From positions 267,605-331,604 of the forward strand of contig DATJXE010000003.1 of NCBI GenBank assembly GCA_035500505.1: a stretch of 64,000 nt of DNA, in the 5' to 3' direction. The position numbers and the translations under genes were made by a program. Below the pieces are notes generated by a model. It did not search any database. It was given only the letters and a program-made list of their open reading frames with translations, and was not told the origin of the DNA. Source of the stretch: Minisyncoccota bacterium (GTDB taxonomy: Bacteria > Patescibacteriota > Minisyncoccia > Phycocordibacterales > UBA2100). Within the stretch, counting starts at the first letter, position 1; each line of letters opens with the position of its first letter. This document shows positions 1-64,000 of the stretch, one piece after another.

Positions 1-24
1 GCGCCGTTCAAGTGGCTGGTGCCG

Positions 25-348
25 TTAGGCTGCTTCCAGCTTGCAGTATTGCTCCGGCTTGGAATTGTCGTCGGGCCAGACGATACTGTACCCGCGCTCC
101 TTCCACCACGCTTCTGCAAACGGGGTGATGTATCTGGCCCAGTGAGCCATGATGCCGTGGACTTCGGCGCGGTCGCGTTCTGACATCACTTCGTAGACGT
201 CTCTCGAGCGTGAGCGGTTTTCCGCGCACCACGGCCGCTGTAGCCCCTCGATGTATTGCCGGTACTCCTCTTGCAGAGCGGCCGGCGGTGACACAAGGTC
301 GCTCATGGCATCCTCCTGCTTCACGCTGCGTCGGCGACCGGCGTGCAC
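25..348 (-). CDS. hypothetical protein (on the tmRNA 3' side, at window edge)
   Basis: ORF track; no recognisable motif; a more likely start is the internal MSDLV (~306). Confidence 0.4.
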   Translation of the reverse strand: MHAGRRRSVKQEDAMSDLVSPPAALQEEYRQYIEGLQRPWCAENRSRSRDVYEVMSERDRAEVHGIMAHWARYITPFAEAWWKERGYSIVWPDDNSKPEQYCKLEAA

Positions 349-905
349 TTGTACCGGACGCCGTTCATCGACGGATGCCAGAGCACGAAACGCTCACGCT
401 CCTCGATCCATTCGTTGTCGAACATCAGAGCCGGCCTCTTGAGCGTTGCCTCGCACGTATGACACGTACAGTAGGGCACGCCGTTGTCGGTCTCGCCGAC
501 CTCAACGTCATGCCGCGCCCAACGCTCGAAGATCACGCCGCTACTGAAGTTATTGGCGACGAAAACGCCGGCCGACTCGAAGACCGGCTCGAGGTAGTCG
601 ATGTCTTCGACCGCGAATGCGACCCACGGTTTCTCTGGGTGCTTGGCGATCGCTTCGGCGAGCTTGGTGCAGTCGGCAATCATCTGCTCCTGCGAGTGGC
701 CGGCATCGTTGAAGATGGCGACGATCTGCAAGTCCTTACGCTCGGCGATGTATTGGAGGGCGCCGTGGAGCGTGTCGCGGGGGTTGGAGATGTAGGACCA
801 GCCCATGTGATCGCTCTGGAGCGAACCCTTCATCCATATCTTGGTCTGCATCCACTGGTCGACTGATTGGCCGAACAGCAGCACGTCCGTGTGTCTCCGA
901 CTCAT
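321..905 (-). CDS. hypothetical protein with C-terminal CxCxxC cluster
   Basis: 194-aa ORF; C-terminal YCTCHTCE Cys cluster; family not recognised. Confidence 0.45.
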   Translation of the reverse strand: MSRRHTDVLLFGQSVDQWMQTKIWMKGSLQSDHMGWSYISNPRDTLHGALQYIAERKDLQIVAIFNDAGHSQEQMIADCTKLAEAIAKHPEKPWVAFAVEDIDYLEPVFESAGVFVANNFSSGVIFERWARHDVEVGETDNGVPYCTCHTCEATLKRPALMFDNEWIEERERFVLWHPSMNGVRYKCTPVADAA

Positions 906-1071
906 GTCGGTCTCCTGTCTGGAACTCCCACGGGTACCGCCGTGGTGCGGTTGTTGGCGAAACCAACGCCGCCCGTACTAAACCACAGATTGGTTTACAA
1001 TGGAAGGCGTGGTTTCAAGTTCAAATCTCCTGACATTAAAATGTCTTGGAAAATAAAGAAGAAATTATGAG

Positions 1072-1424
1072 TGGAGGTGGGGAGAATCGAACTCCCGTCC
1101 AGAAAAAAGCACAGGCACGTGTCTACGATGCGTAGTTCATCTCAAGATTTGAACGCGCCACATAAAAGATGAGCAGAAACGAGACGCGTCGAGTCCTTGT
1201 CTTACGCGAGCGTCGGACGCCGCTCGCGAGTGCTTGAAGAATGACGCCCAACGAGCTTACTCAAGCTCTAGACTCGCGGACGGCCGGTTAGGCAAAGGCC
1301 GGAACCGGCGCAAATGCTACTTTGTTCGCACTTGATGTTTTGAATGGGTTTGGAGAGACATTCACTCTCGCATCGCGCGCACAAGCGCCGATTTTCCTGT
1401 CGAAGCCAGTCACCCCCCACCTCC
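1072..1424 (-). ncRNA. ssrA: tmRNA (SsrA)
   Basis: Minus-strand 5' end GGAGGTGGGGGGTGACTGGCTTCGACAGG (tmRNA-like). 3' tRNA-like T-arm GGGAGTTCGATTCTCCC plus acceptor CACCTCC that pairs with the 5' GGAGGTG. ~353 nt; smpB is adjacent. Putative tag ORF GCG AAC AAA GTA GCA TTT GCG CCG GTT CCG GCC TTT GCC TAA (ANKVAFAPVPAFA*). Confidence 0.85.
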
Positions 1425-1483
1425 GAATCACAAAGTGACTCAGAGGTGGCGATTGACTGGCCTGCCTGCGTAGGCAGGCAATA

Positions 1484-1924
1484 TTATTTTTTCAACGTGC
1501 GTTCGATCCGACGCTTCTCCTCGCGCCCCCGAATGTTCTGACGCTTGTCTTCCTTTTTCTTTCCGCGCGCGATCGCTAGGAGGAGCTTCAATCGAGTGCC
1601 TTTATTGTATACCTTTAAAGGCACGATTGTCAACCCCTTTTGGCCTTCTGCGCTCGAGATATGAGCGATCTCGCTCCGAGAAAGGAGGAGCCGCCGCGTC
1701 CGCTCCGGGTCATATCCCTTCGGCGCATTCGCCACCTGCCACGCGGGGATGCTCGCCCCCACCAAATACGCTTCGCCGCCGCGTGCGACCACGCGGGCGC
1801 CTTTCAGGGAACCGTTCCCCGCGCGTAGCGATTTCACTTCGAATCCATGCAATTCCAAACCCGCCTCGAGCTCTTCGAGGATCGTGTAATCAAACCCGAC
1901 TCGCTTGTTTTCGACGACGGTCAT
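1484..1924 (-). CDS. smpB: SsrA-binding protein SmpB
   Basis: VENKRVGFDYTILEELEAGLELHGFEVKSLRAG matches the SmpB N-terminus; start taken at the internal MTVVENKR; adjacent to tmRNA. Confidence 0.9.
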   Translation of the reverse strand: MTVVENKRVGFDYTILEELEAGLELHGFEVKSLRAGNGSLKGARVVARGGEAYLVGASIPAWQVANAPKGYDPERTRRLLLSRSEIAHISSAEGQKGLTIVPLKVYNKGTRLKLLLAIARGKKKEDKRQNIRGREEKRRIERTLKK

Positions 1925-1972
1925 TCGAGCAGTGTACCGCGCGCAACAATTCTTTCCACCGCGCGTCAAATA

Positions 1973-1980
1973 TGTATAAT
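1973..1980 (+). promoter_or_regulatory. extended -10 (TGTATAAT) 11 nt upstream of the ftsH ATG
   Basis: Sequence motif only. Confidence 0.35.
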
Positions 1981-1991
1981 GACGCTTTCAT

Positions 1992-3914
1992 ATGCCGAAC
2001 TCCGACGACAACAAGAACAAAAAGCGCCCGCAAAGCGCTCCACCCCAAGGTCCTTCGATCTGGGTGCAGCTCGCGATCGCAGCGGTTGTGTTCCTCATTC
2101 TCTCGGCGGGATACTCGGCGGTGCGCGACTACGTCTCGCAGAAGAGTGAAACGGTCGCCATCTCACAGATAGCCGACGACATCAACGCCGGCAAAATATC
2201 CTCCATCACGGTCGAAGGGGACACGGTGACCGCGACGTACACCGACGGGACGAAGAAGCAATCGCACAAAGAAACCGAAGACTCGCTCACGCAGACACTC
2301 GTCAACTACGGGCTCTCGCCTGAAAAAATAGCCGCGGTCCAGGTAACGATCCAGGATCAGTCCGGGCTGGAATTCTGGACGCTGGAGCTGCTCCCCATCG
2401 TCATTCCGACGCTCATGATCCTCGGGCTCGTCTGGTACATCACGCGTCAGTTGCGCGGCGGAGGCGGCATGCAAGCGTTCACGTTCGGCCGTTCGCTCGC
2501 GCGGATGATATCACCGGAAGACTCCGCGCAGCGCGTCACGTTCGCCGACGTCGCAGGCGCGAAAGAAGCAAAAACGGAACTCCTTGAGATAGTCGACTTC
2601 TTGAAAAATCCCAAAAAATTCATCCAGATAGGCGCACGCATCCCCAAGGGCGTGCTTCTCATGGGTGCGCCGGGCACCGGCAAGACGCTGCTTGCGCGCG
2701 CGGTCGCGGGCGAAGCGGGCGTGCCGTTTTTCACGATATCCGGTTCGGAATTCGTCGAGATGTTCGTCGGTGTCGGCGCCTCCCGCGTGCGCGATCTGTT
2801 CCTGACGGCAAAAAAGGCGGCACCGGCGATCATTTTCGTGGACGAGATAGACGCGGTCGGGCGCGTGCGTGGCTCCGGAGTTGGCGGCGGCAACGATGAG
2901 CGCGAGCAAACACTGAACCAGATCCTCGTTGAGATGGACGGCTTCGAGCCGGCCGAAAAAGTCATCGTCATGGCGGCGACCAACCGTCCAGACGTCCTTG
3001 ACCCGGCGCTCTTGCGCCCTGGCCGTTTTGACCGCCGCGTCGTCATCGACCTGCCCGATAGAAAAGACCGCGAGGACATTCTCATGACGCATGCGCGCAA
3101 AAAGCCTTTGGGCGCCGACGTGAAGCTCACGGTCATCGCGGAAAGGACGCCCGGGTTCAGTGGCGCTGACCTTGCCAATTTGATGAATGAAGCAGCCATT
3201 CTTGCCGCGCGGGAAAACCGCAAAGAAATAACGCAGTACGACCTCATTCGTTCGATAGAAAAAGTCATGCTCGGGCCGGAGCGCCGCTCGCACGTGTTGA
3301 ACACGAAGGAAAAGGAGATAACTGCATACCACGAAGCCGGGCACGCGCTCGTCGCATCGGTCTTGCCGCACGCCGATCCCGTGCACAAGATCTCCATCAT
3401 CTCGCGCGGCCGCGCCGCCGGATACACGCTGAAACTCCCGCTCGACGAGCGCCGTATGCAATCGCGCAAGGAATTCCTCGATGACATCGCGGTGAGCCTG
3501 GGCGGTTTCCTTGCGGAGAAGACCGTCTTCGGTGACATCACGACGGGAGCCTCGAACGACTTGCAGGTACTGACCGCGCTCGCGCGCAACATGGTCGCGC
3601 GCTTCGGCATGTCGGACAAAATGGGACCCGTCGCTTTTGCGGCAAGCGCGCGGCAAGCGCTTTTCGGCGAGGGCGTCGAAGAGGAAGCGTCGCAGGAAGT
3701 TGCCGCGCAGATAGACGCTGAAGTGAGAAAGATAATCGAAGGCGCGCAGAAGAAAGCGGAGGGTGTTCTGAAGAAGCACCGCAAGACACTGGATGCGATC
3801 GCACAGAGGCTCGTGGAGGTGGAAACCATCGAGCGCGAAGAGTTCGAGGACATCCTGATAGCGCACGGGATCACGCCGAAGAAAAAAGAGGTCATCGAGC
3901 CGCCGCTCGTGTAA
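1992..3914 (+). CDS. ftsH: ATP-dependent zinc metalloprotease FtsH
   Basis: N-terminal TMs; Walker A GAPGTGKT; AAA SRH region; HEAGHAL zinc motif. Confidence 0.95.
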
Positions 3915-3919
3915 ACGGA

Positions 3920-3948
3920 ACACTCGCGAACCTCCGGCTCGCGAGTGT
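3920..3948. terminator. 10-bp perfect hairpin between convergent ftsH and downstream ORF
   Basis: ACACTCGCGA ... TCGCGAGTGT inverted repeat; no clear T-run. Confidence 0.35.
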
Positions 3949-4370
3949 CATTGCGGTTCGACCGCCTCACATTTGAACGGGTCAGCCCGGCGCAGATGTC
4001 GATGCTCCCGAGAAAGTTTGAGACCCGTCAGCACTGCTGGAATGCCGGCCCCGATATAGGGACCCAAAAAGTTGAGAAAAACCATGACGTCCGGTTCGAA
4101 TGCCATTGCAATCGCGCACATGGCCAATATTCCGAAACCAGCATAGCACCATGAGAACAGTTGTTGCCGGAGTTCCGCGGGCACATGGTGTGCGCGTGCG
4201 GCCCAATTCCAAACAACAAAAGGCCATCTCAGAAAAAACGGCACGGACAGCACGATGCGCCCGGCTCTAGCGAGATAGTCGCGCATGCGCACCCTCCACG
4301 TTCGCAAGTCGGAATGACCCGCCTGTCGGAACTTTACCGCCCTTTCTTTTCTGGTCAATTTTGCGGGCAA
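3948..4370 (-). CDS. hypothetical membrane protein
   Basis: ORF with two hydrophobic segments; no family recognised. Confidence 0.4.
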
Positions 4371-4425
4371 AAATCGCCTACGGACAAAATTTGTACTTCG
4401 GAAAAGAGCGTGCTACAGTCTGCTT

Positions 4426-5445
4426 TTGATGGCCGTAGTATTGAGCAAGAAATCTCCCTCGGCGGCGGAAAAGGACCTCAATTCCATCCGCAAAGGCCGT
4501 GACCTCTCTTTTTTCGATCTCCTTTCGATAGATCAGGTTTCCAAAGAAGACCTGGTCCTTTTGTATGACGTCGCACGCCGCTTTCGCGACTACAAGACCT
4601 ATAAGTTCTCGTTCAACAAGGGGTACTCGCAAGTGAACGCGTTCTTCGAGCCTTCGACGCGCACGAGCTCGAGCTTCGATCTCGCCGCGAAGCAACTTTC
4701 GATGGACACCGCGGGGGTAAGCTCGAACAGCTCCGTCGAAAAAGGCGAGAGCTATCTCGACACCATTCAGACGATAGACGCCTACAACGTGAGGACCATC
4801 GTCATCCGCTCCAAAGAGAGTGGCGTCCCCGAGGTGATGGCGCGGCATACGCAGGCTTCCATCATCAACGCGGGCGACGGCTGGCACGAACATCCGACGC
4901 AGGCGCTTCTCGACGGTCTTACGATGCTCGACCACTTCGGCACAAGGGACCTCAAAGGCCGCACGATCCTCATCGTCGGCGACATCATGCACTCGCGCGT
5001 GTTCGGCTCGCTCGTGCGGCTTTCGCGCAAACTCGGCGCCACGGTACGCATCGCCGCGCCGCTCACGCTCATTCCCGAGCACGTGGAGAAATTCGGCGTG
5101 AAGTGGTACGGCAATGTCGAAGAGGCGCTCAAGGGAGCCGACGTCGTCTACGCCCTTCGGGTGCAAAGCGAACGCGGCGCCAACGGCTTCATCCCGACCT
5201 TGCGTGAATATTCGAAGATGTTCGGCATCTCGCGCAAACGCCTCGACCTCGCCAAAAAAGACGCCATCCTCATGCACCCCGGTCCCGTCATCCGCGATAT
5301 AGACGTGCACTCGGCGCTAGCCGCCGTGGACGAGCAATCGTACATCCTGCGACAGGTCGAGAACGGCATGGCGGTGCGCAAGGCGCTTTTGTGGCTCCTC
5401 GCCGACCGTTTGGACGGGAAGCAAAAGACCTTCACGCGCAAATAA
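4426..5445 (+). CDS. pyrB: aspartate carbamoyltransferase catalytic subunit
   Basis: STRTSSSF, HPTQALLD and HPGP motifs of the ATCase/OTCase fold; pyrC immediately downstream. Confidence 0.88.
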   Translation: MMAVVLSKKSPSAAEKDLNSIRKGRDLSFFDLLSIDQVSKEDLVLLYDVARRFRDYKTYKFSFNKGYSQVNAFFEPSTRTSSSFDLAAKQLSMDTAGVSSNSSVEKGESYLDTIQTIDAYNVRTIVIRSKESGVPEVMARHTQASIINAGDGWHEHPTQALLDGLTMLDHFGTRDLKGRTILIVGDIMHSRVFGSLVRLSRKLGATVRIAAPLTLIPEHVEKFGVKWYGNVEEALKGADVVYALRVQSERGANGFIPTLREYSKMFGISRKRLDLAKKDAILMHPGPVIRDIDVHSALAAVDEQSYILRQVENGMAVRKALLWLLADRLDGKQKTFTRK

Positions 5446-5446
5446 T

Positions 5447-6739
5447 ATGAGCACGCTTCTCATCCGCGGCGGACACGTGATAGACCCGAAGAACGGTATC
5501 GACGGGCAGAACGACGTCTTTGTGCGCGACGGCAAGATCGCGGCAATTGGAAAAAAATTGAAAGAGAAGGCCGATAGGGAGATAGACGCCAAGGGCCTCG
5601 TCGTGACGCCCGGTCTCATCGACCTCCACGTGCATTTCCGAGAGCCGGGCAGAGAAGACAAAGAAACACTGGAAACCGGTTCAAAAGCGGCGCTTGCCGG
5701 GGGCATCACCGCGGCGCTTGCGATGCCCAATTCGACCCCGGTCGCCGACAACCAGACCGTCATCGAATTCATTCTGAAGCGCTCACGCGAGCTCGACCTC
5801 ATCACCATTTACCCGACGGGAGCGATCACGAAAGCCCAAGAGGGAGTGATGCTCGCGGAGATAAACGAATTGAAGAATGCCGGCGCGCTCGCGGTGACCG
5901 ACGACGGGCACGACGTGCAGAAAGAAGGCGTGCTGAAGCGCGCGATGGAATACGCGAAAACGTGTGGCATACTCCTCATGAGCCACTGCGAAACGAAGGA
6001 CCTGACCGAAGACGGCGTTATGCACGAGGGTTGGGTCTCGACCCAACTCGGGCTCCCCGGCAGCCCCGCGCTCTCCGAGGACATGGCCGTGTACAAGAAT
6101 ATTTTGCTTGCGGAGAAGACCGGTGCGCGACTACATCTCATGCACAACTCAACCGCAGGCGCCATTCGCGCGATACGCGAGGCAAAAGCGCGCGGCGCCA
6201 AGAACATCACTGCCGAAGTGTCCGTCCAGCACTTCGCGCTTACCGATGAAGAATGCATGGGCTACAACACCAACGCAAAAATGTATCCGCCACTTCGTTC
6301 GCAGGAGCACCTCGACGCGGTAATAACGGGTATCAAGGACGGCACAATAGACGCGTTCACGACCGATCACGCGCCGCACATCGAGCCGGAAAAGCTCAAA
6401 GCCTTCCAGGATGCCGCGTTCGGCAGCGTCGGGCTCGAGACGAGCTTCGCGGTCATGTACACCTACCTCGTGAAGCCAAAACACCTCTCGCTCGCGAAGG
6501 GCATAGAAAAAATGACGAGCGCACCCGCGCGCATCGTGGGGCTCGACAAGGGCCATCTCTCTGTAGGGGCCGACGCCGACATCGCGATATTCGACACGGA
6601 CAAGACATGGACGGTCGACGAAAAGAAATTCTTCTCGAAAGGCAAGAGCTCCGCGTTCATCGGCAAAAAACTCACCGGCAAAGCCGTGTATACGATAGTC
6701 GGCGGCGCGGTGAAATACGAGAACGGCGCCATCGTGTAG
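5447..6739 (+). CDS. pyrC: dihydroorotase
   Basis: DLHVHFREPG metal-binding signature of cyclic amidohydrolases; follows pyrB. Confidence 0.9.
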   Translation: MSTLLIRGGHVIDPKNGIDGQNDVFVRDGKIAAIGKKLKEKADREIDAKGLVVTPGLIDLHVHFREPGREDKETLETGSKAALAGGITAALAMPNSTPVADNQTVIEFILKRSRELDLITIYPTGAITKAQEGVMLAEINELKNAGALAVTDDGHDVQKEGVLKRAMEYAKTCGILLMSHCETKDLTEDGVMHEGWVSTQLGLPGSPALSEDMAVYKNILLAEKTGARLHLMHNSTAGAIRAIREAKARGAKNITAEVSVQHFALTDEECMGYNTNAKMYPPLRSQEHLDAVITGIKDGTIDAFTTDHAPHIEPEKLKAFQDAAFGSVGLETSFAVMYTYLVKPKHLSLAKGIEKMTSAPARIVGLDKGHLSVGADADIAIFDTDKTWTVDEKKFFSKGKSSAFIGKKLTGKAVYTIVGGAVKYENGAIV

Positions 6740-6769
6740 TCCGAAAACACGTTTTGCTATACTGCCGCG

Positions 6770-7906
6770 ATGGCGAGTAACGACAAAAAAGCGCTCGCGC
6801 TCCACAAAAAACTCGGCGGAAAAGTGCGCATCGAGCCGGCGGCGCCGGTGCGCAACAGAAAAGATCTCGCGCTCATCTACACGCCGGGCGTTGCGGCCGT
6901 TTCCTCGCTCGTTGCCGCACATCCAGAACTCGCGCGAGAGTATACGATGAAAGGCCGCACCATCGCCGTCGTTTCGGACGGTTCGGCGGTGCTCGGCCTC
7001 GGCAACATCGGCGCTCTCGGAGCGCTGCCCGTCATGGAAGGGAAGTGCGCGATACTCAAATCGTTCGCGGGCGTTGATGCGGTGCCCATCGTGCTTGACA
7101 CGCAGGACCCGGACAAAATAGTGGAGACCGTTATCGCCGTCGCGCCGGCATTCGGCGGGATAAATCTGGAAGACATCGCCGCGCCGAAATGTTTCGGAAT
7201 AGAACGTCGCCTCATCGAAGCACTCGACATCCCCGTCATGCACGACGATCAGCACGGCACGGCGATCGTCGTTTTGGCCGCGCTCATGAACGCGCTCAAG
7301 GTCGTCGGCAAATCGCTGGAAAGCGCGAACATAGTGATAAGCGGCGCGGGCGCGGCCGGTTCCGCCGTGGCAAACCTCCTGTATGCCGCAGGCGCGAGGC
7401 ATCTCGTGGTACTCGACAGCAAGGGCATCATCGGTGTGCACCGCGCAGACCTAGTGAAACACAAGCTTGAATTGGCCGAGCGCACGAACCCGCACAAGTT
7501 ACAGGGATATTTACACCACGCACTTCCGGGCGCCGACGTCCTCATCGGCGTTTCTGGTCCCGGACTTGCCCGAGCGGCAGATATTCGCTTGATGAACAAA
7601 AAAGCCATAGTGTTCGCGCTCGCCAATCCCACTCCTGAAATTATGCCGGACGAAGCAAGGAAGGGCGGCGCGGTTGTAGTCGGCACGGGCCGCTCGGATT
7701 TCCCGAATCAGATAAACAACTCACTCGTTTTTCCCGGAATTTTCCGCGGCGCCCTCGACCATCACGTTCGTCGCATTACCGAAGCGCACAAGCTCGCGGC
7801 GGCGAAGGCAATCGCCGGACTCGTCAAAAAACCGACGGCAAACAAGATCGTTCCGGACATGTTCGATAAGAGGGTGGCGAAGGCAGTGGCAAAAGTGATA
7901 CGCTAG
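6770..7906 (+). CDS. NAD(P)-dependent malic enzyme (short form)
   Basis: IYTPGVAAV, AVVSDGSAVLGLGNIG and ISGAGAAG Rossmann motifs typical of malic enzymes. Confidence 0.88.
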   Translation: MASNDKKALALHKKLGGKVRIEPAAPVRNRKDLALIYTPGVAAVSSLVAAHPELAREYTMKGRTIAVVSDGSAVLGLGNIGALGALPVMEGKCAILKSFAGVDAVPIVLDTQDPDKIVETVIAVAPAFGGINLEDIAAPKCFGIERRLIEALDIPVMHDDQHGTAIVVLAALMNALKVVGKSLESANIVISGAGAAGSAVANLLYAAGARHLVVLDSKGIIGVHRADLVKHKLELAERTNPHKLQGYLHHALPGADVLIGVSGPGLARAADIRLMNKKAIVFALANPTPEIMPDEARKGGAVVVGTGRSDFPNQINNSLVFPGIFRGALDHHVRRITEAHKLAAAKAIAGLVKKPTANKIVPDMFDKRVAKAVAKVIR

Positions 7907-7913
7907 CACCTAG

Positions 7914-7977
7914 CCGCCCGTAGCTCAATTGGTTACCTGCCTGCCGGCAGGCAGGGAGCACCGAGCTTATGATTGGC
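7914..7977 (+). other. 5' half of an interrupted tRNA paralogue (acceptor, D-arm with 20-nt palindromic insertion, anticodon stem 5' strand plus CTTATG)
   Basis: CCGCCCG TA GCTC AATTGGTTA [CCTGCCTGCCGGCAGGCAGG] GAGC A CCGAG CTTATG; nearly identical to the intact tRNA at 8080-8153 apart from the insertion and compensatory stem changes. Confidence 0.5.
7937..7956. repeat. perfect 20-nt palindrome CCTGCCTGCCGGCAGGCAGG inserted in the tRNA D-loop
   Basis: Direct reading; a related palindrome is at 46847-46862. Confidence 0.8.
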
Positions 7978-8041
7978 AGCGAGTGGTCATTGAAAATGTG
8001 TGTCCGTCTGTAAGCACAGCTTTCATACGGGGCGCTCGGAA

Positions 8042-8068
8042 AAAATGAGAATATGGTATTCTCATTTT
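8042..8068 (+). terminator. AT-rich perfect hairpin followed by T-run
   Basis: AAAATGAGAATA tgg TATTCTCATTTT then GTT; lies between the 5' tRNA half and the nested tRNA. Confidence 0.4.
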
Positions 8069-8079
8069 GTTCCTCGCTA

Positions 8080-8153
8080 CCGTCTGTAGCTCAATTGGTT
8101 AGAGCACCGAGCTTATACCTCGGGGGTTCCTGGTTCGAGTCCAGGCAGACGGA
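8080..8153 (+). tRNA. tRNA with anticodon UAU (Ile, AUA-decoding)
   Basis: CCGTCTG TA GCTC AATTGGTTA GAGC A CCGAG CTTATAC CTCGG GGGTT CCTGG TTCGAGT CCAGG CAGACGG A; canonical cloverleaf, anticodon loop C-U-UAU-A-C. Confidence 0.8.
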
Positions 8154-8197
8154 CAGACATTTTCACTTGACCCGAGCGAACCAATCACACGAAGTAT

Positions 8198-8233
8198 CCT
8201 CGGGGGTTCTTGGTTCGAGTCCAAGCGGGCGGA
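8198..8233 (+). other. 3' half of the interrupted tRNA paralogue (anticodon stem 3' strand, variable loop, T-arm, acceptor 3' strand)
   Basis: C CTCGG GGGTT CTTGG TTCGAGT CCAAG CGGGCGG A; acceptor CGGGCGG pairs perfectly with CCGCCCG at 7914-7920 and the T-stem CTTGG/CCAAG is self-consistent. Confidence 0.5.
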
Positions 8234-8259
8234 CAAAAAGACCGTGGTACCATGCCGAA

Positions 8260-8511
8260 ATGGAATCGCGTGGAGAAAAGATATGGAACACGATAGTGCA
8301 GGTATGTTTACCGAGCCTTACGGTGCTTGGATTTTTCTTGACCGCATCGAAGCTTCCGCAATACGGTGTCATCGTCGGATTGGTCTCTGAAATTTTCTGG
8401 GCGTACGCTTCATACCGGTCGTGGAAGGAAGGACAGTGGGGGATCGCGGTCACAACGACCGTTGTGACCATTATCTTTATTTACGGGATACTCAACTACT
8501 GGTTCTTCTGA
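8260..8511 (+). CDS. small two-TM membrane protein, possible PnuC-like fragment
   Basis: 84 aa; Trp-rich TM motifs (EIFWAYASYRSW) recall the PnuC N-terminus. The upstream part of ORF 8053-8511 overlaps tRNAs and is discounted. Confidence 0.4.
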   Translation: MESRGEKIWNTIVQVCLPSLTVLGFFLTASKLPQYGVIVGLVSEIFWAYASYRSWKEGQWGIAVTTTVVTIIFIYGILNYWFF

Positions 8512-8512
8512 T

Positions 8513-8977
8513 ATGGCACACATCCACGAGAAGATAGATTTTACCGTAACTGTTTTCGTCGTATATCGCCATAAAGTTCTCCTGCGCAAGCACGAAAAGT
8601 ATGGTTTGTGGCTCGCACCCGGCGGGCATGTCGAACTCGACGAAGATCCGACGCAAGCCGCACTAAGGGAGGTGAAAGAGGAGGTCGGCCTCGATTTGAT
8701 ATTGGTCGGCAACCCAATACCACCGATCGTTGGTACGAAACGATACCGACAACTTCTTCCGCCGAAATACTTAAACAGGCATATTGCGGATAATAATGGA
8801 CACGAACATGTCGATTCCGTGTACTTTGCTCGTTCGGAAACAGACGTGATCATCCCAGAGGACCCTTCCGACGAATGCCGTTGGTTGACGAAAGAAGAGG
8901 TTGAGAAGAACGAACTCAGTATCCCCGAGGATGTGCGATGGTATGCACTCGATGCCCTCAAAGAGCTCGCTTCGTGA
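8513..8977 (+). CDS. NUDIX hydrolase
   Basis: Nudix box GGHVELDEDPTQAALREVKEEVGL (GX5EX7REUXEEXGU). Confidence 0.9.
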   Translation: MAHIHEKIDFTVTVFVVYRHKVLLRKHEKYGLWLAPGGHVELDEDPTQAALREVKEEVGLDLILVGNPIPPIVGTKRYRQLLPPKYLNRHIADNNGHEHVDSVYFARSETDVIIPEDPSDECRWLTKEEVEKNELSIPEDVRWYALDALKELAS

Positions 8978-9026
8978 GTGTGCATAGGCGCGTTGCGCCT
9001 CCTGGGGGTCGTGCCACAATACGACC

Positions 9027-10706
9027 ATGAGAACCCAATCGTCCCTCGTCGGTTTTTCGCTGGCGCTCCTATTGCCGGCATTCGCGCTCGCGGCACAGAC
9101 CACCGTCTCGCTCGGCGCGGGCTACATCAACCCATCGACGGTCGTCGTGAACGCGGGCGACACGGTGGTGTGGAACAACGTGAGTTCGAGCCAACAGGTG
9201 GTCATCGCCAACAATGGCTCATTCCAAAGCGGTGCGATCGCGCCCGGCGGACAGTTCGCGGCGACCTTCAACACCGGCGGCACCTACAACTACTACGACA
9301 ACGCAACCGGTTCCGCGATCTCGGGAACCGTCATCGTCAGCGGGACGTCCATCGTGCCGCAGCCGACGTACGTGACCACACCGACGCAGTCGGGCGTCAC
9401 GGCCGCATCGCTCGCAGCGGAGGTCCAGGCGCTGATAGCGGAGATAAACGCCATCCAAGGGCAATCTGGCTCAGGCGTCGTCGCGCCGACATCGTCCGGC
9501 GCGTGCCCGCAAATAGGGCGCGTACTCGGCCTCGGCTCTTCCGGAAGCGATGTATCCAGCTTGCAGGCGTTCCTCGCGGCGAATCCCTCGATATATCCCG
9601 AAGGGCAGATCACCGGCTACTACGGTGCCCTCACGCAAGCTGCCGTCCAGCGTTGGCAGGTGACGTATCACATCGTTTCCTCCGGCAGTCCGTCCACGAC
9701 CGGCTACGGACAAGTCGGCCCGCGGACCGCAGCTGCAATGGCGATCGTGTGCGGTGGCGGCACCTACAACGGCGTCGGCCCGAGTACGGGGACTTCCGGC
9801 TCCAACACGGTGAGCGGATTCATCCAGGTTTCCCCGGTCTCCGGAGCTGCGCCGCTCTCGACCAACATCGTCGCCACCGTGAACACGGCGAACGCGTGCG
9901 GCGGCGCGACGTACACGCTCAATTTCGGCGACGGCACCGCGCCGCAGCTCATCCCGACAGCGCCCGGGAACTGTACGCAGCAAAACCAGACCTTCCAGCA
10001 CACGTACCAGTACGGTGGTTCGTACACCGTTACGCTTTCTGCGGGCTCGCACCAGTCGACCGCCGTAGTGACGGTCTCCGGCCCCGGAGGATATTCGACG
10101 GGCACGACGAATTCCTCGCAGCCGACCGGTTCCATCACCGCGCTCATCTCTTCCGGTCCCGCGCCGCTCAACGCGACGTTCTACGTCTCATGCGCTTCCG
10201 GGCTCGCATACGACGTCGTCTTCGGCGACGGCACCGACCTCGGCAGCACCGGCGTGTCGCAATCGAGCTGCAACGGTGGTCTGCAGGGGGTCGCACACAC
10301 CTATTCGAGCAACGGCAGTTATACCGCGCAACTTGAGATATTCGTGCGCAATTCCAACGGGACGGTAACGCCTACCAGCGTCGCGTCGCAGCCCATCATC
10401 GTCGGTTCAGGTTCGTCGGGCTCTTCCGGCTCGAATTCGACCACGTATCAGCCGCCGACCGTGACGCCGAATGTTGGTGGCAACCCGCTTGCGGTCTCGC
10501 TCCAATACGGCTATGACACGAACGGCTGCCAGGTCTCAATACAATGGGGCGACGGCACCGCCATCAACCCGACCGGCTGCTCGACGTTCTCCGGCCAGAC
10601 CCAAACGTACACGCAAACTCATACGTATGCGCAGGCAGGTTCCTACACCATCACGCTGCAACGGGCCTCCCAGACGAACAGCGTCGGTGTTTCCATCACG
10701 AATTGA
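9027..10706 (+). CDS. secreted multidomain protein: degenerate cupredoxin-like domain, PG-binding domain, PKD-like repeats
   Basis: Signal peptide; GDTVVWNN...GTYNYYDNATG cupredoxin-like fold lacking Cu ligands; LGLGSSGSDVSSLQAFL...GYYGALTQAAVQRWQ PG_binding_1 pattern; repeated FGDGT/WGDGT PKD signatures. Confidence 0.8.
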   Translation: MRTQSSLVGFSLALLLPAFALAAQTTVSLGAGYINPSTVVVNAGDTVVWNNVSSSQQVVIANNGSFQSGAIAPGGQFAATFNTGGTYNYYDNATGSAISGTVIVSGTSIVPQPTYVTTPTQSGVTAASLAAEVQALIAEINAIQGQSGSGVVAPTSSGACPQIGRVLGLGSSGSDVSSLQAFLAANPSIYPEGQITGYYGALTQAAVQRWQVTYHIVSSGSPSTTGYGQVGPRTAAAMAIVCGGGTYNGVGPSTGTSGSNTVSGFIQVSPVSGAAPLSTNIVATVNTANACGGATYTLNFGDGTAPQLIPTAPGNCTQQNQTFQHTYQYGGSYTVTLSAGSHQSTAVVTVSGPGGYSTGTTNSSQPTGSITALISSGPAPLNATFYVSCASGLAYDVVFGDGTDLGSTGVSQSSCNGGLQGVAHTYSSNGSYTAQLEIFVRNSNGTVTPTSVASQPIIVGSGSSGSSGSNSTTYQPPTVTPNVGGNPLAVSLQYGYDTNGCQVSIQWGDGTAINPTGCSTFSGQTQTYTQTHTYAQAGSYTITLQRASQTNSVGVSITN

Positions 10707-10707
10707 T

Positions 10708-11436
10708 ATGCGAACATTTCGCGTGATCACGGTCTCGTTCGTCGTGCTAGTCGTCCCGCTCGTGGCGTCCGCGCAAAGCACCAACGCCTCCGTTTCCGCG
10801 CTCCTTGCGCAGATAACGGCGCTCCAACAGCAAATAGCCACCCTCACCGGCAGCACGTCTGCGGCGACCTCGGCAGCTTCGACCGGAGGCTCGTACGTTC
10901 CGGCCGCATGCCCGCTTCTTACTCGTTCGCTTTCGCTCGGAGCAAGCGGCGCGGACGTTGCCTCGCTCCAATCGTTCCTCATCGCACAAGGCGACCTGCA
11001 GGCTTCCGCGACCGGCTACTTTGGCACGTTGACGCAGGCGGCCGTTTCGCAGTGGCAACAGCAACATGGCGTGGTCGCCGGGGGCGACCCAACGGCGGTC
11101 GGCCTGGGCGTCGTCGGGCCAAAGACGCGCGCGGCGATACAAACTTCGTGCGCCGGCGCAGGCCAGTCTTCCGTGCAAAACCCTTCGAAAACACAGTGTC
11201 TTCCCGCATCGCCGCCGCAAACGAATTGTTCGACGGGTTGGAAACGCGTGCTCGACTCGGCGGGTTGCACGATGTACTACCAATGCTCGATATCGCTGCC
11301 CACGCCCAGCGCTGCGACATCATCATCGTCCGGAACATCCTGTCCGCTCGTCAACAAGCCGGTGTGTTCAGGAGCGGTGACGCCGTTCCAGACCAACGCG
11401 AACGGCTGCATCGTTTCGTATCAGTGCACCATCTGA
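10708..11436 (+). CDS. secreted PG-binding domain protein with Cys-rich C-terminus
   Basis: Signal peptide MRTFRVITVSFVVLVVPLVASA; LSLGASGADVASLQSFL...GYFGTLTQAAVSQWQ PG-binding motif; 10 Cys in the C-terminal 100 aa. Confidence 0.75.
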   Translation: MRTFRVITVSFVVLVVPLVASAQSTNASVSALLAQITALQQQIATLTGSTSAATSAASTGGSYVPAACPLLTRSLSLGASGADVASLQSFLIAQGDLQASATGYFGTLTQAAVSQWQQQHGVVAGGDPTAVGLGVVGPKTRAAIQTSCAGAGQSSVQNPSKTQCLPASPPQTNCSTGWKRVLDSAGCTMYYQCSISLPTPSAATSSSSGTSCPLVNKPVCSGAVTPFQTNANGCIVSYQCTI

Positions 11437-11438
11437 CC

Positions 11439-13595
11439 TTATTCCGCGTGCAACTCGCTCGCAGTTTCCTCGATGCGCTCGGCGAGCGCTTGGTGCTGCG
11501 AAAGTGCCGGGTCGCGCTCGATGAGCGCCTGCGCTTCCTGCCGTGCCGCTGCGATGAGGCGCGGGTTTTTCAGCGCTTCCATACCGAGGTCGGAAACGCC
11601 CCACTGCGCTCTGCCGAAGAGATCTCCCGCGCCGCGGTTCTCGAGATCGGCTTCTGCGAGCTTGAATCCGTCGTCGGACCTTTCCAGTGTTCGCAAGCGC
11701 TTGAGCGAAATGTCGCTCTTCGATCCGGTGAAGAGAAAGCAGATGGGAGGGTGAGACGAGCGCATGACCCGTCCACGCAATTGGTGTAGCTGCGAAAGGC
11801 CGAACCGCTCGGCGCCTTCGATGATGATGGCGGTCGCGTTCGGCACATTGACGCCGACCTCGACGACGGACGTCGCGACGAGTACGTCGATCGTTCCGGC
11901 GGAAAAGTCGCTCATGACGGCATCTTTTTCCGAAGGCTTCATCGCGCCGTGCAAAAGGCCGACGGTGAACTCCGGGAACACCTCTTTCTTGAGCCGCGCG
12001 CTTTCCGCCTTGGCCGACTTCGCCTGCAGTGCGTTCTGGTTCGCCGGGTCCGGCTCTTCGATGCGCGGGCAAATGACATACGCCTGCCGCCCTTGCTGCA
12101 GTTGCGCTCGCACGGCCTCGTAGGCGCTTTCGCGTCCTTTCGGCTGCACGATCATCGTCCGTATCTTTGCGCGACCGGGCGGCAGTTCGTCGAGCACCGA
12201 AATGTCCAGGTCGCCGTATATCGTGAGTGCGAGCGTGCGGGGGATCGGTGTCGCCGTCATCGATAGAAAGTGCGGCGCGGCGTCGCCTTTGTGCGCAAGT
12301 GCGCGCCGCTGCCGTGTCCCGAAGCGGTGTTGCTCGTCGACGATGGCGTAGGCGAGGTGCTGGAATTTCACGGATCTTTGGATGAGCGCATGCGTGCCGA
12401 GCAGTATCGCTATCTCGCCGTTGCCGACCCACTTTAAAAGCTGCGCGCGTGAAATATCGGTCGCTTTTCCGGGGGAGGATTTTGACGGGAATTTTTTGCA
12501 GCCGGAACCCGTGATGAGCCCGATCTGGATAGGCAGGTCTTTGAAATATTCGATGAACGATTCGAAATGCTGCTGCGCAAGTATTTCCGTCGGCGCCATA
12601 TAGGCGACCTGCAGCGTACCGCTTTCTCGGCCTGGCGGACGCGACGTCACGACCGCGTAGCTCGTCGCCGCGGCGACGAGCGTTTTGCCCGAACCGACGT
12701 CGCCCTCGAGAAGCCGCGCCATCGGATGCCCGCCGTCGAAATCAGCGCAGATATCCTGTATAGCGCGCGTTTGCGCCGAGGTGGGTGGGAAGGGAACCGA
12801 ACTCAAGAAGGTTGTTGCAGCTTGCAGCGCTCCTCGTACGGGGAACGACGGTTGTGCATCGTTTTGCGCGCGATCGAGCGCGCGAGAGATCTGTATCGCG
12901 AATATTTCTTCGAAAGAGAATCGTTTTCGAGCCGCTTCCGCGTGCGGCAAGGTGTCCGGCGTGTGAACGTACCGCAGTGCGGCACCGAGCTCCGGCAGGT
13001 GATAGCGCTCAAGCACCTCGCGCGGGATAGGGTCTTCCATCGAATCCAAAACTCCCGACGTGAGAATGCGCGCGATGGCGTGCCGGAACCACAATGAGGT
13101 CACCCCGCGACTTTCCGGATACACCGCGAAGAATTCCGTTTTGTTCTTGCCCTTCGCTCCCGCCTTGGCGAACATGCCGGCTTCCGTCCGGTCGGCGAGT
13201 TCGACGTGCGGATTCGCCAGGTAAAGTTTCCGGTCCTTGCCGCCGATCTGTCCGACTGCTTTCACGAAGGCGCCTTCTGTGAATTTTTTTGCGAGGTACG
13301 GCTGGTGGAACCACATCACCTTGATCTTGCCGCTCCCATCCTCGATGACCGCCTCACCGATGGGGATCTTGCGCTTCCACGAGCGCCGCGTCTCGAGTTT
13401 TTTGATGGTGCCGTAGATCGTTGCTTCCTGTCCGGGCGCGAGGCCCGCTATGGATTCCTCATTGCCACTCTGGTCGTAGCGCGAGGGGAGATGGTACAGA
13501 AGCTCGGCTATCGTCCCTATGCCGAGCTTCCTGAGCGCGCGCTCCTGTATAGGTGTGAGGCGGAAGTGCCTCGAAAGCGAGTCGTCGGGATGCAT
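11439..13595 (-). CDS. recG: ATP-dependent DNA helicase RecG
   Basis: N-terminal wedge domain; helicase motifs GDVGSGKT and DEQHRFG; C-terminal helicase domain. Confidence 0.92.
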   Translation of the reverse strand: MHPDDSLSRHFRLTPIQERALRKLGIGTIAELLYHLPSRYDQSGNEESIAGLAPGQEATIYGTIKKLETRRSWKRKIPIGEAVIEDGSGKIKVMWFHQPYLAKKFTEGAFVKAVGQIGGKDRKLYLANPHVELADRTEAGMFAKAGAKGKNKTEFFAVYPESRGVTSLWFRHAIARILTSGVLDSMEDPIPREVLERYHLPELGAALRYVHTPDTLPHAEAARKRFSFEEIFAIQISRALDRAQNDAQPSFPVRGALQAATTFLSSVPFPPTSAQTRAIQDICADFDGGHPMARLLEGDVGSGKTLVAAATSYAVVTSRPPGRESGTLQVAYMAPTEILAQQHFESFIEYFKDLPIQIGLITGSGCKKFPSKSSPGKATDISRAQLLKWVGNGEIAILLGTHALIQRSVKFQHLAYAIVDEQHRFGTRQRRALAHKGDAAPHFLSMTATPIPRTLALTIYGDLDISVLDELPPGRAKIRTMIVQPKGRESAYEAVRAQLQQGRQAYVICPRIEEPDPANQNALQAKSAKAESARLKKEVFPEFTVGLLHGAMKPSEKDAVMSDFSAGTIDVLVATSVVEVGVNVPNATAIIIEGAERFGLSQLHQLRGRVMRSSHPPICFLFTGSKSDISLKRLRTLERSDDGFKLAEADLENRGAGDLFGRAQWGVSDLGMEALKNPRLIAAARQEAQALIERDPALSQHQALAERIEETASELHAE

Positions 13596-13708
13596 AACGG
13601 CATGATACCCGATGTACTATCCACAGTCGCGCGATTTTTCTCTTGCGTCCCGGTATAGCGTCGATACTATAATCGTGTCGATGAATTATTTGTCACACCA
13701 AATAGTAC

Positions 13709-13864
13709 ATGGCATACGACGATAAAAAGAAAAAGCGCCGTTCGGAAGACGACGAAGAGAAGCCCGAGGAGCCGAGCGAAGACGAACTCGAGGAAGAAGA
13801 CGAGGATGACGAAGAAGACGACCTCGCACTCGGCACCCAGGAAGAGGACGATAAGTGGGAATAA
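13709..13864 (+). CDS. tiny highly acidic protein (51 aa, >55% D/E)
   Basis: ATG...TAA ORF below the 60-aa cutoff of the ORF track: MAYDDKKKKRRSEDDEEKPEEPSEDELEEEDEDDEEDDLALGTQEEDDKWE. The listed minus-strand ORFs here are its reverse frames. Confidence 0.35.
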   Translation: MAYDDKKKKRRSEDDEEKPEEPSEDELEEEDEDDEEDDLALGTQEEDDKWE

Positions 13865-13936
13865 ATAAGGAGGGGCGCCGCCGCGGCTGACGTGGCGGCG
13901 CTTGCCGTATACTTCCAGCGGCGTATACTCCAGTCC

Positions 13937-14272
13937 ATGCATACGGTCCTGCGCTACCTCGGCACCGTCGCTGCGATACTTCTCACGGTCTACATCGTAC
14001 CGGGCGTGACCATCTCCGGCGGGTGGGTCAACGTGCTTTTGGCCGCACTCGTGTGGTCGGTCATCACGCTCCTCATCCGTCCCGTCCTTTCATTCCTCAC
14101 GCTCCCCATCACCATCCTCACGTTCGGGCTCTCCGCGCTGATACTGAACGCGCTCTTGTTTTGGGCCATGACGCTCATCGTACCGGGATTCGCGGTCGCC
14201 GGTTTCTTCAGCGCCCTCTTGGGTGTCGTCGTTCTCTCGGTGCTCTCGTGGTTCATCCACCTCGTGCTCTAG
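13937..14272 (+). CDS. phage-holin-superfamily-IV-like membrane protein (DUF360-like)
   Basis: 3-4 TM helices; pattern VPGVTISGGWVNVLLAALVWSVITLLIRPVLSFLTLPITILTFGLSALILNALLF resembles Phage_holin_4_2/YvlD. Confidence 0.5.
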   Translation: MHTVLRYLGTVAAILLTVYIVPGVTISGGWVNVLLAALVWSVITLLIRPVLSFLTLPITILTFGLSALILNALLFWAMTLIVPGFAVAGFFSALLGVVVLSVLSWFIHLVL

Positions 14273-14273
14273 G

Positions 14274-15173
14274 TCAGCTCATCAATATCCCGCCGAACAC
14301 CAGAAGCGCGATGGCGGCCGCTTTCCACTGTAATCTCCCGCGCGCGAATTTTTCCTCAACACGCAGGCGCAGCACGTCCTGCGCGAGATAGGTCGCGACG
14401 AATAGCACCAGCGGCTCGAGCGATTGCATCGCGCTCACCTGAGAAACTGCCGCGAAAACCAACGCCTGGGTCCACAAAATGGTGCTGCCGGCATCGAATG
14501 CTTTGCTTATTGCGATGCGCGGGAGGTAGCTGCGCGCGGCGCGTCCCCACAACTGGGATGATTTTCCCTGCAGGAGAACGATGACGAGCAGCATGGCCGT
14601 CATCGCGAGCCCGTAGCTCGCGCAGAAACCGATAGAGCCGATGCCATAGGCGGCGTGCGCATACTTGAAAGCATACCCCTCGATGCCGACATAGAGCGCG
14701 CTGTAGAGGAACATGACCCACACGACGGGCGACCAGGCTTTATTGAAATGGTGTGTCTTGTTGTCTATCGCAAATGCGAACCCGCCGAGAACCATCAAAA
14801 CGATGCCGAATACCTCCTGCCCGGAGAACGACGTGTGCAGCACGTTCGTGTCGATGACCAAGAAGAGGAACGGGGCCAAGTACGACATGGCGCCGATGCC
14901 GAGGACCTCGATGTGCCGCAGAAGGTAGGTATAAAAAAGTGAATTGATGACGCCCGCGACCGCGACAAGAAAGACCACGGGCGCAAAAAGCAACTGTATG
15001 CCGCCCCAGAAGCCGAGGAGTCCGATCAGGGCCGTGAACAAGGAGAAAAAAACGAGGCGCCAGAAGGTCGCCACCATCGAATCGATCTTTCGATTGCTCG
15101 CGATGGCGAATTTATCCACGACACTCTCTCCCGCCGAAGCGATCAAAGAGCCAAGCACATACAGCTGCCACAT
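14274..15173 (-). CDS. DMT/EamA-family transporter
   Basis: ~10 TM segments in two tandem EamA-like halves. Confidence 0.7.
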   Translation of the reverse strand: MWQLYVLGSLIASAGESVVDKFAIASNRKIDSMVATFWRLVFFSLFTALIGLLGFWGGIQLLFAPVVFLVAVAGVINSLFYTYLLRHIEVLGIGAMSYLAPFLFLVIDTNVLHTSFSGQEVFGIVLMVLGGFAFAIDNKTHHFNKAWSPVVWVMFLYSALYVGIEGYAFKYAHAAYGIGSIGFCASYGLAMTAMLLVIVLLQGKSSQLWGRAARSYLPRIAISKAFDAGSTILWTQALVFAAVSQVSAMQSLEPLVLFVATYLAQDVLRLRVEEKFARGRLQWKAAAIALLVFGGILMS

Positions 15174-15283
15174 AGGAGCAGTATAAGATATCCACGGCTA
15201 TGGGCCTTCGGATTGTCCCAAAGACCAGCCCGGACGTGTCGGTTGTCATTTCCCACTTTCTGAACTACTATTATCCGACTTAT

Positions 15284-15970
15284 ATGGAACGAAGCACTCA
15301 AATGTGGCTCGTCGGCGGATTCATCGTTGTTGTCGTCGCGGTCGTCGTTATCGCGGCGGTGGCCTCGCAGGGCGCGCAGCCGGGCACGACGTTCGTCGCG
15401 ACCACGGTGCCCGCGATAGACTCGACCGATCACGTGAAAGGCGACACGAACTCGAAGGTTTCCGTCATCGAGTACGGCGATTTTGAGTGTCCGGCGTGCG
15501 GTGAGTGGGAGCCCATCGTCGAGCAGGTCGAGGCCGACTACGGCAACCGCGTCGAGTTCGTCTTCCGCAACTTCCCGCTCTACCAGATCCACCCCAACGC
15601 GAAGATCGCGGCGCAGGCCGCAGAGGCCGCCGGCTTGCAGGGCAAATATTGGGAAATGCACGACCTTCTCTACAAGAACCAGAACAACTGGGTCAACGCC
15701 TCGAATAACAGCGTCGTTTCGCAGTTCTTCGACGGATACGCGCAATCGCTCGGGCTCGACGTGACGAAATTCAACGCCGACATAACCTCTTCCGCCGTCA
15801 TCGCGCGCGTGCAGCGCGACATCGATTCCGGCGACACTGCAAAAATAGACCACACGCCGACCTTCTTCGTGGACCTTGCCCAGATCCAGAATCCGACAGG
15901 CCTGCAGCAATTCGAACAGGTCATCGACCAGGCGCTCGCGTCGTCGAGCGCCGCAACCTCGACCAAATAA
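15284..15970 (+). CDS. DsbA-family thiol:disulfide oxidoreductase (membrane-anchored)
   Basis: N-terminal TM; CPAC active site within a thioredoxin fold (EYGDFECPACGEWEP). Confidence 0.8.
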   Translation: MERSTQMWLVGGFIVVVVAVVVIAAVASQGAQPGTTFVATTVPAIDSTDHVKGDTNSKVSVIEYGDFECPACGEWEPIVEQVEADYGNRVEFVFRNFPLYQIHPNAKIAAQAAEAAGLQGKYWEMHDLLYKNQNNWVNASNNSVVSQFFDGYAQSLGLDVTKFNADITSSAVIARVQRDIDSGDTAKIDHTPTFFVDLAQIQNPTGLQQFEQVIDQALASSSAATSTK

Positions 15971-15971
15971 C

Positions 15972-16508
15972 ATGTCTGCGTTCGCTTCGACGCTTATCTA
16001 CCTGATGGCGCTCGGCACCGTCCTGCTTGATGCGGCCATCGTCGTAAAGGTGTTCGCGCTTTTCCACCGACCTTCACGCGCGCAGATCGTCCGCGGCGGG
16101 CGCAGCTACGGCCTTCTTGCGATATTCATTCTCTCGGCCCTTTCGATCGCGGGGACGCTTTTCATGCAATATGCGGGCGCCCTCCCGCCCTGCGTTCTGT
16201 GCTGGTGGCAGCGGATCTTCATGTATCCGATCGCCATCATCTCGCTCATCGCGTTCATCAAGAACGCGAAACTATCCGACATCGCCGATTACGTGCTCGC
16301 GCTCTCGTTCCTGGGTGCCTTAGTCGCTTTGTACCAGCACCTCTTGCAGGTGTTGCCGCAAGGCTCGCTCATTCCGTGCGACGCGACGAACGATTGTGCG
16401 GTGCGCAGCGTCTTCTACTTCAACTTCGTCACCATTCCCTGGATGGCTCTCACCGTGTTCGCCGCCGTGTTCTTGATAGCGTTCATCGGGCGAAGATATC
16501 GCTCGTAG
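15972..16508 (+). CDS. dsbB: disulfide bond formation protein B-like
   Basis: 4 TM protein with the PPCVLCWWQRI Cys pair and a second Cys pair (CDATNDC) in the periplasmic loop; immediately follows the DsbA-like gene. Confidence 0.7.
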   Translation: MSAFASTLIYLMALGTVLLDAAIVVKVFALFHRPSRAQIVRGGRSYGLLAIFILSALSIAGTLFMQYAGALPPCVLCWWQRIFMYPIAIISLIAFIKNAKLSDIADYVLALSFLGALVALYQHLLQVLPQGSLIPCDATNDCAVRSVFYFNFVTIPWMALTVFAAVFLIAFIGRRYRS

Positions 16509-16524
16509 TACAATACGTCTCCAC

Positions 16525-17565
16525 ATGGGGTCGAGGAGGAGATCGGCGTTGTTCGGCGCACTCGCTGTCGCGTTGTTTTTCGTTTCCGGTGCGGCATTGT
16601 ATGCGGCGCAGCAAGGCGCATTGCCGCAAGAGGAGAAGCCCGCATCTTCACAAGGCGCCGGTGCGCCGCCGGGCTCTCTTTCGCTCATCATCGAGCCGCA
16701 GGCGGGAACTGCGCCGCTTCAAGAGATGATAAAAAGCGCATCAAGTTCCATCGACCTTGTGATGTACGAATTCGAGGATAAAAATATTGAACAGCTCCTG
16801 GCGCGGCGCGCGAAAGAGGGAATAGCCGTACGCGTCATTCTCGACAACGGATATTTCGGCGAAGGTTCGAGCATCAACGAACAGGCATTCGATTACCTGC
16901 GTTCGAGTGGCGTCTCCGTTCACTGGTCGCCGGAGTATTTCGCCCTCACGCACCAAAAGACGCTCGTGGTCGACGACAATGAAGCGCTCATCATGACATT
17001 CAACCTCACGCCGAAGTACTACAAGTCGGACAGAGATTTTGGCGTCGTAGACACTGATCTAAATGACGTCGCAGCGATAAAAGAAGCTTTCGATTCCGAT
17101 TGGGACGGGAACGCTATCTCGGCGCACAGCGGCGATGACCTCGTGTGGAGTCCGCATTCGCGTGAGCAACTCCTTGCGCTCATCAACGATGCACGGACGT
17201 CGCTTCAGATCTACAACGAGGAAATGGCGGATGCGGGCGTAGTTGCCGCACTCGAGAGTGCGGCGGCCCGCGGCGTTGATGTCGAGATCGTCATGACGTA
17301 TTCGAGCAACTGGAAGCCTGCGTTCCAAGCTCTGTCGGACGCCGGCGCGCATATCCGCACCTACAAAGCGACGGCGCCGCTCTACATCCATGCGAAGGTC
17401 GTTATCGCCGACGGCGCACAAGCGTTCGTCGGCTCGGAAAATTTCTCTTCCACCTCGCTCGATCAGAACCGGGAATTGGGACTCATCCTTTCCGACCCCG
17501 ACGTCGTTGCCTCTCTGCAACGAACGTTCGAACAAGATCGGCAAAGCGCCGCACCGTTCCAGTAG
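16525..17565 (+). CDS. phospholipase D-like (HKD) domain protein, secreted
   Basis: Signal peptide; two HKD motifs (THQKTLVVDD; IHAKVVIADG...GSENFS). Confidence 0.85.
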   Translation: MGSRRRSALFGALAVALFFVSGAALYAAQQGALPQEEKPASSQGAGAPPGSLSLIIEPQAGTAPLQEMIKSASSSIDLVMYEFEDKNIEQLLARRAKEGIAVRVILDNGYFGEGSSINEQAFDYLRSSGVSVHWSPEYFALTHQKTLVVDDNEALIMTFNLTPKYYKSDRDFGVVDTDLNDVAAIKEAFDSDWDGNAISAHSGDDLVWSPHSREQLLALINDARTSLQIYNEEMADAGVVAALESAAARGVDVEIVMTYSSNWKPAFQALSDAGAHIRTYKATAPLYIHAKVVIADGAQAFVGSENFSSTSLDQNRELGLILSDPDVVASLQRTFEQDRQSAAPFQ

Positions 17566-17582
17566 CTGCTACAATATCGGTC

Positions 17583-18650
17583 ATGGCAGCCCCGATATAT
17601 GAAAAACTGCTCGCGCAGCATCTAGAGATATTGGAAAATTTACAGTACGAATCCGGCCTTTTCGCCGCATCGAAAAAGGGCGAGGGAGAGGGCTACGACA
17701 AAGCGTGGCTGCGCGATAATTTCTACGAATGCCTCGCATTTGAGGTCGTAGGCGACTACGAGACCGTACAGAAAACGTATCGCGCCGTTCTCGAAATATT
17801 CAAGAAACACGAATATAAAATAGATTATGCGATATCGAAAAAGCCCGAACATACCCACCAATACATCCATCCGCGCTACAACCCGCAAACATTCGAAGAG
17901 TATTGGGAAGAATGGGGGAACAAGCAGAACGACTCCATCGGCTGCGTCCTCTTTGAGATCGGCGAACTTGAGAAGAAACAAAAAGGACTGATAGTCCAGA
18001 ACGACGACGATCGCCGCGTACTCCAAAAGCTCGTCTGGTATCTCTCGACGCTCGAATACTGGCAGGACCCCGACTCCGGCATGTGGGAAGAGAACGAGGA
18101 GGTGCACGCTTCATCCGTCGGTGCGTGCCTCGCGGGGCTCATTTCCATACGGAACGTCGAAGGCGTCGAGGTGCCGGAAGAACTCATCGAACGCGGCAAG
18201 GTCGCGCTTGCAGCCATCTTGCCTCGCGAGTCGAAGGGAAAATTCGTCGACCTCGCACTCCTATCGCTCATTTGGCCATATCACGTGACCGATGCGGCGC
18301 AAACAAAGATGATACTCGAGCATGTCGAATATCATTTGCTGCGCGAGCGCGGCGTTATCCGCTACAAAGGCGACCGTTACTACAACAAGAACGAGGACGG
18401 CTGGTCGGAAGAGGCCGAGTGGACGTTCGGCCTAAGCTGGCTTTCCATCATTTACGAGAAACTCGGCGACAAAGAAAAGGCCAAGGAATACCTGGAGCAA
18501 GCGAAGGCGACCTCAACGAAACGCGGCCTTCCGGAACTCTACTTCTCGAACTCGACGAAATACAACGACAACACGCCCTTGGGGTGGAGTGAATCGCTTT
18601 TCATCATCGCGCTGCACGACGTGAACGAAAAGCGGATGGGGAAGCGCTAG
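17583..18650 (+). CDS. glycoside hydrolase family 15-like (glucoamylase/trehalase-type) protein
   Basis: AWLRDN catalytic-region motif and overall (alpha/alpha)6-like pattern; preceded by TGCTACAAT -10. Confidence 0.65.
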   Translation: MAAPIYEKLLAQHLEILENLQYESGLFAASKKGEGEGYDKAWLRDNFYECLAFEVVGDYETVQKTYRAVLEIFKKHEYKIDYAISKKPEHTHQYIHPRYNPQTFEEYWEEWGNKQNDSIGCVLFEIGELEKKQKGLIVQNDDDRRVLQKLVWYLSTLEYWQDPDSGMWEENEEVHASSVGACLAGLISIRNVEGVEVPEELIERGKVALAAILPRESKGKFVDLALLSLIWPYHVTDAAQTKMILEHVEYHLLRERGVIRYKGDRYYNKNEDGWSEEAEWTFGLSWLSIIYEKLGDKEKAKEYLEQAKATSTKRGLPELYFSNSTKYNDNTPLGWSESLFIIALHDVNEKRMGKR

Positions 18651-19028
18651 CTACTTCACCTGGGAATAGTCGTAGAATACGGCTTCGACGTTGTGGCCGT
18701 CCAGGTCGTGGACGAACGCGGCATAGTAGCCGGGCCAGTAATCCTTGCGATAGCCGGGCTTGCCGTTGTCCTTGCCGCCCGCCTTGAGCGCGGCGTCGTA
18801 GAAAGACTGCACCGCATCCTTGTTTTTGACCGCAAAGGCGACGTGCAGAGGAACAACGCCCTTTTCGTTCGTGCCGATCCAAAAGTCGGTATTTTCACCG
18901 TCGCTGAAGCCCGCGGCCTCGCCGTATTCCATGTTCTGCGTGTAGCCGATGGCGCCGAGGACGGCAGTGTAAAACTTCTTGGACTTTTTGTAATTGCTAA
19001 CCGGGACGCTGGTGTGTGCGATGACCAT
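18651..19028 (-). CDS. VOC/glyoxalase-family protein
   Basis: Paired beta-alpha-beta-beta-beta modules; pattern HVAFAV...FVHDLDGHNVEAV. Confidence 0.7.
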   Translation of the reverse strand: MVIAHTSVPVSNYKKSKKFYTAVLGAIGYTQNMEYGEAAGFSDGENTDFWIGTNEKGVVPLHVAFAVKNKDAVQSFYDAALKAGGKDNGKPGYRKDYWPGYYAAFVHDLDGHNVEAVFYDYSQVK

Positions 19029-19161
19029 AGGGATCGATTTGGTGAGGAATAACTTCTTCAGCCTACCGCCGTCATATAAAAGCGCAATGAACATCGGAAT
19101 GGGCACATACGACAACAGACCCCGAAGGGTCTGTTGTGGGAGATATTTTTCAAGTTCGGTG

Positions 19162-20214
19162 TCAGTTGTCGCCGTGCCCGTTCCCGTGGTCGTTGCCCTG
19201 GCCCTTTCCTTGGTAGCCCGGGAAGAGGAACCAATTTTGGGTGGACGTTGCGGTGGTACTTGTGGCGTTGTTGCCCAATCCGGCTCCGCAGTTGCGCTGG
19301 AAGAAGCCGCGCGTCAGAGGTCCGACGCTCCCGTCGGTGTTGCTCGACGAGGCGATGCCATAGAGCATCTGGAAACGCATCATTGCGCGCGCCGTGAGCG
19401 GGCCGAAGAAGCCGGTGGGCGCGCCCGAGAAGCCGAAGCGCGAATCTCCCGCGAGCATCTGCTGAAGCTGCCGCACGTCGTCGCCGTCATCCCCGATGCG
19501 GAGATTGCGATTGAGCGCGACGCAGAAGCCTTTGCCGATCTGGCCGGGCGGAATGACCGGAGGCGTGGTCGTAGGATGGTTGAATTGACCTGCAAGAAGA
19601 TTCTTGAGCTGCAGCTGGAGCTGTAAGATCTGTTGCAGAAGCGCTTGTATCTGCGCCTGCACCGACGACGATGTGCTCGTCGCGATCACGACGACGATCG
19701 TTTGTGCCGTGGTCGTCCCAACGGGATTCACTGCGGTGAGGGTGTACGTCGTAGTCGTTGTCGGAGAGACAACGTACGACGTGCTCCCGACAGCGCCAAT
19801 GCCGTTATCGAGCGAGGTCGAACTCGCGTTGCTCACGGTCCACGAGAGGGTCGAGCTCTGGCCGCTCGTGATGGAAGCGGGACTCGCCGTGAACGATGCG
19901 ATCGAAGGAAGCACCGGCTGCGCGACCATAGCCGAGCAGGTGCTTGTCGCGACCGAAGAGGACGCGTCCGTCGCCTGGATGCCTATCGAGTAAGTGCCGG
20001 GCGAGTAGGAGAGTGTTTGCGACGTCGATGTGCTGCCGTTGCCCCACAAAAGGGCGATGGGCGCCACGCCTCCCGTGGCGCTCGCGGTCCAGGTGATGCT
20101 CGCGGTCGACGGGACCCCGGAGCAGGATACTGATAATGGCGTGTCGGCATTCGCGATCCCAAAAGAGAGCGCGAGCGCGAGCGCCGCTGAAATGCTAAGC
20201 GTACGAATGTTCAT
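19162..20214 (-). CDS. secreted Ig/PKD-like repeat protein with C-terminal PG-binding domain
   Basis: Signal peptide MNIRTLSISAALALALSFGIANA; Thr/Ser-rich beta repeats; C-terminal LRIGDDGDDVRQLQQML...GFFGPLTARAMMRFQ. Confidence 0.75.
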   Translation of the reverse strand: MNIRTLSISAALALALSFGIANADTPLSVSCSGVPSTASITWTASATGGVAPIALLWGNGSTSTSQTLSYSPGTYSIGIQATDASSSVATSTCSAMVAQPVLPSIASFTASPASITSGQSSTLSWTVSNASSTSLDNGIGAVGSTSYVVSPTTTTTYTLTAVNPVGTTTAQTIVVVIATSTSSSVQAQIQALLQQILQLQLQLKNLLAGQFNHPTTTPPVIPPGQIGKGFCVALNRNLRIGDDGDDVRQLQQMLAGDSRFGFSGAPTGFFGPLTARAMMRFQMLYGIASSSNTDGSVGPLTRGFFQRNCGAGLGNNATSTTATSTQNWFLFPGYQGKGQGNDHGNGHGDN

Positions 20215-20487
20215 ACAATGCGGTGTTGCAATGTGTACTGACTCCAATTTACTGATAAATAAACCGAACACATTTCGCCCGTATGCCAGCAAAAGGCCGC
20301 ATACAAGCTCTCAGTATAGACGATTCCCAGAGCGCTTCATTACAGATTCACTTTAGGTACCAAGGTCCACCTATAAAAGATATCGACTGCGGGCAGGGTC
20401 GGTCTAGAACCAGAGCCCGTCAAGCCACATCAGCACTTCTTAGCGAATTGACGACTCGGCAAAATGAGGGGGAGCGGTCGCGATCTA

Positions 20488-21072
20488 TTATCCGTTATCC
20501 GGCGGAGTCGGAGTTGTACTAACCATAAACGTCACTGTCTGAGCAGTTGGATCGATAGCGGTCACTTTTAGTTTTACGATCCCTGTGGAAGAATTTGTAT
20601 CGTACCATTCTTCGTCACCCCATTTAGCAGACCAGCTAAGATAAGAACCAATTCCTGCACCAGGTCCATACTCATCCTGAGTAAGTCCCCACGTTTTTGC
20701 TGTTTCAGCAAGCCCGGCCTCCATGGTGCTGCTGGCATCAATGACATTCACGATTGTGGACGGATATTGCCCACCCGTAACGGATTTGAGTTTAATAGTT
20801 ACGCCGCCTGGACCATCAGTAGCGATTTGACCCATGCCAAGCGTAAAAGCAGTACCGTCAACAGCTTGAAAAGTTTTCGGGTTGGTGGAATTTGTTTGAC
20901 TCGTTTTCGCATTTTGTTGAACAGGCTGTTGTGTAGCAATTTCGGTAGTCTGCTGAGTTGACGTTTGCGTTGTTTCCGAAATCGCAGGCGTGTTGGATTG
21001 ACCCACGTACCACCACGCTACTGCCGCAAGAACAATCAAAATGACGATTCCTATCCAGGTATTTCGACTCAT
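20488..21072 (-). CDS. membrane-anchored hypothetical protein (N-terminal TM, Thr/Gln-rich linker, globular C-domain)
   Basis: ORF with TM WIGIVILIVLAAVAWWYV; low-GC island. Confidence 0.6.
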   Translation of the reverse strand: MSRNTWIGIVILIVLAAVAWWYVGQSNTPAISETTQTSTQQTTEIATQQPVQQNAKTSQTNSTNPKTFQAVDGTAFTLGMGQIATDGPGGVTIKLKSVTGGQYPSTIVNVIDASSTMEAGLAETAKTWGLTQDEYGPGAGIGSYLSWSAKWGDEEWYDTNSSTGIVKLKVTAIDPTAQTVTFMVSTTPTPPDNG

Positions 21073-21299
21073 GAGTTTATTAGAAAGGAGTAAGTGAACG
21101 CCTCAACTCTAGCTTACACAACCGCAAAGTAAAGCAACTTGCAAACTCACGAATGGCGAACGGTCGCCCACTGCCTCAAGAGCATTGGTCACTCGATACC
21201 ATGCCCATTCCTGCGGGCTACCCGAGATTCAACAATTATAGCTCAACCCCCATAAGGGTATTTTAGAGGATTCTTAGGAGCCATGCCGAGGTACTCGGG

Positions 21300-21566
21300 T
21301 CATTGCGATTTATTTGTATTTGACTGAATAGCATCCCCAGCTTTGTAAGTCCCGGGGCCGATGTAAACGTTGCCACCGTTACCTTGGACACTTCCATCTC
21401 CGGCGCGAATTATTATATCGCCTCCTTTATTCGAAGGTGTTTGGGTGTTTTTAGGCTTACTTGAAAAGTAATTAGCCACAAGCGCGATAGTCAAAGGCAC
21501 GAGAACCACCGCTACCCAAAATTCTGGAGTTTTAAGGAAGTTCCACATCTTTGAAATTTTACTCAT
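21300..21566 (-). CDS. small TM protein with Gly-rich C-terminus
   Basis: 88 aa; TM FWVAVVLVPLTIALVANYF; GDGSVQGNGGNVYIGPG tail. Confidence 0.5.
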   Translation of the reverse strand: MSKISKMWNFLKTPEFWVAVVLVPLTIALVANYFSSKPKNTQTPSNKGGDIIIRAGDGSVQGNGGNVYIGPGTYKAGDAIQSNTNKSQ

Positions 21567-21698
21567 ATAGTAAGTAGGCGGGTCTACCGATAAATAGTAT
21601 TCACTGCGGTGAAGGTCGGTTGCGAACTAACCCGTTCCAATCAGTGTAAGGGTTTTTCGAGCGACTTTGGAACTAGCCAAAACTAGGGGGAACGGTCG

Positions 21699-22376
21699 CT
21701 ACTCCAAATCACTTTTCCCGATGTTACAGACTGAACAAAGGGTCTGGAGATTTTCGAGAATTGTCTCGCCCCCGTTCGCCCATGCTTTTATGTGATCTAC
21801 ATGGAGAATGATACTTGGATCAGTGGCAGGAGAACGTCCACAATTTTTGCACTTAAAATTATCGCGCCTCATTACTACAAAACGAAGTCGCCAATTTATC
21901 TCACGCTTAGTTTTGTGTTTGGAAGAAGGTTCAACTTGTAGATTTTCAATCGAACTTTCAGAAGCGACATCTGCGTCATTATTTATATATGCTACAAAAC
22001 TTTCTAAGCCTTTCATCCATGTACCAAAGTGCTTTTTGTAGGTCCCTGCGGAGTATTTTGAGAGCGGTGGGAACATATCTGCCTGTATCGGCTGGTGCCC
22101 CAATTTTGTCCAGACCTCTTCAAGATTTTCAAAAAGCTCCTCGTCACTTACGCGAATATTTTTTTGGTGTCTTGCCATATTAAGACCCGCACGCTCGTGG
22201 GCCTTTGCCCAACCCCCTAACCTATCAGCCATGTTCGAACTATCGAATTTTCCAAACTCGTCCTGTTGCTCTCTCGTAACAAAATCCTGATTTAATTTAG
22301 CAGCAGTATTTTTCAGATCAGCGATGAGCTCATCTTCTGGCGTATTTCTATGGACTTTTTTGAGCTCAAATTTCAT
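21699..22376 (-). CDS. HNH endonuclease domain protein
   Basis: C-terminal CKNCG...HVDHIKAWANGGETILENLQTLCSVCN (HNH motif); N-terminal domain unrecognised; low GC. Confidence 0.85.
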   Translation of the reverse strand: MKFELKKVHRNTPEDELIADLKNTAAKLNQDFVTREQQDEFGKFDSSNMADRLGGWAKAHERAGLNMARHQKNIRVSDEELFENLEEVWTKLGHQPIQADMFPPLSKYSAGTYKKHFGTWMKGLESFVAYINNDADVASESSIENLQVEPSSKHKTKREINWRLRFVVMRRDNFKCKNCGRSPATDPSIILHVDHIKAWANGGETILENLQTLCSVCNIGKSDLE

Positions 22377-22442
22377 AGCCCCATCTTAGCTTGGTTATAG
22401 GAAATATGGCACTCGGTCTCATAACACCGGTGCTCAATCCTG

Positions 22443-22529
22443 CGGAGAGGGAGGGATTCGAACCCTCGGACCGGTTTCCCGGTCAACACATTAGCAGTGT
22501 GTTGCATTCGACCGCTCTGCCACCTCTCC
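22443..22529 (-). tRNA. tRNA-Ser (GCU)
   Basis: GGAGAGG...anticodon loop CUGCUAA, long variable arm GACCGGGAAACCGGTC, T-arm GAGGGTTCGAATCCCTC. Confidence 0.9.
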
Positions 22530-22611
22530 CCATACGCCCCGGCATCGGGCGTACAATTGCGAGCAATTGTTTTAGCCCGAGCACACAAGATACCACGAGC
22601 GATACTTCTTT

Positions 22612-23487
22612 TCACATCGCCGCGGGAGCGGGCACTTGATCCTCAGCTGCGGAGCGCAGGCCCGGGATAACCTTATCGGTAAAGTTGTCAGCGAGGTCGT
22701 GGAGTTCGAGGAAGTCTTCGCGTTTGTAAATGGGCCCGGTTCGCGTCAAATACACTTTGTTGCCGACTATTTCACAGTTGTATCCCGAGAACTTCTGTAT
22801 CAAATCTTGCATGATATCTGGCTCGAATATCTCGCGTGCCTGCACTTGCGCGTCATTGCCGACGAGAAGCGTGAAGTGCTTCCCGAAGTCGCCTTCGAGA
22901 TTCACGGTGCTCATGCCGGCGACGGAACCGAATTCATTCGTCCATGAAGCGGGCTTGAGAATAATATGTGGCAAAGCGTTCGTGTACGTGAGCTCGAATA
23001 CAGCTTTCGTGTAAGTGCGGGCATTCTTTCCGTAACCGACCGTATATTGATATGTGAAGATCCGCACTGGATAAGAGTGATATGTCCCGGAAATCACGTC
23101 ATACACCCTCTGACTATGGCCGATCGCGAGGGACGTGCCAACGACGCTCTCCACGGGCGCGCTTTCCTCGTACGTATAACCGAGGGTGCTCGCTATTTGT
23201 TCGACAAAAAGATGTTGAACGCGCAAGCGATAGTAGTTGTAGAGCCAAGAAATACCTAAGATGGGGAGTATCGGGAGGATGATGATCCTCGCGTCAAACG
23301 CGGCGGGGTTCGCCAAATACAGTAGGTAGATCTCGTACCCCGAGACGGCGCTGATCGCAAGACAGAGGATCGCGACGCCGCCGAACAATAGTGCGTGTTG
23401 GTGAATGATATACGTGTTTGTGCTCGACCGCACATCCTCGATCGAACCGCCGACCTGACTCTGTAATGCTTCGTCCGCCCCATCCAT
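22612..23487 (-). CDS. hypothetical membrane protein
   Basis: 291-aa ORF, N-terminal TMs; family not recognised. Confidence 0.6.
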   Translation of the reverse strand: MDGADEALQSQVGGSIEDVRSSTNTYIIHQHALLFGGVAILCLAISAVSGYEIYLLYLANPAAFDARIIILPILPILGISWLYNYYRLRVQHLFVEQIASTLGYTYEESAPVESVVGTSLAIGHSQRVYDVISGTYHSYPVRIFTYQYTVGYGKNARTYTKAVFELTYTNALPHIILKPASWTNEFGSVAGMSTVNLEGDFGKHFTLLVGNDAQVQAREIFEPDIMQDLIQKFSGYNCEIVGNKVYLTRTGPIYKREDFLELHDLADNFTDKVIPGLRSAAEDQVPAPAAM

Positions 23488-23509
23488 GGCCTAATGGTAC
23501 CATCACCCG

Positions 23510-24412
23510 ATGCGCACGTTATTTGCAATCCTTAAATGGCGCTTCGGGCTTTCGCGTGCAAAAGCGAGGGAGCGGACGGCGTACGTTCCGGAATACGGGA
23601 TGCCGGACATCCATAGTATCGAGGAACCGGACCCCAACAAGATACAACTCACCTGGGTCGGGCATTCGACCTTCCTCATCCAGGTTGCGGGGGTGAATAT
23701 ATTGACCGACCCGATATGGAGCGAGCGGGCGTCGCCCGTGTCGTGGGCGGGGCCAAAACGTTTTGCACGACCGGGGATACGTTTTGAGGATCTACCAAAA
23801 ATTGATCTCGTTCTTATCAGTCACACGCATTATGATCATCTTGATCGGCCGACCATTTTGAAATTGGGGAACGCGCCGCGTTACATATTGCAGGAGCGTA
23901 CGAAGTGGTGGTTCGCGAGCGAAGGCATTACCAACGCATCAGAATTGTCTTGGTGGGAAACGGAAAAACGCGGAGCGGTCGCAGTAACCGCCGTCCCAGC
24001 CAAGCATTGGTCCAAGCGAGGACTCTTCCGCACCAACGAAGCGGGATGGGGCGGGTTCGTCATTGAGTCTCCCGCCGGAATTATTTATTTCGCGGGCGAT
24101 ACCGGCTATCACGATGAGTATTTCAAGGAGATAGGAAAACGTATCCCGAACATCGACCTCGCGCTCATTCCGATAGGCGCGTACTTTCCGCGTGCGATAT
24201 TCGGGCGTTTTCACGTGGACCCGCGCGAAGCGATACTGGTGCATACGGAAGTGAAGGCGAAGACCTCCATCGGCATGCATTGGGGCGTCTTCGAGCTCAC
24301 GCAAGAACCGCTTAGCGAGCCACCGCGGCGCCTCGCCGAAGAGCGTTCCGTGTTGGGAATCTCTCCGCAAGAATTTTCGGTGATGAAGATAGGAGAGACG
24401 CGGCTTCTCTGA
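23510..24412 (+). CDS. MBL-fold metallo-hydrolase
   Basis: HxHxDH motif LISHTHYDHLD. Confidence 0.85.
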   Translation: MRTLFAILKWRFGLSRAKARERTAYVPEYGMPDIHSIEEPDPNKIQLTWVGHSTFLIQVAGVNILTDPIWSERASPVSWAGPKRFARPGIRFEDLPKIDLVLISHTHYDHLDRPTILKLGNAPRYILQERTKWWFASEGITNASELSWWETEKRGAVAVTAVPAKHWSKRGLFRTNEAGWGGFVIESPAGIIYFAGDTGYHDEYFKEIGKRIPNIDLALIPIGAYFPRAIFGRFHVDPREAILVHTEVKAKTSIGMHWGVFELTQEPLSEPPRRLAEERSVLGISPQEFSVMKIGETRLL

Positions 24413-24414
24413 TC

Positions 24415-25098
24415 TCACGCTCGCGCGAGGGCAAGCAACGAGACCTCGGCGCCGCACCTTTTGAGCGGCTTGCCGGCGTTGACGAGGGTCGCGCCGGTCG
24501 TCGCGACGTCATCGATGAGGAAAATGTGCGCGTGTGCGATGCGCGCGGGGTCGGGAACCTCGAACGCACCCGCGACGTTCCTTACGCGCTCTTTGCGCGA
24601 AAGTTTCGTCTGCTGCTTCGTCGCTCTCGGGCGCACGAGGACTTCCGGCGAGAGCTTCGAGAGTGTTCCGTCCCGGAACTCTTGCGGAAGCGCCTTCAGA
24701 ACGATCTCTATCTGATTGAACCCGCGCTCGCGTTTGCGGGAACTGTGCAGTGGTATTGGCACGAGCAGAATTTCTCGGGGCGAAAATTGCCGCGCGCTTG
24801 CGAGCTCTTCCCGCAGATAGTCAGCAAGCGCGGCGGCGGCCAGAGCCGCCGCCGCGCCGGAGCCATCGTACTTAAGCGCACGTATCAAGTCTTGCACGAC
24901 CGCGTGCTGATAGTTCATGACGGTCGTTATGCGCGCGCCGAGAAGCTCATGCACAGCCGGTGTGACAGGCACGTCTTCGAGCGAGCGTGCCTTGGTGCGC
25001 ATGGCACGCTCGCGCGGCGGCGCGATAGCGTCCGCCACCGAATCAAAAAAGCTCCGTACCTGCCTCGCGGCAAGGCGGGCGACCCCGAGTACGTCCAT
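24415..25098 (-). CDS. comFC: ComF-family phosphoribosyltransferase-domain protein
   Basis: PRTase motif IFLIDDVATTGATL at C-terminus; typical ComFC length. Confidence 0.8.
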   Translation of the reverse strand: MDVLGVARLAARQVRSFFDSVADAIAPPRERAMRTKARSLEDVPVTPAVHELLGARITTVMNYQHAVVQDLIRALKYDGSGAAAALAAAALADYLREELASARQFSPREILLVPIPLHSSRKRERGFNQIEIVLKALPQEFRDGTLSKLSPEVLVRPRATKQQTKLSRKERVRNVAGAFEVPDPARIAHAHIFLIDDVATTGATLVNAGKPLKRCGAEVSLLALARA

Positions 25099-25136
25099 TC
25101 ACTCATTGTACGACCTCATTATGGTACACTTCCGCG

Positions 25137-25463
25137 ATGACAGAACTCGCGCAGAAGAAATGCGTCGCGTGTGAGGGCACCGAGACACCCTTCACGAAGG
25201 AAGAGGCCGATGTCCTGATGAAACAGCTGAACGGCTGGACCCTAAGCGGCGACGTGCGCTGGATATCCAAGGAATTTAAGTTCAAGAACTTCAGGGAAGC
25301 CCTGCAGTTCACCGACAAGGTGGGCGCGATCGCTGAAGAGGAGGGCCACCATCCCGACATCCAGCTCTCCTGGGGCAAGGTAATCGTCGAACTCACGACG
25401 CATGCGATAAAAGGTCTTTCGGAAAACGACTTCATCCTCGCGGCGAAGATCGATTCACTTTGA
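25137..25463 (+). CDS. pterin-4a-carbinolamine dehydratase (PCD/DCoH)
   Basis: EEEGHHPDIQLSWGKV PCD signature. Confidence 0.85.
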   Translation: MTELAQKKCVACEGTETPFTKEEADVLMKQLNGWTLSGDVRWISKEFKFKNFREALQFTDKVGAIAEEEGHHPDIQLSWGKVIVELTTHAIKGLSENDFILAAKIDSL

Positions 25464-25470
25464 ATAGCGG

Positions 25471-25479
25471 TGCTATAAT
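25471..25479 (+). promoter_or_regulatory. extended -10 TGCTATAAT 6 nt upstream of the pilM ATG (leaderless)
   Basis: Motif position only. Confidence 0.4.
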
Positions 25480-25485
25480 TTCATA

Positions 25486-26625
25486 ATGGCGTTCTCTATC
25501 AGTGATGTTTTCAAGAACCTCTCAAAAGGCGGCGCGGGTGACTCAGTGCTCGGCATCGACATCGGCGCTTCTTCGGTGAAGATCGTGCAGCTTCGCGCTT
25601 CGCGCGGCGCGGCCGTCCTTGAGACCTACGGCGAGATAGCCCTCGGCCCCTATGGCAAGCAGCCGATAGGGAAGTCGGTGAAGCTCGAACCGGAGATCGT
25701 CGCGACGGCCATTACCGATCTCATGAAAGAAGCGAACGTGACCGCGCGCTCCGGCGGCATTTCCATTCCGTTCTCTTCAAGCCTCGTCACTATTCTCGAC
25801 CTGCCGAAGGTCGACAAATCCGCTCTCAAGCAAGTGATCCCCATCGAAGCGCGCAAATACATCCCCGTCCCGATCTCCGAAGTATCGCTCGATTGGTTCG
25901 TCATTCCCGAAGAAGAGGCCCAGGACAGCGCGTTCGATCAGCTGAAACCGAAGACCCAAAAGGCGCCTGGCATCGAGGTGCTCCTCGTCGCCATCCAGAA
26001 CGGCACCATCTCGAATTTCCAGGCCATCACGCAGGCCGCGGGGATCCACGTGGAGTTCTTCGAGATAGAGATATTCAGCGCGATACGCTCTTCGCTCTCG
26101 CACGGCATCGCCCCTATCCTTATCGTGGACATTGGTGCGGCATCCGCGAAAATGTACGTCGTCGAGCGGGGCATCGTGCGCCTCACGCACCTGGTCACCC
26201 AAGGCGGTTCGCAGATGACCGACGTCTTGGCGCGGTCGATGAACTGGGATTTCGAGAAAGCCGAGCGCGTGAAGCGCGAACGCGGCCTCCTTCCGCAGAA
26301 GGCATATTCGATGGAGGAGAATGAACGCATCTCGCAGGCGCTGTTATCAACACTAACGCGGCTCTTTTCGGAGGTGAATAAGGTACTATTGAGTTACGGG
26401 CAGCGGTATAACAAAAACGTATCGCGCGTCGTGCTGACAGGTGGCGGCGCCTCACTGCCCGGACTCTCCGCCGAAGCGAAAAAATCGCTCAATGCGGAAG
26501 TCGAGATAGCCGACCCGTTCTCGCGCACGGAGGCACCCGCGTTCTTGGGGGAGGTGCTTCGCGACATCGGGCCCGGATTCGCGGTTTCCGCGGGACTCGC
26601 GCTCCGAAAACTCCGCGGACAATAG
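25486..26625 (+). CDS. pilM: type IV pilus assembly protein PilM
   Basis: Actin-like ATPase fold; N-terminus GIDIGASSVKIVQL typical of PilM. Confidence 0.88.
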   Translation: MAFSISDVFKNLSKGGAGDSVLGIDIGASSVKIVQLRASRGAAVLETYGEIALGPYGKQPIGKSVKLEPEIVATAITDLMKEANVTARSGGISIPFSSSLVTILDLPKVDKSALKQVIPIEARKYIPVPISEVSLDWFVIPEEEAQDSAFDQLKPKTQKAPGIEVLLVAIQNGTISNFQAITQAAGIHVEFFEIEIFSAIRSSLSHGIAPILIVDIGAASAKMYVVERGIVRLTHLVTQGGSQMTDVLARSMNWDFEKAERVKRERGLLPQKAYSMEENERISQALLSTLTRLFSEVNKVLLSYGQRYNKNVSRVVLTGGGASLPGLSAEAKKSLNAEVEIADPFSRTEAPAFLGEVLRDIGPGFAVSAGLALRKLRGQ

Positions 26626-26638
26626 CAATACTTTCTAT

Positions 26639-27316
26639 ATGGACTCGCCGACGCAGCCCACATTCATTCCGCACGAAGCGGTGACGGCTTCTGCGCGCCG
26701 CGGCGGAGGCGGGCTGTCCGATCTGGCGCTACTCATTTCAATCACGCTCATCATCATTTCGGGCGCACTCGCCGCGGGAGTCTTCCTCTACTCCCAGTAC
26801 CTGCAGACCTCGAACGCGAACAAGCTCGACCAACTCAACCGCGCCGAAGCTTCCTTCAATCCGTCGCTCATCCAACAGCTCACCCGCCTCGACGAACGAA
26901 TGAACGCGGCCCAGACACTTCTCTCCACCCACCTCGCACCCACGCAATTCTTCGCGATGCTGGAGCAGTCGACCGTGCAGGATATTTCGTTCACTTCGCT
27001 TTCGTATGATGCGACCAACCCGACCGGCATCACGCTCACGATGTCGGGAGTTGCCGGCAGCGTGAACTCCATCGCGCTCCAAGCGCAGGTTTTCTCGCAA
27101 AGCGGCATCATTACAAGTCCGATCTTCTCGAACATCGACGCAGAACCGGGAGGCGTCCATTTCAACTTCTCGGCGCTCATCGATCCCTCTTCCATCAACT
27201 ACGAGAAGCTCATCACGGGCGCGGAGGGCGCCGCGCAGCCGCAAACGCAAGCTCCGCAAACGCCTGCGCAGCCCACTTCACCGTTCACGAGTTCCTCGAC
27301 GCCAGCAACACAATAG
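26639..27316 (+). CDS. pilN: PilN-like pilus assembly protein
   Basis: Single N-terminal TM, coiled-coil region, position after pilM. Confidence 0.6.
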   Translation: MDSPTQPTFIPHEAVTASARRGGGGLSDLALLISITLIIISGALAAGVFLYSQYLQTSNANKLDQLNRAEASFNPSLIQQLTRLDERMNAAQTLLSTHLAPTQFFAMLEQSTVQDISFTSLSYDATNPTGITLTMSGVAGSVNSIALQAQVFSQSGIITSPIFSNIDAEPGGVHFNFSALIDPSSINYEKLITGAEGAAQPQTQAPQTPAQPTSPFTSSSTPATQ

Positions 27317-27317
27317 T

Positions 27318-27881
27318 ATGGTACGCAACATCATTTCACTGCTCTTCTTAGTCGGCGCCATCGCCATGTTCTTCTTCTACACGAAGCCCGCGTACGACAA
27401 CGAGCAGGTGCTCGCGGCGCAGGGAGCCCAGTACGACGCAGCGCTCTCGAAAGCGACCCAGCTGCAAGCGCTCAAGCAGACGCTTCTCGCCCGCTATAAT
27501 TCCTTCGATCCCAACGCCATCTCGCGTCTCTCCGTCATGCTTCCGGACCAGGTCGACAACATCCGTCTCATCCTCGACCTCGACAATCTCGCCGGCAAGT
27601 ACGGCATGGCGCTTCAGAACGTCGATATTTCCGCCCCGCAGGACGCGCAGAACGGGACGGTCGTAAGCGCCATTGCGAGCGCATCGCAGCCGTGGGATTC
27701 GCTCACCTTGCAGTTCACGACGCGCGGCACGTACGACGAGTTCAAGCAGTTCCTGACCTCGCTCGAATCCTCGCTGCGGCTCGTGGATCTTCTGACGCTC
27801 ACGATAGCGCCCGGCGGCTCGACGGGCGGGGATCCCGTGTACACCTATTCCGTGACGCTACAAACCTATTGGCTCCGCTAA
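27318..27881 (+). CDS. pilO: PilO-like pilus assembly protein
   Basis: Single N-terminal TM and operon position. Confidence 0.55.
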   Translation: MVRNIISLLFLVGAIAMFFFYTKPAYDNEQVLAAQGAQYDAALSKATQLQALKQTLLARYNSFDPNAISRLSVMLPDQVDNIRLILDLDNLAGKYGMALQNVDISAPQDAQNGTVVSAIASASQPWDSLTLQFTTRGTYDEFKQFLTSLESSLRLVDLLTLTIAPGGSTGGDPVYTYSVTLQTYWLR

Positions 27882-27886
27882 CACGT

Positions 27887-28249
27887 ATGATGGACTTCAT
27901 TTCAAGCCACAAACTCATGTCACTCGTCGTCCTGGCGCTCCTCGTCGGTGCGGCCTGGTGGGAATTCACCGCATCTTCTTCGTCGCCCATCCTTTCGACC
28001 ACCGGCGCGGCCGGGAACAACCAGCAGGAGAACCAGATCGTCTCGACTCTTTTGCAGCTCCAGGCGGTGACCCTGAGCGGCACTATTTTGACCGATCCCG
28101 GATTCATGAGCCTGCAGGATTACACGACGCAGATCATCTCGGAGCCGCTCGGTCGCCCCAATCCTTTTGCTCCCGTTTCTCCGGGCACCTCCGGCGTACC
28201 GTCGACGCAGCCGGTGAATCCCAACCTCTTCGCGCCCGCGAAGCACTAA
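27887..28249 (+). CDS. TM-anchored pilus-operon protein (hypothetical, PilP-position)
   Basis: Internal start MMDFISSHKLMSLVVLALLVGAAWW; lies between pilO and pilB. Confidence 0.45.
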   Translation: MMDFISSHKLMSLVVLALLVGAAWWEFTASSSSPILSTTGAAGNNQQENQIVSTLLQLQAVTLSGTILTDPGFMSLQDYTTQIISEPLGRPNPFAPVSPGTSGVPSTQPVNPNLFAPAKH

Positions 28250-28252
28250 ACG

Positions 28253-29983
28253 ATGCCTGCCTCTGCAAAAGCACCGGTCGCACAAAAACCAGAGGTGCGC
28301 CAGGACGTTCCCGCGCGCGACATTGGGAACGAGAAGATCCCGTACGACGTGTTGAAACTCATCCCGCAGGAAAGCGCGGAGCACTACCAGCTCGTTCCGC
28401 TCGGTGTCGTCGAGGGAGTGCTCGAGATCGGCATGCTCGATCCGGAAGATATCGGTGCGTACGATGCCCTCAACTTCATCACCCGCTCGACCGGCATGCC
28501 GTTCAAGGTGTTCCGCATAACGAAGGACAACCTCGAACACGTCCTTGAGATGTACAAAGGCCTCGGCGGAGAGGTCGACCGTGCCGTCTCGGACCTCGAA
28601 ACGGAGCAAAAAACCGACGCACCGCCTTCGGACTCCGAAGCGACATTCCTCGACCTCGACGACCCTTCAATAGGGCGCGCAAAGCAGCAAGAAGACGATT
28701 CGCGCGCCATCCAGGAGGACGCGCCGACCATCAAGATCGCGTCGACCATCCTGCGTTTCGCGATAGACGGCCGCGCATCCGACATCCACATCGAGCCGCA
28801 GGCGAGCGGCGTGCGCGTGCGTTACCGCGTGGACGGCGAACTCCACACGAGCGTCATATTGCCGCTCTCGACGCACCGCGCGCTCACCGCACGCATCAAA
28901 GTGCTGGCTTCTATCCGTCTCGACGAGCGTCGCAAACCGCAAGACGGTCGCTTTTCCGCCTCGATCGACGGGCGCGGTATCGACTTCCGCGTTTCGACCT
29001 TTCCGTCGTACTACGGCGAGAAGATCGTGATACGTATCCTCGACCGCAAGCAGGGATTCATTCCGCTCGACAAGATCGGGCTCACGGAATCGAACATGGC
29101 CGTCATGCGCAAGGCGATCGCCGCACCGCACGGCCTCATCCTCGTGTCGGGCCCGACCGGTAGTGGAAAGTCGACGACGCTTTATTCCCTCCTTTCCGAG
29201 CTTGACCGCGAACACAAGAACGTCCTATCGCTCGAGGACCCGATCGAATATTTCATCGACGGCGTGACGCAGTCGCAAGTGCGTCCCGAGATAGGTTACT
29301 CGTTCGCCAACGGCTTGCGCACCACCTTGCGTCAGGACCCGGACATCATCATGGTCGGCGAGATCCGCGATGCGGAGACCGCGCAGCTCGCCATCCAAGC
29401 CGCACTCACGGGTCACCTGGTGCTCTCGACCATCCACACCAACGACGCCGTCGGCGTGGTCACGCGTCTCGTCGACATGGGCATCGAGCCATATCTCATT
29501 CCGCCTGTCCTGGTCGCCTCCATCGCGCAGCGCCTCGTGCGCACGTTCTCCGAGGGCGCCGAGAAGGAGGTGGAACTCTCGCCAAGCGAGATAGCGGCCA
29601 TCGAGGACGACCTGAAATTGCTGCCGGAAAAGTACCGCTTCCCGGTCCAGAAGAAAGCATGGGAGCCGCAAAAGACCGCTACATCCCCGACGGGGCTGCG
29701 CGGCCGTATGGCCGTTTTCGAGGTAATGGAAATGACGCCCGTCATCGAACGCATCGTTCTCGACCACCCGGTAGAGACCAAGCTTTGGGCGGCGGCGCGC
29801 GCGCAAGGAATGCTCACGATGCGCGAAGACGCTATCATGAAGGCGTTCGCGAAAAAGATCCCGTTCTCCGAGGTCAACAACCTCTCTACCATCATGCTTT
29901 CCGAGGACGAGGACCTCTCGGCGCTCGGGCCAAAGACCAAGGAACCGGAAAAAGAAGCCGCCACCGAACCAGAGAACGTATGA
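28253..29983 (+). CDS. pilB: type IV pilus assembly ATPase PilB (GspE family)
   Basis: N-terminal GSPII_E_N-like domain; Walker A LVSGPTGSGKSTT; Asp/His boxes. Confidence 0.92.
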   Translation: MPASAKAPVAQKPEVRQDVPARDIGNEKIPYDVLKLIPQESAEHYQLVPLGVVEGVLEIGMLDPEDIGAYDALNFITRSTGMPFKVFRITKDNLEHVLEMYKGLGGEVDRAVSDLETEQKTDAPPSDSEATFLDLDDPSIGRAKQQEDDSRAIQEDAPTIKIASTILRFAIDGRASDIHIEPQASGVRVRYRVDGELHTSVILPLSTHRALTARIKVLASIRLDERRKPQDGRFSASIDGRGIDFRVSTFPSYYGEKIVIRILDRKQGFIPLDKIGLTESNMAVMRKAIAAPHGLILVSGPTGSGKSTTLYSLLSELDREHKNVLSLEDPIEYFIDGVTQSQVRPEIGYSFANGLRTTLRQDPDIIMVGEIRDAETAQLAIQAALTGHLVLSTIHTNDAVGVVTRLVDMGIEPYLIPPVLVASIAQRLVRTFSEGAEKEVELSPSEIAAIEDDLKLLPEKYRFPVQKKAWEPQKTATSPTGLRGRMAVFEVMEMTPVIERIVLDHPVETKLWAAARAQGMLTMREDAIMKAFAKKIPFSEVNNLSTIMLSEDEDLSALGPKTKEPEKEAATEPENV

Positions 29984-30375
29984 CCGACACCAAAGGCAAG
30001 ATACTGCTCCTCGACGACGACAAGTTCCTCGCCGACATGTACAGCATGAAATTTACGCAAAGCGGTTATGAGGTAGCGGCCTGTCTTTCCGCCGCCGATG
30101 CCGTCGCGGCCATCAAGAAAGGGTTCGACCCGGACGCCGTTCTCTTCGATCTCGTCATGCCGGGACAGGACGGCTTTACGTTCCTGCAAATGCTGGAGCG
30201 CGAGCAGCTGGCAAAGCGCGCGGTGAAGGTCGCGCTCACCAACCAGAGCGAGGACAGCGAGCGTGAGAAGGTCATGCAGCTCGGCGCCGACCGCTACATC
30301 GTGAAGGCGAGCATGATACCTTCGGAAGTCGTCAACGCCGTCAGCGAGGAGATCGGGAAGCGTAAGACGGCATAG
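29980..30375 (+). CDS. orphan response regulator receiver domain protein (CheY-like)
   Basis: KILLLDDD, phospho-acceptor Asp in VLFDLVMPGQDG, conserved K; no output domain and no kinase nearby; ATGA overlap with pilB stop. Confidence 0.85.
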   Translation: MTDTKGKILLLDDDKFLADMYSMKFTQSGYEVAACLSAADAVAAIKKGFDPDAVLFDLVMPGQDGFTFLQMLEREQLAKRAVKVALTNQSEDSEREKVMQLGADRYIVKASMIPSEVVNAVSEEIGKRKTA

Positions 30376-30381
30376 CGGCCC

Positions 30382-30493
30382 GCGCGTCCCGCAGCAGGGC
30401 ATTTGGCCGTCGGATAATTTTCTGCTGAAAATTTCCTCCCTCTCGCGCCGACGCGCTCCGAGAGACGGCCAAATGCCCTGCTGCGGGACGCGC
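30382..30493. promoter_or_regulatory. 30-bp perfect inverted repeat with 53-nt structured spacer between the response regulator and pilT
   Basis: GCGCGTCCCGCAGCAGGGCATTTGGCCGTC ... GACGGCCAAATGCCCTGCTGCGGGACGCGC; spacer holds two smaller hairpins; followed by TCGCGGTTTTG and the pilT -10 GCGATACAAT. Confidence 0.5.
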
Positions 30494-30552
30494 TCGCGGT
30501 TTTGCACAATACGTCCCGAAATCCGCGCGAAGGTGCGATACAATACAGTGCA

Positions 30553-31617
30553 ATGACCGACCACGCCGCGAACCTCAAGAAATACATCACCGTCCTTGCG
30601 CACGAAGGAGGCTCCGACCTGCACTTCTCGGCTGGCGCGCACCCGACCATCCGCGTGTCCGGGCAGCTCTCCCCGATGCTCAAGGAGGACGTCCTCACCT
30701 CGGAGGACACGCTCGCGTTCGGGAAGCTTCTTATGCGGCCCGACCAGGAGAAGCGTTTTCTGGAGGAATTCGAGATGGATTTTGCATATGAAACTCCCGA
30801 GGGTTTCCGCTTCCGCGGCAACGCGTTCTTTGAGCGCGGCTCCGTTTCCATCGCATTGCGCCTCATTCCCAAGACGATCCGCTCCATAACGGAGTTGAAT
30901 CTGCCGGATGTCCTGACCTCCTTCGCGCGCAAGTCGCAAGGGTTCTTCCTCGTCGTGGGGCCGGTGGGACAGGGGAAAACGACGACACTCGCGGCCCTCA
31001 TCGATCTCGTCAACACCGAGCGCATGGAGCACATCGTCACCATCGAAGACCCGATCGAGTACATTTTTGAACCCAAACAATCGCTCATCGACCAACGCGA
31101 AGTGAAGATAGACACGAAGGATTTCGAAACGGCGCTCGTCTCCGCGTTCCGACAGGACATCGACGTCCTACTCGTGGGCGAGATGAGAGGCCACGAGACG
31201 ATGTCCGCTGCGGTGACCGCCGCCGAAACGGGGCACCTCGTTTTCTCGACCATGCATACCAACGACGCGGCGCAAACGGTAGACCGCATCATCGACACGT
31301 TCCCGGCGGGGCAGCAGGACCAGATACGCCTGCAGCTCGCGGCGTCGCTCGCGGGCATCTTTTCGCAGCGCCTCGTGCCGCGCATATCCGGCGGCCTCAT
31401 CCCGGCATGCGAGCTTCTCATCAACAACAAGGCGGTTGCCAACTTGATACGCGAAAAGCGCACGCATGAGATCCCGACCGTCATCGAGACCGGCTCGACC
31501 GAAGGCATGATCGACATGAACCGCTCGCTCGCGGAATTGGTCGGGCGCGGAGAGATCACCGTCGAATCCGCCTACCAATACTCATTGAACCCCAACGTGC
31601 TCCAGAAGCTCTTGTAA
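30553..31617 (+). CDS. pilT: twitching motility ATPase PilT
   Basis: Walker A LVVGPVGQGKTTT; PilT-type N-terminus; start taken at internal MTDHAANLKK. Confidence 0.9.
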   Translation: MTDHAANLKKYITVLAHEGGSDLHFSAGAHPTIRVSGQLSPMLKEDVLTSEDTLAFGKLLMRPDQEKRFLEEFEMDFAYETPEGFRFRGNAFFERGSVSIALRLIPKTIRSITELNLPDVLTSFARKSQGFFLVVGPVGQGKTTTLAALIDLVNTERMEHIVTIEDPIEYIFEPKQSLIDQREVKIDTKDFETALVSAFRQDIDVLLVGEMRGHETMSAAVTAAETGHLVFSTMHTNDAAQTVDRIIDTFPAGQQDQIRLQLAASLAGIFSQRLVPRISGGLIPACELLINNKAVANLIREKRTHEIPTVIETGSTEGMIDMNRSLAELVGRGEITVESAYQYSLNPNVLQKLL

Positions 31618-31620
31618 GCT

Positions 31621-32832
31621 ATGGCAGTTTTTGAATACCAGGCGATCGACCAAGAGGGGAACTCGCGCGAAGGAACGATCGAGGCGGTGAACGTCGATCT
31701 CGCGATAAGTGCTCTCCAGCGTCGCGGCCTCGTCATTTCCTCCATCGACGCCGCCAGTACGAAGAAGGGCGGCCTTTCGATGGAGCTGCACCTGTTCGAA
31801 CGCGTCACCAACGAGGACGTGGTCATGCTCTCGCGCGAGATAACCTCGCTTTTCGAGGCGCAGGTCTCCGCCTTGCGTGCCTTCCGCCTTCTCGCGAGCG
31901 AGGCGCGCACGCAAAAGCTCGCCCAAAAACTCACCGAGATCGGCAATGACATCCAAGGCGGCGCGACCATCTCCGCCGCACTTTCCAAGCACCCCGACGT
32001 GTTCTCGCCCTTCTATATCAACATGGTGCGGGCGGCCGAAGAATCGGGGAAACTGGACGAGACATTTGCCTTTCTTGCGGACTACCTCGACCGCAACTAC
32101 GAAATAACCTCGAAGGTGCGCAACGCCCTCATTTATCCCGCGTTCATCATCGTTACGTTCATCGGCGTCATGACGCTCATGCTCACGGTCATCATCCCGA
32201 ACATTTCCGGCATGCTCGATCAGGTTGGGCAAAGCGTTCCGTTGTACACGCAGGTCATCATCGGCTTCAGTAATTTCCTCATCAAATACTGGCTATTCCT
32301 CGTCATCGCGCTCATCGGTGCGGGATTCTTCCTCTACCGGTACGGACAGACGGAAACGGGAGCGGAAACTCTTTCCCGCGCGAAAATGCAAGTGCCCGTC
32401 ATCGGTCAGGTCTTCAAAAAACTCTACCTTTCGCGCATCGCGGACAACTTGGCGACCATGCTCGGAAGCGGCGTGCAGATATTGCGCGCGCTCGAAATAA
32501 CAGGCTCCGTCGTGGGTGACCCGACCTACTCGAGGATACTTGCCAGATCCGCCGAGGACGTCAAAGGCGGACTCCCGGTCTCGGAGGCGCTCAGAAAATA
32601 CCCAGAAATGCCGGGCATCATGGTCGCGATGATGAAGATCGGCGAAGAGACCGGCAACATGGGCTCCATTCTGCAGACCATCGCCAAATTCTACCGCCGC
32701 GAGGTCAACAACTCCGTAGACACGCTCGTTTCCCTCATCGAGCCCCTGATGATAGTCGCACTCGCCGTCGGCGTCGGATTCTTGCTTGCGTCCGTCCTCA
32801 TCCCCATCTACAACCTCGCGTCGAGTTTCTGA
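31621..32832 (+). CDS. pilC: type IV pilus platform protein PilC (GspF family)
   Basis: Two T2SF repeats, 3 TM topology. Confidence 0.9.
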   Translation: MAVFEYQAIDQEGNSREGTIEAVNVDLAISALQRRGLVISSIDAASTKKGGLSMELHLFERVTNEDVVMLSREITSLFEAQVSALRAFRLLASEARTQKLAQKLTEIGNDIQGGATISAALSKHPDVFSPFYINMVRAAEESGKLDETFAFLADYLDRNYEITSKVRNALIYPAFIIVTFIGVMTLMLTVIIPNISGMLDQVGQSVPLYTQVIIGFSNFLIKYWLFLVIALIGAGFFLYRYGQTETGAETLSRAKMQVPVIGQVFKKLYLSRIADNLATMLGSGVQILRALEITGSVVGDPTYSRILARSAEDVKGGLPVSEALRKYPEMPGIMVAMMKIGEETGNMGSILQTIAKFYRREVNNSVDTLVSLIEPLMIVALAVGVGFLLASVLIPIYNLASSF

Positions 32833-32999
32833 CCCCGCGGCCACGCTTCAAAAGCCAACTTGGGAAAGCAAGGTTGAACCTTGCACGGTCGATATCCACA
32901 GGGTACGGCGCTTTGGTGCAACGTTCCTATATAATATCTTCATAAACCTGTAAACCAGGGGACTATTTATAAGCGTCATTACTAATCATTTATAAACAC

Positions 33000-33473
33000 A
33001 TGAAATCAATTCGTTCACGAGGTTTCACCCTCATCGAACTTCTGGTGGTCATCGCCATCATCGGTCTCTTGGCTTCGATCATCTTGGCCTCCCTCAACAC
33101 CGCGCGCCAAAAGGGCCGCGACTCGCGCCGCTTGGCCGACCTGAAGGAAATAGCCAATGCGCTGGAATTGGCGAACAACGGCACAGCCGTGGGAACAATG
33201 ACCTGTGCGGGAACGCTACCAGTAGCTGTCAGTACATGTTCGGCCCCAACCAGTTTGGCGTCCTACACTGACCCCTCAGTGGCAGCCGGGGCCGCCGCTT
33301 GTACCAAGACTGCTACTGGGCCTTGTAACTACGCTGTTTATTTGACCACGGATACTCAGCACTATGAGATTTGTGCGTACCTGGAGACTCAGAGCGGCCC
33401 TCTGACCACTGCTGGTGGTATGGTGAATATACAGGGCTCAAACTCAGGGAACATAACTGCGGGATGCCCATAA
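33000..33473 (+). CDS. type IV major pilin paralogue 1
   Basis: Prepilin leader MKSIRSRG|FTLIELLVVIAIIGLLASIIL with E5; C-terminal Cys pair. Confidence 0.85.
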   Translation: MKSIRSRGFTLIELLVVIAIIGLLASIILASLNTARQKGRDSRRLADLKEIANALELANNGTAVGTMTCAGTLPVAVSTCSAPTSLASYTDPSVAAGAAACTKTATGPCNYAVYLTTDTQHYEICAYLETQSGPLTTAGGMVNIQGSNSGNITAGCP

Positions 33474-33508
33474 TCAGGTTATTGAAGGAAGTTTATCTCT
33501 GAAGAAAA

Positions 33509-33540
33509 GCCCCGGTTTCTCGGGGTTTTTCTTTTTTTTG
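33509..33540 (+). terminator. rho-independent terminator after pilin 1
   Basis: GCCCCGG tttct CGGGG followed by TTTTTCTTTTTTTT. Confidence 0.75.
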
Positions 33541-33590
33541 TGTTATCAACAGAGCGGGGGCGTGACTGAAAAGCCTCGATTTTACAACGG

Positions 33591-33596
33591 TATAAT
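33591..33596 (+). promoter_or_regulatory. -10 TATAAT 9 nt upstream of the pilin 2 ATG
   Basis: CGGTATAAT motif; the same CGGTATAAT recurs before pilin 3 (34157-34165). Confidence 0.4.
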
Positions 33597-33605
33597 ACGG
33601 CTAAT

Positions 33606-34082
33606 ATGAGAGGAGGTGATTCAAATGGTTTTACCTTGATAGAACTTCTGGTGGTCGTCGCCATTATCGGCCTCTTGGCGTCCATCATCCTTGTGTCGCT
33701 CACGACCGCACGGGCAAAAGGCCGCGATGCGCGCCGCTTGGCAGATCTCAAGGAAATGGCCAATGCGATGGAGCTTGCAAGTGCTGGGACAAAACCGATT
33801 ACACTCACGGGATGCACCACCGCAGGATCGCTTGCGAGCGCTTGCGCGACCGCGTCGACTGGCCTTAACCTCTCTTCGTATGCCGATCCCTCGGGGGTTG
33901 CCACCGCGTGCGCAAGCAAGACCGGGACCGTAAATTGCAACTACACAATGGAGATCGCGAACGGAACGACCCAAAACTTCGAGATCTGCGTGTATCTTGA
34001 AACGCAGTCCGGACCGCTCACAACAGTGGGAGGCATGGTCAGCGTAAGCCAAACGGGGAACATCATCGCAGGTTGTCCGTGA
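33606..34082 (+). CDS. type IV major pilin paralogue 2
   Basis: MRGGDSNG|FTLIELLVVVAIIGLLASIIL; C-terminal Cys pair. Confidence 0.85.
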   Translation: MRGGDSNGFTLIELLVVVAIIGLLASIILVSLTTARAKGRDARRLADLKEMANAMELASAGTKPITLTGCTTAGSLASACATASTGLNLSSYADPSGVATACASKTGTVNCNYTMEIANGTTQNFEICVYLETQSGPLTTVGGMVSVSQTGNIIAGCP

Positions 34083-34174
34083 TTCGCTAGGCAGAACGCA
34101 ACCGATTCAAGTTATCAACACCGCTGCTGTTCCATTGCGGTTCGTCCCGGTTTCGAGCGGTATAATGAACCGTC

Positions 34175-34690
34175 ATGAGCCGCTCAAAGGGTTTTACTTT
34201 GATTGAATTGTTGGTCGTTATCGCCATCATTGGTCTCTTGGCATCCATCATCCTGGCTTCTCTCAACACAGCGCGCCAAAAAGGCCGCGACGCAAGGCGT
34301 ATCGCGGATGTAAAGGAAATCCAGCTCGCTCTTGAACTCTACTATGACGCCAACACCACCTACCCGCCGGTCACTGTCACATTGAGCGGGACCCCGAGCG
34401 CCGCCAACATTCCTTCGCTTCTCGCCCCGACCTACATTTCCGTCATCCCGACAGATCCGAGCCAGCCCGCGAGCGGTAACTCTGCCTACTACTACCAATA
34501 TGAATCGCTCGCAACGGATGGCACGACCGCTTGCACTTCGGGCACGTGCCCAAACTATGTCGTCATTGCGCACCTTGAAGCCGGAGCGAATAGCTCGACG
34601 TGGTCCGGTAGTGGTACTGGGATAGCGGCTGGAATTTGCCCAGCGAGCGGCGGAAGTACGTCACCATACCCCTACTGCGTGCACAGCTAA
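34175..34690 (+). CDS. type IV major pilin paralogue 3
   Basis: MSRSKG|FTLIELLVVIAIIGLLASIIL...EIQLALELYY. Confidence 0.85.
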   Translation: MSRSKGFTLIELLVVIAIIGLLASIILASLNTARQKGRDARRIADVKEIQLALELYYDANTTYPPVTVTLSGTPSAANIPSLLAPTYISVIPTDPSQPASGNSAYYYQYESLATDGTTACTSGTCPNYVVIAHLEAGANSSTWSGSGTGIAAGICPASGGSTSPYPYCVHS

Positions 34691-34705
34691 GGCACTCAGC
34701 ATCCT

Positions 34706-35284
34706 ATGAAAGCGCCCGCACGCTCTCAGGCAGCTGCGAAGGGCTTTACGCTCATTGAACTCCTGGTCGTCATCGCCATCATCGGCTTGCTGGCGTCCAT
34801 TATTTTGGCCTCTCTCGGCGGTGCGCGGCAAAAGGCGCGCGACGCGCGAAGGATTGCCGATATCCGGGAAATCCAGAACGCACTTGAACTGTATGTGGAG
34901 ACGTGCAAGCAATACCCGGAGCCCTCGCCGTTGGCAACGACTGACAGTAATGGGTGTTCGGGCGGAGTGAATTTGGGGACTTTCCTCCCGACCATCCCTA
35001 AGGATCCGAGCAGCTCAAGCACAAACTACCCATATACAGCCAATGGTTCCCTCGGCTCCTGCACCTCATACCACCTCGCCGCTATTCTTGAGGCGAAGCC
35101 TAGCAACGCTGCAGCAACATGCTTAGCTAATCGTGGTTACTGCACGGGCGGCAACTATGCCGGAGGGTACGGGAACGGAAGTGGGGATACACTTTCGTCG
35201 ACGGCCGGAGACTTTGATGAGTCTGGCACCAATTGTGGCGCAGTACTGACACACGGGAGCTACGTATACGACGTAGGACCGTAA
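34706..35284 (+). CDS. type IV major pilin paralogue 4
   Basis: MKAPARSQAAAKG|FTLIELLVVIAIIGLLASIIL...EIQNALELYV. Confidence 0.85.
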   Translation: MKAPARSQAAAKGFTLIELLVVIAIIGLLASIILASLGGARQKARDARRIADIREIQNALELYVETCKQYPEPSPLATTDSNGCSGGVNLGTFLPTIPKDPSSSSTNYPYTANGSLGSCTSYHLAAILEAKPSNAAATCLANRGYCTGGNYAGGYGNGSGDTLSSTAGDFDESGTNCGAVLTHGSYVYDVGP

Positions 35285-35305
35285 CGCACACGGTATACTT
35301 CCCAG

Positions 35306-36148
35306 ATGCTTCTCTACGCGCTCGTTTTTGGGGTCTTCGGCGCAATCATCGGGAGTTTTTTGAACGTTCTCATCTTGCGCCACGGAGTAAAGGCGCTCAC
35401 TGGAAGGAGCGCGTGCGCATCGTGCGGACACGAGCTCGGGGTCGTTGACCTCGTGCCTATTTTTTCGTGGATATTCTTGCGGGGACGATGCCGCTTTTGC
35501 GGAAGTCGCATTTCGATACAGTACCCGTTGGTCGAAGCGACGACGGCGCTTCTGTTCGCCTTCATCGGAGCCGCTCCTTTACCGCTTACGCTGCAAGTGC
35601 TCGCACTCCCGATACTCGCGCTCTTGGTCGCCATCTCGGTGTATGACATTCGTCATACGGTCATTCCCGATGCGTGGGCATATGCGTTCGCGGGCTTGGC
35701 GCTCGTCTTCTCCTTGGCGTACCTCACGTTCTTCGGGGAACTGTCCGAATTCACGCCGCTTTTCCTCGCGGGTCCCGTATCTGCGCTGCCGTTCTGGGCT
35801 CTGTGGTACGTGTCCGGCGGCCGCTGGATGGGGCTCGGCGATTCGAAGCTTGCGTGGGGGGTGGGCTGGCTTCTCGGCCCCGTGTACGGCTTCATGGCCA
35901 TCGTTCTGGCCTTCATTCTCGGCGCGCTCGTTTCGGTCTTCATTTTGCTGCCGCTCTCTTCGCCAAAAGTCACGTCGTTCCTCGCGCGCGTTACTCACAT
36001 GAAGGGCTCCGCGAGAGCGCAATGGGGGTTTACAATGAGGAGCGAGGTCGCATTCGGCCCCTTCCTGGCGGCTGCATGTATCGTCATATGGCTGATGCTT
36101 CTGTACGGTCACGATCCGCTCGCCTATACCGGGCTGGTTTCACTTTGA
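35306..36148 (+). CDS. pilD: prepilin peptidase PilD (A24 family)
   Basis: N-terminal CxxC...CxxC zinc finger, multiple TMs, catalytic Asp motifs (VYDIRHTVIPD; GLGDSKL). Confidence 0.9.
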   Translation: MLLYALVFGVFGAIIGSFLNVLILRHGVKALTGRSACASCGHELGVVDLVPIFSWIFLRGRCRFCGSRISIQYPLVEATTALLFAFIGAAPLPLTLQVLALPILALLVAISVYDIRHTVIPDAWAYAFAGLALVFSLAYLTFFGELSEFTPLFLAGPVSALPFWALWYVSGGRWMGLGDSKLAWGVGWLLGPVYGFMAIVLAFILGALVSVFILLPLSSPKVTSFLARVTHMKGSARAQWGFTMRSEVAFGPFLAAACIVIWLMLLYGHDPLAYTGLVSL

Positions 36149-36720
36149 TAGAACTGCTCGTCGTCTGCGCCATCATCGTCGTTATCACCGCCGTCATCTT
36201 GGTCGACAACAACAAATTCGGCGGCGCAATACTCCTTGAGAATCTCGCATACGACGTCGCACTCACGGTGCGGCAAGCCCAGGTCTATGGCATCGCGGTC
36301 GAACGTTTTGGTCAAAACACGAACGTCTTCAATGTCGGCTATGGCATGTATTTTTCGACGTCAGATCCAACGCACTATTATCTCTTTGCGGACAGTGAGG
36401 GTACCGGAATTTATGATTCAGGTGCTTCCCCGACCGAGGTTCAGCAGAAGACCACCATTCAGAATGGTTACGCCATCTCCAGCTTGTGCGCGGTATCGCA
36501 GTTCGGCGGGACGACCTGCACGCCCATGTCGGAAATAGACATACTCTTCCAACGTCCGGAACCCAACGCTTTCATCAGCGCTGCGGCAAGCGGGGCACCG
36601 CCCTCATGTGTGCAAAGCGCGGTCGCGTGCTATTACGAAGCGCAGATAACACTCCTCTCTCCCAAGGGAGATACAAGGACCGTTATCGTTGACGCGACCG
36701 GGCAGATATCGGTGAAATGA
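36088..36720 (+). CDS. minor pilin/pseudopilin
   Basis: Prepilin-like N-terminus RAG|FTLIELLVVCAIIVVITAVIL; start inferred at ATG overlapping the pilD 3' end by ~60 nt (uncertain). Confidence 0.65.
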   Translation: MADASVRSRSARLYRAGFTLIELLVVCAIIVVITAVILVDNNKFGGAILLENLAYDVALTVRQAQVYGIAVERFGQNTNVFNVGYGMYFSTSDPTHYYLFADSEGTGIYDSGASPTEVQQKTTIQNGYAISSLCAVSQFGGTTCTPMSEIDILFQRPEPNAFISAAASGAPPSCVQSAVACYYEAQITLLSPKGDTRTVIVDATGQISVK

Positions 36721-37325
36721 CCATGGAAACAAGAAACAAAAAACAAGAAACAAAAAACAAGGGGTTCACCTTGATAGAAATGATGGTCTCGGTCGCGCTC
36801 TTCGCCATCGTGTTCCTCGTCGCGGGGGCGACGCTCCTTTCGCTCGTGTACGCCAACAGGAAGGCGCAAGCGCTTCAATCAGTCATGAACAACCTCAACG
36901 TCTCACTCGACCAGATGGTGCGCAGTATGCGCGAGGGCCAGAACTATCGCTGCGGTGGAGAGGCCGCATCGTACGGCGATTGCACGGGAGGCGGGGCGCT
37001 GCTCTACTTCACACCATTCGGTTCTTCTCCGGACGACCTTCCGGCGGACGACTGGGCCTACGTGTACGACAGCGGCGGGACGTATTGCGGGCAGGGGAGG
37101 TTATGCGAAAAAGAAAAAGGCGGACCGTGGATCCCCATCACGTCGCCCGAAGTGCAGATCCAGAGCATGGTGTTCTACGTCGTGGGAACGCAACCGGCTT
37201 CGAGCGGAGGAACACAGCAGCCGAAGGTCATCTTTACGATAAAGGGCCAAGCCGGTGCCCAAACGAGCACGAAAACGACCTTCGATATCCAGGCGACAGC
37301 GGTACAACGACTTCTCAACCTATGA
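36717..37325 (+). CDS. minor pilin/pseudopilin
   Basis: KG|FTLIEMMVSVALFAIVFL prepilin N-terminus. Confidence 0.75.
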   Translation: MTMETRNKKQETKNKGFTLIEMMVSVALFAIVFLVAGATLLSLVYANRKAQALQSVMNNLNVSLDQMVRSMREGQNYRCGGEAASYGDCTGGGALLYFTPFGSSPDDLPADDWAYVYDSGGTYCGQGRLCEKEKGGPWIPITSPEVQIQSMVFYVVGTQPASSGGTQQPKVIFTIKGQAGAQTSTKTTFDIQATAVQRLLNL

Positions 37326-37975
37326 GACAAGAAACGAGAAACAAGATGCAAGGTACAAAGCGGGGGTTCACGCTTATCGAAACCATGGTCGCGATCTCGA
37401 TCCTCATGCTCGCACTCATCGCGCCGATGTCGCTTGCGACGGAGTCGCTCACGGTCGCCTTTTATGCGCGCAACCAGATAACCGCCTTCTATCTTGCGCA
37501 GGAGGGAATAGAGATCGTGCGAAGCGTGCGTGACAGTAACATCATCACCGCCGCGAGCGGGCAGTCCGTCTCCAGCATTTTCGCGGGCATCCCCCAGGGG
37601 ACGACCGCTTCGGACGCGCCGCTTTTCACCGTCGACTCACTGCAGACGACTTCCAATGCCCTGGATGTGTGTGCTTCTTCGGGCCCAACACAGGTGTGTC
37701 CGCCACTACAAACGGACGGTTCGGTCTATGGGTATCCGTCCGCGTGCTACAGCGCGCACGTATCGAACGGCACGTGGCAGACCTCGGATTGTGCCGGGAC
37801 CGACCAGAACTGGAAGAACTCTACGTTCACGCGCTCGATCAAGGCGTACCCCGTCAATGGCAGCCCCCACGAACTCCGCGTTTCGGTGACCGTGACCTGG
37901 CAACAAGGGTCTTTCTCGACGCGCAGCGTCATCATCAACGAAGACCTCTACAAGTGGGTCAACATCGGCTCTTGA
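37322..37975 (+). CDS. minor pilin/pseudopilin
   Basis: RG|FTLIETMVAISILMLAL; ATGA overlap with the upstream gene. Confidence 0.75.
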   Translation: MRQETRNKMQGTKRGFTLIETMVAISILMLALIAPMSLATESLTVAFYARNQITAFYLAQEGIEIVRSVRDSNIITAASGQSVSSIFAGIPQGTTASDAPLFTVDSLQTTSNALDVCASSGPTQVCPPLQTDGSVYGYPSACYSAHVSNGTWQTSDCAGTDQNWKNSTFTRSIKAYPVNGSPHELRVSVTVTWQQGSFSTRSVIINEDLYKWVNIGS

Positions 37976-37976
37976 T

Positions 37977-38549
37977 ATGAAGGAAAAAACAAGGAATCAG
38001 GGACGAACGATAAGAAATTCGCGAGGATTCACGCTGCTTCTTGCGGCGCTCGTCGCTTCCGTCGCGCTCACCCTCGGGAGTTCCATCTATGAAATAGTCT
38101 CGAAGGAATTGGCGCTTTCCTCCATCGGACAAAATTCGCAGTATGCCTTCTACGCCGCCGACACCGCCGCCGAGTGCGTTCTCTACTGGGACGACCGCGT
38201 CGACAAGCACCCGAACACGTTTGCCACATCGACCGACTCGACTGGCCCGTTCGCTCCGGCCGCCTCGATACTATGCGATGGACAATCCGCTCCCGTGACC
38301 ATTCAGAGCCACTCTTCGACGGCCGCGACATCGCTCGTCGGGCCTTCGGGCGGCGGTACGCTTGGTTTTGATCTGTTCACCGACGTATCCTCCGGGTACT
38401 GCGCCAACGTGATCGTGGCGAAGACCAAAGACCCCAGCACGGGCGCAGTGGATACCGTCATCACCGCCAACGGGTACAGCGTCTCGTGCGCCAACGTTCA
38501 GACGTCGCCGAGTGCGCTGCAGCGTACCGTCCAGCTGCTCGAGAAGTGA
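37977..38549 (+). CDS. pilus-associated protein with prepilin-like N-terminus (PilX-like)
   Basis: RG|FTLLLAALVASVALTLG (no Glu at +5); last gene of the pilin block. Confidence 0.6.
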   Translation: MKEKTRNQGRTIRNSRGFTLLLAALVASVALTLGSSIYEIVSKELALSSIGQNSQYAFYAADTAAECVLYWDDRVDKHPNTFATSTDSTGPFAPAASILCDGQSAPVTIQSHSSTAATSLVGPSGGGTLGFDLFTDVSSGYCANVIVAKTKDPSTGAVDTVITANGYSVSCANVQTSPSALQRTVQLLEK

Positions 38550-38576
38550 TATTGCCTCCGCGCTCTGGTGCGATAA

Positions 38577-40601
<2,025 letters not shown>

Positions 40602-40644
40602 CCTGTTACAGTGCGCGCGGAAATCGCATCTGGAGGGATTCGTC

Positions 40645-41133
40645 ATGCAGCAGTCTGTTTGGAGACCGTTAACGATCGGTACGTTCGATACTATAGGATC
40701 GTACTTCGTCGCGCTGGCAGAAAAGAAACGCAACATCAGCGATAGTGCCCGCGCAACGCTCACGGCGGGGGAAATGCGCACCATCAGGGGAAGAAGGGAC
40801 CTTGAACTCGTCCTGGCAAGCCTTCCTGAGCTCGGCTTCAAGAAAGAAGCCGCATACAAGGAGATCGCGGAATGTGCTAAAACGGCCGGCCTTTATCCTT
40901 GTCCCCCGGAGGTCGGACCATCGCTGAGTTTGCAGTATGACGATCAGCCGAACGGCGAGATCGTAATCGTCGCCATGAACCCGATATTCGTGTCCCAACG
41001 GGACTCGCGTCTTTTCGCAGTCGGTCACGGACACGTTCACGGGCGTCGCGATTCTTATTATTTGGCTGCCGGACCAGCGTCAAAAAACTGGGCCTTGGAT
41101 CGCCGTTTCGTTTTCACCAGGGGTCGGCTATAA
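40645..41133 (+). CDS. hypothetical protein
   Basis: 162-aa ORF, no family recognised. Confidence 0.5.
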   Translation: MQQSVWRPLTIGTFDTIGSYFVALAEKKRNISDSARATLTAGEMRTIRGRRDLELVLASLPELGFKKEAAYKEIAECAKTAGLYPCPPEVGPSLSLQYDDQPNGEIVIVAMNPIFVSQRDSRLFAVGHGHVHGRRDSYYLAAGPASKNWALDRRFVFTRGRL

Positions 41134-41203
41134 AACCCTCGTCTCGGAACCGCCCTCGGGCGGTTCCAATTTCTTTTACATGTATTTCGGGTATCATAGA
41201 ACG

Positions 41204-41494
41204 ATGACTAAGGTTGATGTGAGAGCCCTCGCGGAACTTGCCAGACTTGAAGTTTCCGATGCAGAACTCGCGAAGCTCGAAAAAGAAATCCCGGATATTT
41301 TGAAATTCGTCGAGCAGATACAACAAGTGGGCACGAAAGCGGCACCGTCCTCGCCGGAACTTCGCAATGTGATGCGGGCCGATGAAAATCCGCTCGAGAG
41401 CGGTATCTATACCGAGAAACTCCTTGAAGCTGCCCCGAAGCGCAAGGGAGATCGCATCGTCGTGAAGCAGGTCGTTTCGCGCAAGAAAAACTAG
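41204..41494 (+). CDS. gatC: Asp/Glu-tRNA amidotransferase subunit C
   Basis: ~97 aa, DVRALAELARLEVSDAELAKLEKE pattern; directly upstream of gatA. Confidence 0.85.
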   Translation: MTKVDVRALAELARLEVSDAELAKLEKEIPDILKFVEQIQQVGTKAAPSSPELRNVMRADENPLESGIYTEKLLEAAPKRKGDRIVVKQVVSRKKN

Positions 41495-41495
41495 C

Positions 41496-42911
41496 ATGGA
41501 CCTCTCCAAACTCACGATCGCCTCTGCTCGAAAATCTTTGGACGCAAAGGAATATTCTGCGCTCGAGCTCACGAACGCATACCTCGAAAATATTCGAGCG
41601 AAGGACAAAGAACTGCACGCGTACCTTGAAGTATGGACGGATTCGGCGCGCGAGGAAGCGAAGAAAGCCGATGCGATGATAACGGCGGGAAGATCATTGC
41701 CGCTTACGGGCATTCCGCTCGCCATCAAGGACAATATGCTCATCGAGGGCAGGATCGCGAGCTCGGCGTCAAAAATACTCGAGAATTATCGCGCCTCATA
41801 CGACGCGACGGCCATCAAAAAACTGAAAGAACAGGGAGCCGTCTTTTTGGGCAGGACGAATATGGACGAGTTCGCGATGGGCTCCTCGACCGAGAATTCC
41901 GCTTTCGGCCCGACGAAGAACCCGCACGATCTCTCGCGCGTGCCGGGCGGCTCTTCCGGCGGCTCCGCTGCCGCGGTTGCGGGTTCTATTGCACTCGCCG
42001 CGCTCGGAAGCGACACCGGCGGCTCCATCAGGCAACCCGCATCGCACTGCGGCATCGTCGGCTTGAAAACGACGTACGGAGCAGTCTCGCGTTTCGGTCT
42101 CATGCCGATGGGGTCGTCGCTCGACCAGATAGGACCGCTGACCAAAACGATCGAAGACGCAAAGATGGTTTTTGACGCCATCGCGGGACATGACGCGAAC
42201 GACAGCACGTCGCTTCCGGACATTCCGCGAGTCCAAAAATCGATCCGAAAAGTCATCGGCGTGCCACGCGCGTTCGTGCAAACAGGCGTGGATCCCGACG
42301 TGCTTGAACGATTCAATGAAACGCTCGACAAGCTGAAGGCAGCGGGCTATGAGGTGCGGGACGTTGAGATGCCGAATTTGCCGTACGCGCTGCCTGTCTA
42401 TTACATCGTGTGTCCCGCGGAGGTTTCTACCAACCTTGCGCGCTACGACGGGATCCGGTACGGACTTTCAATCGATGCTCCCACGATCGGTGAGGTCTAC
42501 ACGAAGACCCGTGGTGCCGGTTTCGGCCCCGAAGTGCGCCGCCGGATCTTGATAGGCACGTTCGTGCTCTCTTCCGGTTATTCCGACGCGTACTATCGCA
42601 AAGCGCGCGCCGTGCGCGAGCTCATCCGCGCGGATTTCACCCGCGCATTCGAGGATGTTGATGCCATCGCGATGCCGACCTCGCCGAACCCGGCGTTCAA
42701 GATAGGGGAGAAGGCGAACGATCCGCTCGCCATGTATTTGGAAGATATTTTCAGCGTGACCGCCAATCTCGCAGGAGTGCCTGCCGTCTCCCTGCCCGCG
42801 GGAGTAGTCGCGCGCGAAGGCAAGGAGCTTCCGGTCGGGTTCCAGCTCATCGCGCCGCATCGGCACGAAGAAGTGCTGTTCGCGATCGGAAAAGACGTCG
42901 AGGGCGCGTAA
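41496..42911 (+). CDS. gatA: Asp/Glu-tRNA amidotransferase subunit A
   Basis: Amidase signature GGSSGGSAAAVA, catalytic Ser-cisSer-Lys context. Confidence 0.92.
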   Translation: MDLSKLTIASARKSLDAKEYSALELTNAYLENIRAKDKELHAYLEVWTDSAREEAKKADAMITAGRSLPLTGIPLAIKDNMLIEGRIASSASKILENYRASYDATAIKKLKEQGAVFLGRTNMDEFAMGSSTENSAFGPTKNPHDLSRVPGGSSGGSAAAVAGSIALAALGSDTGGSIRQPASHCGIVGLKTTYGAVSRFGLMPMGSSLDQIGPLTKTIEDAKMVFDAIAGHDANDSTSLPDIPRVQKSIRKVIGVPRAFVQTGVDPDVLERFNETLDKLKAAGYEVRDVEMPNLPYALPVYYIVCPAEVSTNLARYDGIRYGLSIDAPTIGEVYTKTRGAGFGPEVRRRILIGTFVLSSGYSDAYYRKARAVRELIRADFTRAFEDVDAIAMPTSPNPAFKIGEKANDPLAMYLEDIFSVTANLAGVPAVSLPAGVVAREGKELPVGFQLIAPHRHEEVLFAIGKDVEGA

Positions 42912-42932
42912 AACGCGCGGTATACTTGTGGC

Positions 42933-43625
42933 ATGGGAGTCGACACGCTCCATGGCGCCATCGGAAATATTTTCTGGTTTTTCGGCGACGTCGCGTTCAC
43001 GTGGGTGCCGGCAACTATTGGCGCAATAACCGGGACGGCCCCCGGCGCTTCGCCGCCGTTCAGCCTTATTTCGCAGCCCGTCACCGCCTCCGACGTCGTC
43101 GCGTACATGCGGCAATATGCGCCGCCCCCGGAATACGCCGACCTGGTGCGCCACTGGGGAGAGCTCGTCGCCATAGCGCTCGTCGTTTCACTCCTCCTCG
43201 CGGCACTCATGGCGTATTGCATTTTCCGCATACTCGAAATACGCCGGCACGAACGGGAGCGGTTTCAAGTCGCCGCGCACCCCGTCGCGGCACACGATAT
43301 CTCGCGCACGCAACTGCATTGGAACAGGGTCGTCGAAGAATCCATGTCGAATGATGAGAAGCGCTGGCGCCTCGCCATACTGGAGGCCGACATCATGCTC
43401 AATGAACTTCTCGACCTCAATGGGTATCGCGGCGAAACGATGGCAGACAAGATGAAGCAGGTGGACCGCGCGAATTTTCACACCATCGATCTCGCGTGGG
43501 AGGCGCACCGCGTGAGGAACTCGATAGCGCACGAAGGCTCCGCGCGCCTTTTGAATGAGCGCGAAGTCCGGCGCGTGATAGGGCTCTACGAGCAGGTCTT
43601 CCGTGAATTCAAATTGGTCAGCTAA
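42933..43625 (+). CDS. hypothetical membrane protein
   Basis: 230-aa ORF, TM at LVAIALVVSLLLAALMAYCIF. Confidence 0.55.
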   Translation: MGVDTLHGAIGNIFWFFGDVAFTWVPATIGAITGTAPGASPPFSLISQPVTASDVVAYMRQYAPPPEYADLVRHWGELVAIALVVSLLLAALMAYCIFRILEIRRHERERFQVAAHPVAAHDISRTQLHWNRVVEESMSNDEKRWRLAILEADIMLNELLDLNGYRGETMADKMKQVDRANFHTIDLAWEAHRVRNSIAHEGSARLLNEREVRRVIGLYEQVFREFKLVS

Positions 43626-44239
43626 ACTTCTTCCTCGATTGAAATATCTTCGCTGTCCTCATCTTCTTCGAACTCATCCGCGTCATCCTCACCGGAAGCT
43701 TGCCGCACGAGGAAACGCGAGAGCGCTCTCGCGATGGACGTGTCGATGTGCGGAACAAGGAAATCTTTTTTCGTTCGGACCTTGCTTAAGGACGTGTGGG
43801 ATGAGGCGATGGTGATGTCGAGCAGCGCGAGTCCGAGGAACCTCCAGTGGTAGGGCTGCTCAATGTGAATGTTGTTTATCTGGTGGTAGGGAATAGTTAT
43901 CTCCTGCACACGTATCAACCCGCGGCGCAAATGCAGCGCGTGTTCGTCGAGGTGGAAAGAATGGGCTCGGTAGATAACGGACGCACGCAGATACGCGATG
44001 AGGAGGAATGCGACGCCCGCGAAGAGTATCCACTGCGAGAGCATGCCGTCGGAGAGGTACCAATTCGGATGATTTGCCAAGAATCCCGCCATTCCGGTTT
44101 CCATCTGCCCGAAGGAAAATTCGTAGGCGAGGTAACAAAGCCCCGCCCCGATGAGGATGAGCCACCAGCCGTGGCGCACGATGAGATACACGAAGGTTCG
44201 CTTGCCGGAGTGGTATTTCCTGTCCAACTCAAGCTCCAT
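43622..44239 (-). CDS. bacterial PH-domain (YdbT/DUF304-like) membrane protein with acidic C-tail
   Basis: Two N-terminal TMs then PH-like domain; C-terminal EDDADEFEEDEDSEDISIEEEV. Confidence 0.55.
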   Translation of the reverse strand: MELELDRKYHSGKRTFVYLIVRHGWWLILIGAGLCYLAYEFSFGQMETGMAGFLANHPNWYLSDGMLSQWILFAGVAFLLIAYLRASVIYRAHSFHLDEHALHLRRGLIRVQEITIPYHQINNIHIEQPYHWRFLGLALLDITIASSHTSLSKVRTKKDFLVPHIDTSIARALSRFLVRQASGEDDADEFEEDEDSEDISIEEEV

Positions 44240-44441
44240 TGCGGTAAGTGTACCACCTCCGGTCCGTGCAAGGTTTCGTGGCTTTTTCGCCCTTTGAAGC
44301 GGGTTTGCGCCGGGTCTGTGGGGACCGGACAACTCAACGGGTTTTCATGTAGTGATCATGAATACGCGAGTAAGACATCGAGTTCATGTCCCGTCTGCAG
44401 GTATGTCCGGTCGAGATTACTCACATTAATGAACACAGCGC

Positions 44442-45152
44442 ATGAAAACGACACAAAGAAAAGCAGATCGTCTCGTAATCGCATGGGTCCTCACCATCGG
44501 CGCTCTTGTCTTCGGCGCATTCGCTTTTGCTCACGCGCAGACGACCATGGTGACGATGCAACTGGGCCCCGGCGACGCAGGTACCCAAGTGACCGCATTG
44601 CAGCAATTCCTCGCGCAGGATACCTCGGTATACCCCGAAGGTCTCACGACGGGATACTATGGCGACCTTACAACGGCCGCCGTGCAGCGCTACCAGTGTA
44701 AGTACAGCATCGTTTGCCAAGGTGATGTCGCCTCCACGGGCTACGGTCGCGTCGGCCCAGCGACGCTCGCTGAAATTGAGACGCAGGAAGGCATCTCGCC
44801 AGGGAACGGCGTTTCGCTGCCCCCGACGAGCACTCCGGTCACAGGACCGGACGTGAACGCCCCTGTCTTGAGTTGGCCGACGGTCTCAACATCGTCCGCT
44901 TCTGCCATCATCAGTTGGACGACGAACGAACCGGCAAATAGCAGCATTCTCTACGCGACAGTGCCGCCAACACTCTCAGCAGCCGGCTTTGCGGCTATGA
45001 CGCACATGACAGCTTCGACGCTAGGCATGTCCCCGAGCGTGATACTATCGGGACTCGTTCCGAACACAAGGTACTACTACGTCATCGAGTCGGTGGACCC
45101 CTCTGGCAATATCCAGTATGGTATCGACCACTCGTTCGTAACGAATTCGTAA
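44442..45152 (+). CDS. secreted PG-binding plus Fn3-like domain protein
   Basis: Signal peptide; LGPGDAGTQVTALQQFL...GYYGDLTTAAVQRYQ; Fn3-like C-domain. Confidence 0.7.
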   Translation: MKTTQRKADRLVIAWVLTIGALVFGAFAFAHAQTTMVTMQLGPGDAGTQVTALQQFLAQDTSVYPEGLTTGYYGDLTTAAVQRYQCKYSIVCQGDVASTGYGRVGPATLAEIETQEGISPGNGVSLPPTSTPVTGPDVNAPVLSWPTVSTSSASAIISWTTNEPANSSILYATVPPTLSAAGFAAMTHMTASTLGMSPSVILSGLVPNTRYYYVIESVDPSGNIQYGIDHSFVTNS

Positions 45153-45235
45153 CGAACCGAACTGTGACAAAACGATGCCCCGCCCGGGCATCGTTTTGTA
45201 CGCGCACTGCAACAAACAATGGGATCGAATTTGTG

Positions 45236-45263
45236 TGCGGGGGCGGGACTGGTCAGGGATAAT
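45236..45263. repeat. partial direct copy of the tRNA-fMet 3' end (TGCGGGGGCGGGACT) plus GGTCAGGGATAAT
   Basis: 15/15 identical to the tRNA 3' terminus at 45432-45446 (plus-strand view); 190 bp beyond the tRNA 3' end; followed by an 11-bp perfect hairpin (45261-45286) and the 20-nt palindrome GTCGCAAAAGCTTTTGCGAC. Confidence 0.6.
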
Positions 45264-45390
45264 TCGTTCGCCGTCGCGAACGAATTTCCACGACCCTGGC
45301 TCGCCGGTCGCAAAAGCTTTTGCGACATGGCTCCGCCTTGCAAGTCCCGACGAGAAGCGCGCAGGCGCTTCTCTCCCCACGCAACAGCAA

Positions 45391-45428
45391 CAAAAGCAGA
45401 ACGCCCCACGAGGAGGCGTTCTGCTTTT
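45391..45428. terminator. bidirectional intrinsic terminator
   Basis: AAAAGCAGAACGCC ... GGCGTTCTGCTTTT (A-run/stem/T-run). Confidence 0.6.
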
Positions 45429-45431
45429 GGC

Positions 45432-45506
45432 TGGTTGCGGGGGCGGGACTTGCACCCGCGACCTCCAGGTTATGAGCCTGGCGAGCTACTACTGCTCCAC
45501 CCCGCT
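45432..45506 (-). tRNA. tRNA-Met (CAU), probable initiator
   Basis: AGCGGGGTGGAGCAGTAGTAGCTCGCCAGGCTCATAACCTGGAGGTCGCGGGTGCAAGTCCCGCCCCCGCAACCA; unpaired 1:72 (A.A) and encoded CCA. Confidence 0.85.
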
Positions 45507-45754
45507 ATCAAAGAAAGACCATTATACGCTCGCGAGAGCCCGGAAGCAAACGGCATTTTTTCCTGAAATGAAGGCGTTTTTCGAACGTCATTGCATGCAC
45601 ACCGTTCGCAAGTTGCGCAAGGTTGAACCTTGCAGAAGGGGACTTGTGAAATATCTCTTAAGAGGCGCGTTGTACTAGACGCACGAGGGAAGCCTCGGAT
45701 CCGCCTCTTGGGAGGGTTCATGGACGGCGTGATCTTAGCAATAACATTCAACCT

Positions 45755-46525
45755 ATGAGACAAACCATTCTCTACGGGCTTATCAGCATTCTTATGGCGC
45801 TCGGCCTGTTGACCGCTGTGCCTGCGTTCGCACAAGGAACGCAAGGACCGGGCGGTTGGGGAGGCCCCGGTCACATGATGGGGAGCATGATGCGTCGTCC
45901 GCCAGGCGTGTTCGGCTCCGTGACCGTCGTGAGCGGCAATACCATCACGCTCCAAAGCAAGGGCTTCGGGAAGAGCGCGACCAGTACGACTACGTACAGC
46001 ATCGACGCGAGCAATGCGACGGTGTTCAAAGACGGCGCCACGTCGACCGTCTCTTCGATAGCGATCGGCGACAACCTCATGGTGCAAGGCACCGTGAGCG
46101 GCACGAGCGTTGCAGCGACGAAGATATATGACAGCATGCCGCAAGGAAAGTTCGGTGGGGGACCGGGCATGCGCCCGCAGCCTTCCTCCTTCCAGGGTAA
46201 CGGCGAGCCGGTCATCGGCGGAAGCATTACTGCGGTGAGCGGCAATACGTTGACGGTCACCAACAAAAGCAACGTGACCTACACCATCGATGCGTCGGGA
46301 GCGACGATACTCAAAGGCAATGCGACGTCTTCGGTCGCGGATATTGCGACAGGCGACAACGTGCTCGTGCAAGGCACCGTGAGCGGGAACACCGTTACGG
46401 CGTCATCGGTCATCGATCAGGGCGTTCCAAAAACTCCTTCCGGCAACGGCTTCGCGCCGCACGGTATCGGGGGATTCTTCGGCGTCATTGGCGGGCTCCT
46501 GCAGCACCTCTTCGGGTTCTTCTAG
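45755..46525 (+). CDS. secreted protein with two ~95-aa internal repeats (DUF5666-like)
   Basis: Signal peptide; repeats VTVVSGNTITLQSK...GDNLMVQGTVSG and ITAVSGNTLTVTNK...GDNVLVQGTVSG. Confidence 0.7.
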   Translation: MRQTILYGLISILMALGLLTAVPAFAQGTQGPGGWGGPGHMMGSMMRRPPGVFGSVTVVSGNTITLQSKGFGKSATSTTTYSIDASNATVFKDGATSTVSSIAIGDNLMVQGTVSGTSVAATKIYDSMPQGKFGGGPGMRPQPSSFQGNGEPVIGGSITAVSGNTLTVTNKSNVTYTIDASGATILKGNATSSVADIATGDNVLVQGTVSGNTVTASSVIDQGVPKTPSGNGFAPHGIGGFFGVIGGLLQHLFGFF

Positions 46526-46528
46526 AGG

Positions 46529-46729
46529 CTAACTGATCTCCTCGAGCGCCGAGAACACGACCTCGGTGCACAGCAAAATAAACACGAGAATGATCGCGAG
46601 TTCGATCGGGCGGGGCGTCAGATAGTAGATCGACGCCCCGGCCGCGTACACCGTATAGCCGGACGCGAGCGCGAGCAGCGCCGAGTTGATATTCAGAACC
46701 GTGTTCCACAACTCCAACTCCAATTCCAT
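46529..46729 (-). CDS. small hydrophobic ORF (uncertain)
   Basis: 66 aa, TM-like; weak evidence. Confidence 0.3.
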   Translation of the reverse strand: MELELELWNTVLNINSALLALASGYTVYAAGASIYYLTPRPIELAIILVFILLCTEVVFSALEEIS

Positions 46730-46777
46730 GGTTCAGCAATATACCACTACTTTGTATAAAGGCAAGTTTTTTCGGTA

Positions 46778-46805
46778 TCGGGGGCGGGATTCGGTCACAG
46801 ATAAC
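46778..46805. repeat. second partial copy of the tRNA-fMet 3'-end repeat (TCGGGGGCGGGATTCGGTCACAGATAAC)
   Basis: Aligns with 45236-45263 (CGGGGGCGGGA[C/T]T-GGTCA[G/C]...GATAA); the downstream sequence looks like a degraded tRNA with an expanded T-loop. Confidence 0.55.
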
Positions 46806-46846
46806 CCGCATGCCGCCGTACGCGGGTTTCCGCGACCCCGCCTCGC

Positions 46847-46862
46847 CCTGCCGGCAGGCAGG
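46847..46862. repeat. palindrome CCTGCCGGCAGG(CAGG), relative of the 20-nt D-loop palindrome at 7937
   Basis: Direct reading; flanked by further hairpins (TTTTGCttagtgGCAAAA; GCGCATC...GATGCGC). Confidence 0.6.
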
Positions 46863-46953
46863 GGTTTTGCTTAGTGGCAAAACATCGCTCCGGCCTTCGA
46901 ATCCCACACGCGCATCGGGCAGGCGATGCGCTCCTCGCACGTCACTTCGTTTG

Positions 46954-47027
46954 TGTCGGGGGTGGGATTCGAACCCACGACCTAGCGCTTATGAAACGCT
47001 CGCTCTAACCGACTGAGCTACCCCGAC
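46954..47027 (-). tRNA. tRNA-Met (CAU), elongator type (could alternatively be Ile2-LAU)
   Basis: GTCGGGGTAGCTCAGTCGGTTAGAGCGAGCGTTTCATAAGCGCTAGGTCGTGGGTTCGAATCCCACCCCCGACA; paired G1:C72. Confidence 0.88.
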
Positions 47028-47234
47028 AAGCTGAGGAGCAAAGTGAGAATAACACATTTGCGCAAGGGGGGCTCGGCCAAGAACAAATCTTGCTTCCGTC
47101 GCAGCAAGATTTTTCTCGGCCCTGATTTTGCGACCCATTCTACTGAATGGGTACCCCGCAAAATCTTTCGAGTCCCGCTGCTCGGCGGCAAAAATATAGT
47201 CACCCGAAGACATGCTTCGGGTTCCTTATTTTTG

Positions 47235-47308
47235 CGCGAGCGGCGGGACTCGAACCCGTAACCTCTCCCGTGACAGGGGAGTGCTCTAACCAGTTGAGCT
47301 ACGCCCGC
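47235..47308 (-). tRNA. tRNA-Asp (GUC)
   Basis: GCGGGCGTAGCTCAACTGGTTAGAGCACTCCCCTGTCACGGGAGAGGTTACGGGTTCGAGTCCCGCCGCTCGCG. Confidence 0.9.
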
Positions 47309-47395
47309 AGGTTGCTTTGTCCCCTGCAAACGTGCGAAGCATAGCAAATTCAGGAGATTTTTCGAGTGCCGGGATGCGATGCTACAATTACACCC

Positions 47396-47881
47396 ATGGA
47401 CAAGGGTGTTGGCAGTGGAGGGCGCATCGAACGGCAGCGCGAGGAACCGGCGGAACTGGTCGTCGAAGAGCTGAAGGACGCCTCCGCGGTGCGGGATGCG
47501 ATCGCTGGGCTCGGACACAACCGCCTGAACGAGCGCGGATTTCTAGACCGGTCGCCCGGCGAGCAGGGTAGGTGGCTCGATCACGTGCAATCGGAGGTGA
47601 TAGATGCCAAGGGCGCCGCGCTCGCAATAAAGCAAGGTGACAAGGTCATCGGATTCGTTCTGGCTGATCCCGATGGCGTCATCACGCAGCTTCGGAGCAT
47701 CGACGAAGAAAGCACTGCTCCCGCGCTCGAAGCGGCGCTCAGGAAGCTGCGGGAGAAGGGGTTCGAGCATCCGATAGTGAAGCTGACAGAAAAAAGCGAA
47801 GACGCGCGAGAGATCCTTTTGAAGAAAGATTTTCACGGAGGAGAGTCGGAGGACGGAAAGATCATGATGAAAAAAGAGTAG
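47396..47881 (+). CDS. hypothetical protein
   Basis: ORF; start at MDKGV placed 6-8 nt after TGCTACAAT. Confidence 0.5.
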   Translation: MDKGVGSGGRIERQREEPAELVVEELKDASAVRDAIAGLGHNRLNERGFLDRSPGEQGRWLDHVQSEVIDAKGAALAIKQGDKVIGFVLADPDGVITQLRSIDEESTAPALEAALRKLREKGFEHPIVKLTEKSEDAREILLKKDFHGGESEDGKIMMKKE

Positions 47882-47885
47882 CGGT

Positions 47886-48539
47886 ATGCGGACCGCGCAG
47901 GAGATATACGCGGCATACCGCATCATGTCGAGCTTGCAGCTGCACCAGTTGCGCGTCGCTGCGGTCGGGAAAACCATTTGCGACCGATTTTCGGGCGTGC
48001 TCGACACGCGCAACGTCGTCCTCGCGTGTCTTTTCCACGATATGGGCAACCTTATCAAGTCCGATCTCGTGACGTTCCCGGAATTTCTCGAGCCGGAAGG
48101 GTACGACTATTGGAAAAAAGTGAAAGACGAATTTGAGGCGAAATACGGAAAGAACGAGCATCACGCGACGATCGAGATCGCGGGGGAGCTCGCGTTGCCC
48201 AAACGCGCGATCGAGCTCATCGACGGCGTTGGTTTTTCGAAACTCGAGACGGCGCGCGATTCGGATTCGTATGAGCAGAAGATCGTGGAGTACGCGGATC
48301 TGCGCGTCGGCCCGTACGGCATACTCTCGATGGACGACCGCATCGCGGAATCGGCAAAACGGTACGTCGGCAAACACCCCGACATGCCGCGCTCGCCGGA
48401 GCGGTTCGCCCAACTCGCCGAGGCCGCGCATGAGGTGGAACGGCAGCTCTTTTCGCGCACCGATATCAAACCTGAAGACGTCAACGACAAAAGCACGGCA
48501 GCGCTCATCGAGGAACTTCGGAATTATTCCATTGAGTGA
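47886..48539 (+). CDS. HD-domain phosphohydrolase
   Basis: H...HD motif (LACLFHDMGNL). Confidence 0.8.
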   Translation: MRTAQEIYAAYRIMSSLQLHQLRVAAVGKTICDRFSGVLDTRNVVLACLFHDMGNLIKSDLVTFPEFLEPEGYDYWKKVKDEFEAKYGKNEHHATIEIAGELALPKRAIELIDGVGFSKLETARDSDSYEQKIVEYADLRVGPYGILSMDDRIAESAKRYVGKHPDMPRSPERFAQLAEAAHEVERQLFSRTDIKPEDVNDKSTAALIEELRNYSIE

Positions 48540-48634
48540 TATTATCGCGGAGCGTTTGCCGAAGTAAGCCCTACGGGCTTTCATCGGCGGCGCTCGGAGA
48601 AAGTGGAAGCAAGCTTCCACTTTGCTCCTCGCTT

Positions 48635-48707
48635 GCCGATGTAGCTCAGATGGTAGAGCAACTCCATGGTAAGGAGTAGGTCGCCGGTTCAATTCCGGCC
48701 ATCGGCT
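48635..48707 (+). tRNA. tRNA-Thr (GGU)
   Basis: GCCGATGTAGCTCAGATGGTAGAGCAACTCCATGGTAAGGAGTAGGTCGCCGGTTCAATTCCGGCCATCGGCT; preceded by an 11-bp perfect hairpin (48601-48626). Confidence 0.9.
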
Positions 48708-48809
48708 CAGGAATTGAACAGGAGAGGGCGGGGAAGTATTGGGAAAACCGTGGGTTTCCCAGGAGTTATTTTCCGACCACCGGCTCAAAGAATGGTAAGA
48801 TAGAAATAC

Positions 48810-50372
48810 ATGGATATCCGCAGGCTCCTTTCCAATCGGTACGTGCTTGGTGCCGCCCTCGTCGTGATAGTCGGGGGTGCCGCGTGGTTCTATACCGCCC
48901 ACCGAAACTCATCGTTCGGAGCCACCGTCACGGTCCATACGGCCGATTTTACGCAGGGTATTGAGGTCTCGGGCACGGTGCAGGCCGCCCAGAACGTGGA
49001 TCTCGGTTTTGCCCAAAGCGGCAGGGTTTCCGCCGTGTACGCGCAGGTCGGCGACATGGTGCCCGAAGGAGCGGTGCTCGCAGAGGTAGACAACGGCGAT
49101 CTGCAGGCGACCGTCGCGCAGAAGGAGGCCGCGCTCGAAGCAGCGCAGGCGACGCTTGCATCTCTGCAGGCGGGCACGCGTCCCGAAACGATAGCGATAA
49201 CCGAGACCCAGATACAGAACGACCAGGTGGCACTCGCGCAGAACCGGCAATCGGTCATCAATGCCATCAAGAACGCCTACACCGAATCCGATGACGCGGT
49301 CCACAACAAGGCCGACCAATTGTTCTCAAATCCGTATGGCTCCACGCCCACACTGGACTTCACAACATCCGATTCGCAACTGCAGGCAAAACTCGTGAAC
49401 GATCGCGTAGCTATTGAGTCGGTCCTGTCGGGCTGGGAAACGGACGTCGCGCAACTCTCGACTTCCACCGCCGATCTTTCCGCCGCGCAGGATGAGGCGC
49501 AGGCGAACCTCGCGCTCGTGTCGAACCTTCTCTCCGACGCGAATGCGGTACTGAACCTCGCCATCCCCTCGCAGCAAGCGTCGCAGACGACCGTCAGTGA
49601 CTACGTTTCCAGCATCTCGACGGCGCGCACCAACGTGAACGCCGCGCAGTCGACACTAACGACCGCGGTAACGACCGAACAAGGCACCGAAGCCGCGCTT
49701 GCCGCCGACCAGAAGAACCTCGCGCTCCAGCAGGCCGGTTCCACGCAAGAGGATATCGACGCGCAGAAAGCCCAGGTAGCTGCGGCGCAGGCCGCCGTGA
49801 CGAGCGCGCAAGCGCAACTTCAACAGACCATCGTCACCGCGCCTTTCAGCGGTGTCGTGACCCGCATGGACGCAAAGGTGGGGCAGGTCGTCTCGCCCTC
49901 CACTCCCGAGATCTCCATGATATCGAGCGGACTCTTCCAGATCGTCACGTACGTGCCCGAGGTCGAGGTAGCGGGGCTTTCGGTCGGGAACGAGGCCACA
50001 ACGACGTTGGACGCGTATGGCGCTGATACCTACTTCGCGGCAAAGGTCATCTCGATCGATCCGGCGGAAACAGTGGTGAATGGCGTCTCGACCTACAAAA
50101 CAACGCTACAGTTCCTTGCTCCCGACCCGCGCATCAGAAGCGGCATGACCGCCGATGTGCACATAACGACAATGGACGTGTCCAACGCGATAGCCGTGCC
50201 GCAAGGGGCCATCTTCGAAAAGAACGGGCAGGAGATGGTGCAGGTCGCACAGGGCAGGACGGCCGTCGATGTGCCTGTCACGACCGGCGGGCAGTCTCTC
50301 GGCAACGTGCAGATAACTTCGGGCCTCACGAGCGGCGATGTCGTGATCCTTTCTCCCGACACATCGCTCTAG
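48810..50372 (+). CDS. HlyD/MacA-family periplasmic adaptor (membrane fusion protein)
   Basis: N-terminal TM, lipoyl-like hairpins, long coiled-coil, beta-barrel C-domain; upstream of the ABC permease/ATPase. Confidence 0.8.
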   Translation: MDIRRLLSNRYVLGAALVVIVGGAAWFYTAHRNSSFGATVTVHTADFTQGIEVSGTVQAAQNVDLGFAQSGRVSAVYAQVGDMVPEGAVLAEVDNGDLQATVAQKEAALEAAQATLASLQAGTRPETIAITETQIQNDQVALAQNRQSVINAIKNAYTESDDAVHNKADQLFSNPYGSTPTLDFTTSDSQLQAKLVNDRVAIESVLSGWETDVAQLSTSTADLSAAQDEAQANLALVSNLLSDANAVLNLAIPSQQASQTTVSDYVSSISTARTNVNAAQSTLTTAVTTEQGTEAALAADQKNLALQQAGSTQEDIDAQKAQVAAAQAAVTSAQAQLQQTIVTAPFSGVVTRMDAKVGQVVSPSTPEISMISSGLFQIVTYVPEVEVAGLSVGNEATTTLDAYGADTYFAAKVISIDPAETVVNGVSTYKTTLQFLAPDPRIRSGMTADVHITTMDVSNAIAVPQGAIFEKNGQEMVQVAQGRTAVDVPVTTGGQSLGNVQITSGLTSGDVVILSPDTSL

Positions 50373-50378
50373 CCCAGC

Positions 50379-51638
50379 ATGCCGTCTTTGCTTGATGTCC
50401 GCGTCGGTTGGTACCTCGCGCGAAGGCAGTTGAAGCGCGCGTCGCTGTGGACGACCGGCCTCATCGTGTTCGTCATGACACTCACGTTCCTCGACCTCGT
50501 CGTCGTGACGGGGCTTTTGGTCGGCATCGTCGCGGGCATTACGAATCTGTACCGCGTCCAGGTGACGGGCGACGTATTGGTCTCCACTCCCGACACCAAG
50601 AACTACATCGACCACAGCCAGGAGATCATTTCGTTCATCAAGACGCTACCGCAGGTGCAGGACTTGAGCGCTCGGTATGTCACCGGCGGCACCATTGAGG
50701 CGAACTACTTGACCGCGGTCGACCCGAATGAAAAGCCGGACGAAACCGGCGCCAGCATCGTCGGCGTGGATCCCGCCGCGGAGAACACGTTCTCGGGGCT
50801 TGCCTCCGACATCGGCGAAGGCAGCTACCTTGCGCCGGGAGACTACGACGAAGTTCTCATCGGCTCGGAACTCATCGACCGCTATTCGTTCGGCAAGCTT
50901 CCGGGATTGACGCCGCTCACCAACGTCTACCCCGGCACGAAAATACTCCTCACGGTGAATGGCCAGACGCGAGAGGTGACCGTCAAGGGTATTATCGTCA
51001 CGACCGCGAACTCGCCGCTTTCCGAAGAGGTGTTCATGCCCGCCGCAGAATTGAGCGAGCTCATGGGACGCACCGACTACAACGTCAATGAAGTAGCGAT
51101 ACGCCTCAAGCCCGGAGAAGACGCAGCGGCATTTCGGGATCTTCTTGTCCGGAGCGGCGTTTCGCAGTACGCGACGGTGCAAACGTTCGAAGAGGGTATC
51201 CCCAACGGAGTGGCGGAGATCACGAGCACGTTCGCCGAGATCGGCAACGCCATCTCGTCCGTCGGACTCGTCGTCGCATCTATCACGATTTTCATCGTCA
51301 TTTTCGTCAACGCGGTCACGCGTCGCAAATTCATCGGCATCTTGAAGGGCATCGGCATCAGCGCGCAGGCGATCGAGATCTCCTACATGTTCCAGTCGTT
51401 CTTCTACGCGGCGATCGGCTCGGGTATCGGCCTCCTGATCATTTACGGTTTTCTCGTCCCGTATTTTTCGGCGCACCCCATCGTGCTGCCGATCTCCAAC
51501 GCCATCATCGTCGCGCCGGTCGGTGAGACGTTCCTGCGCATCGCGCTCCTCGTCGTGGCGACCGTCATCGCAGGGTTCATCCCCGCACGTATGATCGTCC
51601 GCAAGAACACGCTCGATTCCATCTTGGGCAGAGAATGA
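50379..51638 (+). CDS. ABC transporter permease (FtsX/MacB-type)
   Basis: N-terminal TM, large periplasmic domain, C-terminal 3 TM FtsX-like module. Confidence 0.85.
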   Translation: MPSLLDVRVGWYLARRQLKRASLWTTGLIVFVMTLTFLDLVVVTGLLVGIVAGITNLYRVQVTGDVLVSTPDTKNYIDHSQEIISFIKTLPQVQDLSARYVTGGTIEANYLTAVDPNEKPDETGASIVGVDPAAENTFSGLASDIGEGSYLAPGDYDEVLIGSELIDRYSFGKLPGLTPLTNVYPGTKILLTVNGQTREVTVKGIIVTTANSPLSEEVFMPAAELSELMGRTDYNVNEVAIRLKPGEDAAAFRDLLVRSGVSQYATVQTFEEGIPNGVAEITSTFAEIGNAISSVGLVVASITIFIVIFVNAVTRRKFIGILKGIGISAQAIEISYMFQSFFYAAIGSGIGLLIIYGFLVPYFSAHPIVLPISNAIIVAPVGETFLRIALLVVATVIAGFIPARMIVRKNTLDSILGRE

Positions 51639-52351
51639 GTATGACCATCATCGACGTACAAAACCTCGTGAAAACGTTCCGAAGCGGCGCGATAGAAACG
51701 CGCGTTCTGAAAGGCATCGACCTTGCCGTGCCGAAAGGGGAATGGCTCTCCATCATGGGCCGAAGTGGTGCGGGCAAGTCCACGCTCATGTATCAGATGA
51801 GCCTGCTCGACGACCCCACTTCGGGCAAGATCTTGATCGAGGGGCGGGAAGTGCACGGCATGTCGGAAAGGGAAAAAATGAATTTTCGCCTCTTTAAATT
51901 CGGGTACGTCTTTCAGGATTACGCGCTCCTTCCGGAATTGACGGCGCTTGAGAATGTCGTCGTACCGCTCCTTATGGAGAACCTGGCGCACGCGCAGGCG
52001 CAGGCGCGCGCGGGGGATGCGCTCACGAAGGTCGGCCTGGGCGAAAGGTTCCACAATCTGCCGAGCCAGCTTTCTGGCGGGGAACAGCAACGCGTTTCCA
52101 TCGCTCGCGCCATCGCGGAATCGCCGGACATCCTGTTTGCCGACGAACCGACAGCGAACCTCGACCGCGAGTCATCGTTGGTCGTTATGGATATTTTCCG
52201 CGATCTCCACAGAGAAGGGCAGACCATCATCATGGTCACGCACGAGGAAGAATACGGCGCGCTCGCCGATCGTCGCGTCCGGCTCGACGACGGCAGGATC
52301 ATTTCCGACGAGCGTCTGAAGAACGCGCACGGCAACGCCGCATCGATATGA
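51635..52351 (+). CDS. ABC transporter ATP-binding protein (MacB/LolD-like)
   Basis: Walker A GRSGAGKST, signature LSGGEQQRVSIARA, Walker B ILFADEPT. Confidence 0.9.
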   Translation: MSMTIIDVQNLVKTFRSGAIETRVLKGIDLAVPKGEWLSIMGRSGAGKSTLMYQMSLLDDPTSGKILIEGREVHGMSEREKMNFRLFKFGYVFQDYALLPELTALENVVVPLLMENLAHAQAQARAGDALTKVGLGERFHNLPSQLSGGEQQRVSIARAIAESPDILFADEPTANLDRESSLVVMDIFRDLHREGQTIIMVTHEEEYGALADRRVRLDDGRIISDERLKNAHGNAASI

Positions 52352-52971
52352 CACACGACATCATTCCACGTCGGCATCACTTTGTTTTTTTCTTCACACT
52401 CTTTTATATCGTCGCTTTTTCGTTAGGATTCCTAATCGGTGGCAACTACGAGTTCGTGATCTACACGGCCGTTATGCTCGGCGTTCTCCTCGTCGTGACC
52501 TTACTTGTGCGGGAATACGACATTCCAGACCCACTTTTGTGGACATTCTCGTTCGCAGGAATTCTACATATGCTCGGCGGCGGCGTACACGTGAACGGCG
52601 ACCGCCTCTATGGTTTCATTTTGTACCCAGTCTATATAAGTTCGACCGACCCTGGCTTCCAGATATTCCGCTACGACCAGCTTGTGCACCTGTTCGGCTA
52701 CGGCGTCATCGCGCTATGCATCCACTATGCGCTCCGCAGGTATACGCCGCAGAGCGACCCCGTTTTGCGCGCGTGCATTACCATCCTGGCGACGATGGGC
52801 ATCGGCTCATTCAACGAGGTCGCGGAATTCTTCGCAACCCTCACACTGCCTTCGACGGGCGTCGGCGATTATTCCAACACGCTCCTCGACCTCACCTCCA
52901 ACATGCTCGGCGCCATCGTCGCCGTAAGCGGATACGAGACGTGGATACGATTGAAAAAGGGGCGTCAATAA
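52348..52971 (+). CDS. hypothetical polytopic membrane protein
   Basis: 207-aa ORF, ~6 TM; translationally coupled to the upstream ATPase. Confidence 0.55.
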   Translation: MTHDIIPRRHHFVFFFTLFYIVAFSLGFLIGGNYEFVIYTAVMLGVLLVVTLLVREYDIPDPLLWTFSFAGILHMLGGGVHVNGDRLYGFILYPVYISSTDPGFQIFRYDQLVHLFGYGVIALCIHYALRRYTPQSDPVLRACITILATMGIGSFNEVAEFFATLTLPSTGVGDYSNTLLDLTSNMLGAIVAVSGYETWIRLKKGRQ

Positions 52972-53003
52972 CGTACGATACGCAAGTTCGCCGCCCCGTT
53001 ACT

Positions 53004-53076
53004 GCCGAGATAGCTCAGTTGGTAGAGCACCGCTTTCGTAAAGCGGGGGTCCCGGGTTCAAATCCCGGTCTCGGCT
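53004..53076 (+). tRNA. tRNA-Thr (CGU)
   Basis: GCCGAGATAGCTCAGTTGGTAGAGCACCGCTTTCGTAAAGCGGGGGTCCCGGGTTCAAATCCCGGTCTCGGCT. Confidence 0.9.
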
Positions 53077-53077
53077 C

Positions 53078-53974
53078 ATGGACAAAGCAGGCATTGAAAA
53101 AAAGATCAGCGAGATCGAAGCGGCGATGGGCGCGGCGGACTTTTGGAGTGACAAGGAAAAGGCGCAGGCAACGGTGAAGGAGTACCAGGACCTCAAGCAG
53201 CAGCTCGCGGGCGGCGGAGGGCACGACAAATCCGACGCGCTCGTGTCCATCATCTCCGGCGCCGGCGGCGACGACGCCGAAGATTTTTCGCGGATCTTGT
53301 TCCAGATGTATTCGAAATACGCGGCGAAGAGAGGATGGAATGTACTGCTCCTCTCGTCGAACCAAAATTCGATGGGCGGATACCGCAGTGTCTCGTTCGA
53401 GGTTTCCGGGAGCGGCGCGTACGGTGCGCTCAAGAAGGAAGCGGGTGTGCACCGTCTCGTGCGCATGTCGCCCTTCAACGCTGCAGGCAAACGACAGACC
53501 AGCTTCTCGCTCGTCGAAGTGTTGCCGAAATTGCCCGACCAAGGCGACCTCCACATTCCCGAAAGCGACATCGAGGTGACGGTCGCGCGCTCCGGAGGCC
53601 CCGGCGGGCAGAACGTGAACAAGCGCGACACGGCCGTGCGCATGACCCACAAGCCGACCGGCATCGCCGTGCACGTCACAAGCGAGCGCTCGCAGGCCCA
53701 GAACCGCGAAAAAGCGCTTGAGATGATACGCGGCAAGCTCTTCCAGATGCGCGAAGAGGCTGCGGAAAAAGAGTCGCGCGGACTCTCCGCCGGCGCGTCG
53801 ACCAAAATAGAGTGGGGAAGCCAGATACGCTCCTACGTGTTGCATCCGTACCAGCTCGTGAAGGACCATCGCACCGACCACGAGGAGCGGAACGTGGAAA
53901 AGGTGCTGGAAGGGGACATTCAGGGCTTCATCGACGCGGAAAAAGCTTTGGATGGTCCTGCGGGCGAGGTATAA
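53078..53974 (+). CDS. prfB: peptide chain release factor 2 (short N-terminal domain, no programmed frameshift)
   Basis: SPF motif ([12 protein letters not shown]) and GGQ ([11 protein letters not shown]); 298 aa; starts 2 nt after tRNA-Thr. Confidence 0.85.
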
Positions 53975-54675
53975 TGAGCGACATTGGTTACATGATCTAC
54001 TACGACAAAGTAACGAAAGTCTATTTTGACGGTGCGCCGCCTGCGGTCGAGGATGTAACGCTCGGCATCGAACCGGGCGAATTCGTTTCCATCGTCGGGC
54101 ACTCCGGCGCCGGCAAGACGACGCTCCTCAAAATGTTGTTCGCCGAAGAGCGACCGACCGAAGGCTCCGTCTTTTTTGGTTCTCGTCCGGTCGCGGAACT
54201 CGCTCCGAAAGAACTTCTGGAACTGCGCCGCCATATCGGCACGGTATTCCAGGATTTTCGCTTGTTGCCGACGAAGAACGTCTATGAAAATATCGCATTC
54301 GCGCTCGAAGTAGCCGGCAAGGACGACGAGGATATTCGCGCCGACGTGCCGCACGTGCTGGACCTCGTCGGCCTCACCGACAAAATTTGGAACTTTCCCC
54401 ACGAGCTCTCCGGCGGGGAGCAGCAGCGGGTCGCCATCGCGCGTGCCATCGTGAATCAGCCGGAGGTCTTGCTCGCGGACGAGCCGACCGGCAACCTCGA
54501 TCCCATCAACGCGCACGACGTCGTCGAGATATTGAAAAAAATAAACGACCTGGGCACCACGGTGCTCCTCACGACGCACAACAAGACGGTCGTCGACTCC
54601 ATCGGCCGGCGCGTCGTCACGATGGACCAGGGCAGGATCGTGCGAGACGATAAGCACGGCAAGTACGTTCTATAA
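53974..54675 (+). CDS. ftsE: cell division ATP-binding protein FtsE
   Basis: Walker A GHSGAGKTT, LSGGEQQRVAIARA; 1-nt overlap (TAATG) with prfB; GGTATAAT just upstream. Confidence 0.9.
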   Translation: MSDIGYMIYYDKVTKVYFDGAPPAVEDVTLGIEPGEFVSIVGHSGAGKTTLLKMLFAEERPTEGSVFFGSRPVAELAPKELLELRRHIGTVFQDFRLLPTKNVYENIAFALEVAGKDDEDIRADVPHVLDLVGLTDKIWNFPHELSGGEQQRVAIARAIVNQPEVLLADEPTGNLDPINAHDVVEILKKINDLGTTVLLTTHNKTVVDSIGRRVVTMDQGRIVRDDKHGKYVL

Positions 54676-54682
54676 TTCTCGT

Positions 54683-55609
54683 ATGTCATTCTGGAACACA
54701 ACCAAGCGAGTCGCGCGGTACGGATTCATCGGATTTCTCCGCAACGGATTCGTCTCATTCTCGGCGATCCTCGTTATGACGATAACCCTGTTCGTCATCG
54801 CCGCGCTCCTGATCGGCAACGCCGCGCTTTCGGTCACGCTGAAAGATCTCACGAGCCAGGTCCAGGTCACCGTGTACTTCACGCCGGACGCGACGGAAGA
54901 TCAGGTGCAAAACGTGCAGCAGAGCGTGCAGGCGCTTCCGGAGGTCGCTTCAGTGACGTACGTTTCCGCCGACCAGGCGCTGGCCAATTTCCAAGCACGC
55001 CACCAGAACGACCAGCTCACGCTGCAGGCGCTGGACGAGCTCTCCGGCAACCCGCTGGGCGCGTCGCTCCAGGTCCGCGCCAAAGACCCGACCCAATATC
55101 CCGCGATCGCGCAGTATCTTGAGACTCAAGCCACCCAGGGCGCCGAGGCCGCGGTCATCGAGAAAGTCGATTACCAACAGAACCAGACCGCCATCACGAG
55201 ACTTACCGCGATCATCAACACGTCCAAGGAGGTCGGCATCGTCATCGCTGTCATCTTGGGACTCGCGTCGGTCCTGATATCGTTCAACACGATACGCCTC
55301 GCGATCTACACAGCTCGCGACGAGATAGCGGTCATGAATTTGGTGGGGGCTTCGCACTGGTACGTGCGCGGGCCTTTCATTATTGCGGGCATCCTCTACG
55401 GGCTCATCAGCGGCGCGGTCGTGCTGTTCCTCATGTATCCCATCACGGCGGCCCTTGGCCCCGGAAGCCAGGAATTTTTGGGCAGTTTCAACGTATTTTC
55501 GTACTTTATCGGCTCGTTCGTGTACCTGTTCCTCATCGTTATGTGCTCCGGCATCTGTTTGGGCGCGTTGTCCAGCTATCTAGCCATCCGAAGATACCTC
55601 CGGGCGTAA
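54683..55609 (+). CDS. ftsX: cell division permease FtsX
   Basis: N-terminal TM, periplasmic domain, C-terminal 3 TM; follows ftsE. Confidence 0.85.
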   Translation: MSFWNTTKRVARYGFIGFLRNGFVSFSAILVMTITLFVIAALLIGNAALSVTLKDLTSQVQVTVYFTPDATEDQVQNVQQSVQALPEVASVTYVSADQALANFQARHQNDQLTLQALDELSGNPLGASLQVRAKDPTQYPAIAQYLETQATQGAEAAVIEKVDYQQNQTAITRLTAIINTSKEVGIVIAVILGLASVLISFNTIRLAIYTARDEIAVMNLVGASHWYVRGPFIIAGILYGLISGAVVLFLMYPITAALGPGSQEFLGSFNVFSYFIGSFVYLFLIVMCSGICLGALSSYLAIRRYLRA

Positions 55610-55684
55610 CCCGTATCAGGTCGGCTTGTTCGCGAAGTTCTCCACGCCCGAGCAGTCTTCGGTTTTCGGAACTATTGTGGTACA

Positions 55685-57352
55685 GTGAATGCCCGTATGG
55701 CGCGCGCGCTTGCGGGACACAAGTATATTTTCGTTGTAGGCGGCGTCATGTCCGGCGTCGGAAAGGGAATAGCCACCGCCTCCATCGGAAAAATACTTTC
55801 GGCGCGCGGCCTCTCCGTGAATTTGATGAAAATAGACCCGTATCTCAACGTGGATGCGGGAACGATGAATCCGACGGAGCACGGCGAGGTGTTCGTGCTC
55901 GACTCCGGGCTCGAAACCGACCAGGACATGGGCAACTACGAGCGATTCCTCAACCGCGATCTGGGACCGGAGGACTACATGACGAGCGGCATGGTCTACA
56001 AGGCGGTCATCGAGCGCGAGCGCAACCTGGGGTACGGAGGAAAATGCGTCGAAGCGGTGCCGCACGTGCGCGACGAGATAATCGAGCGCATCGAACGCTC
56101 GGCGAAGCTCGCGGGATCCGACGTGACGGTCATCGAAATAGGCGGCACCTTGGGTGATTTTTCCAACGCGCTTTTCATCGACGCGGCGCGCGTCATCCAT
56201 CTGAAGAGTCCGCGCGATACGCTCTTCGTCATGGTGTCGTATCTGCCGGTGCCGGGCACGCTCGGCGAGATGAAAACGAAGCCGACGCAGAACGCGATGC
56301 GCGAACTCAACTCCTACGGCGTGCAGGCCGACGTTCTCATCGCGCGTTCGACACATCCACTCGACAAAAAGCGCAAAGAGAAGTTGGCCATTTCATGCAA
56401 CGTGCGGCCCGAGTGCATCATCTCCGCGCCCGACGTGGACTCCATCTACGACGTGCCGCTGAATTTCGAGCGCGACAAGCTCTCCGACGTGCTGCTCGAG
56501 TCGCTCGGCATCGAGAACGGGCACGGGTCCGACTTCGGCGAGTGGAAAGATTTTGCGACGAAGACACACAACGGCCAAGACGTTGTGAAGATCGGCATCG
56601 TCGGCAAATATTTCGATACCGGCGACTTCGTGCTCTCCGACGCGTACCTCTCCGTCATCGAGGCCATCAAATTTTCCGCGTACACGCAGGGCAAAAAGCC
56701 CCACATCGATTGGCTCAACGCGAAGGAGTACGAACAGCATCCCGAAAAGGTATCCGAATTGGAGGGGTACGACGGCATTCTGGTGCCGGGCGGATTCGGC
56801 GAAACGGGCATCGAGGGAAAGATTTTCGCAATTAAATTCGCGCGTGAGCACAAGATCCCGTACTTCGGCCTGTGCTATGGCATGCAGCTCATGACGGTCG
56901 AATACGCGCGCAACGTCGCCGGGCTGGAGAGAGCGCACACGACCGAGATAGACCCGAACACACCGCATCCGGTCATCATGATATTGCCCGAGCAGATAGA
57001 AAAACTCGCCAAAAAGGACTACGGGGGCACGATGCGTCTCGGCGCATACCCCTGCGACCTCGTTCCTGGAACTATCGCTGCGGAAAGTTATGGGAAGAAA
57101 GATGTATCGGAGCGCCACCGCCACCGCTTTGAGGTAAATCCCGACTATATCGCGCAACTCGAGAAAGCCGGACTTGTTTTTTCCGGTCGCTCGCCCGACG
57201 GCAGGCTCATGGAGATAGCCGAGCTTCCAAAAGAGACGCATCCGTTCATGCTGGGCACGCAATTCCATCCGGAACTCAAGGCGCGCCCGCTCGCCCCGCA
57301 TCCGCTTTTCAATGCGTTCATCAAGGCGGCTATCGAACGGGGCAAGAAATGA
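55685..57352 (+). CDS. pyrG: CTP synthase
   Basis: N-terminal synthetase domain (YIFVVGGVMSGVGKG) and C-terminal GATase (GLCYGMQ, HRHRFEVN). Confidence 0.95.
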   Translation: MNARMARALAGHKYIFVVGGVMSGVGKGIATASIGKILSARGLSVNLMKIDPYLNVDAGTMNPTEHGEVFVLDSGLETDQDMGNYERFLNRDLGPEDYMTSGMVYKAVIERERNLGYGGKCVEAVPHVRDEIIERIERSAKLAGSDVTVIEIGGTLGDFSNALFIDAARVIHLKSPRDTLFVMVSYLPVPGTLGEMKTKPTQNAMRELNSYGVQADVLIARSTHPLDKKRKEKLAISCNVRPECIISAPDVDSIYDVPLNFERDKLSDVLLESLGIENGHGSDFGEWKDFATKTHNGQDVVKIGIVGKYFDTGDFVLSDAYLSVIEAIKFSAYTQGKKPHIDWLNAKEYEQHPEKVSELEGYDGILVPGGFGETGIEGKIFAIKFAREHKIPYFGLCYGMQLMTVEYARNVAGLERAHTTEIDPNTPHPVIMILPEQIEKLAKKDYGGTMRLGAYPCDLVPGTIAAESYGKKDVSERHRHRFEVNPDYIAQLEKAGLVFSGRSPDGRLMEIAELPKETHPFMLGTQFHPELKARPLAPHPLFNAFIKAAIERGKK

Positions 57353-57431
57353 AAGGGGACAACCACTTGACCGCCCCAATGGAAAGTTGTACCGTGTTTG
57401 AAGCCTTATTCCAATTGGGGAACCGGGCTCA

Positions 57432-57644
57432 ATGGAGGAGACCATGCAGCTCATCGTCAGTGGTGGATGCACACCAAAACAGTACTCGGACTTTTTCCGC
57501 CGGGAGGAGAATCCTGTAACGGAAATCATCGTTATGCCGCCGGCGAACGAAGAGCACGCTGCGCGCATCCGTGAGGGCATCAGGATCGCACGGCACAGTG
57601 GACTGCGCATCGTCTTCCATCCGGGCGCCAATTGCTACAAGTAG
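57432..57644 (+). CDS. small hypothetical protein (70 aa)
   Basis: ORF only; weak. Confidence 0.3.
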   Translation: MEETMQLIVSGGCTPKQYSDFFRREENPVTEIIVMPPANEEHAARIREGIRIARHSGLRIVFHPGANCYK

Positions 57645-57728
57645 TGACCCATCACGATAGTTTGTGGGCGAAGGACCCGTCTTGGACGGGCCCTTTTGCT
57701 TTCTTCAGCATCGTCAGTATACTTAGAC

Positions 57729-58775
<1,047 letters not shown>

Positions 58776-58779
58776 TCTT

Positions 58780-59688
58780 ATGACTTTCGAGGACAGCATA
58801 CTGCGCAAGATAGATCGTGAAAGGCATCAACGGCAGCGCGAATCCGTACGTACGCCAACATTCGATAGAGCACACGCGCGAGCGCAAGCGGTGCTCAAGG
58901 ACCCCAAGTTTTCCATCCAGGCGCCAAGTTTCATCGATCTCTACGGCGAAGAAAATGTCATTAACGATATGAAGCGAGTAATGAAGAAGAGAAATAGCTT
59001 CGCGAAAGTAAATTCCCCAGAGCAGGAGGAGTCGAAGAGAGTCGCTGAAGTTTTCGAGGCGATAATTCTGGAGAAGTCTCAGGGAGATGGGTGGCTGGGT
59101 GACGGCGTCAGTGCGCTGAAAACCTCCTTGTACGACGATTATTTCAACGGCTCGGACATGCTCGCCGAGTGGGAGATATCCGAAGGTGATTCACAAGTAC
59201 TTGCCCTTTCGGTGGATGTTACATTCAGCACATTAAAGATGTCCGAAAAGATCGAACACATAAGAGAAAATGTTAAAAATGGGAAGCTTGGTTCCGTAAA
59301 GTACTTCAAAAACAAGGACGGATCGTTCAGGGGCGAGCGCAACGGCATACCGCAAGTCGTCGTTGGCGTAGACAGAAATACCGTTTTCAAACTGGCGGAT
59401 TTCTGGATAAAGGGGGACACGTCGGGTCTTGCGAGTCACCCCGTGCAACGCGTTCTGATAGATGAAATTGCTCACCAACTGGAGCTCATTAAGGATTTCG
59501 CTGGGAGTCGGGGCCAAAAGCAGGTCGCCGATGCGTACAGTCGCTCTCTTTCTCTCATCAGAAAGATACAAAAGCAAAAAGAGAACATCGCTCACGGTGA
59601 ATTTGGGAACGACCGCGTTTATAAAGCCATACTCGAACAGTCCAAGAAAGCTTTCGCTTCGACTGATGGGGAGAAATCCACAGGGTGA
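58780..59688 (+). CDS. hypothetical protein (lower GC than flanks)
   Basis: 302-aa ORF; no family recognised; visibly AT-richer codon usage. Confidence 0.55.
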   Translation: MTFEDSILRKIDRERHQRQRESVRTPTFDRAHARAQAVLKDPKFSIQAPSFIDLYGEENVINDMKRVMKKRNSFAKVNSPEQEESKRVAEVFEAIILEKSQGDGWLGDGVSALKTSLYDDYFNGSDMLAEWEISEGDSQVLALSVDVTFSTLKMSEKIEHIRENVKNGKLGSVKYFKNKDGSFRGERNGIPQVVVGVDRNTVFKLADFWIKGDTSGLASHPVQRVLIDEIAHQLELIKDFAGSRGQKQVADAYSRSLSLIRKIQKQKENIAHGEFGNDRVYKAILEQSKKAFASTDGEKSTG

Positions 59689-59731
59689 AACTCATCGAAG
59701 CTTAATTATAACGTTGTATCCTTTCCCGAAT

Positions 59732-60223
59732 ATGCCGAACAAAAACGCACTTATCGTCATTATCGTGGTCGTCGTAGTTGTCGTCGCGGCGACGTTCGTC
59801 GGCGCGCTTTTGGGGGGCGGCATTGGAGGCACGCAGGCGCCCACGGCGGACACGGCGAGTTCGACCGTCGCATCCTTTGGGAAAACACTGCAGCAAGTCT
59901 CCATCCTTGCGCCGGATGCTTCGACGACTATCGCGAGCACCTACGCGCCCTATGTCGATCCGGCTCTCCTTGCGCAGTGGGAAGCGGACCCGCAATCCGC
60001 GCCGGGCAGAGTGGTTTCAAGCCCGTGGCCCGACCGCATTCAAATAGATTCGATAGTTCCTCAAGGCAGCGGCTTTGTCGTGAGGGGCGAGCTTGTCTTT
60101 ATGACCAGCAATGAAGTCGAGCATGGCGGCAATGCGGGCACGACGCCCGTCGTCATCCAACTTGCCAATGAGGAGGGGAAGTTGATGATAGTCGCCTTTG
60201 AGGGACAGAATAGTGGACAATAA
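59732..60223 (+). CDS. membrane-anchored hypothetical protein
   Basis: N-terminal TM ALIVIIVVVVVVVAATFVGALLGG; internal start of ORF 59462-60223. Confidence 0.5.
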   Translation: MPNKNALIVIIVVVVVVVAATFVGALLGGGIGGTQAPTADTASSTVASFGKTLQQVSILAPDASTTIASTYAPYVDPALLAQWEADPQSAPGRVVSSPWPDRIQIDSIVPQGSGFVVRGELVFMTSNEVEHGGNAGTTPVVIQLANEEGKLMIVAFEGQNSGQ

Positions 60224-60247
60224 TTCGTTCCGAGTGATACTTGTGCT

Positions 60248-60865
60248 ATGGCAGGAGAGCTCAACGTCCTCGTACTGAATGCTTCGCTCAAGCACGGCGA
60301 CAAGCTTTCGAGCACCGAAGAGGTCACAAAGATGGTGCTCGATGAAATGCAAAAGACCTCGCCCATCTCTTCGGAAACGATACGACTTTCCGACAAGCGT
60401 ATCCCGGTGGGACTTGGCTTCAAAGAGAGTGACGACGATGAGTGGCCGGACATCGTGAAGAAAATAATCGCCGCCGACATCGTCATTTTTGCCACCCCCA
60501 TCTGGTGGGGCGGGCGTTCGAGCCTCATGCAGCGAGTCATCGAACGCATGGACGCCTTTGATGAGGAAGCGCATGTCGAAGGCGGCAGGAGCGTGCTCCT
60601 GAACAAAGTTGCCGGCATCGTTATTACCGGCAGCGAAGACGGCGCGCAGGCCGTCATGGCGGGCATTATGGAAGTTTTGTCATTTTTGAATTTCACGCTG
60701 CCGCCACAGTGTTGCACCTACTGGGTCGGGGAAGTTGGATTCGATCCCGCGACCGACCGCGAGCGGCGCCTCAAAAACAAGGCCGTCGGCGCGATGGCGA
60801 AAGCGACGGCGAGGAATTTGGTGCAGACAGCGAAGCTTCTCAAGGAACATCCGCTGACGAGTTAA
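60248..60865 (+). CDS. NAD(P)H-dependent FMN reductase/flavodoxin-like oxidoreductase
   Basis: Flavodoxin-like fold pattern LVLNASLKHG...; typical length. Confidence 0.75.
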   Translation: MAGELNVLVLNASLKHGDKLSSTEEVTKMVLDEMQKTSPISSETIRLSDKRIPVGLGFKESDDDEWPDIVKKIIAADIVIFATPIWWGGRSSLMQRVIERMDAFDEEAHVEGGRSVLLNKVAGIVITGSEDGAQAVMAGIMEVLSFLNFTLPPQCCTYWVGEVGFDPATDRERRLKNKAVGAMAKATARNLVQTAKLLKEHPLTS

Positions 60866-60894
60866 TAAAATCTGGATTTCTGCTAGAATGCGTG

Positions 60895-60918
60895 CGTCCG
60901 CCTGAGGCGGACGTTTTT
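60895..60918 (+). terminator. rho-independent terminator
   Basis: CGTCCGCC tga GGCGGACG followed by TTTTT. Confidence 0.75.
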
Positions 60919-60990
60919 GGGAGATCGTCTAATGGCAGTCGCCTCCACGGCGACCCGCCGCAAGGGCGGGGACAACTGTCCGCGTTACCG
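60918..60990 (+). pseudogene. degenerate 5' copy of tRNA-Gln with 34-nt hairpin-forming insertion in the D-loop
   Basis: TGGGAGATCGTCTAATGG (identical to the first 18 nt of the tRNA at 61008), then CAGTCGCCTCCACGGCGACCCGCCGCAAGGGCGG, then GGACAACTG (matches tRNA positions 21-29), then divergence; no 3' acceptor strand. Confidence 0.55.
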
Positions 60991-61007
60991 ATCTTCCGAA
61001 GAAACAT

Positions 61008-61078
61008 TGGGAGATCGTCTAATGGTAGGACAACTGACTCTGGATCAGTTAATCTAGGTTCGAGTCCTAGTCTCCCAG
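61008..61078 (+). tRNA. tRNA-Gln (CUG)
   Basis: TGGGAGATCGTCTAATGGTAGGACAACTGACTCTGGATCAGTTAATCTAGGTTCGAGTCCTAGTCTCCCAG; U1:A72 as in many bacterial tRNA-Gln. Confidence 0.85.
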
Positions 61079-62674
61079 CAGAGTTGGACTTTGAGAGCAG
61101 GTTTGCTCGAAAAGTCGTTGTTTTTCCTTGGTATCTATCGGTTCGAACCGTTTGTGTATCTCGCGCACCTCGTTTGAGATTTTCCTGACCGGGAATAGAC
61201 AGTTTTCCGTATCAATGCTCAGTATTTTGTTTTTGACCGTGAGGTTCGAACCGAGAGCTGCCAGAATGCTGCGACGCACCTCGAGGTTACCTTTCTCCAG
61301 CTTCCACTTCGCTTGTTCGATGAACGCGAACATCTCATCGGCTGTGTTCGCCCAACGCTCCACGCGCTCGGTCGTATTGTCGTAGTTGCTATCAAGCTGT
61401 TTCTTTTCGGCAAGTAGCTTCGCTTTCTTTTCCGCGTACTCCTCCGGCCCAATCTCTCCGGCGGCACGCATGTCGGTCAGGCCGTCGAGTTTTGCGAGAC
61501 ACGTCTTGTATGCCTTTTGTTGCGTTTGCACAAGCGCGTTACGTTGCTGGGCCTCTTTCGCATTCTGCTCCCTGAACCATTTCATCGCGAAGCTGTGGAA
61601 CTCCGGCGGGATCTCGAGCCGGTCGATCTCAGCGACGATTTGCTCCTTGAGTTTGGTTTCCTCAATACTACCTTGCGAACAGTCCGGCTTGATGCGTTTG
61701 GTGCAGTGATAGTAGACGTATCGGTGGACCTTGCCATTTTTCGGTCGCTTGAACTTCAGCTCGGCCGTGATAGCAGCACCGCACTCTCCGCAGCGCATCA
61801 TGCCGACAAAGTCGAACACATGAGTTTTTGGGCGCGGCCGGCCTTTGCGTCCGAGGATGACTTGAACTCGGTCAAACTCCTCCTCGGTGATGATGGCTTC
61901 GTGATTGCCGCGATACCAGTTGCCGGTCTTGAGCGGATACTCGAACATGCCATAGTAGACCGGGTTCGAAAAAAGATAGTACAGCGTGTTCCGGCTCATT
62001 TTCTTGCCGTTCGGCATGCGGAAACCCCAGACCCCATTCACCTCATTCAAAAGCTGCGGAACAGTGTAGGTGCCGGTCAGCATCAAGTCCCACATCTTTC
62101 TCACGAGCGGTAGTCGTTCAGGATCGCTCAACAACTTCTTGCTGCCGCGGGGAGTATGTTTGTCGTTCATGTAACCGACCGGCGCGTGGTTCGGCACGTC
62201 GCCGAGTTTCGCTTTCTTTTCGAGACCGCGCTTCACGTCTAATCCTTTTTTGTCGTTCTCCATTTTGGCTTGGCCGCAGGAGAGCGAGAGCATGAACTTG
62301 TCTATCGGAGTGTTTCGGAACGTCTGGCCCGGCGTGACTATCTCGCGGAGTTTGTCGCGGTCCATGAGGTCGATGAGTAGTGCCGCGTCCATCGCGTTGC
62401 GTGAGAGGCGATCAGCGTGCCACACGATGATGCCTTGTATTTCGCTGCGCTCTATGGCGTGCAGCATGTCGGAGAACCGCGGGCGATGGTTCGCCACCTT
62501 GGCCGACTTCGCCTCGCTGAACACGTGCTCGCTTTTTATTTTCGCACCGAGCGACTTCGCGATCTCCTCCGCTTTGTCGGCTTGCGCGTCGAGTGAGAGC
62601 ACCTGCCGGTCCTCGCTTTCAGTGGACTTGCGGCAGTAGGTTCCGTATTGGAGTTTAGTAGCTGTATCCTTCAT
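61067..62674 (-). CDS. large serine recombinase
   Basis: N-terminal resolvase catalytic domain (YCRKSTESEDRQ...SLDAQ), recombinase domain, zinc ribbon (CGECGAAI...YYHC), C-terminal coiled coil; 3' end overlaps tRNA-Gln by ~12 nt on the opposite strand. Confidence 0.9.
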   Translation of the reverse strand: MKDTATKLQYGTYCRKSTESEDRQVLSLDAQADKAEEIAKSLGAKIKSEHVFSEAKSAKVANHRPRFSDMLHAIERSEIQGIIVWHADRLSRNAMDAALLIDLMDRDKLREIVTPGQTFRNTPIDKFMLSLSCGQAKMENDKKGLDVKRGLEKKAKLGDVPNHAPVGYMNDKHTPRGSKKLLSDPERLPLVRKMWDLMLTGTYTVPQLLNEVNGVWGFRMPNGKKMSRNTLYYLFSNPVYYGMFEYPLKTGNWYRGNHEAIITEEEFDRVQVILGRKGRPRPKTHVFDFVGMMRCGECGAAITAELKFKRPKNGKVHRYVYYHCTKRIKPDCSQGSIEETKLKEQIVAEIDRLEIPPEFHSFAMKWFREQNAKEAQQRNALVQTQQKAYKTCLAKLDGLTDMRAAGEIGPEEYAEKKAKLLAEKKQLDSNYDNTTERVERWANTADEMFAFIEQAKWKLEKGNLEVRRSILAALGSNLTVKNKILSIDTENCLFPVRKISNEVREIHKRFEPIDTKEKQRLFEQTCSQSPTLLGD

Positions 62675-62688
62675 ACCTTCATTATGCG

Positions 62689-63795
62689 CTATCTTCGCGC
62701 GAGAAGCCGCTCCAAAATCGCCCTCTCTGCGTCAGTGAGGGGATAACCGCTGCCTTCGTTGGCTTGATAGTCCTTGAGTTTTTGTACGATGCGAACCGCA
62801 TCCTCCTCGCTCATGCCGCCGTAACCGTAGGAGCCAAAGGTGGTAGCGATATTCTCGTGCCCGAGGTTCAAGCTGATGGCGCGTTTTTCCTCCTCGGTGA
62901 GGCGCGTTTTGCTCATCATGCTGACGATGAGATGCCGGAATGAGTGGGGGTGGAAGTATCGCACTCCCGCATCGTGACACCTTTTTTCGAAGATCTTGCG
63001 GGCGGCATCCGTGCCATTCCAAAACGCTTTTCCCACATCGTCTTTGCTGTATCGCACCGAGCCCGCGTCGTGCAGTGTTGCAGGAAAGATGGGATCGTTC
63101 GGGCCGTACCCTTTTCGTTCAAGATACTCGTACCACTCCACGAAAAAGCGCTCTGGGTCGTCCCACCCGATCGGGAAGAACGTCGTGAGTATCGTTTTTG
63201 AGTTTTTGGTGTGAACGCCGTCGCCGGGATTTTGGTGTATCAGTCGCTTCTCTTTGTCGAAGTTCTTCATTCGGAGCGAAATGATCGCGAAGATGCGGCA
63301 GCCGGTGGTGAGGGCAAAACTGATCATCGCACGGTCGCGCCTGTCGATCTCGTTCTTTATCTCGATACCCTCGATGATCTTCTTTGCATCGTCGAAGGAG
63401 GGCGTTGCTCGCGTCGTGCCCGCCCGAGCGATGCGGGCATCACCCTTCGAGAGGCGCAAAAACTCGATCTCATTTTTGAGCACCTTGTTGCGATAGTCGG
63501 GCTGGCCGGAGAGCCATGTAAAGAAGCGCTTGAGGCGGCGCAGGTAGTTGTATTGCGACACGAGCGTGAGTTTGCCCGCCACCGTTTTGGTCTCGCGGGT
63601 TTTGAGCCAATCTCGGAAAGAAGTCGCCGTGGTTTTGTTGAAGGAACCGAAGTCCTCGTTATCGGTGAAGGTCTGCCACTGGCTGATGGCTTCCGCGAAC
63701 TTACTGACCGATGCCGGGGCGAACCCTTCGGCCCCCCGAAGATGCTCAAAAAACTCTCGCTTGAGCTGCTCGTTTTTGTAACTTGTTTTTGTCAT
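62689..63795 (-). CDS. tyrosine recombinase/phage-type integrase
   Basis: N-terminal SAM-like core-binding domain; catalytic R...HxxR...Y pattern (HPHSFRHLIV; GHENIATTFGSYGY). Confidence 0.9.
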   Translation of the reverse strand: MTKTSYKNEQLKREFFEHLRGAEGFAPASVSKFAEAISQWQTFTDNEDFGSFNKTTATSFRDWLKTRETKTVAGKLTLVSQYNYLRRLKRFFTWLSGQPDYRNKVLKNEIEFLRLSKGDARIARAGTTRATPSFDDAKKIIEGIEIKNEIDRRDRAMISFALTTGCRIFAIISLRMKNFDKEKRLIHQNPGDGVHTKNSKTILTTFFPIGWDDPERFFVEWYEYLERKGYGPNDPIFPATLHDAGSVRYSKDDVGKAFWNGTDAARKIFEKRCHDAGVRYFHPHSFRHLIVSMMSKTRLTEEEKRAISLNLGHENIATTFGSYGYGGMSEEDAVRIVQKLKDYQANEGSGYPLTDAERAILERLLARR

Positions 63796-63839
63796 GATGC
63801 GGTTTCTTGGGTTAGTTTCGGATAACGGACATTCAAGTG

Positions 63840-63986
63840 CTATGGCGGAGTATCAAATAGTCCTTTCTGGTGGGGTTTGATTGTCCTGCTCATTTTGCCG
63901 CTACAGACACTGCAACGGGCTACTTTCCGGTCGTAGAGCGTCTCTGCCGAGCCGCGTTTTGCCAGTCGTGGTGCCTTGCAGGTCAT
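63840..63986 (-). CDS. small CxxC zinc-ribbon-like ORF (48 aa), possible regulator/excisionase of the element
   Basis: ATG...TAG ORF below the ORF-track cutoff: MTCKAPRLAKRGSAETLYDRKVARCSVCSGKM...; speculative. Confidence 0.25.
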   Translation of the reverse strand: MTCKAPRLAKRGSAETLYDRKVARCSVCSGKMSRTIKPHQKGLFDTPP

Positions 63987-64000
63987 ACAGAAGAACTGGC

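What the first reader, a model, noticed from the sequence alone, without database searches (positions are those of the whole stretch)
7914..8233. Intact tRNA(UAU) nested between the two halves of an interrupted tRNA paralogue
A canonical 74-nt tRNA (8080-8153) sits inside a ~220-nt gap separating the 5' half (7914-7977) and 3' half (8198-8233) of a second, near-identical tRNA. The two halves pair perfectly with each other (acceptor CCGCCCG/CGGGCGG, T-stem CTTGG/CCAAG) and differ from the intact copy only by compensatory substitutions (CCGTCTG/CAGACGG, CCTGG/CCAGG). They therefore derive from one intact, once-functional tRNA gene, not from independent fragment debris. The break is in the anticodon loop after position 37 (CTTATG | ... 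| C-CTCGG). Two readings are possible. (a) A tRNA gene carrying a very long non-canonical intervening sequence that itself encodes a tRNA and an AT-rich terminator hairpin. (b) A paralogous tRNA disrupted by insertion of a tiny tRNA-bearing element (an att-like scar). Either would be unusual in bacteria.
Basis: seen in the sequence. Interest (0 to 1): 0.8.

Follow-up and report, generated by a model that had tools for sequence, protein, structure and literature searches.

The report
tRNA gene split by tRNA-carrying insert
In this small-genome (CPR) bacterium, a tiny hairpin-shaped DNA insert has cut an isoleucine tRNA gene in two at its anticodon loop; the insert carries a complete replacement copy of the same tRNA, and inserts with the same ends split other tRNA genes in unrelated CPR genomes, so this looks like an undescribed self-compensating mobile element, not a spliced gene.

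Summary
An intact tRNA-Ile(UAU) (8080-8153) lies between the 5' part (7914-7970) and the 3' part (8198-8233) of a second tRNA-Ile(UAU). The two parts pair perfectly and differ from the inner copy by three compensatory pairs.

Reading (b), disruption by a small tRNA-bearing insert, is supported. Reading (a), a spliced gene, is not.
- No Rfam intron or ribozyme model matches the insert, and it has no bulge-helix-bulge motif.
- A37 is missing at the junction.
- A 20-nt palindrome sits in the outer D-loop.
- A relative (L260) has one uninterrupted tRNA at exactly the outer position.

The 218-bp insert (7970-7987 start, 8173-8187 end) has defined ends, TGATTGG-CAGCGAGTG and CGAGCGAA-CCAATCA, plus long inverted arms. 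It folds into a rod with the tRNA at its tip.

The same architecture splits a tRNA-Ile(UAU) in L005. Identical ends flank a tRNA-Lys(UUU) nested inside a split tRNA-Lys in an unrelated 38% GC metagenome contig (L090). The left junction is GCTTA| in three of four copies.

Best explanation: a small non-autonomous cassette that inserts into anticodon loops and carries a replacement tRNA. The enzyme and the mechanism are unknown. Only three loci (four copies) are known.

The parts
7914..7970 (+). Outer tRNA-Ile(UAU), 5' part (positions 1-36): acceptor CCGCCCG, D-arm, anticodon stem CCGAG, loop CTTAT. A relic, not a working gene.
   Evidence: The same allele is intact in L002. An intact orthologue sits at the same place in L260.
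7936..7955 (.). Perfect 20-nt palindrome CCTGCCTGCC/GGCAGGCAGG inserted in the D-loop of the outer 5' part.
   Evidence: Absent from all intact relatives. With it in place ARAGORN cannot build the normal D-arm.
7970..7985 (+). Left end of the insert: 7-nt helix arm TGATTGG (T7970 doubles as T36) followed by the motif CAGCGAGTG.
   Evidence: Identical 16 nt in L090. Covarying arm with a conserved motif in L005a and L005b.
7986..8015 (+). Leader plus a truncated copy of the first 12 nt of the inner tRNA (CCGTCTGTAAGC). 7991-8010 is the left arm of a 20-nt inverted repeat with 8146-8165.
   Evidence: I1, 95% complementary. Homologous to the L005b leader, which abuts its tRNA directly.
8013..8079 (+). 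67-nt segment bounded by the 9-nt direct repeat CCGTCTGTA (8004-8012 and 8080-8088). 8033-8079 is the native-type 5' flank of a tRNA-Ile gene and includes the AT-rich hairpin 8042-8068.
   Evidence: I3. Mean column identity 91% over window 8020-8100 against the 5' flank and start of the intact tRNA in L211.
8080..8153 (+). Inner, intact tRNA-Ile(UAU) (acceptor CCGTCTG/CAGACGG, T-stem CCTGG/CCAGG, loop CTTATAC). The presumed working AUA decoder.
   Evidence: ARAGORN. Rfam tRNA 70.7 bits, E 2.5e-15. It is the only tRNA-Ile(UAU) in the window.
8154..8172 (+). Trailer. It pairs with the leader and extends the acceptor stem.
   Evidence: Collinear with the trailers of L005 and L003.
8173..8187 (+). 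Right end of the insert: motif CGAGCGAA followed by helix arm CCAATCA.
   Evidence: Identical 15 nt in L090, and this stretch was not part of the search pattern. GAGCGA is invariant in five right ends.
8188..8197 (+). 'Tail' CACGAAGTAT: an imperfect copy of the target's anticodon stem and loop. ACACGAAGTA (8186-8195) equals positions 37-46 of the C-type tRNA-Ile of L001 and L212.
   Evidence: Origin unresolved: either a diverged target duplication or an arm carried over from an earlier host allele.
8198..8233 (+). Outer tRNA-Ile(UAU), 3' part (positions 38-73): anticodon stem CTCGG, T-arm CTTGG/CCAAG, acceptor CGGGCGG, discriminator A. A relic.
6770..7906 (+). NADP-malic enzyme gene, the syntenic anchor of the locus. 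The outer tRNA starts 7 nt after its stop codon.

Best explanation
The resident tRNA-Ile(UAU) gene that follows the malic-enzyme gene was cut in its anticodon loop, after T36. The cut was made by insertion of a 218-bp cassette (7970-8187) plus a 10-nt tail.

The cassette belongs to a small family. Each member has three features.
(i) Conserved ends: a 7-bp inverted repeat that covaries between copies, immediately enclosing the motifs [C/G]AGCGAGTG on the left and GAGCGA[A/T] on the right.
(ii) Long inverted leader and trailer arms.
(iii) At the tip, a complete tRNA gene with the same identity and orientation as the gene it splits.

The inner tRNA is the working gene. The outer halves are dead remains, and here one of them is further damaged by a palindrome in the D-loop.

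Shown: the anatomy; the empty site; recurrence of the same ends in another genome and another tRNA species; and the junction ...GCTTA| in three of four copies.

Inferred: the cassette is non-autonomous and is placed by a trans-acting, sequence- or structure-specific enzyme. The enzyme could be a site-specific recombinase or a single-strand transposase acting on the folded top strand. Carrying a replacement tRNA is what makes insertion into an essential single-copy tRNA gene survivable. In this window the cargo has since recombined with a native tRNA-Ile gene, which brought in that gene's 5' flank (8013-8079).
For: Empty site and source allele
- L260 (malic enzyme 80% identical) has one uninterrupted tRNA-Ile(UAU) at exactly the position of the window's outer gene.
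- L002 carries the outer allele intact.

Defined, recurring ends
- The window and L090 share TGATTGGCAGCGAGTG on the left and CGAGCGAACCAATCA on the right. The right end was not in the query.
- L090 has 37.7% GC against 57.5% for the window.
- In L090 the cargo is tRNA-Lys(UUU), nested in a split tRNA-Lys whose halves are 100% identical to the cargo.

Second and third copies in L005
- L005 has the same nested tRNA-Ile(UAU) arrangement, with two adjacent copies.
- Their 7-bp arms covary (TAATCGG/CCAATTA and TAATGAC/GTCATTA) while the motifs stay constant.

Partial copy in L003
- L003 keeps the inner tRNA, the trailer, the right end and the outer 3' part, collinear with the window.

Structure and size
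- All copies fold into a rod with the cloverleaf at the tip (z -5 to -9).
- Inserts of 139, 175 and 218 bp share one architecture. This argues against independent deletions of larger elements.

Context
- Flanking genes are housekeeping in all three loci.
- No intron or ribozyme family matches.
- Among relatives the locus is hypervariable.
- Other tRNA genes of this genome carry fragments, recombinase genes or homing-endonuclease genes next to them.
Against: - Only three loci (four copies, plus one partial copy) are known. None was found in the rest of the 64-kb window, in about 170 other held genomic loci, or in viral contigs.
- No candidate enzyme has been identified.
- There is no clean target-site duplication. 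The 'tails' are imperfect, target-like copies whose origin is unclear.
- How the cargo comes to match the target in two different tRNA species is unexplained.
- The fourth copy (L005b) has ...AAATA| rather than ...GCTTA| at its left junction.
- The end motifs are in direct, not inverted, orientation, unlike classical terminal inverted repeats.
- The window copy is itself rearranged (9-nt repeat, 67-nt segment), so part of the anatomy reflects later recombination.
Confidence: 0.6

Rival explanations
1. Relic of a homing-endonuclease cassette. A tRNA-gene-specific endonuclease cut the resident gene in the anticodon loop. Repair then copied in a donor allele carrying the endonuclease gene and a cleavage-resistant tRNA. 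The window has since lost the endonuclease gene. The candidate endonuclease is the 221-aa protein family found glued to tRNA-Ile(UAU) in relatives.
For: - L001 keeps a 5' part of an older tRNA-Ile that ends at the same loop position (GAGCTTG|). It is followed by the 221-aa ORF and an intact tRNA-Ile(UAU) whose 5' end overlaps the ORF's stop codon.
- The ORF family has 594 members with E<=0.001. In all 18 loci examined it lies next to tRNA-Ile(UAU).
- The window's tail ACACGAAGTA matches the ORF-linked C-type tRNA 10 of 10.
- An HNH homing endonuclease sits beside tRNA-Ser in the window.
Against: - ORF-bearing loci lack the AGCGAGTG and GAGCGA ends.
- Homing does not explain identical ends around a tRNA-Lys in L090, nor the flipped orientation there.
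- No ORF remnant is detectable in the window (tblastn).
Confidence: 0.15
2. Stacked att scars. One or more conventional integrative elements (tyrosine or large serine recombinase) integrated in the anticodon loop and were later almost entirely deleted. This left tRNA fragments and arm sequences. On this view there is no discrete small element.
For: - tRNA genes are classical integration sites (established knowledge; Williams 2002).
- The same genome has a large serine recombinase and an integrase beside tRNA-Gln, which has a 5' fragment, and a 3' fragment near the initiator tRNA.
- L003 looks like a classical 'intact tRNA plus displaced 3' fragment'.
- The tails resemble attP-type arms that imitate the anticodon stem.
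Against: - Three independent loci would have to be deleted down to the same compact architecture: the ends, inverted arms and one complete tRNA within 139-218 bp.
- Classical elements restore only the 3' segment and leave no 5' half.
- No recombinase gene lies near any of the three loci.
Confidence: 0.15
3. A functional interrupted gene. The outer halves are transcribed together, the inner tRNA is cut out, and the halves are joined or act as a paired split tRNA (reading a).
For: - The outer acceptor and T stems pair perfectly.
- Joining at 37/38 without the palindrome gives a canonical cloverleaf.
- Leader and trailer form a long helix.
- Group I introns are common in Patescibacteria tRNA genes (PMC13011429).
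Against: - No intron or ribozyme model matches at E<=10.
- 139-218 nt including a tRNA is too small for a group I core.
- There is no bulge-helix-bulge motif.
- The joined loop would have G37 taken from the insert instead of the universal A37, or only 6 nt.
- The D-loop palindrome breaks the outer D-arm.
- The outer genes of L005 and L090 cannot fold.
- The ends are flipped relative to the tRNA in L090.
Confidence: 0.04
4. Assembly artefact: a chimeric join of two strain alleles, or a collapsed repeat.
For: The window comes from a metagenome-assembled genome, and reads were not available.
Against: - The same architecture appears in independent assemblies.
- The junction sequences are specific and conserved.
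- Exact matches shared by the inner and outer copies are at most 16 nt.
Confidence: 0.03

Closest known systems
Integrative elements that target tRNA genes (tyrosine-integrase islands and prophages; anticodon-loop sublocation, Williams 2002; from memory)
   Same: They insert in the anticodon loop of a tRNA gene, keep tRNA function by bringing tRNA sequence with them, and leave tRNA fragments as scars.
   Different: They are kilobases long, encode their own integrase, and replace only the 3' segment, giving one intact gene plus one 3' fragment. Here the insert is 139-218 bp, has no gene for an enzyme, carries a complete tRNA, and leaves both halves of the target.
Group I introns in bacterial tRNA anticodon loops, including Patescibacteria (Nakagawa et al. 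2026, PMC13011429)
   Same: The same host group and the same kind of site (anticodon loop). The interruption of an essential tRNA gene is tolerated.
   Different: Those introns self-splice and match Rfam group I models. This insert matches none, is too small, and compensates with a second gene copy instead of splicing.
Archaeal interrupted, split and permuted tRNA genes (bulge-helix-bulge splicing; PMC4033280, PMC4390854)
   Same: Interruption next to position 37/38, with leader and trailer helices around tRNA pieces. Mobile elements have been proposed as the origin of split tRNAs.
   Different: This host is a bacterium (it has a tmRNA). No bulge-helix-bulge motif can be drawn, and the outer gene appears dead.
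Small non-autonomous bacterial elements (MITEs; palindrome-associated elements derived from IS200/IS605)
   Same: Size, absence of coding capacity, strong hairpin folding, a preferred short target sequence (GCTTA|), and no clean target duplication.
   Different: It carries a tRNA gene as cargo. The hairpin spans the whole element rather than sitting at each end. The end motifs are direct repeats inside inverted arms. No partner transposase is known.
Free-standing homing endonucleases in tRNA gene clusters (phage T4 SegB; intronless homing; from memory)
   Same: tRNA genes are replaced by a donor allele, and endonuclease genes sit beside tRNA genes. Compare the HNH gene at tRNA-Ser in the window and the 221-aa ORF at tRNA-Ile in relatives.
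   Different: No endonuclease gene lies in or near the window's insert, and homing does not leave a nested gene with conserved hairpin ends.

Membership tests
Group I intron in tRNA | Conserved catalytic core (P3-P9) detectable by covariance models | tested here: not met
   Rfam 15 cmscan of 7700-8500 at E<=10 found only the tRNA itself. Nothing was found in L001-L005 either.
Group I intron in tRNA | 5' exon ends in U, intron ends in G, and joining restores a 7-nt anticodon loop | tested here: not met
   By inspection. U|...G| combinations give loops of 6 or 9 nt, or an anticodon UUA. None restores CTTATAC.
Group I intron in tRNA | Self-splicing of the transcript | not testable with these tools
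Archaeal-type tRNA intron / split tRNA | Bulge-helix-bulge motif (two 3-nt bulges separated by 4 bp) at the exon-insert boundaries | tested here: not met
   MFE and manual pairing. The 5' side has 4 unpaired nt, then a 7-bp helix. The 3' side has about 11 unpaired nt. No 4-bp central helix exists.
Archaeal-type tRNA intron / split tRNA | A splicing endonuclease (EndA) is encoded in the genome | not tested
   Only 64 kb of the genome is available. The host is bacterial (tmRNA at 1069-1417).
Integrase-type att scar at a tRNA gene | Intact tRNA followed by a direct repeat of its 3' segment | tested here: met
   The 3' part 8198-8233 repeats 8118-8153 (89%, D1). The same holds in L003 and L005.
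Integrase-type att scar at a tRNA gene | A recombinase gene and element body lie between the repeats or next to them | tested here: not met
   Only 44 nt lie between the inner tRNA and the 3' part. Neighbours are malic enzyme, a small membrane protein and NUDIX. Housekeeping genes flank the L005 and L090 copies.
Integrase-type att scar at a tRNA gene | No leftover 5' half, because the host 5' part is reused in the restored gene | tested here: not met
   A complete 5' part (7914-7970) remains upstream of a complete inner gene.
MITE-like non-autonomous transposon | Terminal inverted repeats | tested here: met
   The 7-bp arms TGATTGG/CCAATCA plus the 20-nt inverted repeat 7991-8010/8146-8165. 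The arms covary between copies.
MITE-like non-autonomous transposon | Target-site duplication of fixed length | tested here: inconclusive
   The right-hand tails are imperfect 10-16-nt copies of the target's left side. Window: CACCGAGCTTAT against CACACGAAGTAT. L090: CAACTGCTTA against GCACGGCTTA.
MITE-like non-autonomous transposon | Multiple dispersed copies in one genome | tested here: not met
   One copy in the 64-kb window. Two adjacent copies in L005. The rest of the genome was not available.
MITE-like non-autonomous transposon | A related autonomous element with a transposase | not tested
IS200/IS605-derived palindromic element | Insertion 3' of a fixed short target sequence, without target duplication | tested here: inconclusive
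   The left flank is ...GCTTA| in the window, L005a and L090, but ...AAATA| in L005b.
IS200/IS605-derived palindromic element | A separate subterminal hairpin at each end | tested here: not met
   The ends pair with each other, not locally.

The most novel reading that the evidence does not exclude
A previously undescribed class of very small (about 140-220 nt), rod-shaped, strand-specific mobile elements in CPR bacteria. They insert into tRNA anticodon loops and always carry a complete copy of the very tRNA they split. Matching of cargo to target could be part of the mechanism, for example the cargo or its folded single strand guiding the choice of target, or copying of the target during insertion. 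Alternatively it could be the outcome of selection alone.
Probability: 0.3. Interest if true: 0.8.

Novelty: new variant of a known kind. Interest (0 to 1): 0.6.

Why it matters
Elements that sit inside essential genes are known to survive in two ways. They splice themselves out (introns, inteins), or they rebuild the part of the gene they displace (integrases at tRNA genes). This locus suggests a third, minimal way: bring a whole spare copy of the gene inside a 140-220-bp hairpin.

If the family is real it would have several consequences.
- It would explain some of the tRNA gene fragments and 'extra' tRNA halves seen in CPR genomes.
- It would give a route by which tRNA alleles are exchanged between lineages. 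Here that concerns the rare UAU-anticodon isoleucine tRNA that decodes AUA.
- It would offer a bacterial counterpart to the proposal that mobile elements created the split tRNA genes of archaea.
- It would warn annotators that half-tRNAs flanking an intact tRNA are not necessarily split genes.

Tried and rejected
1. Group I, group II and ribozyme identity of the insert. Rfam at gathering threshold and at E<=10 found nothing.
2. Bulge-helix-bulge or K-turn motifs in the end region. Manual pairing on the folds found none.
3. More copies of the element.
   - A regex for helix, motif and reverse-complement helix over all held loci and the window found only the known copies.
   - Two viral-contig scans gave only chance hits. 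The first, a 14-mer, was too short and was wasted.
   - The single metagenome scan gave one locus, L090.
4. Finding further nested loci through spurious ORFs that overlap tRNA plus trailer plus 3' half. This returned only ORFs over single tRNA genes.
5. Close relatives of the source genome. The nearest malic enzymes are about 80% identical, and the window's own protein could not be looked up.
7. Sigma-70 promoter and terminator scan of 7700-8400. No promoter-like site and no terminator within 7914-8233; the only two terminator-like hits, at 8309-8330, lie downstream of the feature.
8. The idea that the tail is a simple target-site duplication was set aside as unproven. It is too diverged next to otherwise intact halves.
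9. Literature. No description of a tRNA gene nested in a split copy of itself in bacteria was found in the held library.
Full report
**1. The observation**

- Seven nucleotides after the stop codon of an NADP-malic enzyme gene (6770-7906), a tRNA-like 5' part begins at 7914: acceptor CCGCCCG, D-arm, anticodon stem CCGAG, loop CTTAT.
- A perfect 20-nt palindrome (7936-7955) sits in its D-loop.
- After a gap of about 220 nt, 8198-8233 supplies the matching 3' part: C, CTCGG, variable loop, T-arm CTTGG/CCAAG, acceptor CGGGCGG, discriminator A.
- Inside the gap lies a canonical tRNA-Ile(UAU) at 8080-8153 (ARAGORN; Rfam tRNA 70.7 bits).

The outer parts are 20/22, 15/15 and 32/36 identical to the inner gene. 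Every stem difference is compensatory. Joined in silico without the palindrome, they give a perfect cloverleaf.

One correction is needed. The identity with intact genes ends at T36. The next base, G7971, belongs to the insert's conserved end. A37, which is A in every intact relative, is missing.

**2. The organism and the orthologous site**

The malic enzyme places the window in a Kaiserbacteria-like member of the CPR/Patescibacteria. The best genome hit is 76% identical, and the window's own protein is annotated 'Candidatus Paceibacterota'. No relative closer than about 80% identity exists in the collections.

At that distance the site just downstream of the malic gene is strikingly variable.

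| Locus | State of the site |
|---|---|
| L260 | One uninterrupted tRNA-Ile(UAU) at exactly the window's outer position (the empty site) |
| L002 | The outer allele, intact |
| L211 | An Mrr-type nuclease gene and an intact A-type tRNA in inverted orientation |
| L212 | A different ('C-type') tRNA-Ile(UAU) alone |
| L259, L081-L089, L254-L256 | A 221-aa ORF whose stop codon lies inside the 5' end of a C-type tRNA |
| L001 | That ORF and tRNA, preceded by a 5' part of an older tRNA-Ile cut at the same loop position |
| L003 | The window's inner allele followed by a trailer and an outer-type 3' fragment, with no 5' half |
| L214 | No tRNA |

**3. The insert has defined ends that recur elsewhere**

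The window's insert runs from TGATTGG-CAGCGAGTG (7970-7985) to CGAGCGAA-CCAATCA (8173-8187). The two 7-nt arms are complementary. Further in, a 20-nt inverted repeat (7991-8010 and 8146-8165, 95%) extends the inner tRNA's acceptor stem. The whole region folds far better than shuffled sequence (z -7).

*L005.* This MAG has a malic enzyme 69% identical to the window's. It has the same nested arrangement, outer 5' part, insert with an intact tRNA-Ile(UAU), outer 3' part. It holds two adjacent copies of the end structure. Their arms differ from the window's but remain complementary (TAATCGG/CCAATTA and TAATGAC/GTCATTA), while the motifs are unchanged.

*L090.* A scan of metagenome contigs with the left junction returned one locus, L090.
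- It comes from a 37.7% GC organism, against 57.5% for the window.
- It has the identical left end and, 175 bp on, the identical 15-nt right end, which was not part of the query.
- Between the ends lies an intact tRNA-Lys(UUU).
- Outside them lie the two parts of a tRNA-Lys 100% identical to the inner one.
- Relative to the ends, both the cargo and the target are in the opposite orientation to the window.

On the strand defined by the ends, the left flank is ...GCTTA| in the window, L005a and L090. In tRNA-Ile this is the sense strand of the anticodon loop. In tRNA-Lys it is the antisense strand. Flanking genes in all three loci are housekeeping.

**4. What the insert is not**

- No Rfam family other than tRNA matches, even at E<=10.
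- 139-218 nt including a 72-74-nt tRNA leaves no room for a group I core.
- No U|...G| pair of splice points restores a 7-nt loop with A37.
- No bulge-helix-bulge motif can be drawn on the predicted structures.
- The outer genes are not kept functional. The window's has a broken D-arm. L005's acceptor strands do not pair (4 of 7). L090's 5' anticodon-stem region is rearranged. L003 lacks the 5' part and L001 lacks the 3' part.
- The flipped orientation of the end motifs in L090 argues against a role in the tRNA transcript.

Reading (a) is therefore very unlikely.

**5. Finer anatomy of the window copy**

In L005b the leader abuts the inner tRNA directly, and the element is 139 bp. The window differs.
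- The homologous leader is followed by only the first 12 nt of the inner tRNA (8004-8015).
- Then come 64 nt, and then the complete tRNA.
- CCGTCTGTA is repeated at 8004-8012 and 8080-8088.
- Segment 8033-8079, with the AT-rich hairpin, is the native-type 5' flank of a tRNA-Ile gene. Mean column identity is 91% over window 8020-8100 against the flank and start of the intact tRNA in L211.

I infer that the cargo has recombined with a chromosomal tRNA-Ile gene and picked up that gene's upstream region.

To the right of the end, a 10-nt tail (CACGAAGTAT) precedes the outer 3' part. Similar tails occur in every copy. They look like imperfect copies of the target's 5' anticodon stem and loop, and they are specific to the target: Ile-like in three copies, Lys-like in L090. 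The window's ACACGAAGTA is identical to positions 37-46 of the C-type tRNA. Whether these tails are diverged target duplications or arms inherited from an earlier host allele is unresolved.

**6. Mechanism: shown and inferred**

*Shown.*
- A resident tRNA gene was split after T36 by a compact cassette with conserved ends.
- The cassette carries a complete tRNA of the same identity and orientation.
- The same ends occur with another tRNA species in an unrelated genome.
- Uninterrupted sites exist.

*Inferred.*
- The cassette is, or was, mobile and non-autonomous.
- It is inserted by an enzyme that recognises the ends, and it prefers GCTTA| in anticodon loops.
- The replacement tRNA makes the insertion survivable.
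- Co-orientation lets the cargo use the resident gene's transcription.

The end motifs are direct repeats inside inverted arms. On the top strand they can form GC/GC plus tandem G·A pairs, which the other strand cannot. This hints at recognition of a folded single strand. It is speculation.

Two more conventional variants remain possible. One is a decayed homing-endonuclease cassette of the ORF221 type. The other is stacked scars of ordinary integrative elements. The first does not explain the shared ends around tRNA-Lys. The second does not explain why three independent loci have the same compact architecture.

**7. Comparison with known systems, and novelty**

The closest known things are:
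- tRNA-targeting integrative elements (same site and same logic of restoring the tRNA, but large, autonomous, and restoring only the 3' segment);
- group I introns of Patescibacteria tRNA genes (same site and hosts, but self-splicing; PMC13011429);
- archaeal split and interrupted tRNAs (similar geometry, different domain and machinery);
- MITE/PATE-type small elements (similar size and folding, no cargo).

Searches of the held literature found no bacterial case of an intact tRNA gene nested in a split copy of itself, and no element with these ends.

I rate it a new variant of a known kind, a small non-autonomous insertion element at a tRNA gene. It rests on three loci, so it is provisional.

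**8. Verdict**

- Observation: confirmed.
- Reading (b): supported and extended.
- Reading (a): not supported.
- Interest: 0.6. The locus itself is a dead gene around a live one. The recurring, self-compensating cassette is unexpected and directly testable by a wide end-motif search, read mapping and small-RNA sequencing.

Noticed in passing
[not shown]
   Followed up: partly
window 7936-7955 and 46843-46862: A perfect 20-nt palindrome CCTGCCTGCCGGCAGGCAGG is inserted in the D-loop of the outer tRNA half. A second 17/20 copy lies about 90 nt from tRNA-Met (46953-47027). Two copies of the 12-nt core is more than expected by chance (mean 0.19). It could be a tiny palindromic insertion or a repair footprint.
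   Followed up: partly
window 60918-60937, 61008-61079, 61067-62674 (-), 62689-63795 (-): tRNA-Gln is preceded by a 20-nt copy of its own 5' end, 70 nt upstream. It is overlapped at its 3' end by a large serine recombinase gene (Resolvase, Recombinase and Zn-ribbon domains), which is followed by a tyrosine integrase gene. This is probably the edge of an integrated element that runs off the window.
   Followed up: partly
window 21699-22376 (-) next to tRNA-Ser 22442-22529 (-): An HNH endonuclease with homing-endonuclease-associated repeats lies directly beside tRNA-Ser(GCU). In L015 a tRNA-Ser(GCU) has a 23-nt copy of its 5' end about 100 nt upstream (8306-8328).
   Followed up: no
window 45236-45250 and 45432-45506 (-): The initiator-type tRNA-Met is followed about 190 nt downstream by a 15-nt exact copy of its T-loop and acceptor 3' end. 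This is a classical att-type scar.
   Followed up: no
Locus downstream of the malic-enzyme gene in L001-L005, L081-L089, L211-L214, L254-L260: Among genomes whose malic enzymes are 69-81% identical to the window's, the tRNA-Ile(UAU) site takes at least seven different states. There are three tRNA alleles (A, B, C). The gene occurs with or without the 221-aa ORF, with an Mrr nuclease, inverted, nested, or absent. The site is a hot spot of gene replacement for the rare UAU-anticodon isoleucine tRNA.
   Followed up: partly
window 8173-8180 and 7977-7985; L005:2304-2316: The end motifs consist of GAGC/GCGA repeats (GCGAGCGAGCGAA in L005a). From memory only, these recall the GAGC-repeat Rep-binding elements of parvovirus hairpin ends. 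No test was possible.
   Followed up: no
L123:2207-3348, L130:613-1754, L153:1370-2511 (viral contigs): Three viral contigs share a 1142-bp stretch bounded by CAAAGGA-CAGCGAGTG and GAGCGAC-TCCTTGG. These came from the relaxed end pattern and are probably a conserved phage gene, unrelated to the finding.
   Followed up: no

Follow-up and report, generated by a model that had tools for sequence, protein, structure and literature searches.

A decayed, tRNA-linked islet, probably of single-gene inserts, beside tRNA-Ser(GCU) in a Minisyncoccota genome

The tRNA region of phage T5 harbors free-standing homing endonucleases, the F-Tfl enzymes. Phage T4 encodes SegB, a free-standing homing endonuclease of the GIY-YIG type located beside tRNA genes (PMC2330249), and MobE, a free-standing HNH enzyme (PMC2790892). 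The ssrA-linked islands of Dehalococcoides are tandemly accreted genomic islands (PMC3146451), and accretion of ICE, IME and CIME has been reviewed for streptococci (PMC5704250). Mobile elements of Patescibacteria/CPR are poorly catalogued. Here we describe a low-GC islet next to a tRNA-Ser(GCU) gene in a CPR genome of Candidatus Paceibacterota. We classify it as decayed, serially accreted and tRNA-linked, a patchwork gained by horizontal transfer in which decayed copies of the insertion site separate three unrelated inserts of one gene each. The explanation we favor, and consider somewhat better than an even bet, is an integrase-less acquired islet at a tRNA-Ser(GCU) hot spot that grew by serial insertion of tiny single-gene units. 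On its own, such an islet would be routine gene flux at a tRNA gene.

Composition and gene content of the islet

The islet, delimited by GC and GC3 computation and given no strand, spans positions 20215-22441 of the window (the whole 64-kb stretch of DNA that was analyzed). Its GC content is 0.456 (45.6%) compared with a window mean of 0.575 (57.5%), and the profile drops from 0.61-0.64 at 19200-20199 to 0.42-0.49 over 20200-22400 before returning to 0.53-0.55 past 22400. When all 2227-nt segments of the 64 kb were compared (mean 0.575, sd 0.027), the minimum of 0.455 started at 20201, ~4.4 sd under the mean, making the islet the lowest 2.2-kb stretch of the window. The three islet genes have a GC3 of about 0.40 (0.395-0.404) versus 0.64-0.78 in eight flanking genes, a gap of 0.25-0.38. 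By both measures, the composition and codon bias of the islet are foreign. A preliminary description of this DNA had reported an AT-richer stretch of ~2.2 kb that stops where tRNA-Ser(GCU) has its 3' end and that holds three co-oriented genes, and each of these points stands, with the boundary at 22441/22442.

All three ORFs are on the minus strand with spacers of 132-227 nt between them. The most distal encodes a 194-aa TM-anchored ORFan (20488..21072; ORF list and AF2 model), in which an N-terminal TM helix leads through a T/Q-rich linker into a C-domain rich in beta structure. This protein has no homologue but itself among 5.8 billion clusters, and its AF2 model (TM helix plus ~8 strands) reached a pLDDT of 54, insufficient for a meaningful fold search. 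The middle gene (21300..21566; ORF list) encodes a TM protein of 88 aa whose C-terminus carries a conserved Gly-rich motif. Its family has 25 representatives among 1.84 billion (best 62% identity, E 9e-27), and it had no match in Pfam, PHROG, NCBIfam or PADLOC. Next to the tRNA is the gene for a 225-aa HNH endonuclease with two PF18780 repeats and an HNH domain carrying a Cys4 zinc finger (21699..22376; Pfam). No integrase or recombinase is encoded in 19000-24000, according to the ORF list and Pfam. This agrees with the earlier remark that an integrase is missing, and the term decayed island used there is fair for DNA that is foreign and variable and adjoins the 3' end of a tRNA. The nearest recombinases are located at 61067-63795, ~40 kb from the islet, and comprise a tyrosine integrase (62689-63795, Pfam) and a large serine recombinase. 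A scan for promoters and terminators gave counts no different from shuffles.

The genes are co-oriented, closely spaced and alike in low GC, as would be expected if they formed one functional unit, and the preliminary description had proposed such a module, a nuclease toxin or defense cassette with two membrane partners. The loci of HNH relatives also carry SocA_Panacea, AbiU2 or Fic genes, which is in line with this proposal. However, the 194-aa protein is without homologues, PADLOC returns generic HNH matches only, and the spacers hold insertion scars (see below). The three-gene set, which had been suggested as something to look for in other genomes, is absent from ~13 other HNH contexts, and neither membrane protein is found in any of them. 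We therefore regard a single functional unit as extremely unlikely; the 194-aa and 88-aa proteins are unrelated cargo, not HNH partners.

Insertion scars and repeats at the tRNA-Ser(GCU) gene

The islet is anchored at a native tRNA-Ser(GCU) gene (22442..22529; ARAGORN; Rfam tRNA, 60.5 bits). Since the tRNA is on the minus strand its 3' end is at 22442, and the islet, ending at 22441, directly abuts it, the location that characterizes integrative islands. This tRNA-Ser is 97% identical over 117 nt to that of the closest relative, L137, where the locus is syntenic (GH15, variable stretch, tRNA-Ser, MBL). A low-GC stretch abuts the tRNA 3' end in L137 as well, but other genes are found there; the HNH and 88-aa genes are missing from the syntenic site, and no recombinase is present in the L137 islet. 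The same tRNA-Ser is present in L008. A scan of the genome collection with the MBL protein returned mostly distant phyla, the informative genomes being L008 and L009, and in both of these the contig stops at this tRNA.

Comparison with L137 revealed two copies of the tRNA/flank junction in the window. The first is an attL-like junction (22413..22465, minus strand) composed of the 3' strand of the tRNA T-arm/acceptor and ~29-35 nt of downstream flank, which is common to the HNH-less L137. The L137 tRNA 3' end and flank match window positions 22447-22413 at 91% over 35 nt and are divergent beyond, such that the window's own tRNA flank matches L137 to +35 only. The second copy, rep M, is an attR-like scar within the islet (21155..21272, minus strand), identified by the L137 flank match and a three-way alignment. 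It consists of a partial repeat (21242-21272), a tRNA-3'-like core (21211-21233) and an ancestral flank (21155-21216), the counterpart of which directly follows tRNA-Ser in L137. The L137 tRNA 3' end with its 60-nt flank aligns to 21216-21155 at 74.6% over 63 nt (E 2.3e-7). Because the L137 tRNA end and flank recur at this position, the HNH gene, rep B (described below) and the 88-aa gene constitute an insertion of ~1.2 kb. A repeat finder detected no exact tRNA-derived direct repeat within the window, and the copy surfaced only via the L137 flank; its nhmmer match to the model of the ~100-nt repeat is weak (E 0.27).

Judged from these alignments, the HNH gene, rep B and the 88-aa gene are shown to be an insertion into the ancestral tRNA-Ser/flank junction, and the boundaries are shown to be a decayed att-like direct repeat of ~55 nt, running from the tRNA T-arm to ~+35 nt. 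A direct repeat of the tRNA-Ser 3' end had been suggested earlier. It exists in decayed form at 20381-20483 and 21598-21701, with a clearer copy, including the flank, at 21155-21233. The islet thus has the direct repeat of a tRNA-linked integrative island along with the atypical composition and the absence from the same site in a relative, but it does not have the integrase beside an att end that marks a tyrosine-recombinase island. As no recombinase is present in the islet, we class it only as a remnant or a trans-mobilized unit.

Farther from the tRNA, the 194-aa gene has an upstream flank and a downstream repeat in common with an L137 gene for a 178-aa TM-anchored protein (18009-18545), and the N-termini of the two proteins are 27% identical (E 3e-4). 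The 194-aa gene is the positional counterpart of the L137 gene and is shown to sit in the older slot, held in L137 by a different TM-anchored gene.

The repeats themselves are ~100 nt long. Rep A, the distal scar of the islet (20381..20483, minus strand; nhmmer E 6e-27), lies 7 nt past the stop codon of the 194-aa gene and is 75-78% identical to two L137 copies (16004-16104 and 17914-18011). Rep B (21598..21701, minus strand; nhmmer E 7e-26) is a lineage-specific repeat that shares 66% identity with rep A. It begins right at the stop codon of the HNH gene (TAGCGACCG...) and has a tRNA-Ser-3'-like 3' end, in which 18 of 24 positions agree with the T-arm/acceptor. There are four full copies, two each in the window and L137 (nhmmer E 1e-25 to 1e-27), all oriented as the tRNA, and nhmmer found no further copy in the rest of the window or across 2 Mb of other loci. 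Each islet gene is shown to be followed by a ~100-nt repeat, which in this lineage is particular to the locus. The 3' end of the repeat is colinear with the T-arm/acceptor of tRNA-Ser, and tRNA-Ser itself is among the top weak nhmmer matches of the repeat model in both genomes; a search of the model against extracted tRNAs gave no nhmmer match. Taken alone, rep A and rep B resemble the tRNA 3' end weakly (shuffle p ~0.03-0.06 and, in a second comparison, 0.025-0.04), and among the tRNA-like ends only rep M with its flank is statistically solid.

A coding function for the repeat was ruled out, since all frames contain stop codons and there are indels of 1 nt, and the repeat is therefore non-coding. 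As an RNA family, it returned only tRNA and its antisense artefact from Rfam at E<=1. Single-sequence folds were no better than shuffles (z +0.2 to +0.9, both strands), and alignment folds of the four copies on both strands gave no convincing conserved fold or covariation, with comparative power that is low because only two genomes carry the repeat. A pattern scan of viral contigs gave 0 matches to the 5' motif and >120 to the 3' motif, a degenerate motif whose matches we take as chance.

In the explanation we favor, the region just 3' of tRNA-Ser(GCU) would be a hot spot of recombination that takes up very small one-gene units serially. The 194-aa gene occupies the older slot, and the HNH gene, rep B and the 88-aa gene would have been inserted later beside the tRNA. 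Because insertion-site scars lie between them, the three genes arrived separately or as separate units. The repeats may represent scars of attachment sites, each made up of an element arm and a tRNA 3' core, that recombination at this end of the tRNA left behind. The recombinase would act in trans; the tyrosine integrase and the serine recombinase mentioned above are encoded 40 kb off. Several points count against this explanation: the islet encodes no recombinase, we found no intact integrase-bearing relative of its units, the repeat motif is missing from viral contigs, and for att-type elements a size of 0.4-0.8 kb is unusually small. The weak tRNA likeness of rep A and rep B, the two-genome basis of the repeat and the variable tRNA-Ser-to-HNH junction (see below) also speak against it. 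The repeats could also serve another role, for example as regulatory sites.

Such a role is part of a different reading, in which the locus is native and encodes fast-evolving surface proteins, the repeats are regulatory or 3'-UTR sequences and the low GC results from local mutational or selective bias. The repeats do abut stop codons, and the TM-anchored genes for the 194-aa and 178-aa proteins, both low in GC, correspond to each other in position. Against a native origin, close relatives of the HNH gene occur in several other CPR lineages and L137 lacks the gene, the GC3 gap is wide, and the duplicated tRNA 3' end and flank mark an insertion. One L137 repeat, moreover, has no gene of matching orientation upstream of it, and the repeats form no terminator-like fold. 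We consider a native locus highly improbable.

We likewise think it very unlikely that the ~100-nt repeats are recombination sites of an integron-like cassette system at tRNA-Ser served by a dedicated recombinase elsewhere. In favor of such a system, every gene in the window's islet is followed by a repeat that starts at or within 7 nt of the stop codon, all repeats are co-oriented, the newest unit is closest to the tRNA, and the content is wholly different in two close relatives while the repeats remain 75-78% conserved. Yet no integron integrase, attI or hairpin-forming attC is present, the fold z-scores given above being unfavorable, the middle unit of L137 carries genes on both strands, and the arrangement is known from two genomes and five sites only. 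An integron cassette array in the strict sense was rejected: IntI, attI and Pc are absent, and no attC hairpin is found in the four repeat copies.

The PF18780-HNH family and tRNA-Ser genes

Pfam identified two PF18780 HNH_repeat domains (E 4e-22) followed by PF01844 HNH (E 9e-11) in the 225-aa protein, and thus the N-domain that had been called unrecognized consists of two PF18780 repeats. These "homing endonuclease associated" repeats are a putative DNA-binding module. The protein matches both models above threshold, is a plain member of the architecture and aligns end to end with >4000 homologues. The search returned 4370 homologues in all. Homologues 80-96% identical are found in Magasanik-, Zambryski-, Davies- and Staskawicz-bacteria. 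The gene belongs to a very widespread and strongly conserved family of free-standing PF18780-HNH endonucleases in CPR/DPANN. H195, N209, N218 and C176/C179/C214/C217 are invariant in 27 HNH homologues, the window protein included, and by sequence the catalytic core and zinc ligands are intact, as in homing endonucleases. A pN of 0.07-0.13 with saturated synonymous sites indicates strong purifying selection. The structure model of the protein matched HNH domains only weakly (best Foldseek E 0.06), and a fold search of the PDB found no structural relative or solved structure for the N-domain. Viral contigs contain only two full-length relatives (44-48% identity), so the family is essentially cellular. 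Our literature search for PF18780 returned a structure-modeling paper only, with no experimental characterization or cleavage data.

PF18780-HNH genes travel either as little more than the ORF or together with HTH and DsrE genes in a unit of 1.3 kb. DNA similarity of the HNH gene to other loci is restricted to 22377-21695, i.e. the ORF, and an HTH-HNH-DsrE unit is 97-98% identical in differing flanks. This flank-independent mobility and a sporadic distribution, including absence from L137, are features of homing endonucleases. So is a recurrent position by one conserved target: tRNA-Ser is directly upstream of and co-oriented with the HNH gene in 6 of ~13 contexts, a small sample and not fully independent, with the anticodons GCU, CGA, GGA and UGA. 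This adjacency suggests, within these contexts, targeting of tRNA-Ser genes. In L007 and L322, extra tRNA-Ser 3' fragments are present between the tRNA and the HNH gene. The tRNA-Ser-to-HNH junction varies among genomes from 65 to 320 nt, with or without an HTH ORF remnant, which does not fit one precise attP; the window copy has neither an HTH gene nor a remnant upstream. Neighbors in the ~13 other contexts include an XRE-type HTH, a DsrE-like protein, SHOCT, and Fic or AbiU2. Type II restriction-modification with an XRE controller was rejected, as there is no methyltransferase in the islet or in the HTH-HNH-DsrE(-SHOCT) units.

These properties raise the possibility of intron-less homing driven by the HNH nuclease, which would cut HNH-less tRNA-Ser genes or their flank, with repair copying the gene and its neighbors, the repeats being by-products from the donor. 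No site-specific recombinase would be needed. Consistent with homing, the HNH gene is the first co-oriented gene after tRNA-Ser of four anticodons, its DNA similarity is limited to the ORF, its catalytic and zinc-binding residues are intact under strong purifying selection, and it is polymorphic in presence between the window and L137. The retained length of the upstream HTH ORF varies, as do co-conversion tracts. The window also encodes ComF and PilM, genes linked to DNA uptake. SegB in the T4 tRNA gene cluster provides a precedent (PMC2330249). Double-strand-break repair, however, creates no ~55-nt direct repeat like the one around the segment of HNH gene, rep B and 88-aa gene, and the same repeats accompany the older units, namely the 194-aa gene and the whole L137 islet, without HNH. 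In addition, many family members are located away from tRNA-Ser, and our PF18780 literature search turned up no cleavage results. We rate homing as unlikely, though deserving of real weight.

Serial insertion in trans, the explanation we favor, leaves room for a contribution from the nuclease. By analogy with homing endonucleases, it may prefer the tRNA-Ser gene region, and such a preference would help the HNH gene reach and persist at these sites. A more far-reaching combination, which we find doubtful, is that the PF18780-HNH protein is an insertion or homing nuclease of CPR bacteria, directed at tRNA-Ser genes and standing where islands usually have an integrase, at their tRNA-proximal end, and that the repeats are sites of an undescribed integrase-less single-gene cassette array. 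The same doubt attaches to what this would entail, an integron-like logic with different chemistry and an array anchored at tRNA-Ser. Overall, the nuclease family is widespread, mobile and often beside tRNA-Ser, and therefore this is an ordinary islet and not a new three-gene system. The locus does indicate that sub-kilobase single-gene units can pile up by a tRNA gene, each leaving a ~100-nt scar, with no recombinase in cis; if accretion of such units is general, it would be one route of gene gain for very small genomes. The regularity here is that an abundant, conserved and uncharacterized HNH family recurs just downstream of tRNA-Ser whatever the anticodon. If the nuclease truly recognizes tRNA-Ser genes, this would explain the spread of the family over CPR and DPANN lineages and would provide a naturally occurring nuclease whose target is long and conserved.

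Comparison with accreted islands, homing endonucleases and integrons

The islet resembles accreted islands and CIME-type remnants in its position at the 3' end of a small stable-RNA gene, its foreign composition and its successive units bounded by direct repeats from the RNA gene 3' end. As in those systems, the newest unit is by the RNA gene, content varies between relatives and some units are without a recombinase. It differs in that its units are 0.4-1.3 kb with one gene each, its repeat is ~100 nt with only the last ~25 nt (plus flank) tRNA-like, the repeats are strongly decayed (66-78%), and no intact integrase-bearing parent element was found. The HNH gene is similar to the free-standing homing endonucleases of phages in being outside an intron or intein, sporadic and associated with tRNA genes, and in a mobility limited to the ORF and short flanks. 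Unlike those enzymes, its host is a cellular CPR genome, its family has PF18780 repeats as the putative DNA-binding module, and the protein is conserved to an unusual degree, at 80-96% between members from several CPR lineages. With integron cassette arrays, the islet shares short co-oriented single-ORF units that each end in a repeat (60-140 nt) and a fixed proximal insertion site with highly variable content. In contrast to integrons, the islet is without IntI, attI or Pc, its repeats are alike in sequence but not in structure and lack an attC hairpin, and its proximal element is a tRNA gene.

AT-rich islet at the 3' end of tRNA-Ser

The GC content of the window falls from 0.61-0.64 at 19200-20199 to 0.42-0.49 over 20200-22400 and is 0.53-0.55 beyond (400-nt sliding window). 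The islet at 20215-22441 has a GC of 0.456, and among all 2227-nt windows of the 64 kb (mean 0.575, sd 0.027) the lowest value, 0.455, belongs to the one starting at 20201. GC3 is 0.395-0.404 in the three islet genes compared with 0.64-0.78 in eight neighbours. According to both ARAGORN and Rfam, tRNA-Ser(GCU) occupies 22442-22529 of the minus strand, which puts its 3' end at the edge of the AT-rich stretch. These analyses confirm that an AT-rich islet abuts tRNA-Ser, far beyond chance, and show that the islet DNA is foreign. The preliminary description had reported such a low-GC stretch, three co-oriented ORFs and no integrase; the stretch and its boundary are borne out by sliding-window GC, GC3, ARAGORN and Rfam, the minus-strand ORFs are present as described (194 aa, 20488-21072; 88 aa, 21300-21566; HNH, 225 aa, 21699-22376) and the islet is without a recombinase. 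A 'Plastid-psbl-rps4 3'UTR' Rfam match at 22443-22494 (+), with 54.7 bits against a gathering score of 68, was rejected as an antisense artefact of tRNA-Ser. Elsewhere in the window, tRNA-Ile with anticodon TAT, which is uncommon in bacteria, lies at 8080-8154 within a 1-kb GC dip to 0.505 (8001-9000).

The closest relative, a 329-kb metagenomic contig (L137), is syntenic with the window, sharing a GH15-like gene (88% protein identity), tRNA-Ser (97% over 117 nt) and the MBL-fold gene. The GH15-like gene and tRNA-Ser are 7.6 kb apart in L137 versus 3.8 kb in the window. The L137 stretch abutting the tRNA 3' end (about 15400-18600) is low in GC as well (0.44-0.49), and its content differs: it encodes a 178-aa TM-anchored protein, an LCM-type methyltransferase, two small TM proteins and a DUF805 protein, and neither an HNH gene nor a recombinase was found in it. 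Contigs of two more distant relatives, L008 (1-206) and L009 (1-86), break off at the tRNA-Ser 3' end or no more than 120 nt from it, a pattern that fits a site varying between strains. Relatives differ on the 5' side of tRNA-Ser too, with a 291-aa protein lacking a Pfam match in the window (22612-23487), a 245-aa lycopene-cyclase-like membrane protein of low GC in L137 (18788-19525) and a 206-aa ORF, Nudix-like by eye, in L008 (208-828).

Repeats and the tRNA-flank junction

The repeat finder and BLAST detected a direct repeat of ~100-120 nt within the islet, 66% identical between its two copies (E about 1e-8). Rep A (20381-20483) lies just 3' of the 194-aa gene and rep B (21598-21701) begins at the HNH stop codon. 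Two further copies, at 75-78% identity, are found in L137 (16004-16104 and 17914-18011), the second of which begins at the stop codon of the 178-aa gene. All four full copies are in tRNA orientation. A profile built from them recovers the four at E 1e-25 to 1e-27 and no other significant copy across the window and 2 Mb of fetched loci, so that the repeat is known from two genomes; a scan of viral contigs for its 5' motif gave no hit. It is non-coding, as judged by 1-nt indels among copies, matches no Rfam family, folds no better than shuffles and has no conserved pairing on either strand. We consider it improbable that these are regulatory repeats of a native locus. The final ~25 nt of the repeat (GTTCTAGACCGACCCTCACCGCAG) are colinear with the T-arm/acceptor 3' strand of tRNA-Ser (GTTCGAATCCCTCCCTCTCCGCAG) at 18 of 24 positions, a likeness that is only suggestive (shuffle p ~0.03). 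In both genomes, however, the repeat profile has the tRNA 3' end among its best weak matches, with strand and profile positions both correct.

Several short matches to these elements were also noted. An 18-nt copy of the repeat 3' end (ACCCTCACCGCAGTGAAT), identical to rep B at 17 of 18 positions, sits at 19726-19743 within the coding region of a peptidoglycan-binding protein and may be a relic or chance. The motif GGGCGACCGTT(C/A)GCC is kept in the ancestral tRNA flank (window 21155-21167; L137 18610-18628). GCGACCGYT begins all but one of the four full repeats (L137a has CCGACCGTT instead); three of its six sites in the window are inside the 2.2-kb islet, all three on the minus strand, and it may be a protein-binding site.

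We searched the L137 tRNA-Ser 3' end with 60 nt of its downstream flank against the window and obtained two matches. The first is the window's own tRNA flank (22447-22413, 91%), to about +35 nt only, and the second (21216-21155; 74.6% over 63 nt, E 2.3e-7) falls into the spacer that separates the 88-aa gene from the 194-aa gene. Three-way alignment indicates that the window's tRNA flank tracks L137 to ...GACCGA and then turns into HNH-specific sequence. The internal copy, which opens with a degenerate T-arm/acceptor (GTTGAATCTCGGGTAGCCCGCAG, 21233-21211), tracks the L137 flank well past this divergence point, and a fragment of the ~100-nt repeat lies just upstream of it (21272-21242). The split match shows that 21217-22412 is a ~1.2-kb insertion in the ancestral tRNA-flank junction, containing HNH, rep B, the 88-aa gene and the partial repeat. 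A duplicated tRNA 3' end plus flank, now a decayed pair of direct repeats, edges this insertion in an attL/attR-like arrangement. A tRNA-Ser 3'-end repeat, which the preliminary description had proposed looking for, is therefore present as a decayed copy with flank at 21233-21155, the end of rep A being only suggestively tRNA-like.

The 194-aa gene, preceded by the ancestral flank and followed by rep A, is the positional counterpart of the 178-aa TM-anchored gene of L137; the N-termini of the two proteins are 27% identical. Each islet gene is thus followed by a scar, with the newest units lying closest to the tRNA.

The HNH gene, its neighbours and tRNA-Ser

The HNH protein has two matches to PF18780 (HNH_repeat, 'homing endonuclease associated repeat'; E 4e-22) followed by a PF01844 HNH domain (E 9e-11) and is a plain member of this architecture. 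Its N-domain, which the preliminary description took to be unrecognised, is thus a recognised, though uncharacterised, module. PF18780 is mentioned in the literature searched only in a structure-modelling paper, and neither sequence nor fold comparison found a solved structure like the N-domain; the AlphaFold model is all-helical here (pLDDT 72). An alignment of 27 homologues, the window HNH among them, shows no variation at the catalytic His/Asn or the four zinc-binding Cys. There are 4370 homologues, the best of them 80-96% identical and found in Magasanik-, Zambryski-, Davies- and Staskawicz-bacteria, with others at ~63% in a Woesearchaeota archaeon and an Aminicenantes MAG. Comparison with six homologues gave 0.07-0.13 non-synonymous differences per site and saturated synonymous sites, indicating strong purifying selection. 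DNA similarity to other loci extends only across the HNH ORF (22377-21695), and its GC3, low for a host of high GC, suggests that it was acquired from a low-GC donor.

The same description had proposed that HNH and the two membrane proteins form a module. We compared ~13 distinct HNH genomic contexts, and relatives of the 88-aa or 194-aa protein are absent from all of them; one functional module of three co-oriented genes is accordingly very improbable. Searches of Pfam, PHROGs, NCBIfam and PADLOC gave no match to the 88-aa protein, which belongs to a real but tiny family of ~80-aa TM proteins (25 representatives among 1.84 billion) with the motif KGGDIIIKAGDGG..G.GGDI.IGPGTYKAGDA. Among 5.8 billion protein clusters the 194-aa protein matched nothing but itself, a hypothetical protein from a 367-kb contig of a Candidatus Paceibacterota MAG, and its single-sequence model, a TM helix with a beta-rich domain, is poor (pLDDT 54).

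The recurrent neighbours of HNH are a 65-68-aa XRE-type HTH gene directly upstream and a 108-aa DsrE-like gene downstream, sometimes with a SHOCT protein. This HTH-HNH-DsrE unit of ~1.33 kb is 97-98% identical in DNA amid differing flanking genes at three loci (L323 1584-2939; L328; L330) and is therefore mobile. The ~75-100 nt shared 5' of the HTH gene at these loci hold an apparent palindromic operator (by eye). At another HNH locus (L001), a perfect 46-nt inverted repeat (3875-3920 and 5528-5573) encloses 1.6 kb without a called gene, immediately 3' of tRNA-Arg(GCG); the HTH-HNH pair lies 0.4 kb downstream of it.

Apart from any link with the repeats, a tRNA-Ser is directly upstream of HNH and co-oriented in six of the ~13 contexts, a small sample: in the window (Ca. 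Paceibacterota; GCU, 65 nt upstream), L007 (Magasanikbacteria; CGA, 226 nt), L291/L292 (GGA, 141 nt), L294 (Daviesbacteria; UGA, 102 nt), L317-L321 (UGA, 216 nt) and L322 (GGA, 318 nt). A random gene would hold such a position by chance in a few per thousand cases, by our estimate. These tRNA genes have little in common except the conserved 3' end typical of tRNA-Ser. L007 carries an exact 21-nt copy of the tRNA 3' end, ending 65 nt before the HNH start codon, and L322 an additional tRNA-Ser 3' fragment within the spacer. The L294 and L291 spacers still encode the C-terminal 29 and 18 residues of HTH (tblastn E 5e-11 and 1e-4), indicating that the HTH-HNH unit, truncated to varying extents, became joined to the tRNA. 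Overall, the HNH gene is shown to be mobile and linked to tRNA-Ser.

The window holds a second mobile element at 61008-63795, where GC drops to ~0.52; the element continues beyond the end of the window. The gene for a 535-aa large serine recombinase (61067-62674, minus; Resolvase, Recombinase, Zn_ribbon_recom and SHOCT) overlaps the 3' end of tRNA-Gln(CTG) (61008-61079), and a 368-aa tyrosine integrase gene (62689-63795, minus) is next. The serine recombinase is closely related to one beside the HTH-HNH-DsrE unit of L329 (phmmer E 6e-62).

Formation of the islet and comparison with known systems

The main rival to the reading we favour is that the HNH enzyme itself cleaves tRNA-Ser sites lacking HNH, its gene then being copied into them during repair, in the manner of the intron-less homing of T4 SegB at tRNA genes (PMC2330249). 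Such homing accounts for tRNA-Ser adjacency and the variable junctions; it leaves unexplained the flanking duplication and the HNH-free units with the same repeats, and we regard it as rather unlikely. The favoured reading, which we hold to be somewhat probable, is that small units were inserted one after another by recombination within the T-arm to about +35 nt, each insertion leaving an 'arm + core' scar. The recombining enzyme would be supplied in trans; the islet encodes no recombinase, but the window has the tyrosine integrase and the large serine recombinase at tRNA-Gln. HNH would be a selfish endonuclease gene that favours tRNA-Ser sites, and both membrane proteins would be cargo. A three-gene module, a native locus and an integron-like system are each less well supported. 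The last is improbable: integron membership of the islet was rejected, as integrase, attI and attC hairpin all fail.

The literature searched holds no description of single-gene units so small that carry a ~100-nt scar, or of recurrent tRNA-Ser adjacency of this abundant HNH family; the samples behind both are small (two genomes and 13 contexts, respectively). The islet would be of high interest only if the nuclease were to target tRNA-Ser genes or the repeats were active cassette sites. The closest described case is the tandem accretion of islands, with integrase-less remnants, at tRNA and tmRNA genes (PMC3146451; PMC5704250), and the islet has the defining features of a tRNA-linked island with the exception of a resident integrase.

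Follow-up and report, generated by a model that had tools for sequence, protein, structure and literature searches.

Why does the 3' end of an initiator-like tRNA gene recur, in partial copies, within hairpin-rich DNA of a CPR bacterium from the lineage Candidatus Kaiserbacteria/Paceibacterota? The window analysed here (the whole stretch of DNA, 64,000 nt) contains two such copies, which the first-pass annotation paired as attL/attR debris around tRNA-fMet and a protein gene. We arrive at a different answer: with a probability of roughly 0.6, these partial copies form the outer direct repeats of small insertion modules that lack ORFs and that, in the full form of this explanation, behave as hairpin cassettes. 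The narrower claim, that the copies are the termini of recurrent mobile insertion modules, is highly probable. The 64 kb contain four modules, at the tRNAs for fMet, Met, Asp and Thr (ggt).

The repeat of the fMet 3' end at 45236 that was reported originally is exact: TGCGGGGGCGGGACT is present at 45236-45250 and 45436-45450, the sole two exact copies in the 64 kb, offset by exactly 200 nt. At 45436-45450, on the minus strand, it comprises the T-loop end, the T-stem 3' strand and the acceptor 3' strand of tRNA-Met(cat), the sequence type of which is conserved in 16 Kaiserbacteria loci. By an arithmetic estimate, ~1e-4 exact copies of a 15-mer are expected by chance in 64 kb; with blastn-short, the window-wide E value of the repeat is 0.005. 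The repeat is the outer part of an arrangement with the order gene end (T1), spacer (X), inverted copy (T'), hairpin core and second copy of the gene end (T2), which is here termed module 1:

45432..45506, minus strand: initiator-like tRNA-Met(cat), called by ARAGORN and scoring 60.6 bits with the Rfam tRNA model; A1/A72 mismatch, CCA encoded
45436-45454, minus strand: T1, nt 53-73 of tRNA-fMet
45351..45431, minus strand: spacer X, containing an intrinsic terminator hairpin at 45391-45429
45375-45382: second part of the inverted copy, within X, CCCCACGC in plus-strand reading
45352-45373: hairpin GAGAAGCGC..GCGCTTCTC, which splits the inverted copy
45339..45350, minus strand: T', plus strand TGCAAGTCCCGA; inverted copy of the fMet T-loop and T-stem 3' strand
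45251..45338, minus strand: core, family A (nhmmer E 6.9e-21)
45308-45327: hairpin GTCGCAAAAGCTTTTGCGAC in the core
45261-45286: hairpin AATTCGTTCGC/GCGAACGAATT in the core, with a conserved apical CGACGG on the tRNA strand
45230..45250, minus strand: T2, a direct copy of the fMet 3' end, exact over the 15 nt 45236-45250 and then CACAAA

The 185 nt between the repeats of module 1 contain no ORF. T' at 45339-45349 is an 11/11 inverted match to tRNA-fMet, and the same T' lies 68-84 nt downstream of fMet in L004, L019, L020, L028, L039, L045 and L057.

The second, more diverged copy, placed by the first-pass annotation at ~46778, also is present (46777-46793), yet its best match is the second tRNA-Met of the window, which has a module of its own:

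46953..47027, minus strand: elongator tRNA-Met(cat), the 3' part of which is T1 of module 2
46910..46952, minus strand: spacer X, with the motif ACGAAGTGA directly after the tRNA end
46910-46931: hairpin GCGCATCG/CGATGCGC in X
46896..46909, minus strand: T', plus strand TTCGAATCCCACAC; inverted copy of the tRNA-Met T-loop and T-stem 3' strand
46794..46895, minus strand: core, family A (nhmmer E 2.9e-15)
~46845-46864: small palindrome CCTGCCTGCCGGCAGG interrupting the core
~46848-46859: hairpin CCTGCCGGCAGG
46774..46793, minus strand: T2, which repeats the 3' end of tRNA-Met directly; tRNA strand CGAATCCCGCCCCCGATACC

This T2 matches positions 57-72 of tRNA-Met at 15 of 16 nucleotides, compared with 3 mismatches in 15 for tRNA-fMet, and the copy at 46778-46793 therefore belongs to the second tRNA-Met; T' (46896-46907) matches the same tRNA at 12/12 positions. 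Again, there is no ORF in the 160 nt between the repeats. Each copy thus pairs with its own tRNA (45236-45250 with tRNA-fMet, at a distance of 200 nt; 46778-46793 with the second tRNA-Met, at 160 nt), and the two do not form an attL/attR pair. The gene enclosed in the proposed pair (45755-46525) does exist and encodes the DUF5666 repeat protein, and all four of the reported hairpins are there (45261-45286; 45308-45327; ~46848-46859; 46910-46931). The similarity noted between two ~28-nt stretches, CGGGGGCGGGA[CT]T-GGTCA..GATAA, amounts to ~22/29 positions when counted by eye and has a simple cause, namely, that both are the 3' ends of homologous family A cores. A homologous core in L028 lacks the palindrome CCTGCCTGCCGGCAGG, and the X motif ACGAAGTGA is found in many family C modules as well. 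The tRNA-like sequence with an expanded T-loop that had been described here turns out to be the hairpin of the inverted and direct copies, with the core as its loop. We also considered a degenerate second tRNA or tRNA-like gene; neither ARAGORN nor the tRNA covariance model made a call, and this reading was rejected because identical cores also flank protein genes.

Two further modules follow within 2 kb:

47234..47308, minus strand: tRNA-Asp(gtc), the 3' part of which is T1 of module 3
47045..47233, minus strand: module 3, family B; core 47075-47166, E 8.9e-23
47190-47233: X of module 3, a terminator, with a hairpin at 47222-47202 after tRNA-Asp
47167-47189: T' of module 3, an inverted copy of tRNA-Asp, 17/18 (47167-47184)
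~47045-47066: T2 of module 3, degenerate
48709..48789, plus strand: module 4, family C, shortened, behind tRNA-Thr(ggt) at 48635-48708; core E 1.6e-7
48710-48719: T' of module 4, GGAATTGAAC
48720-48767: core remnant of module 4
48763-48789: T2 of module 4

At tRNA-Asp, the tRNA 3' half, the terminator and T' jointly form an ~88-nt quasi-palindrome (47167-47254) centred on the terminator loop.

The common architecture comprises ~100-250 nt without ORFs. The spacer is short and often is an intrinsic terminator, that is, a GC-rich hairpin with a T-run right after the gene; at fMet and Asp, termination accounts for spacer X alone and leaves T', core and T2 unexplained. T', 8-22 nt long, repeats the junction-proximal stretch of the gene end (T) in inverted orientation. 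The flanking direct repeats span 7-50 nt; those set against the MITE pattern measure 9-44 nt, sometimes with only ~75-90% identity. The cores, 60-100 nt long, conserved, hairpin-rich and non-coding, fall into at least four families, A to D. At fMet, Met and Asp, a short inverted copy from the region between T-loop and 3' end, which the first-pass annotation missed, lies between the gene and the direct copy; the layout with the inverted copy recurs in many genomes. In 64 of 69 modules, T1 and the core are 23-83 nt apart, and none of the 69 modules measured contains cargo genes or ORF fragments. A search for cargo-bearing or autonomous versions, extending up to 4 kb upstream of 118 cores, produced a single long gap, in L157, which consists of two modules.

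The modules are predicted to fold strongly (z = -8.4, -3.5 and -6.1 for three modules of the window; -119 kcal/mol for 45215-45431, the region with z -8.4), and the stems formed by T' and T2 contain a 2-4-nt mismatch near the start of T2. Both strands fold better than shuffled sequence (z ~ -3); an apparent preference for the tRNA strand, seen in the raw energies of 33/35 modules, was not significant after the dinucleotide-shuffle control and is withdrawn. Covariation within core C is modest (4/17 pairs); a three-way covariation links the T-loop of the tRNA, T' and T2. A search of 44000-48000 of the window and 8500-11000 of L028 against Rfam 15, at the gathering threshold and with E up to 10, retrieved only tRNAs and tmRNA.

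The four core families recur across 59 related genomes. Among the 161 tRNAs in 59 Kaiserbacteria loci and the window, strong self-matches are concentrated downstream of the tRNA (inverted, 30/159; direct, 24/159), compared with 10/160 direct and 0/160 inverted upstream and a null rate of 0.57%. There are 39 core matches in 950 kb. A tRNA on the same strand stands 24-240 nt upstream of 36 of them, and the remaining three are found behind a tmRNA gene, a deleted fMet gene and an fMet gene with a disrupted 5' part. The specificity for the initiator tRNA that had been suggested for this locus does not hold, the same modules being found behind many other tRNAs: a 21-mer of core C occurs in at least 118 metagenome contigs, and 75 of the 106 evaluable copies stand behind tRNAs with ~29 anticodons. 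The modules depend on the local target: in 67 metagenome modules, T' matches its own tRNA in 62 cases and T2 in 63, compared with 23% and 8%, respectively, for other tRNAs. A direct repeat next to an intact tRNA, as in tRNA-borne elements, is found at fMet (15/15), at Met (15/16), in degenerate form at Asp, and also in relatives; at tRNAs, T1 equals T2. Altogether, there are well over 150 core copies at more than 30 different targets, which contradicts a simple local tandem duplication as the cause of the repeats. In viral contigs, core C had 0 matches, and 58 matches to a degenerate 16-mer of family A were attributed to chance, 0 being confirmed by nhmmer.

Comparison with related genomes, the check proposed along with the att-site reading, did reveal unoccupied sites: the fMet site is empty in L005, L012, L016, L029, L044 and L048, and the Asp and Thr-ggt sites in L238. 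Occupied fMet sites are subject to family swapping, with core A in L004 and core B in L019, L020 and L045, and tandem arrays of modules are present in L006, L031 and L094. In L236, conjugation-type genes occupy the usual place of tRNA-Thr. For the exact empty site, no strain-level relative is on record, the best HD-protein identities being 75%, 67% and 65%, on short contigs; excised circles or autonomous relatives of the modules were not seen among the sequences searched. Of the interpretation as att-like debris, one part stands, namely, that the direct repeats of the tRNA 3' end were left by inserted DNA, given the empty sites in relatives; the other part, decay of large islands, does not, the 100-250 nt between the repeats being a conserved ORF-less core in well over 150 copies.

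The remaining core C copies are located at the ends of rpmG, rpsI, rnhA and a glycosyltransferase-like gene, where the topology is that seen at tRNAs. Cores occur at both 3' and 5' ends of protein genes, including 5' ends on the opposite strand, and, irrespective of the gene end affected, T' is always complementary to the target sequence nearest the junction. Within one genome, the peptides encoded by T1 and T2 are almost identical even though most synonymous sites are different; between genomes, the peptides vary. Both copies are under coding constraint: in nine rpmG cases, third codon positions hold 64 of the 81 differences between T1 and T2 (p = 4e-17), and 55 codon changes are synonymous, compared with 15 that are non-synonymous. 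The differences are not adenine-specific, and the template/variable repeats of DGRs were rejected as a candidate. A second, synonymously diverged gene end at protein genes is a classic signature of integrative elements. T2 looks as though it is maintained as a coding sequence rather than being a simple relic, which would presuppose either that the modules excise and reintegrate often or that T2 is put to some use.

We propose that the modules are miniature integrative cassettes, non-autonomous and non-coding, each equipped with a replacement for the gene end. A small element, T-X-T'-core, possibly mobile as a small circle, would recombine with the chromosomal T near the gene end; the target gene would stay intact because the element brings a replacement end along with its own terminator or leader, and the displaced original end would remain as T2. 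The T/T' hairpin probably marks the crossover: given that the T/T' stem is always junction-proximal and that the 2-4-nt mismatch with T2 is located there, a folded hairpin that mimics the target duplex appears to be the likeliest substrate. By analogy with integron attC or CTX-phage attP(+), such a hairpin may be the active site for a recombinase that would be supplied in trans. We offer this mechanism of hairpin-site recombination tentatively, as less likely than not. Several observations weigh against the cassette reading as a whole: no recombinase is associated with the modules; excised circles, autonomous relatives and viral copies were not seen among the sequences searched; one core family serves dozens of targets; T2 looks maintained; the strand difference in folding vanished after the composition control; and covariation in core C is modest. 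More speculative still is the possibility that the modules are a hitherto undescribed class of self-guided cassettes, in which the core and T' direct strand exchange at almost any gene end, mainly those of highly expressed essential genes, with the replacement end often synonymously recoded and the cassette alternating between the chromosome and a tiny excised form.

The earlier view, that the repeats are classical attL/attR scars of large integrase-bearing islands or prophages that decayed at tRNAs, draws on the direct repeats, which extend from T-loop to 3' terminus and have an intact tRNA on one side, on integrases beside tRNA-Gln in this genome, on the conjugation-type genes of L236 at the place of tRNA-Thr, and on the documented existence of CIMEs, to which such scars would be equivalent (PMC5704250). 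Independent decay, however, would leave heterogeneous gene remnants instead of uniform non-coding cores within a tight size range, the inverted copy T' is foreign to ordinary att scars, and the specific pairing of the two copies was wrong; we consider this view unlikely. Local replication errors, such as tandem duplication, slippage or quasi-palindrome template switching at terminator hairpins, could have produced the ~88-nt quasi-palindrome of tRNA-Asp, and template switching could keep T' matched to T. Such errors cannot yield identical conserved cores at dozens of unrelated loci and genomes and leave the synonymous-only divergence of T1 and T2 unexplained, so that this account is hardly credible.

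Two other explanations assign a function to the module itself. It could be a functional RNA co-transcribed with the upstream gene, in which the helix of T' and T2 would imitate the acceptor/T-stem minihelix or compete with the 3' half of the tRNA, in a role in 3' processing, as a decoy or in regulation, with spread being secondary. Every module lies downstream of a gene and shares its strand, a terminator is missing between tRNA and module in many of the Thr, Lys and Ile cases, and the strong folds, the highly conserved core with some compensatory pairs and the three-way covariation all are compatible with this idea. Nevertheless, tRNA mimicry is senseless at protein-gene ends, let alone at opposite-strand 5' ends; at fMet, Asp and tmRNA, the core lies behind a strong terminator; many orthologous sites lack a module; and there is neither a strand preference after the composition control nor an Rfam match, all of which makes a primary RNA function improbable. 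Alternatively, T' or T2 might be the guide, and the core the scaffold, for a nuclease or recombinase encoded elsewhere that cuts or invades the empty allele, with the recoded end as the rescue, akin to a natural home-and-rescue drive or an extreme IS200/605-type guide. This would fit the invariable complementarity of T' to the junction-proximal target, the near-identical T1/T2 peptides with most synonymous sites changed, and the juxtaposition of a conserved core with a variable target-matched segment, which resembles scaffold and guide. Against it, an associated nuclease gene was not found, some T' are only 8 nt long, the guide-RNA families of Rfam do not match, and at tRNA targets T1 equals T2, which precludes immunity by recoding; furthermore, ordinary integrative elements that carry a gene end predict the same synonymous pattern. 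Homing of this kind, accordingly, has a low probability. The miniature integrative cassette remains our preferred reading.

These cassettes share features with several known systems. Elements with tyrosine integrases target the 3' ends of rpmG, rpsI and tRNA genes (PMC5704250), and the modules have in common with such integrative elements (prophages, ICEs, IMEs) the direct repeats of the gene end, the intact gene, the tRNA, tmRNA, rpmG and rpsI targets, the synonymous difference of the duplicated end, tandem accretion and presence/absence variation. They differ in being only ~100-250 nt long and ORF-less, with a conserved structured core, an additional T' and no linked integrase. In the window, no integrase adjoins a module, and no recombinase is associated with one, the nearest being 14 kb away, at tRNA-Gln; unlike ordinary integrases, one core family serves dozens of targets. 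CIMEs have retained their att sites and lost the genes for recombination and transfer (PMC5704250). The modules similarly keep attL and attR without integration genes, but have no gene remnants or heterogeneous content and possess a conserved core in >150 copies. Full-text literature searches returned general ICE/IME/CIME background only and no description of these modules.

With folded single-strand sites, the modules share the topology of repeat, cargo, inverted repeat, loop and repeat and the arrays of units; they may also have in common an imperfect stem with a small central mismatch at the presumed crossover, and specificity borne by a hairpin. Such sites are the attC sites of integrons and the attP(+) hairpin of the CTX phage used by XerCD. 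In contrast to these, the modules lack an integron integrase, attI, R''/R' GTTRRRY boxes or dif-like arms; their stems are copied from each target, the loop is the conserved core, and the cargo is a terminator or nothing. MITEs and REP/BIME sequences likewise are small, non-coding, hairpin-rich, multi-copy and found at gene ends. The inverted repeats of the modules, however, are target-derived and locus-variable and the interior is constant, the reverse of a MITE, and their flanking repeats are 7-50 nt and variable in length, whereas MITEs have constant terminal inverted repeats, recognised by a transposase, and short target-site duplications of fixed size. Guide-sequence targeting is used by IS200/IS605 elements (IS608), and guide-RNA-directed homing of transposons exists. 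Like IS200/IS605, the modules have a short target-complementary sequence at the foot of a structured region, which could align the target; the module guides, however, measure 8-22 nt instead of 4 nt, the modules duplicate the gene end, and no TnpA, TnpB or IscB gene was seen.

If this interpretation is correct, streamlined CPR genomes (~0.4-0.9 Mb in the records examined) would hold many gene-less integrative elements of ~100-250 nt, which would specify their target by means of a short copy of it. Such elements would explain the tRNA fragments and palindromes that litter tRNA loci and can mislead tRNA annotation and callers of att sites and islands, and they might be a cause of the frequency with which individual tRNA genes flip and turn over. 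In the synonymous-only divergence of the duplicated ends, the history of element and host would have a built-in record. The modules would point, further, to a recombinase whose specificity can be reprogrammed with ease, a property of practical interest, and, should the self-guided version be true, to naturally programmable site-specific recombination in CPR bacteria.

The window comes from a Candidatus Kaiserbacteria/Paceibacterota (CPR) genome, and its nearest GTDB relatives are Kaiserbacteria. Between 45 and 47 kb, ARAGORN and Rfam identify three tRNA genes, and an inverted copy (T') of the gene's own T-loop-to-3' region lies between each of the three and a direct copy of its end, a feature unnoticed in the first-pass annotation:

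45432-45506, minus strand: tRNA-Met(cat), initiator-like (tRNA-fMet)
45339-45349: T' of tRNA-fMet, 11/11 matching
46953-47027, minus strand: second tRNA-Met(cat)
46896-46907: T' of tRNA-Met, 12/12 matching
47234-47308, minus strand: tRNA-Asp
47167-47184: T' of tRNA-Asp, 17/18 matching

The initiator-like tRNA has an A1/A72 mismatch, and 16 related loci share its sequence type. Its T-loop, TGCAAGT, is unusual, and it is the only tRNA of the window to encode CCA, the remaining ones having 'CA' after the discriminator.

The first-pass annotation interpreted partial copies of the tRNA-fMet 3' end as attL/attR debris bracketing this tRNA and a secreted-repeat-protein gene. The repeat itself is confirmed: the only two exact copies of the 15-mer TGCGGGGGCGGGACT in the 64 kb are at 45236-45250 and, within the gene, at 45436-45450, and the protein gene (45755-46525) encodes a DUF5666 repeat protein. 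The second, diverged copy is also present (46777-46793); it is a better match to the second tRNA-Met (15/16 positions) than to fMet (12/15). The two copies are not a pair bracketing the DUF5666 gene; instead, the partner of each is the end of its own tRNA. The first-pass interpretation therefore holds in part, in that the copies are indeed att-like.

To examine this layout, the 300-nt flanks of all 161 tRNAs in the window and 59 related loci were scanned for self-matches. Strong matches downstream were inverted for 30/159 tRNAs and direct for 24/159; upstream, 10/160 were direct and 0/160 inverted (null rate, 0.57%). The order behind tRNAs is invariant, namely, tRNA, 2-85 nt, inverted copy, ~50-100 nt, direct copy, and both copies follow each genome's own tRNA sequence.

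The stretch separating the inverted from the direct copy is non-random: profile searches delineate at least four core families, A, B, C, and D, of which B is related to A. Among 39 core matches in the 950 kb searched, 36 follow a tRNA on its own strand, at a distance of 24-240 nt. The three without an intact upstream tRNA lie behind a tmRNA gene, whose 3' end recurs there as a perfect direct copy along with a second terminator; at a site that has lost the fMet gene; and behind a 5'-disrupted fMet gene. In the related locus L010 (2080-2480), the fMet gene is deleted and the terminator and module are still there; in L003 (100-460) and L079, its 3' half is intact and its 5' half replaced. Locus L009 carries an intact family C module behind tmRNA, and in the window, a diverged sequence resembling family C, GGAGATTTGAACTTGAA ... 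ACCCGTGGGAGTTCCAG, is found at ~900-1010 (minus strand), downstream of the tmRNA (1071-1417).

In the window, the fMet and Met modules contain family A cores, the Asp module a family B core, and the Thr-ggt module a shortened family C core. The copies reported in the first-pass annotation, with their flanks, look alike because the fMet and Met cores share family A ancestry. All four hairpins quoted there are present: two are helices in the family A core of the fMet module, one (46910-46931) is in the spacer behind tRNA-Met, and CCTGCCGGCAGG is part of a small palindrome inserted in the second family A core. This palindrome, CCTGCC..GGCAGG, is found at 46845-46864 (family A core), at 7937-7956 (tRNA-Ile fragment), and at ~10850-10866 of locus L028 (family C core); its insertion inside other elements suggests a separate, spreading mini-palindrome. 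The module regions fold far better than shuffled sequence (z = -8.4, -3.5, and -6.1), and the alignment of family C cores (n = 13) contains two conserved hairpins and a few compensatory changes, at a very high level of sequence conservation; no core or module matched Rfam.

The modules are not restricted to tRNAs. At least 118 metagenome contigs contain a 21-mer of core C; of the 106 copies that could be evaluated, 75 follow a tRNA at 25-320 nt, with ~29 different anticodons represented. In 67 modules compared with their own tRNA, the inverted arm matches in 62 and the direct copy in 63; with other tRNAs, the rates are 23% and 8%, respectively. The other core C copies occupy protein-gene ends with the same topology, that is, gene end (T1), spacer (X, often a terminator), T', core, and direct copy (T2):

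rpmG (L33), 3' end, always TGCAAA|TGGTG
rpsI (S9), 3' end
rnhA, 5' end
glycosyltransferase-like gene, 5' end

A family A core was found at another small protein gene. In every case, T' is complementary to the part of T next to the remainder of the gene, be it the start or the end of T, and T2 usually carries 2-4 changed bases at that edge. The T1-to-core distance is 23-83 nt in 64 of the 69 modules measured, none of which encloses a gene.

Across nine rpmG cases, 64 of the 81 differences between T1 and T2 fall on third codon positions (p = 4e-17), with 55 synonymous and 15 non-synonymous codon changes. Within a genome, the two encode nearly identical peptides; between genomes, the peptides differ. 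Given this bias and the shared peptide, T2 is not a freely decaying relic; the pattern is the one seen with elements that insert within a gene and supply a substitute end, and suggests that both ends have been in use over evolutionary time.

We conclude, with a probability of about 0.85, that the tRNA copies are the termini of recurrent insertion modules. The modules are read as site-specific integrative elements, small mobile non-coding cassettes that insert at gene ends and bring a replacement end. An arrangement of repeat, spacer, inverted repeat, loop, and repeat is the product of single-strand, folded-hairpin recombination, as in integron attC and CTX-phage attP(+). The T/T' stem with its central mismatch fits a recombination site of this kind, an inference made with modest confidence. 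The modules are not integron attC sites, because they lack shared core boxes and a linked IntI, nor MITEs, because their 'terminal repeats' vary and their interior is constant. Pure replication error or artefact is ruled out by the recurrence of the cores across multiple loci and studies.

Three other explanations appear less probable: a co-transcribed functional RNA; a guide-plus-scaffold homing system, which would carry a recoded rescue copy of the gene end; and decayed classical islands. The 3' ends of rpmG, rpsI, and tRNA genes are known insertion targets of ICEs and IMEs with a tyrosine integrase, and CIMEs, which lack an integrase, have been described (PMC5704250). The modules share this logic; however, having neither an integrase nor a gene remnant, they are not ordinary islands or CIMEs. 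No recombinase linked to the modules was found, the nearest in the window being a pair 14 kb away, beside tRNA-Gln:

61067-62674, minus strand: large serine recombinase gene, stop overlapping the tRNA-Gln 3' end
62689-63795, minus strand: adjacent tyrosine recombinase gene

This region (61067-63795) resembles an ordinary element integrated at tRNA-Gln and running off the window. In addition, the intact tRNA-Gln (61008-61079) is preceded, 90 nt upstream, by a tRNA-Gln 5' fragment (60918-60978; nt 1-18 exact, then nt 21-29) whose D-loop contains an inserted 34-nt double hairpin, and a free-standing HNH homing-endonuclease gene (HNH_repeat + HNH; 21699-22376) starts 66 nt downstream of tRNA-Ser(gct) (22442-22529). 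No excised form was found among the sequences searched, and no viral or autonomous copy in searches for the cores. The literature searched, coverage of which was incomplete so that an earlier description is possible, yielded no published account of the modules.

A mirror-image, 5'-type module precedes some tRNAs: all eight tRNAs with the conserved leader motif, GGCGCTCGGA(A/G)AAA - hairpin - TTTGYTCCTCRCT, are preceded by two copies of their own start, nt 1-9 repeated directly at -73 to -82 and nt 1-7 in inverted form at -53 to -58. The order is orphan nt 1-9 copy, short loop, inverted nt 1-7 copy, and leader abutting tRNA +1. Such modules occur in loci L001, L004, L019, L025, and L029 and in the window, where a tRNA-Ile-like gene (7913-8237) is also split around the intact tRNA-Ile(tat) by an insert of ~220 nt with ~45-nt inverted ends:

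8004-8079: 5'-type module (Ile)
48558-48634: 5'-type module (Thr-ggt)
8080-8154: intact tRNA-Ile(UAU)
7913-7975: 5' half of the split gene, D-loop holding the 20-nt palindrome CCTGCCTGCCGGCAGGCAGG
8196-8237: 3' half of the split gene (37 nt, 89% identical, E 8e-9)

The modules turn over at orthologous sites. Among 16 Kaiserbacteria loci, the fMet site is empty in 6 and holds family A or family B in others, and the Asp and Thr-ggt sites are empty in a relative with a 67% identical HD protein. Tandem arrays occur in L006, L031, and L094, each unit beginning right after a T copy. In L236 (2974-8542; HD protein 65% identical), genes for Replic_Relax, TrwB-like coupling, and TIR-domain proteins downstream of the HD gene occupy the usual place of tRNA-Thr, probably as a conjugative or mobilizable island. 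Across Kaiserbacteria (L001-L059 versus window 45432-48708), the genes keep the order fMet - Met - Asp - HD gene - Thr - Thr. The strand of single tRNA genes flips between genomes (- - - in the window, + + + in L028, - + + in L004, and + - + in L019), and the flanking inverted copies of tRNA ends are candidates for the cause of these flips.
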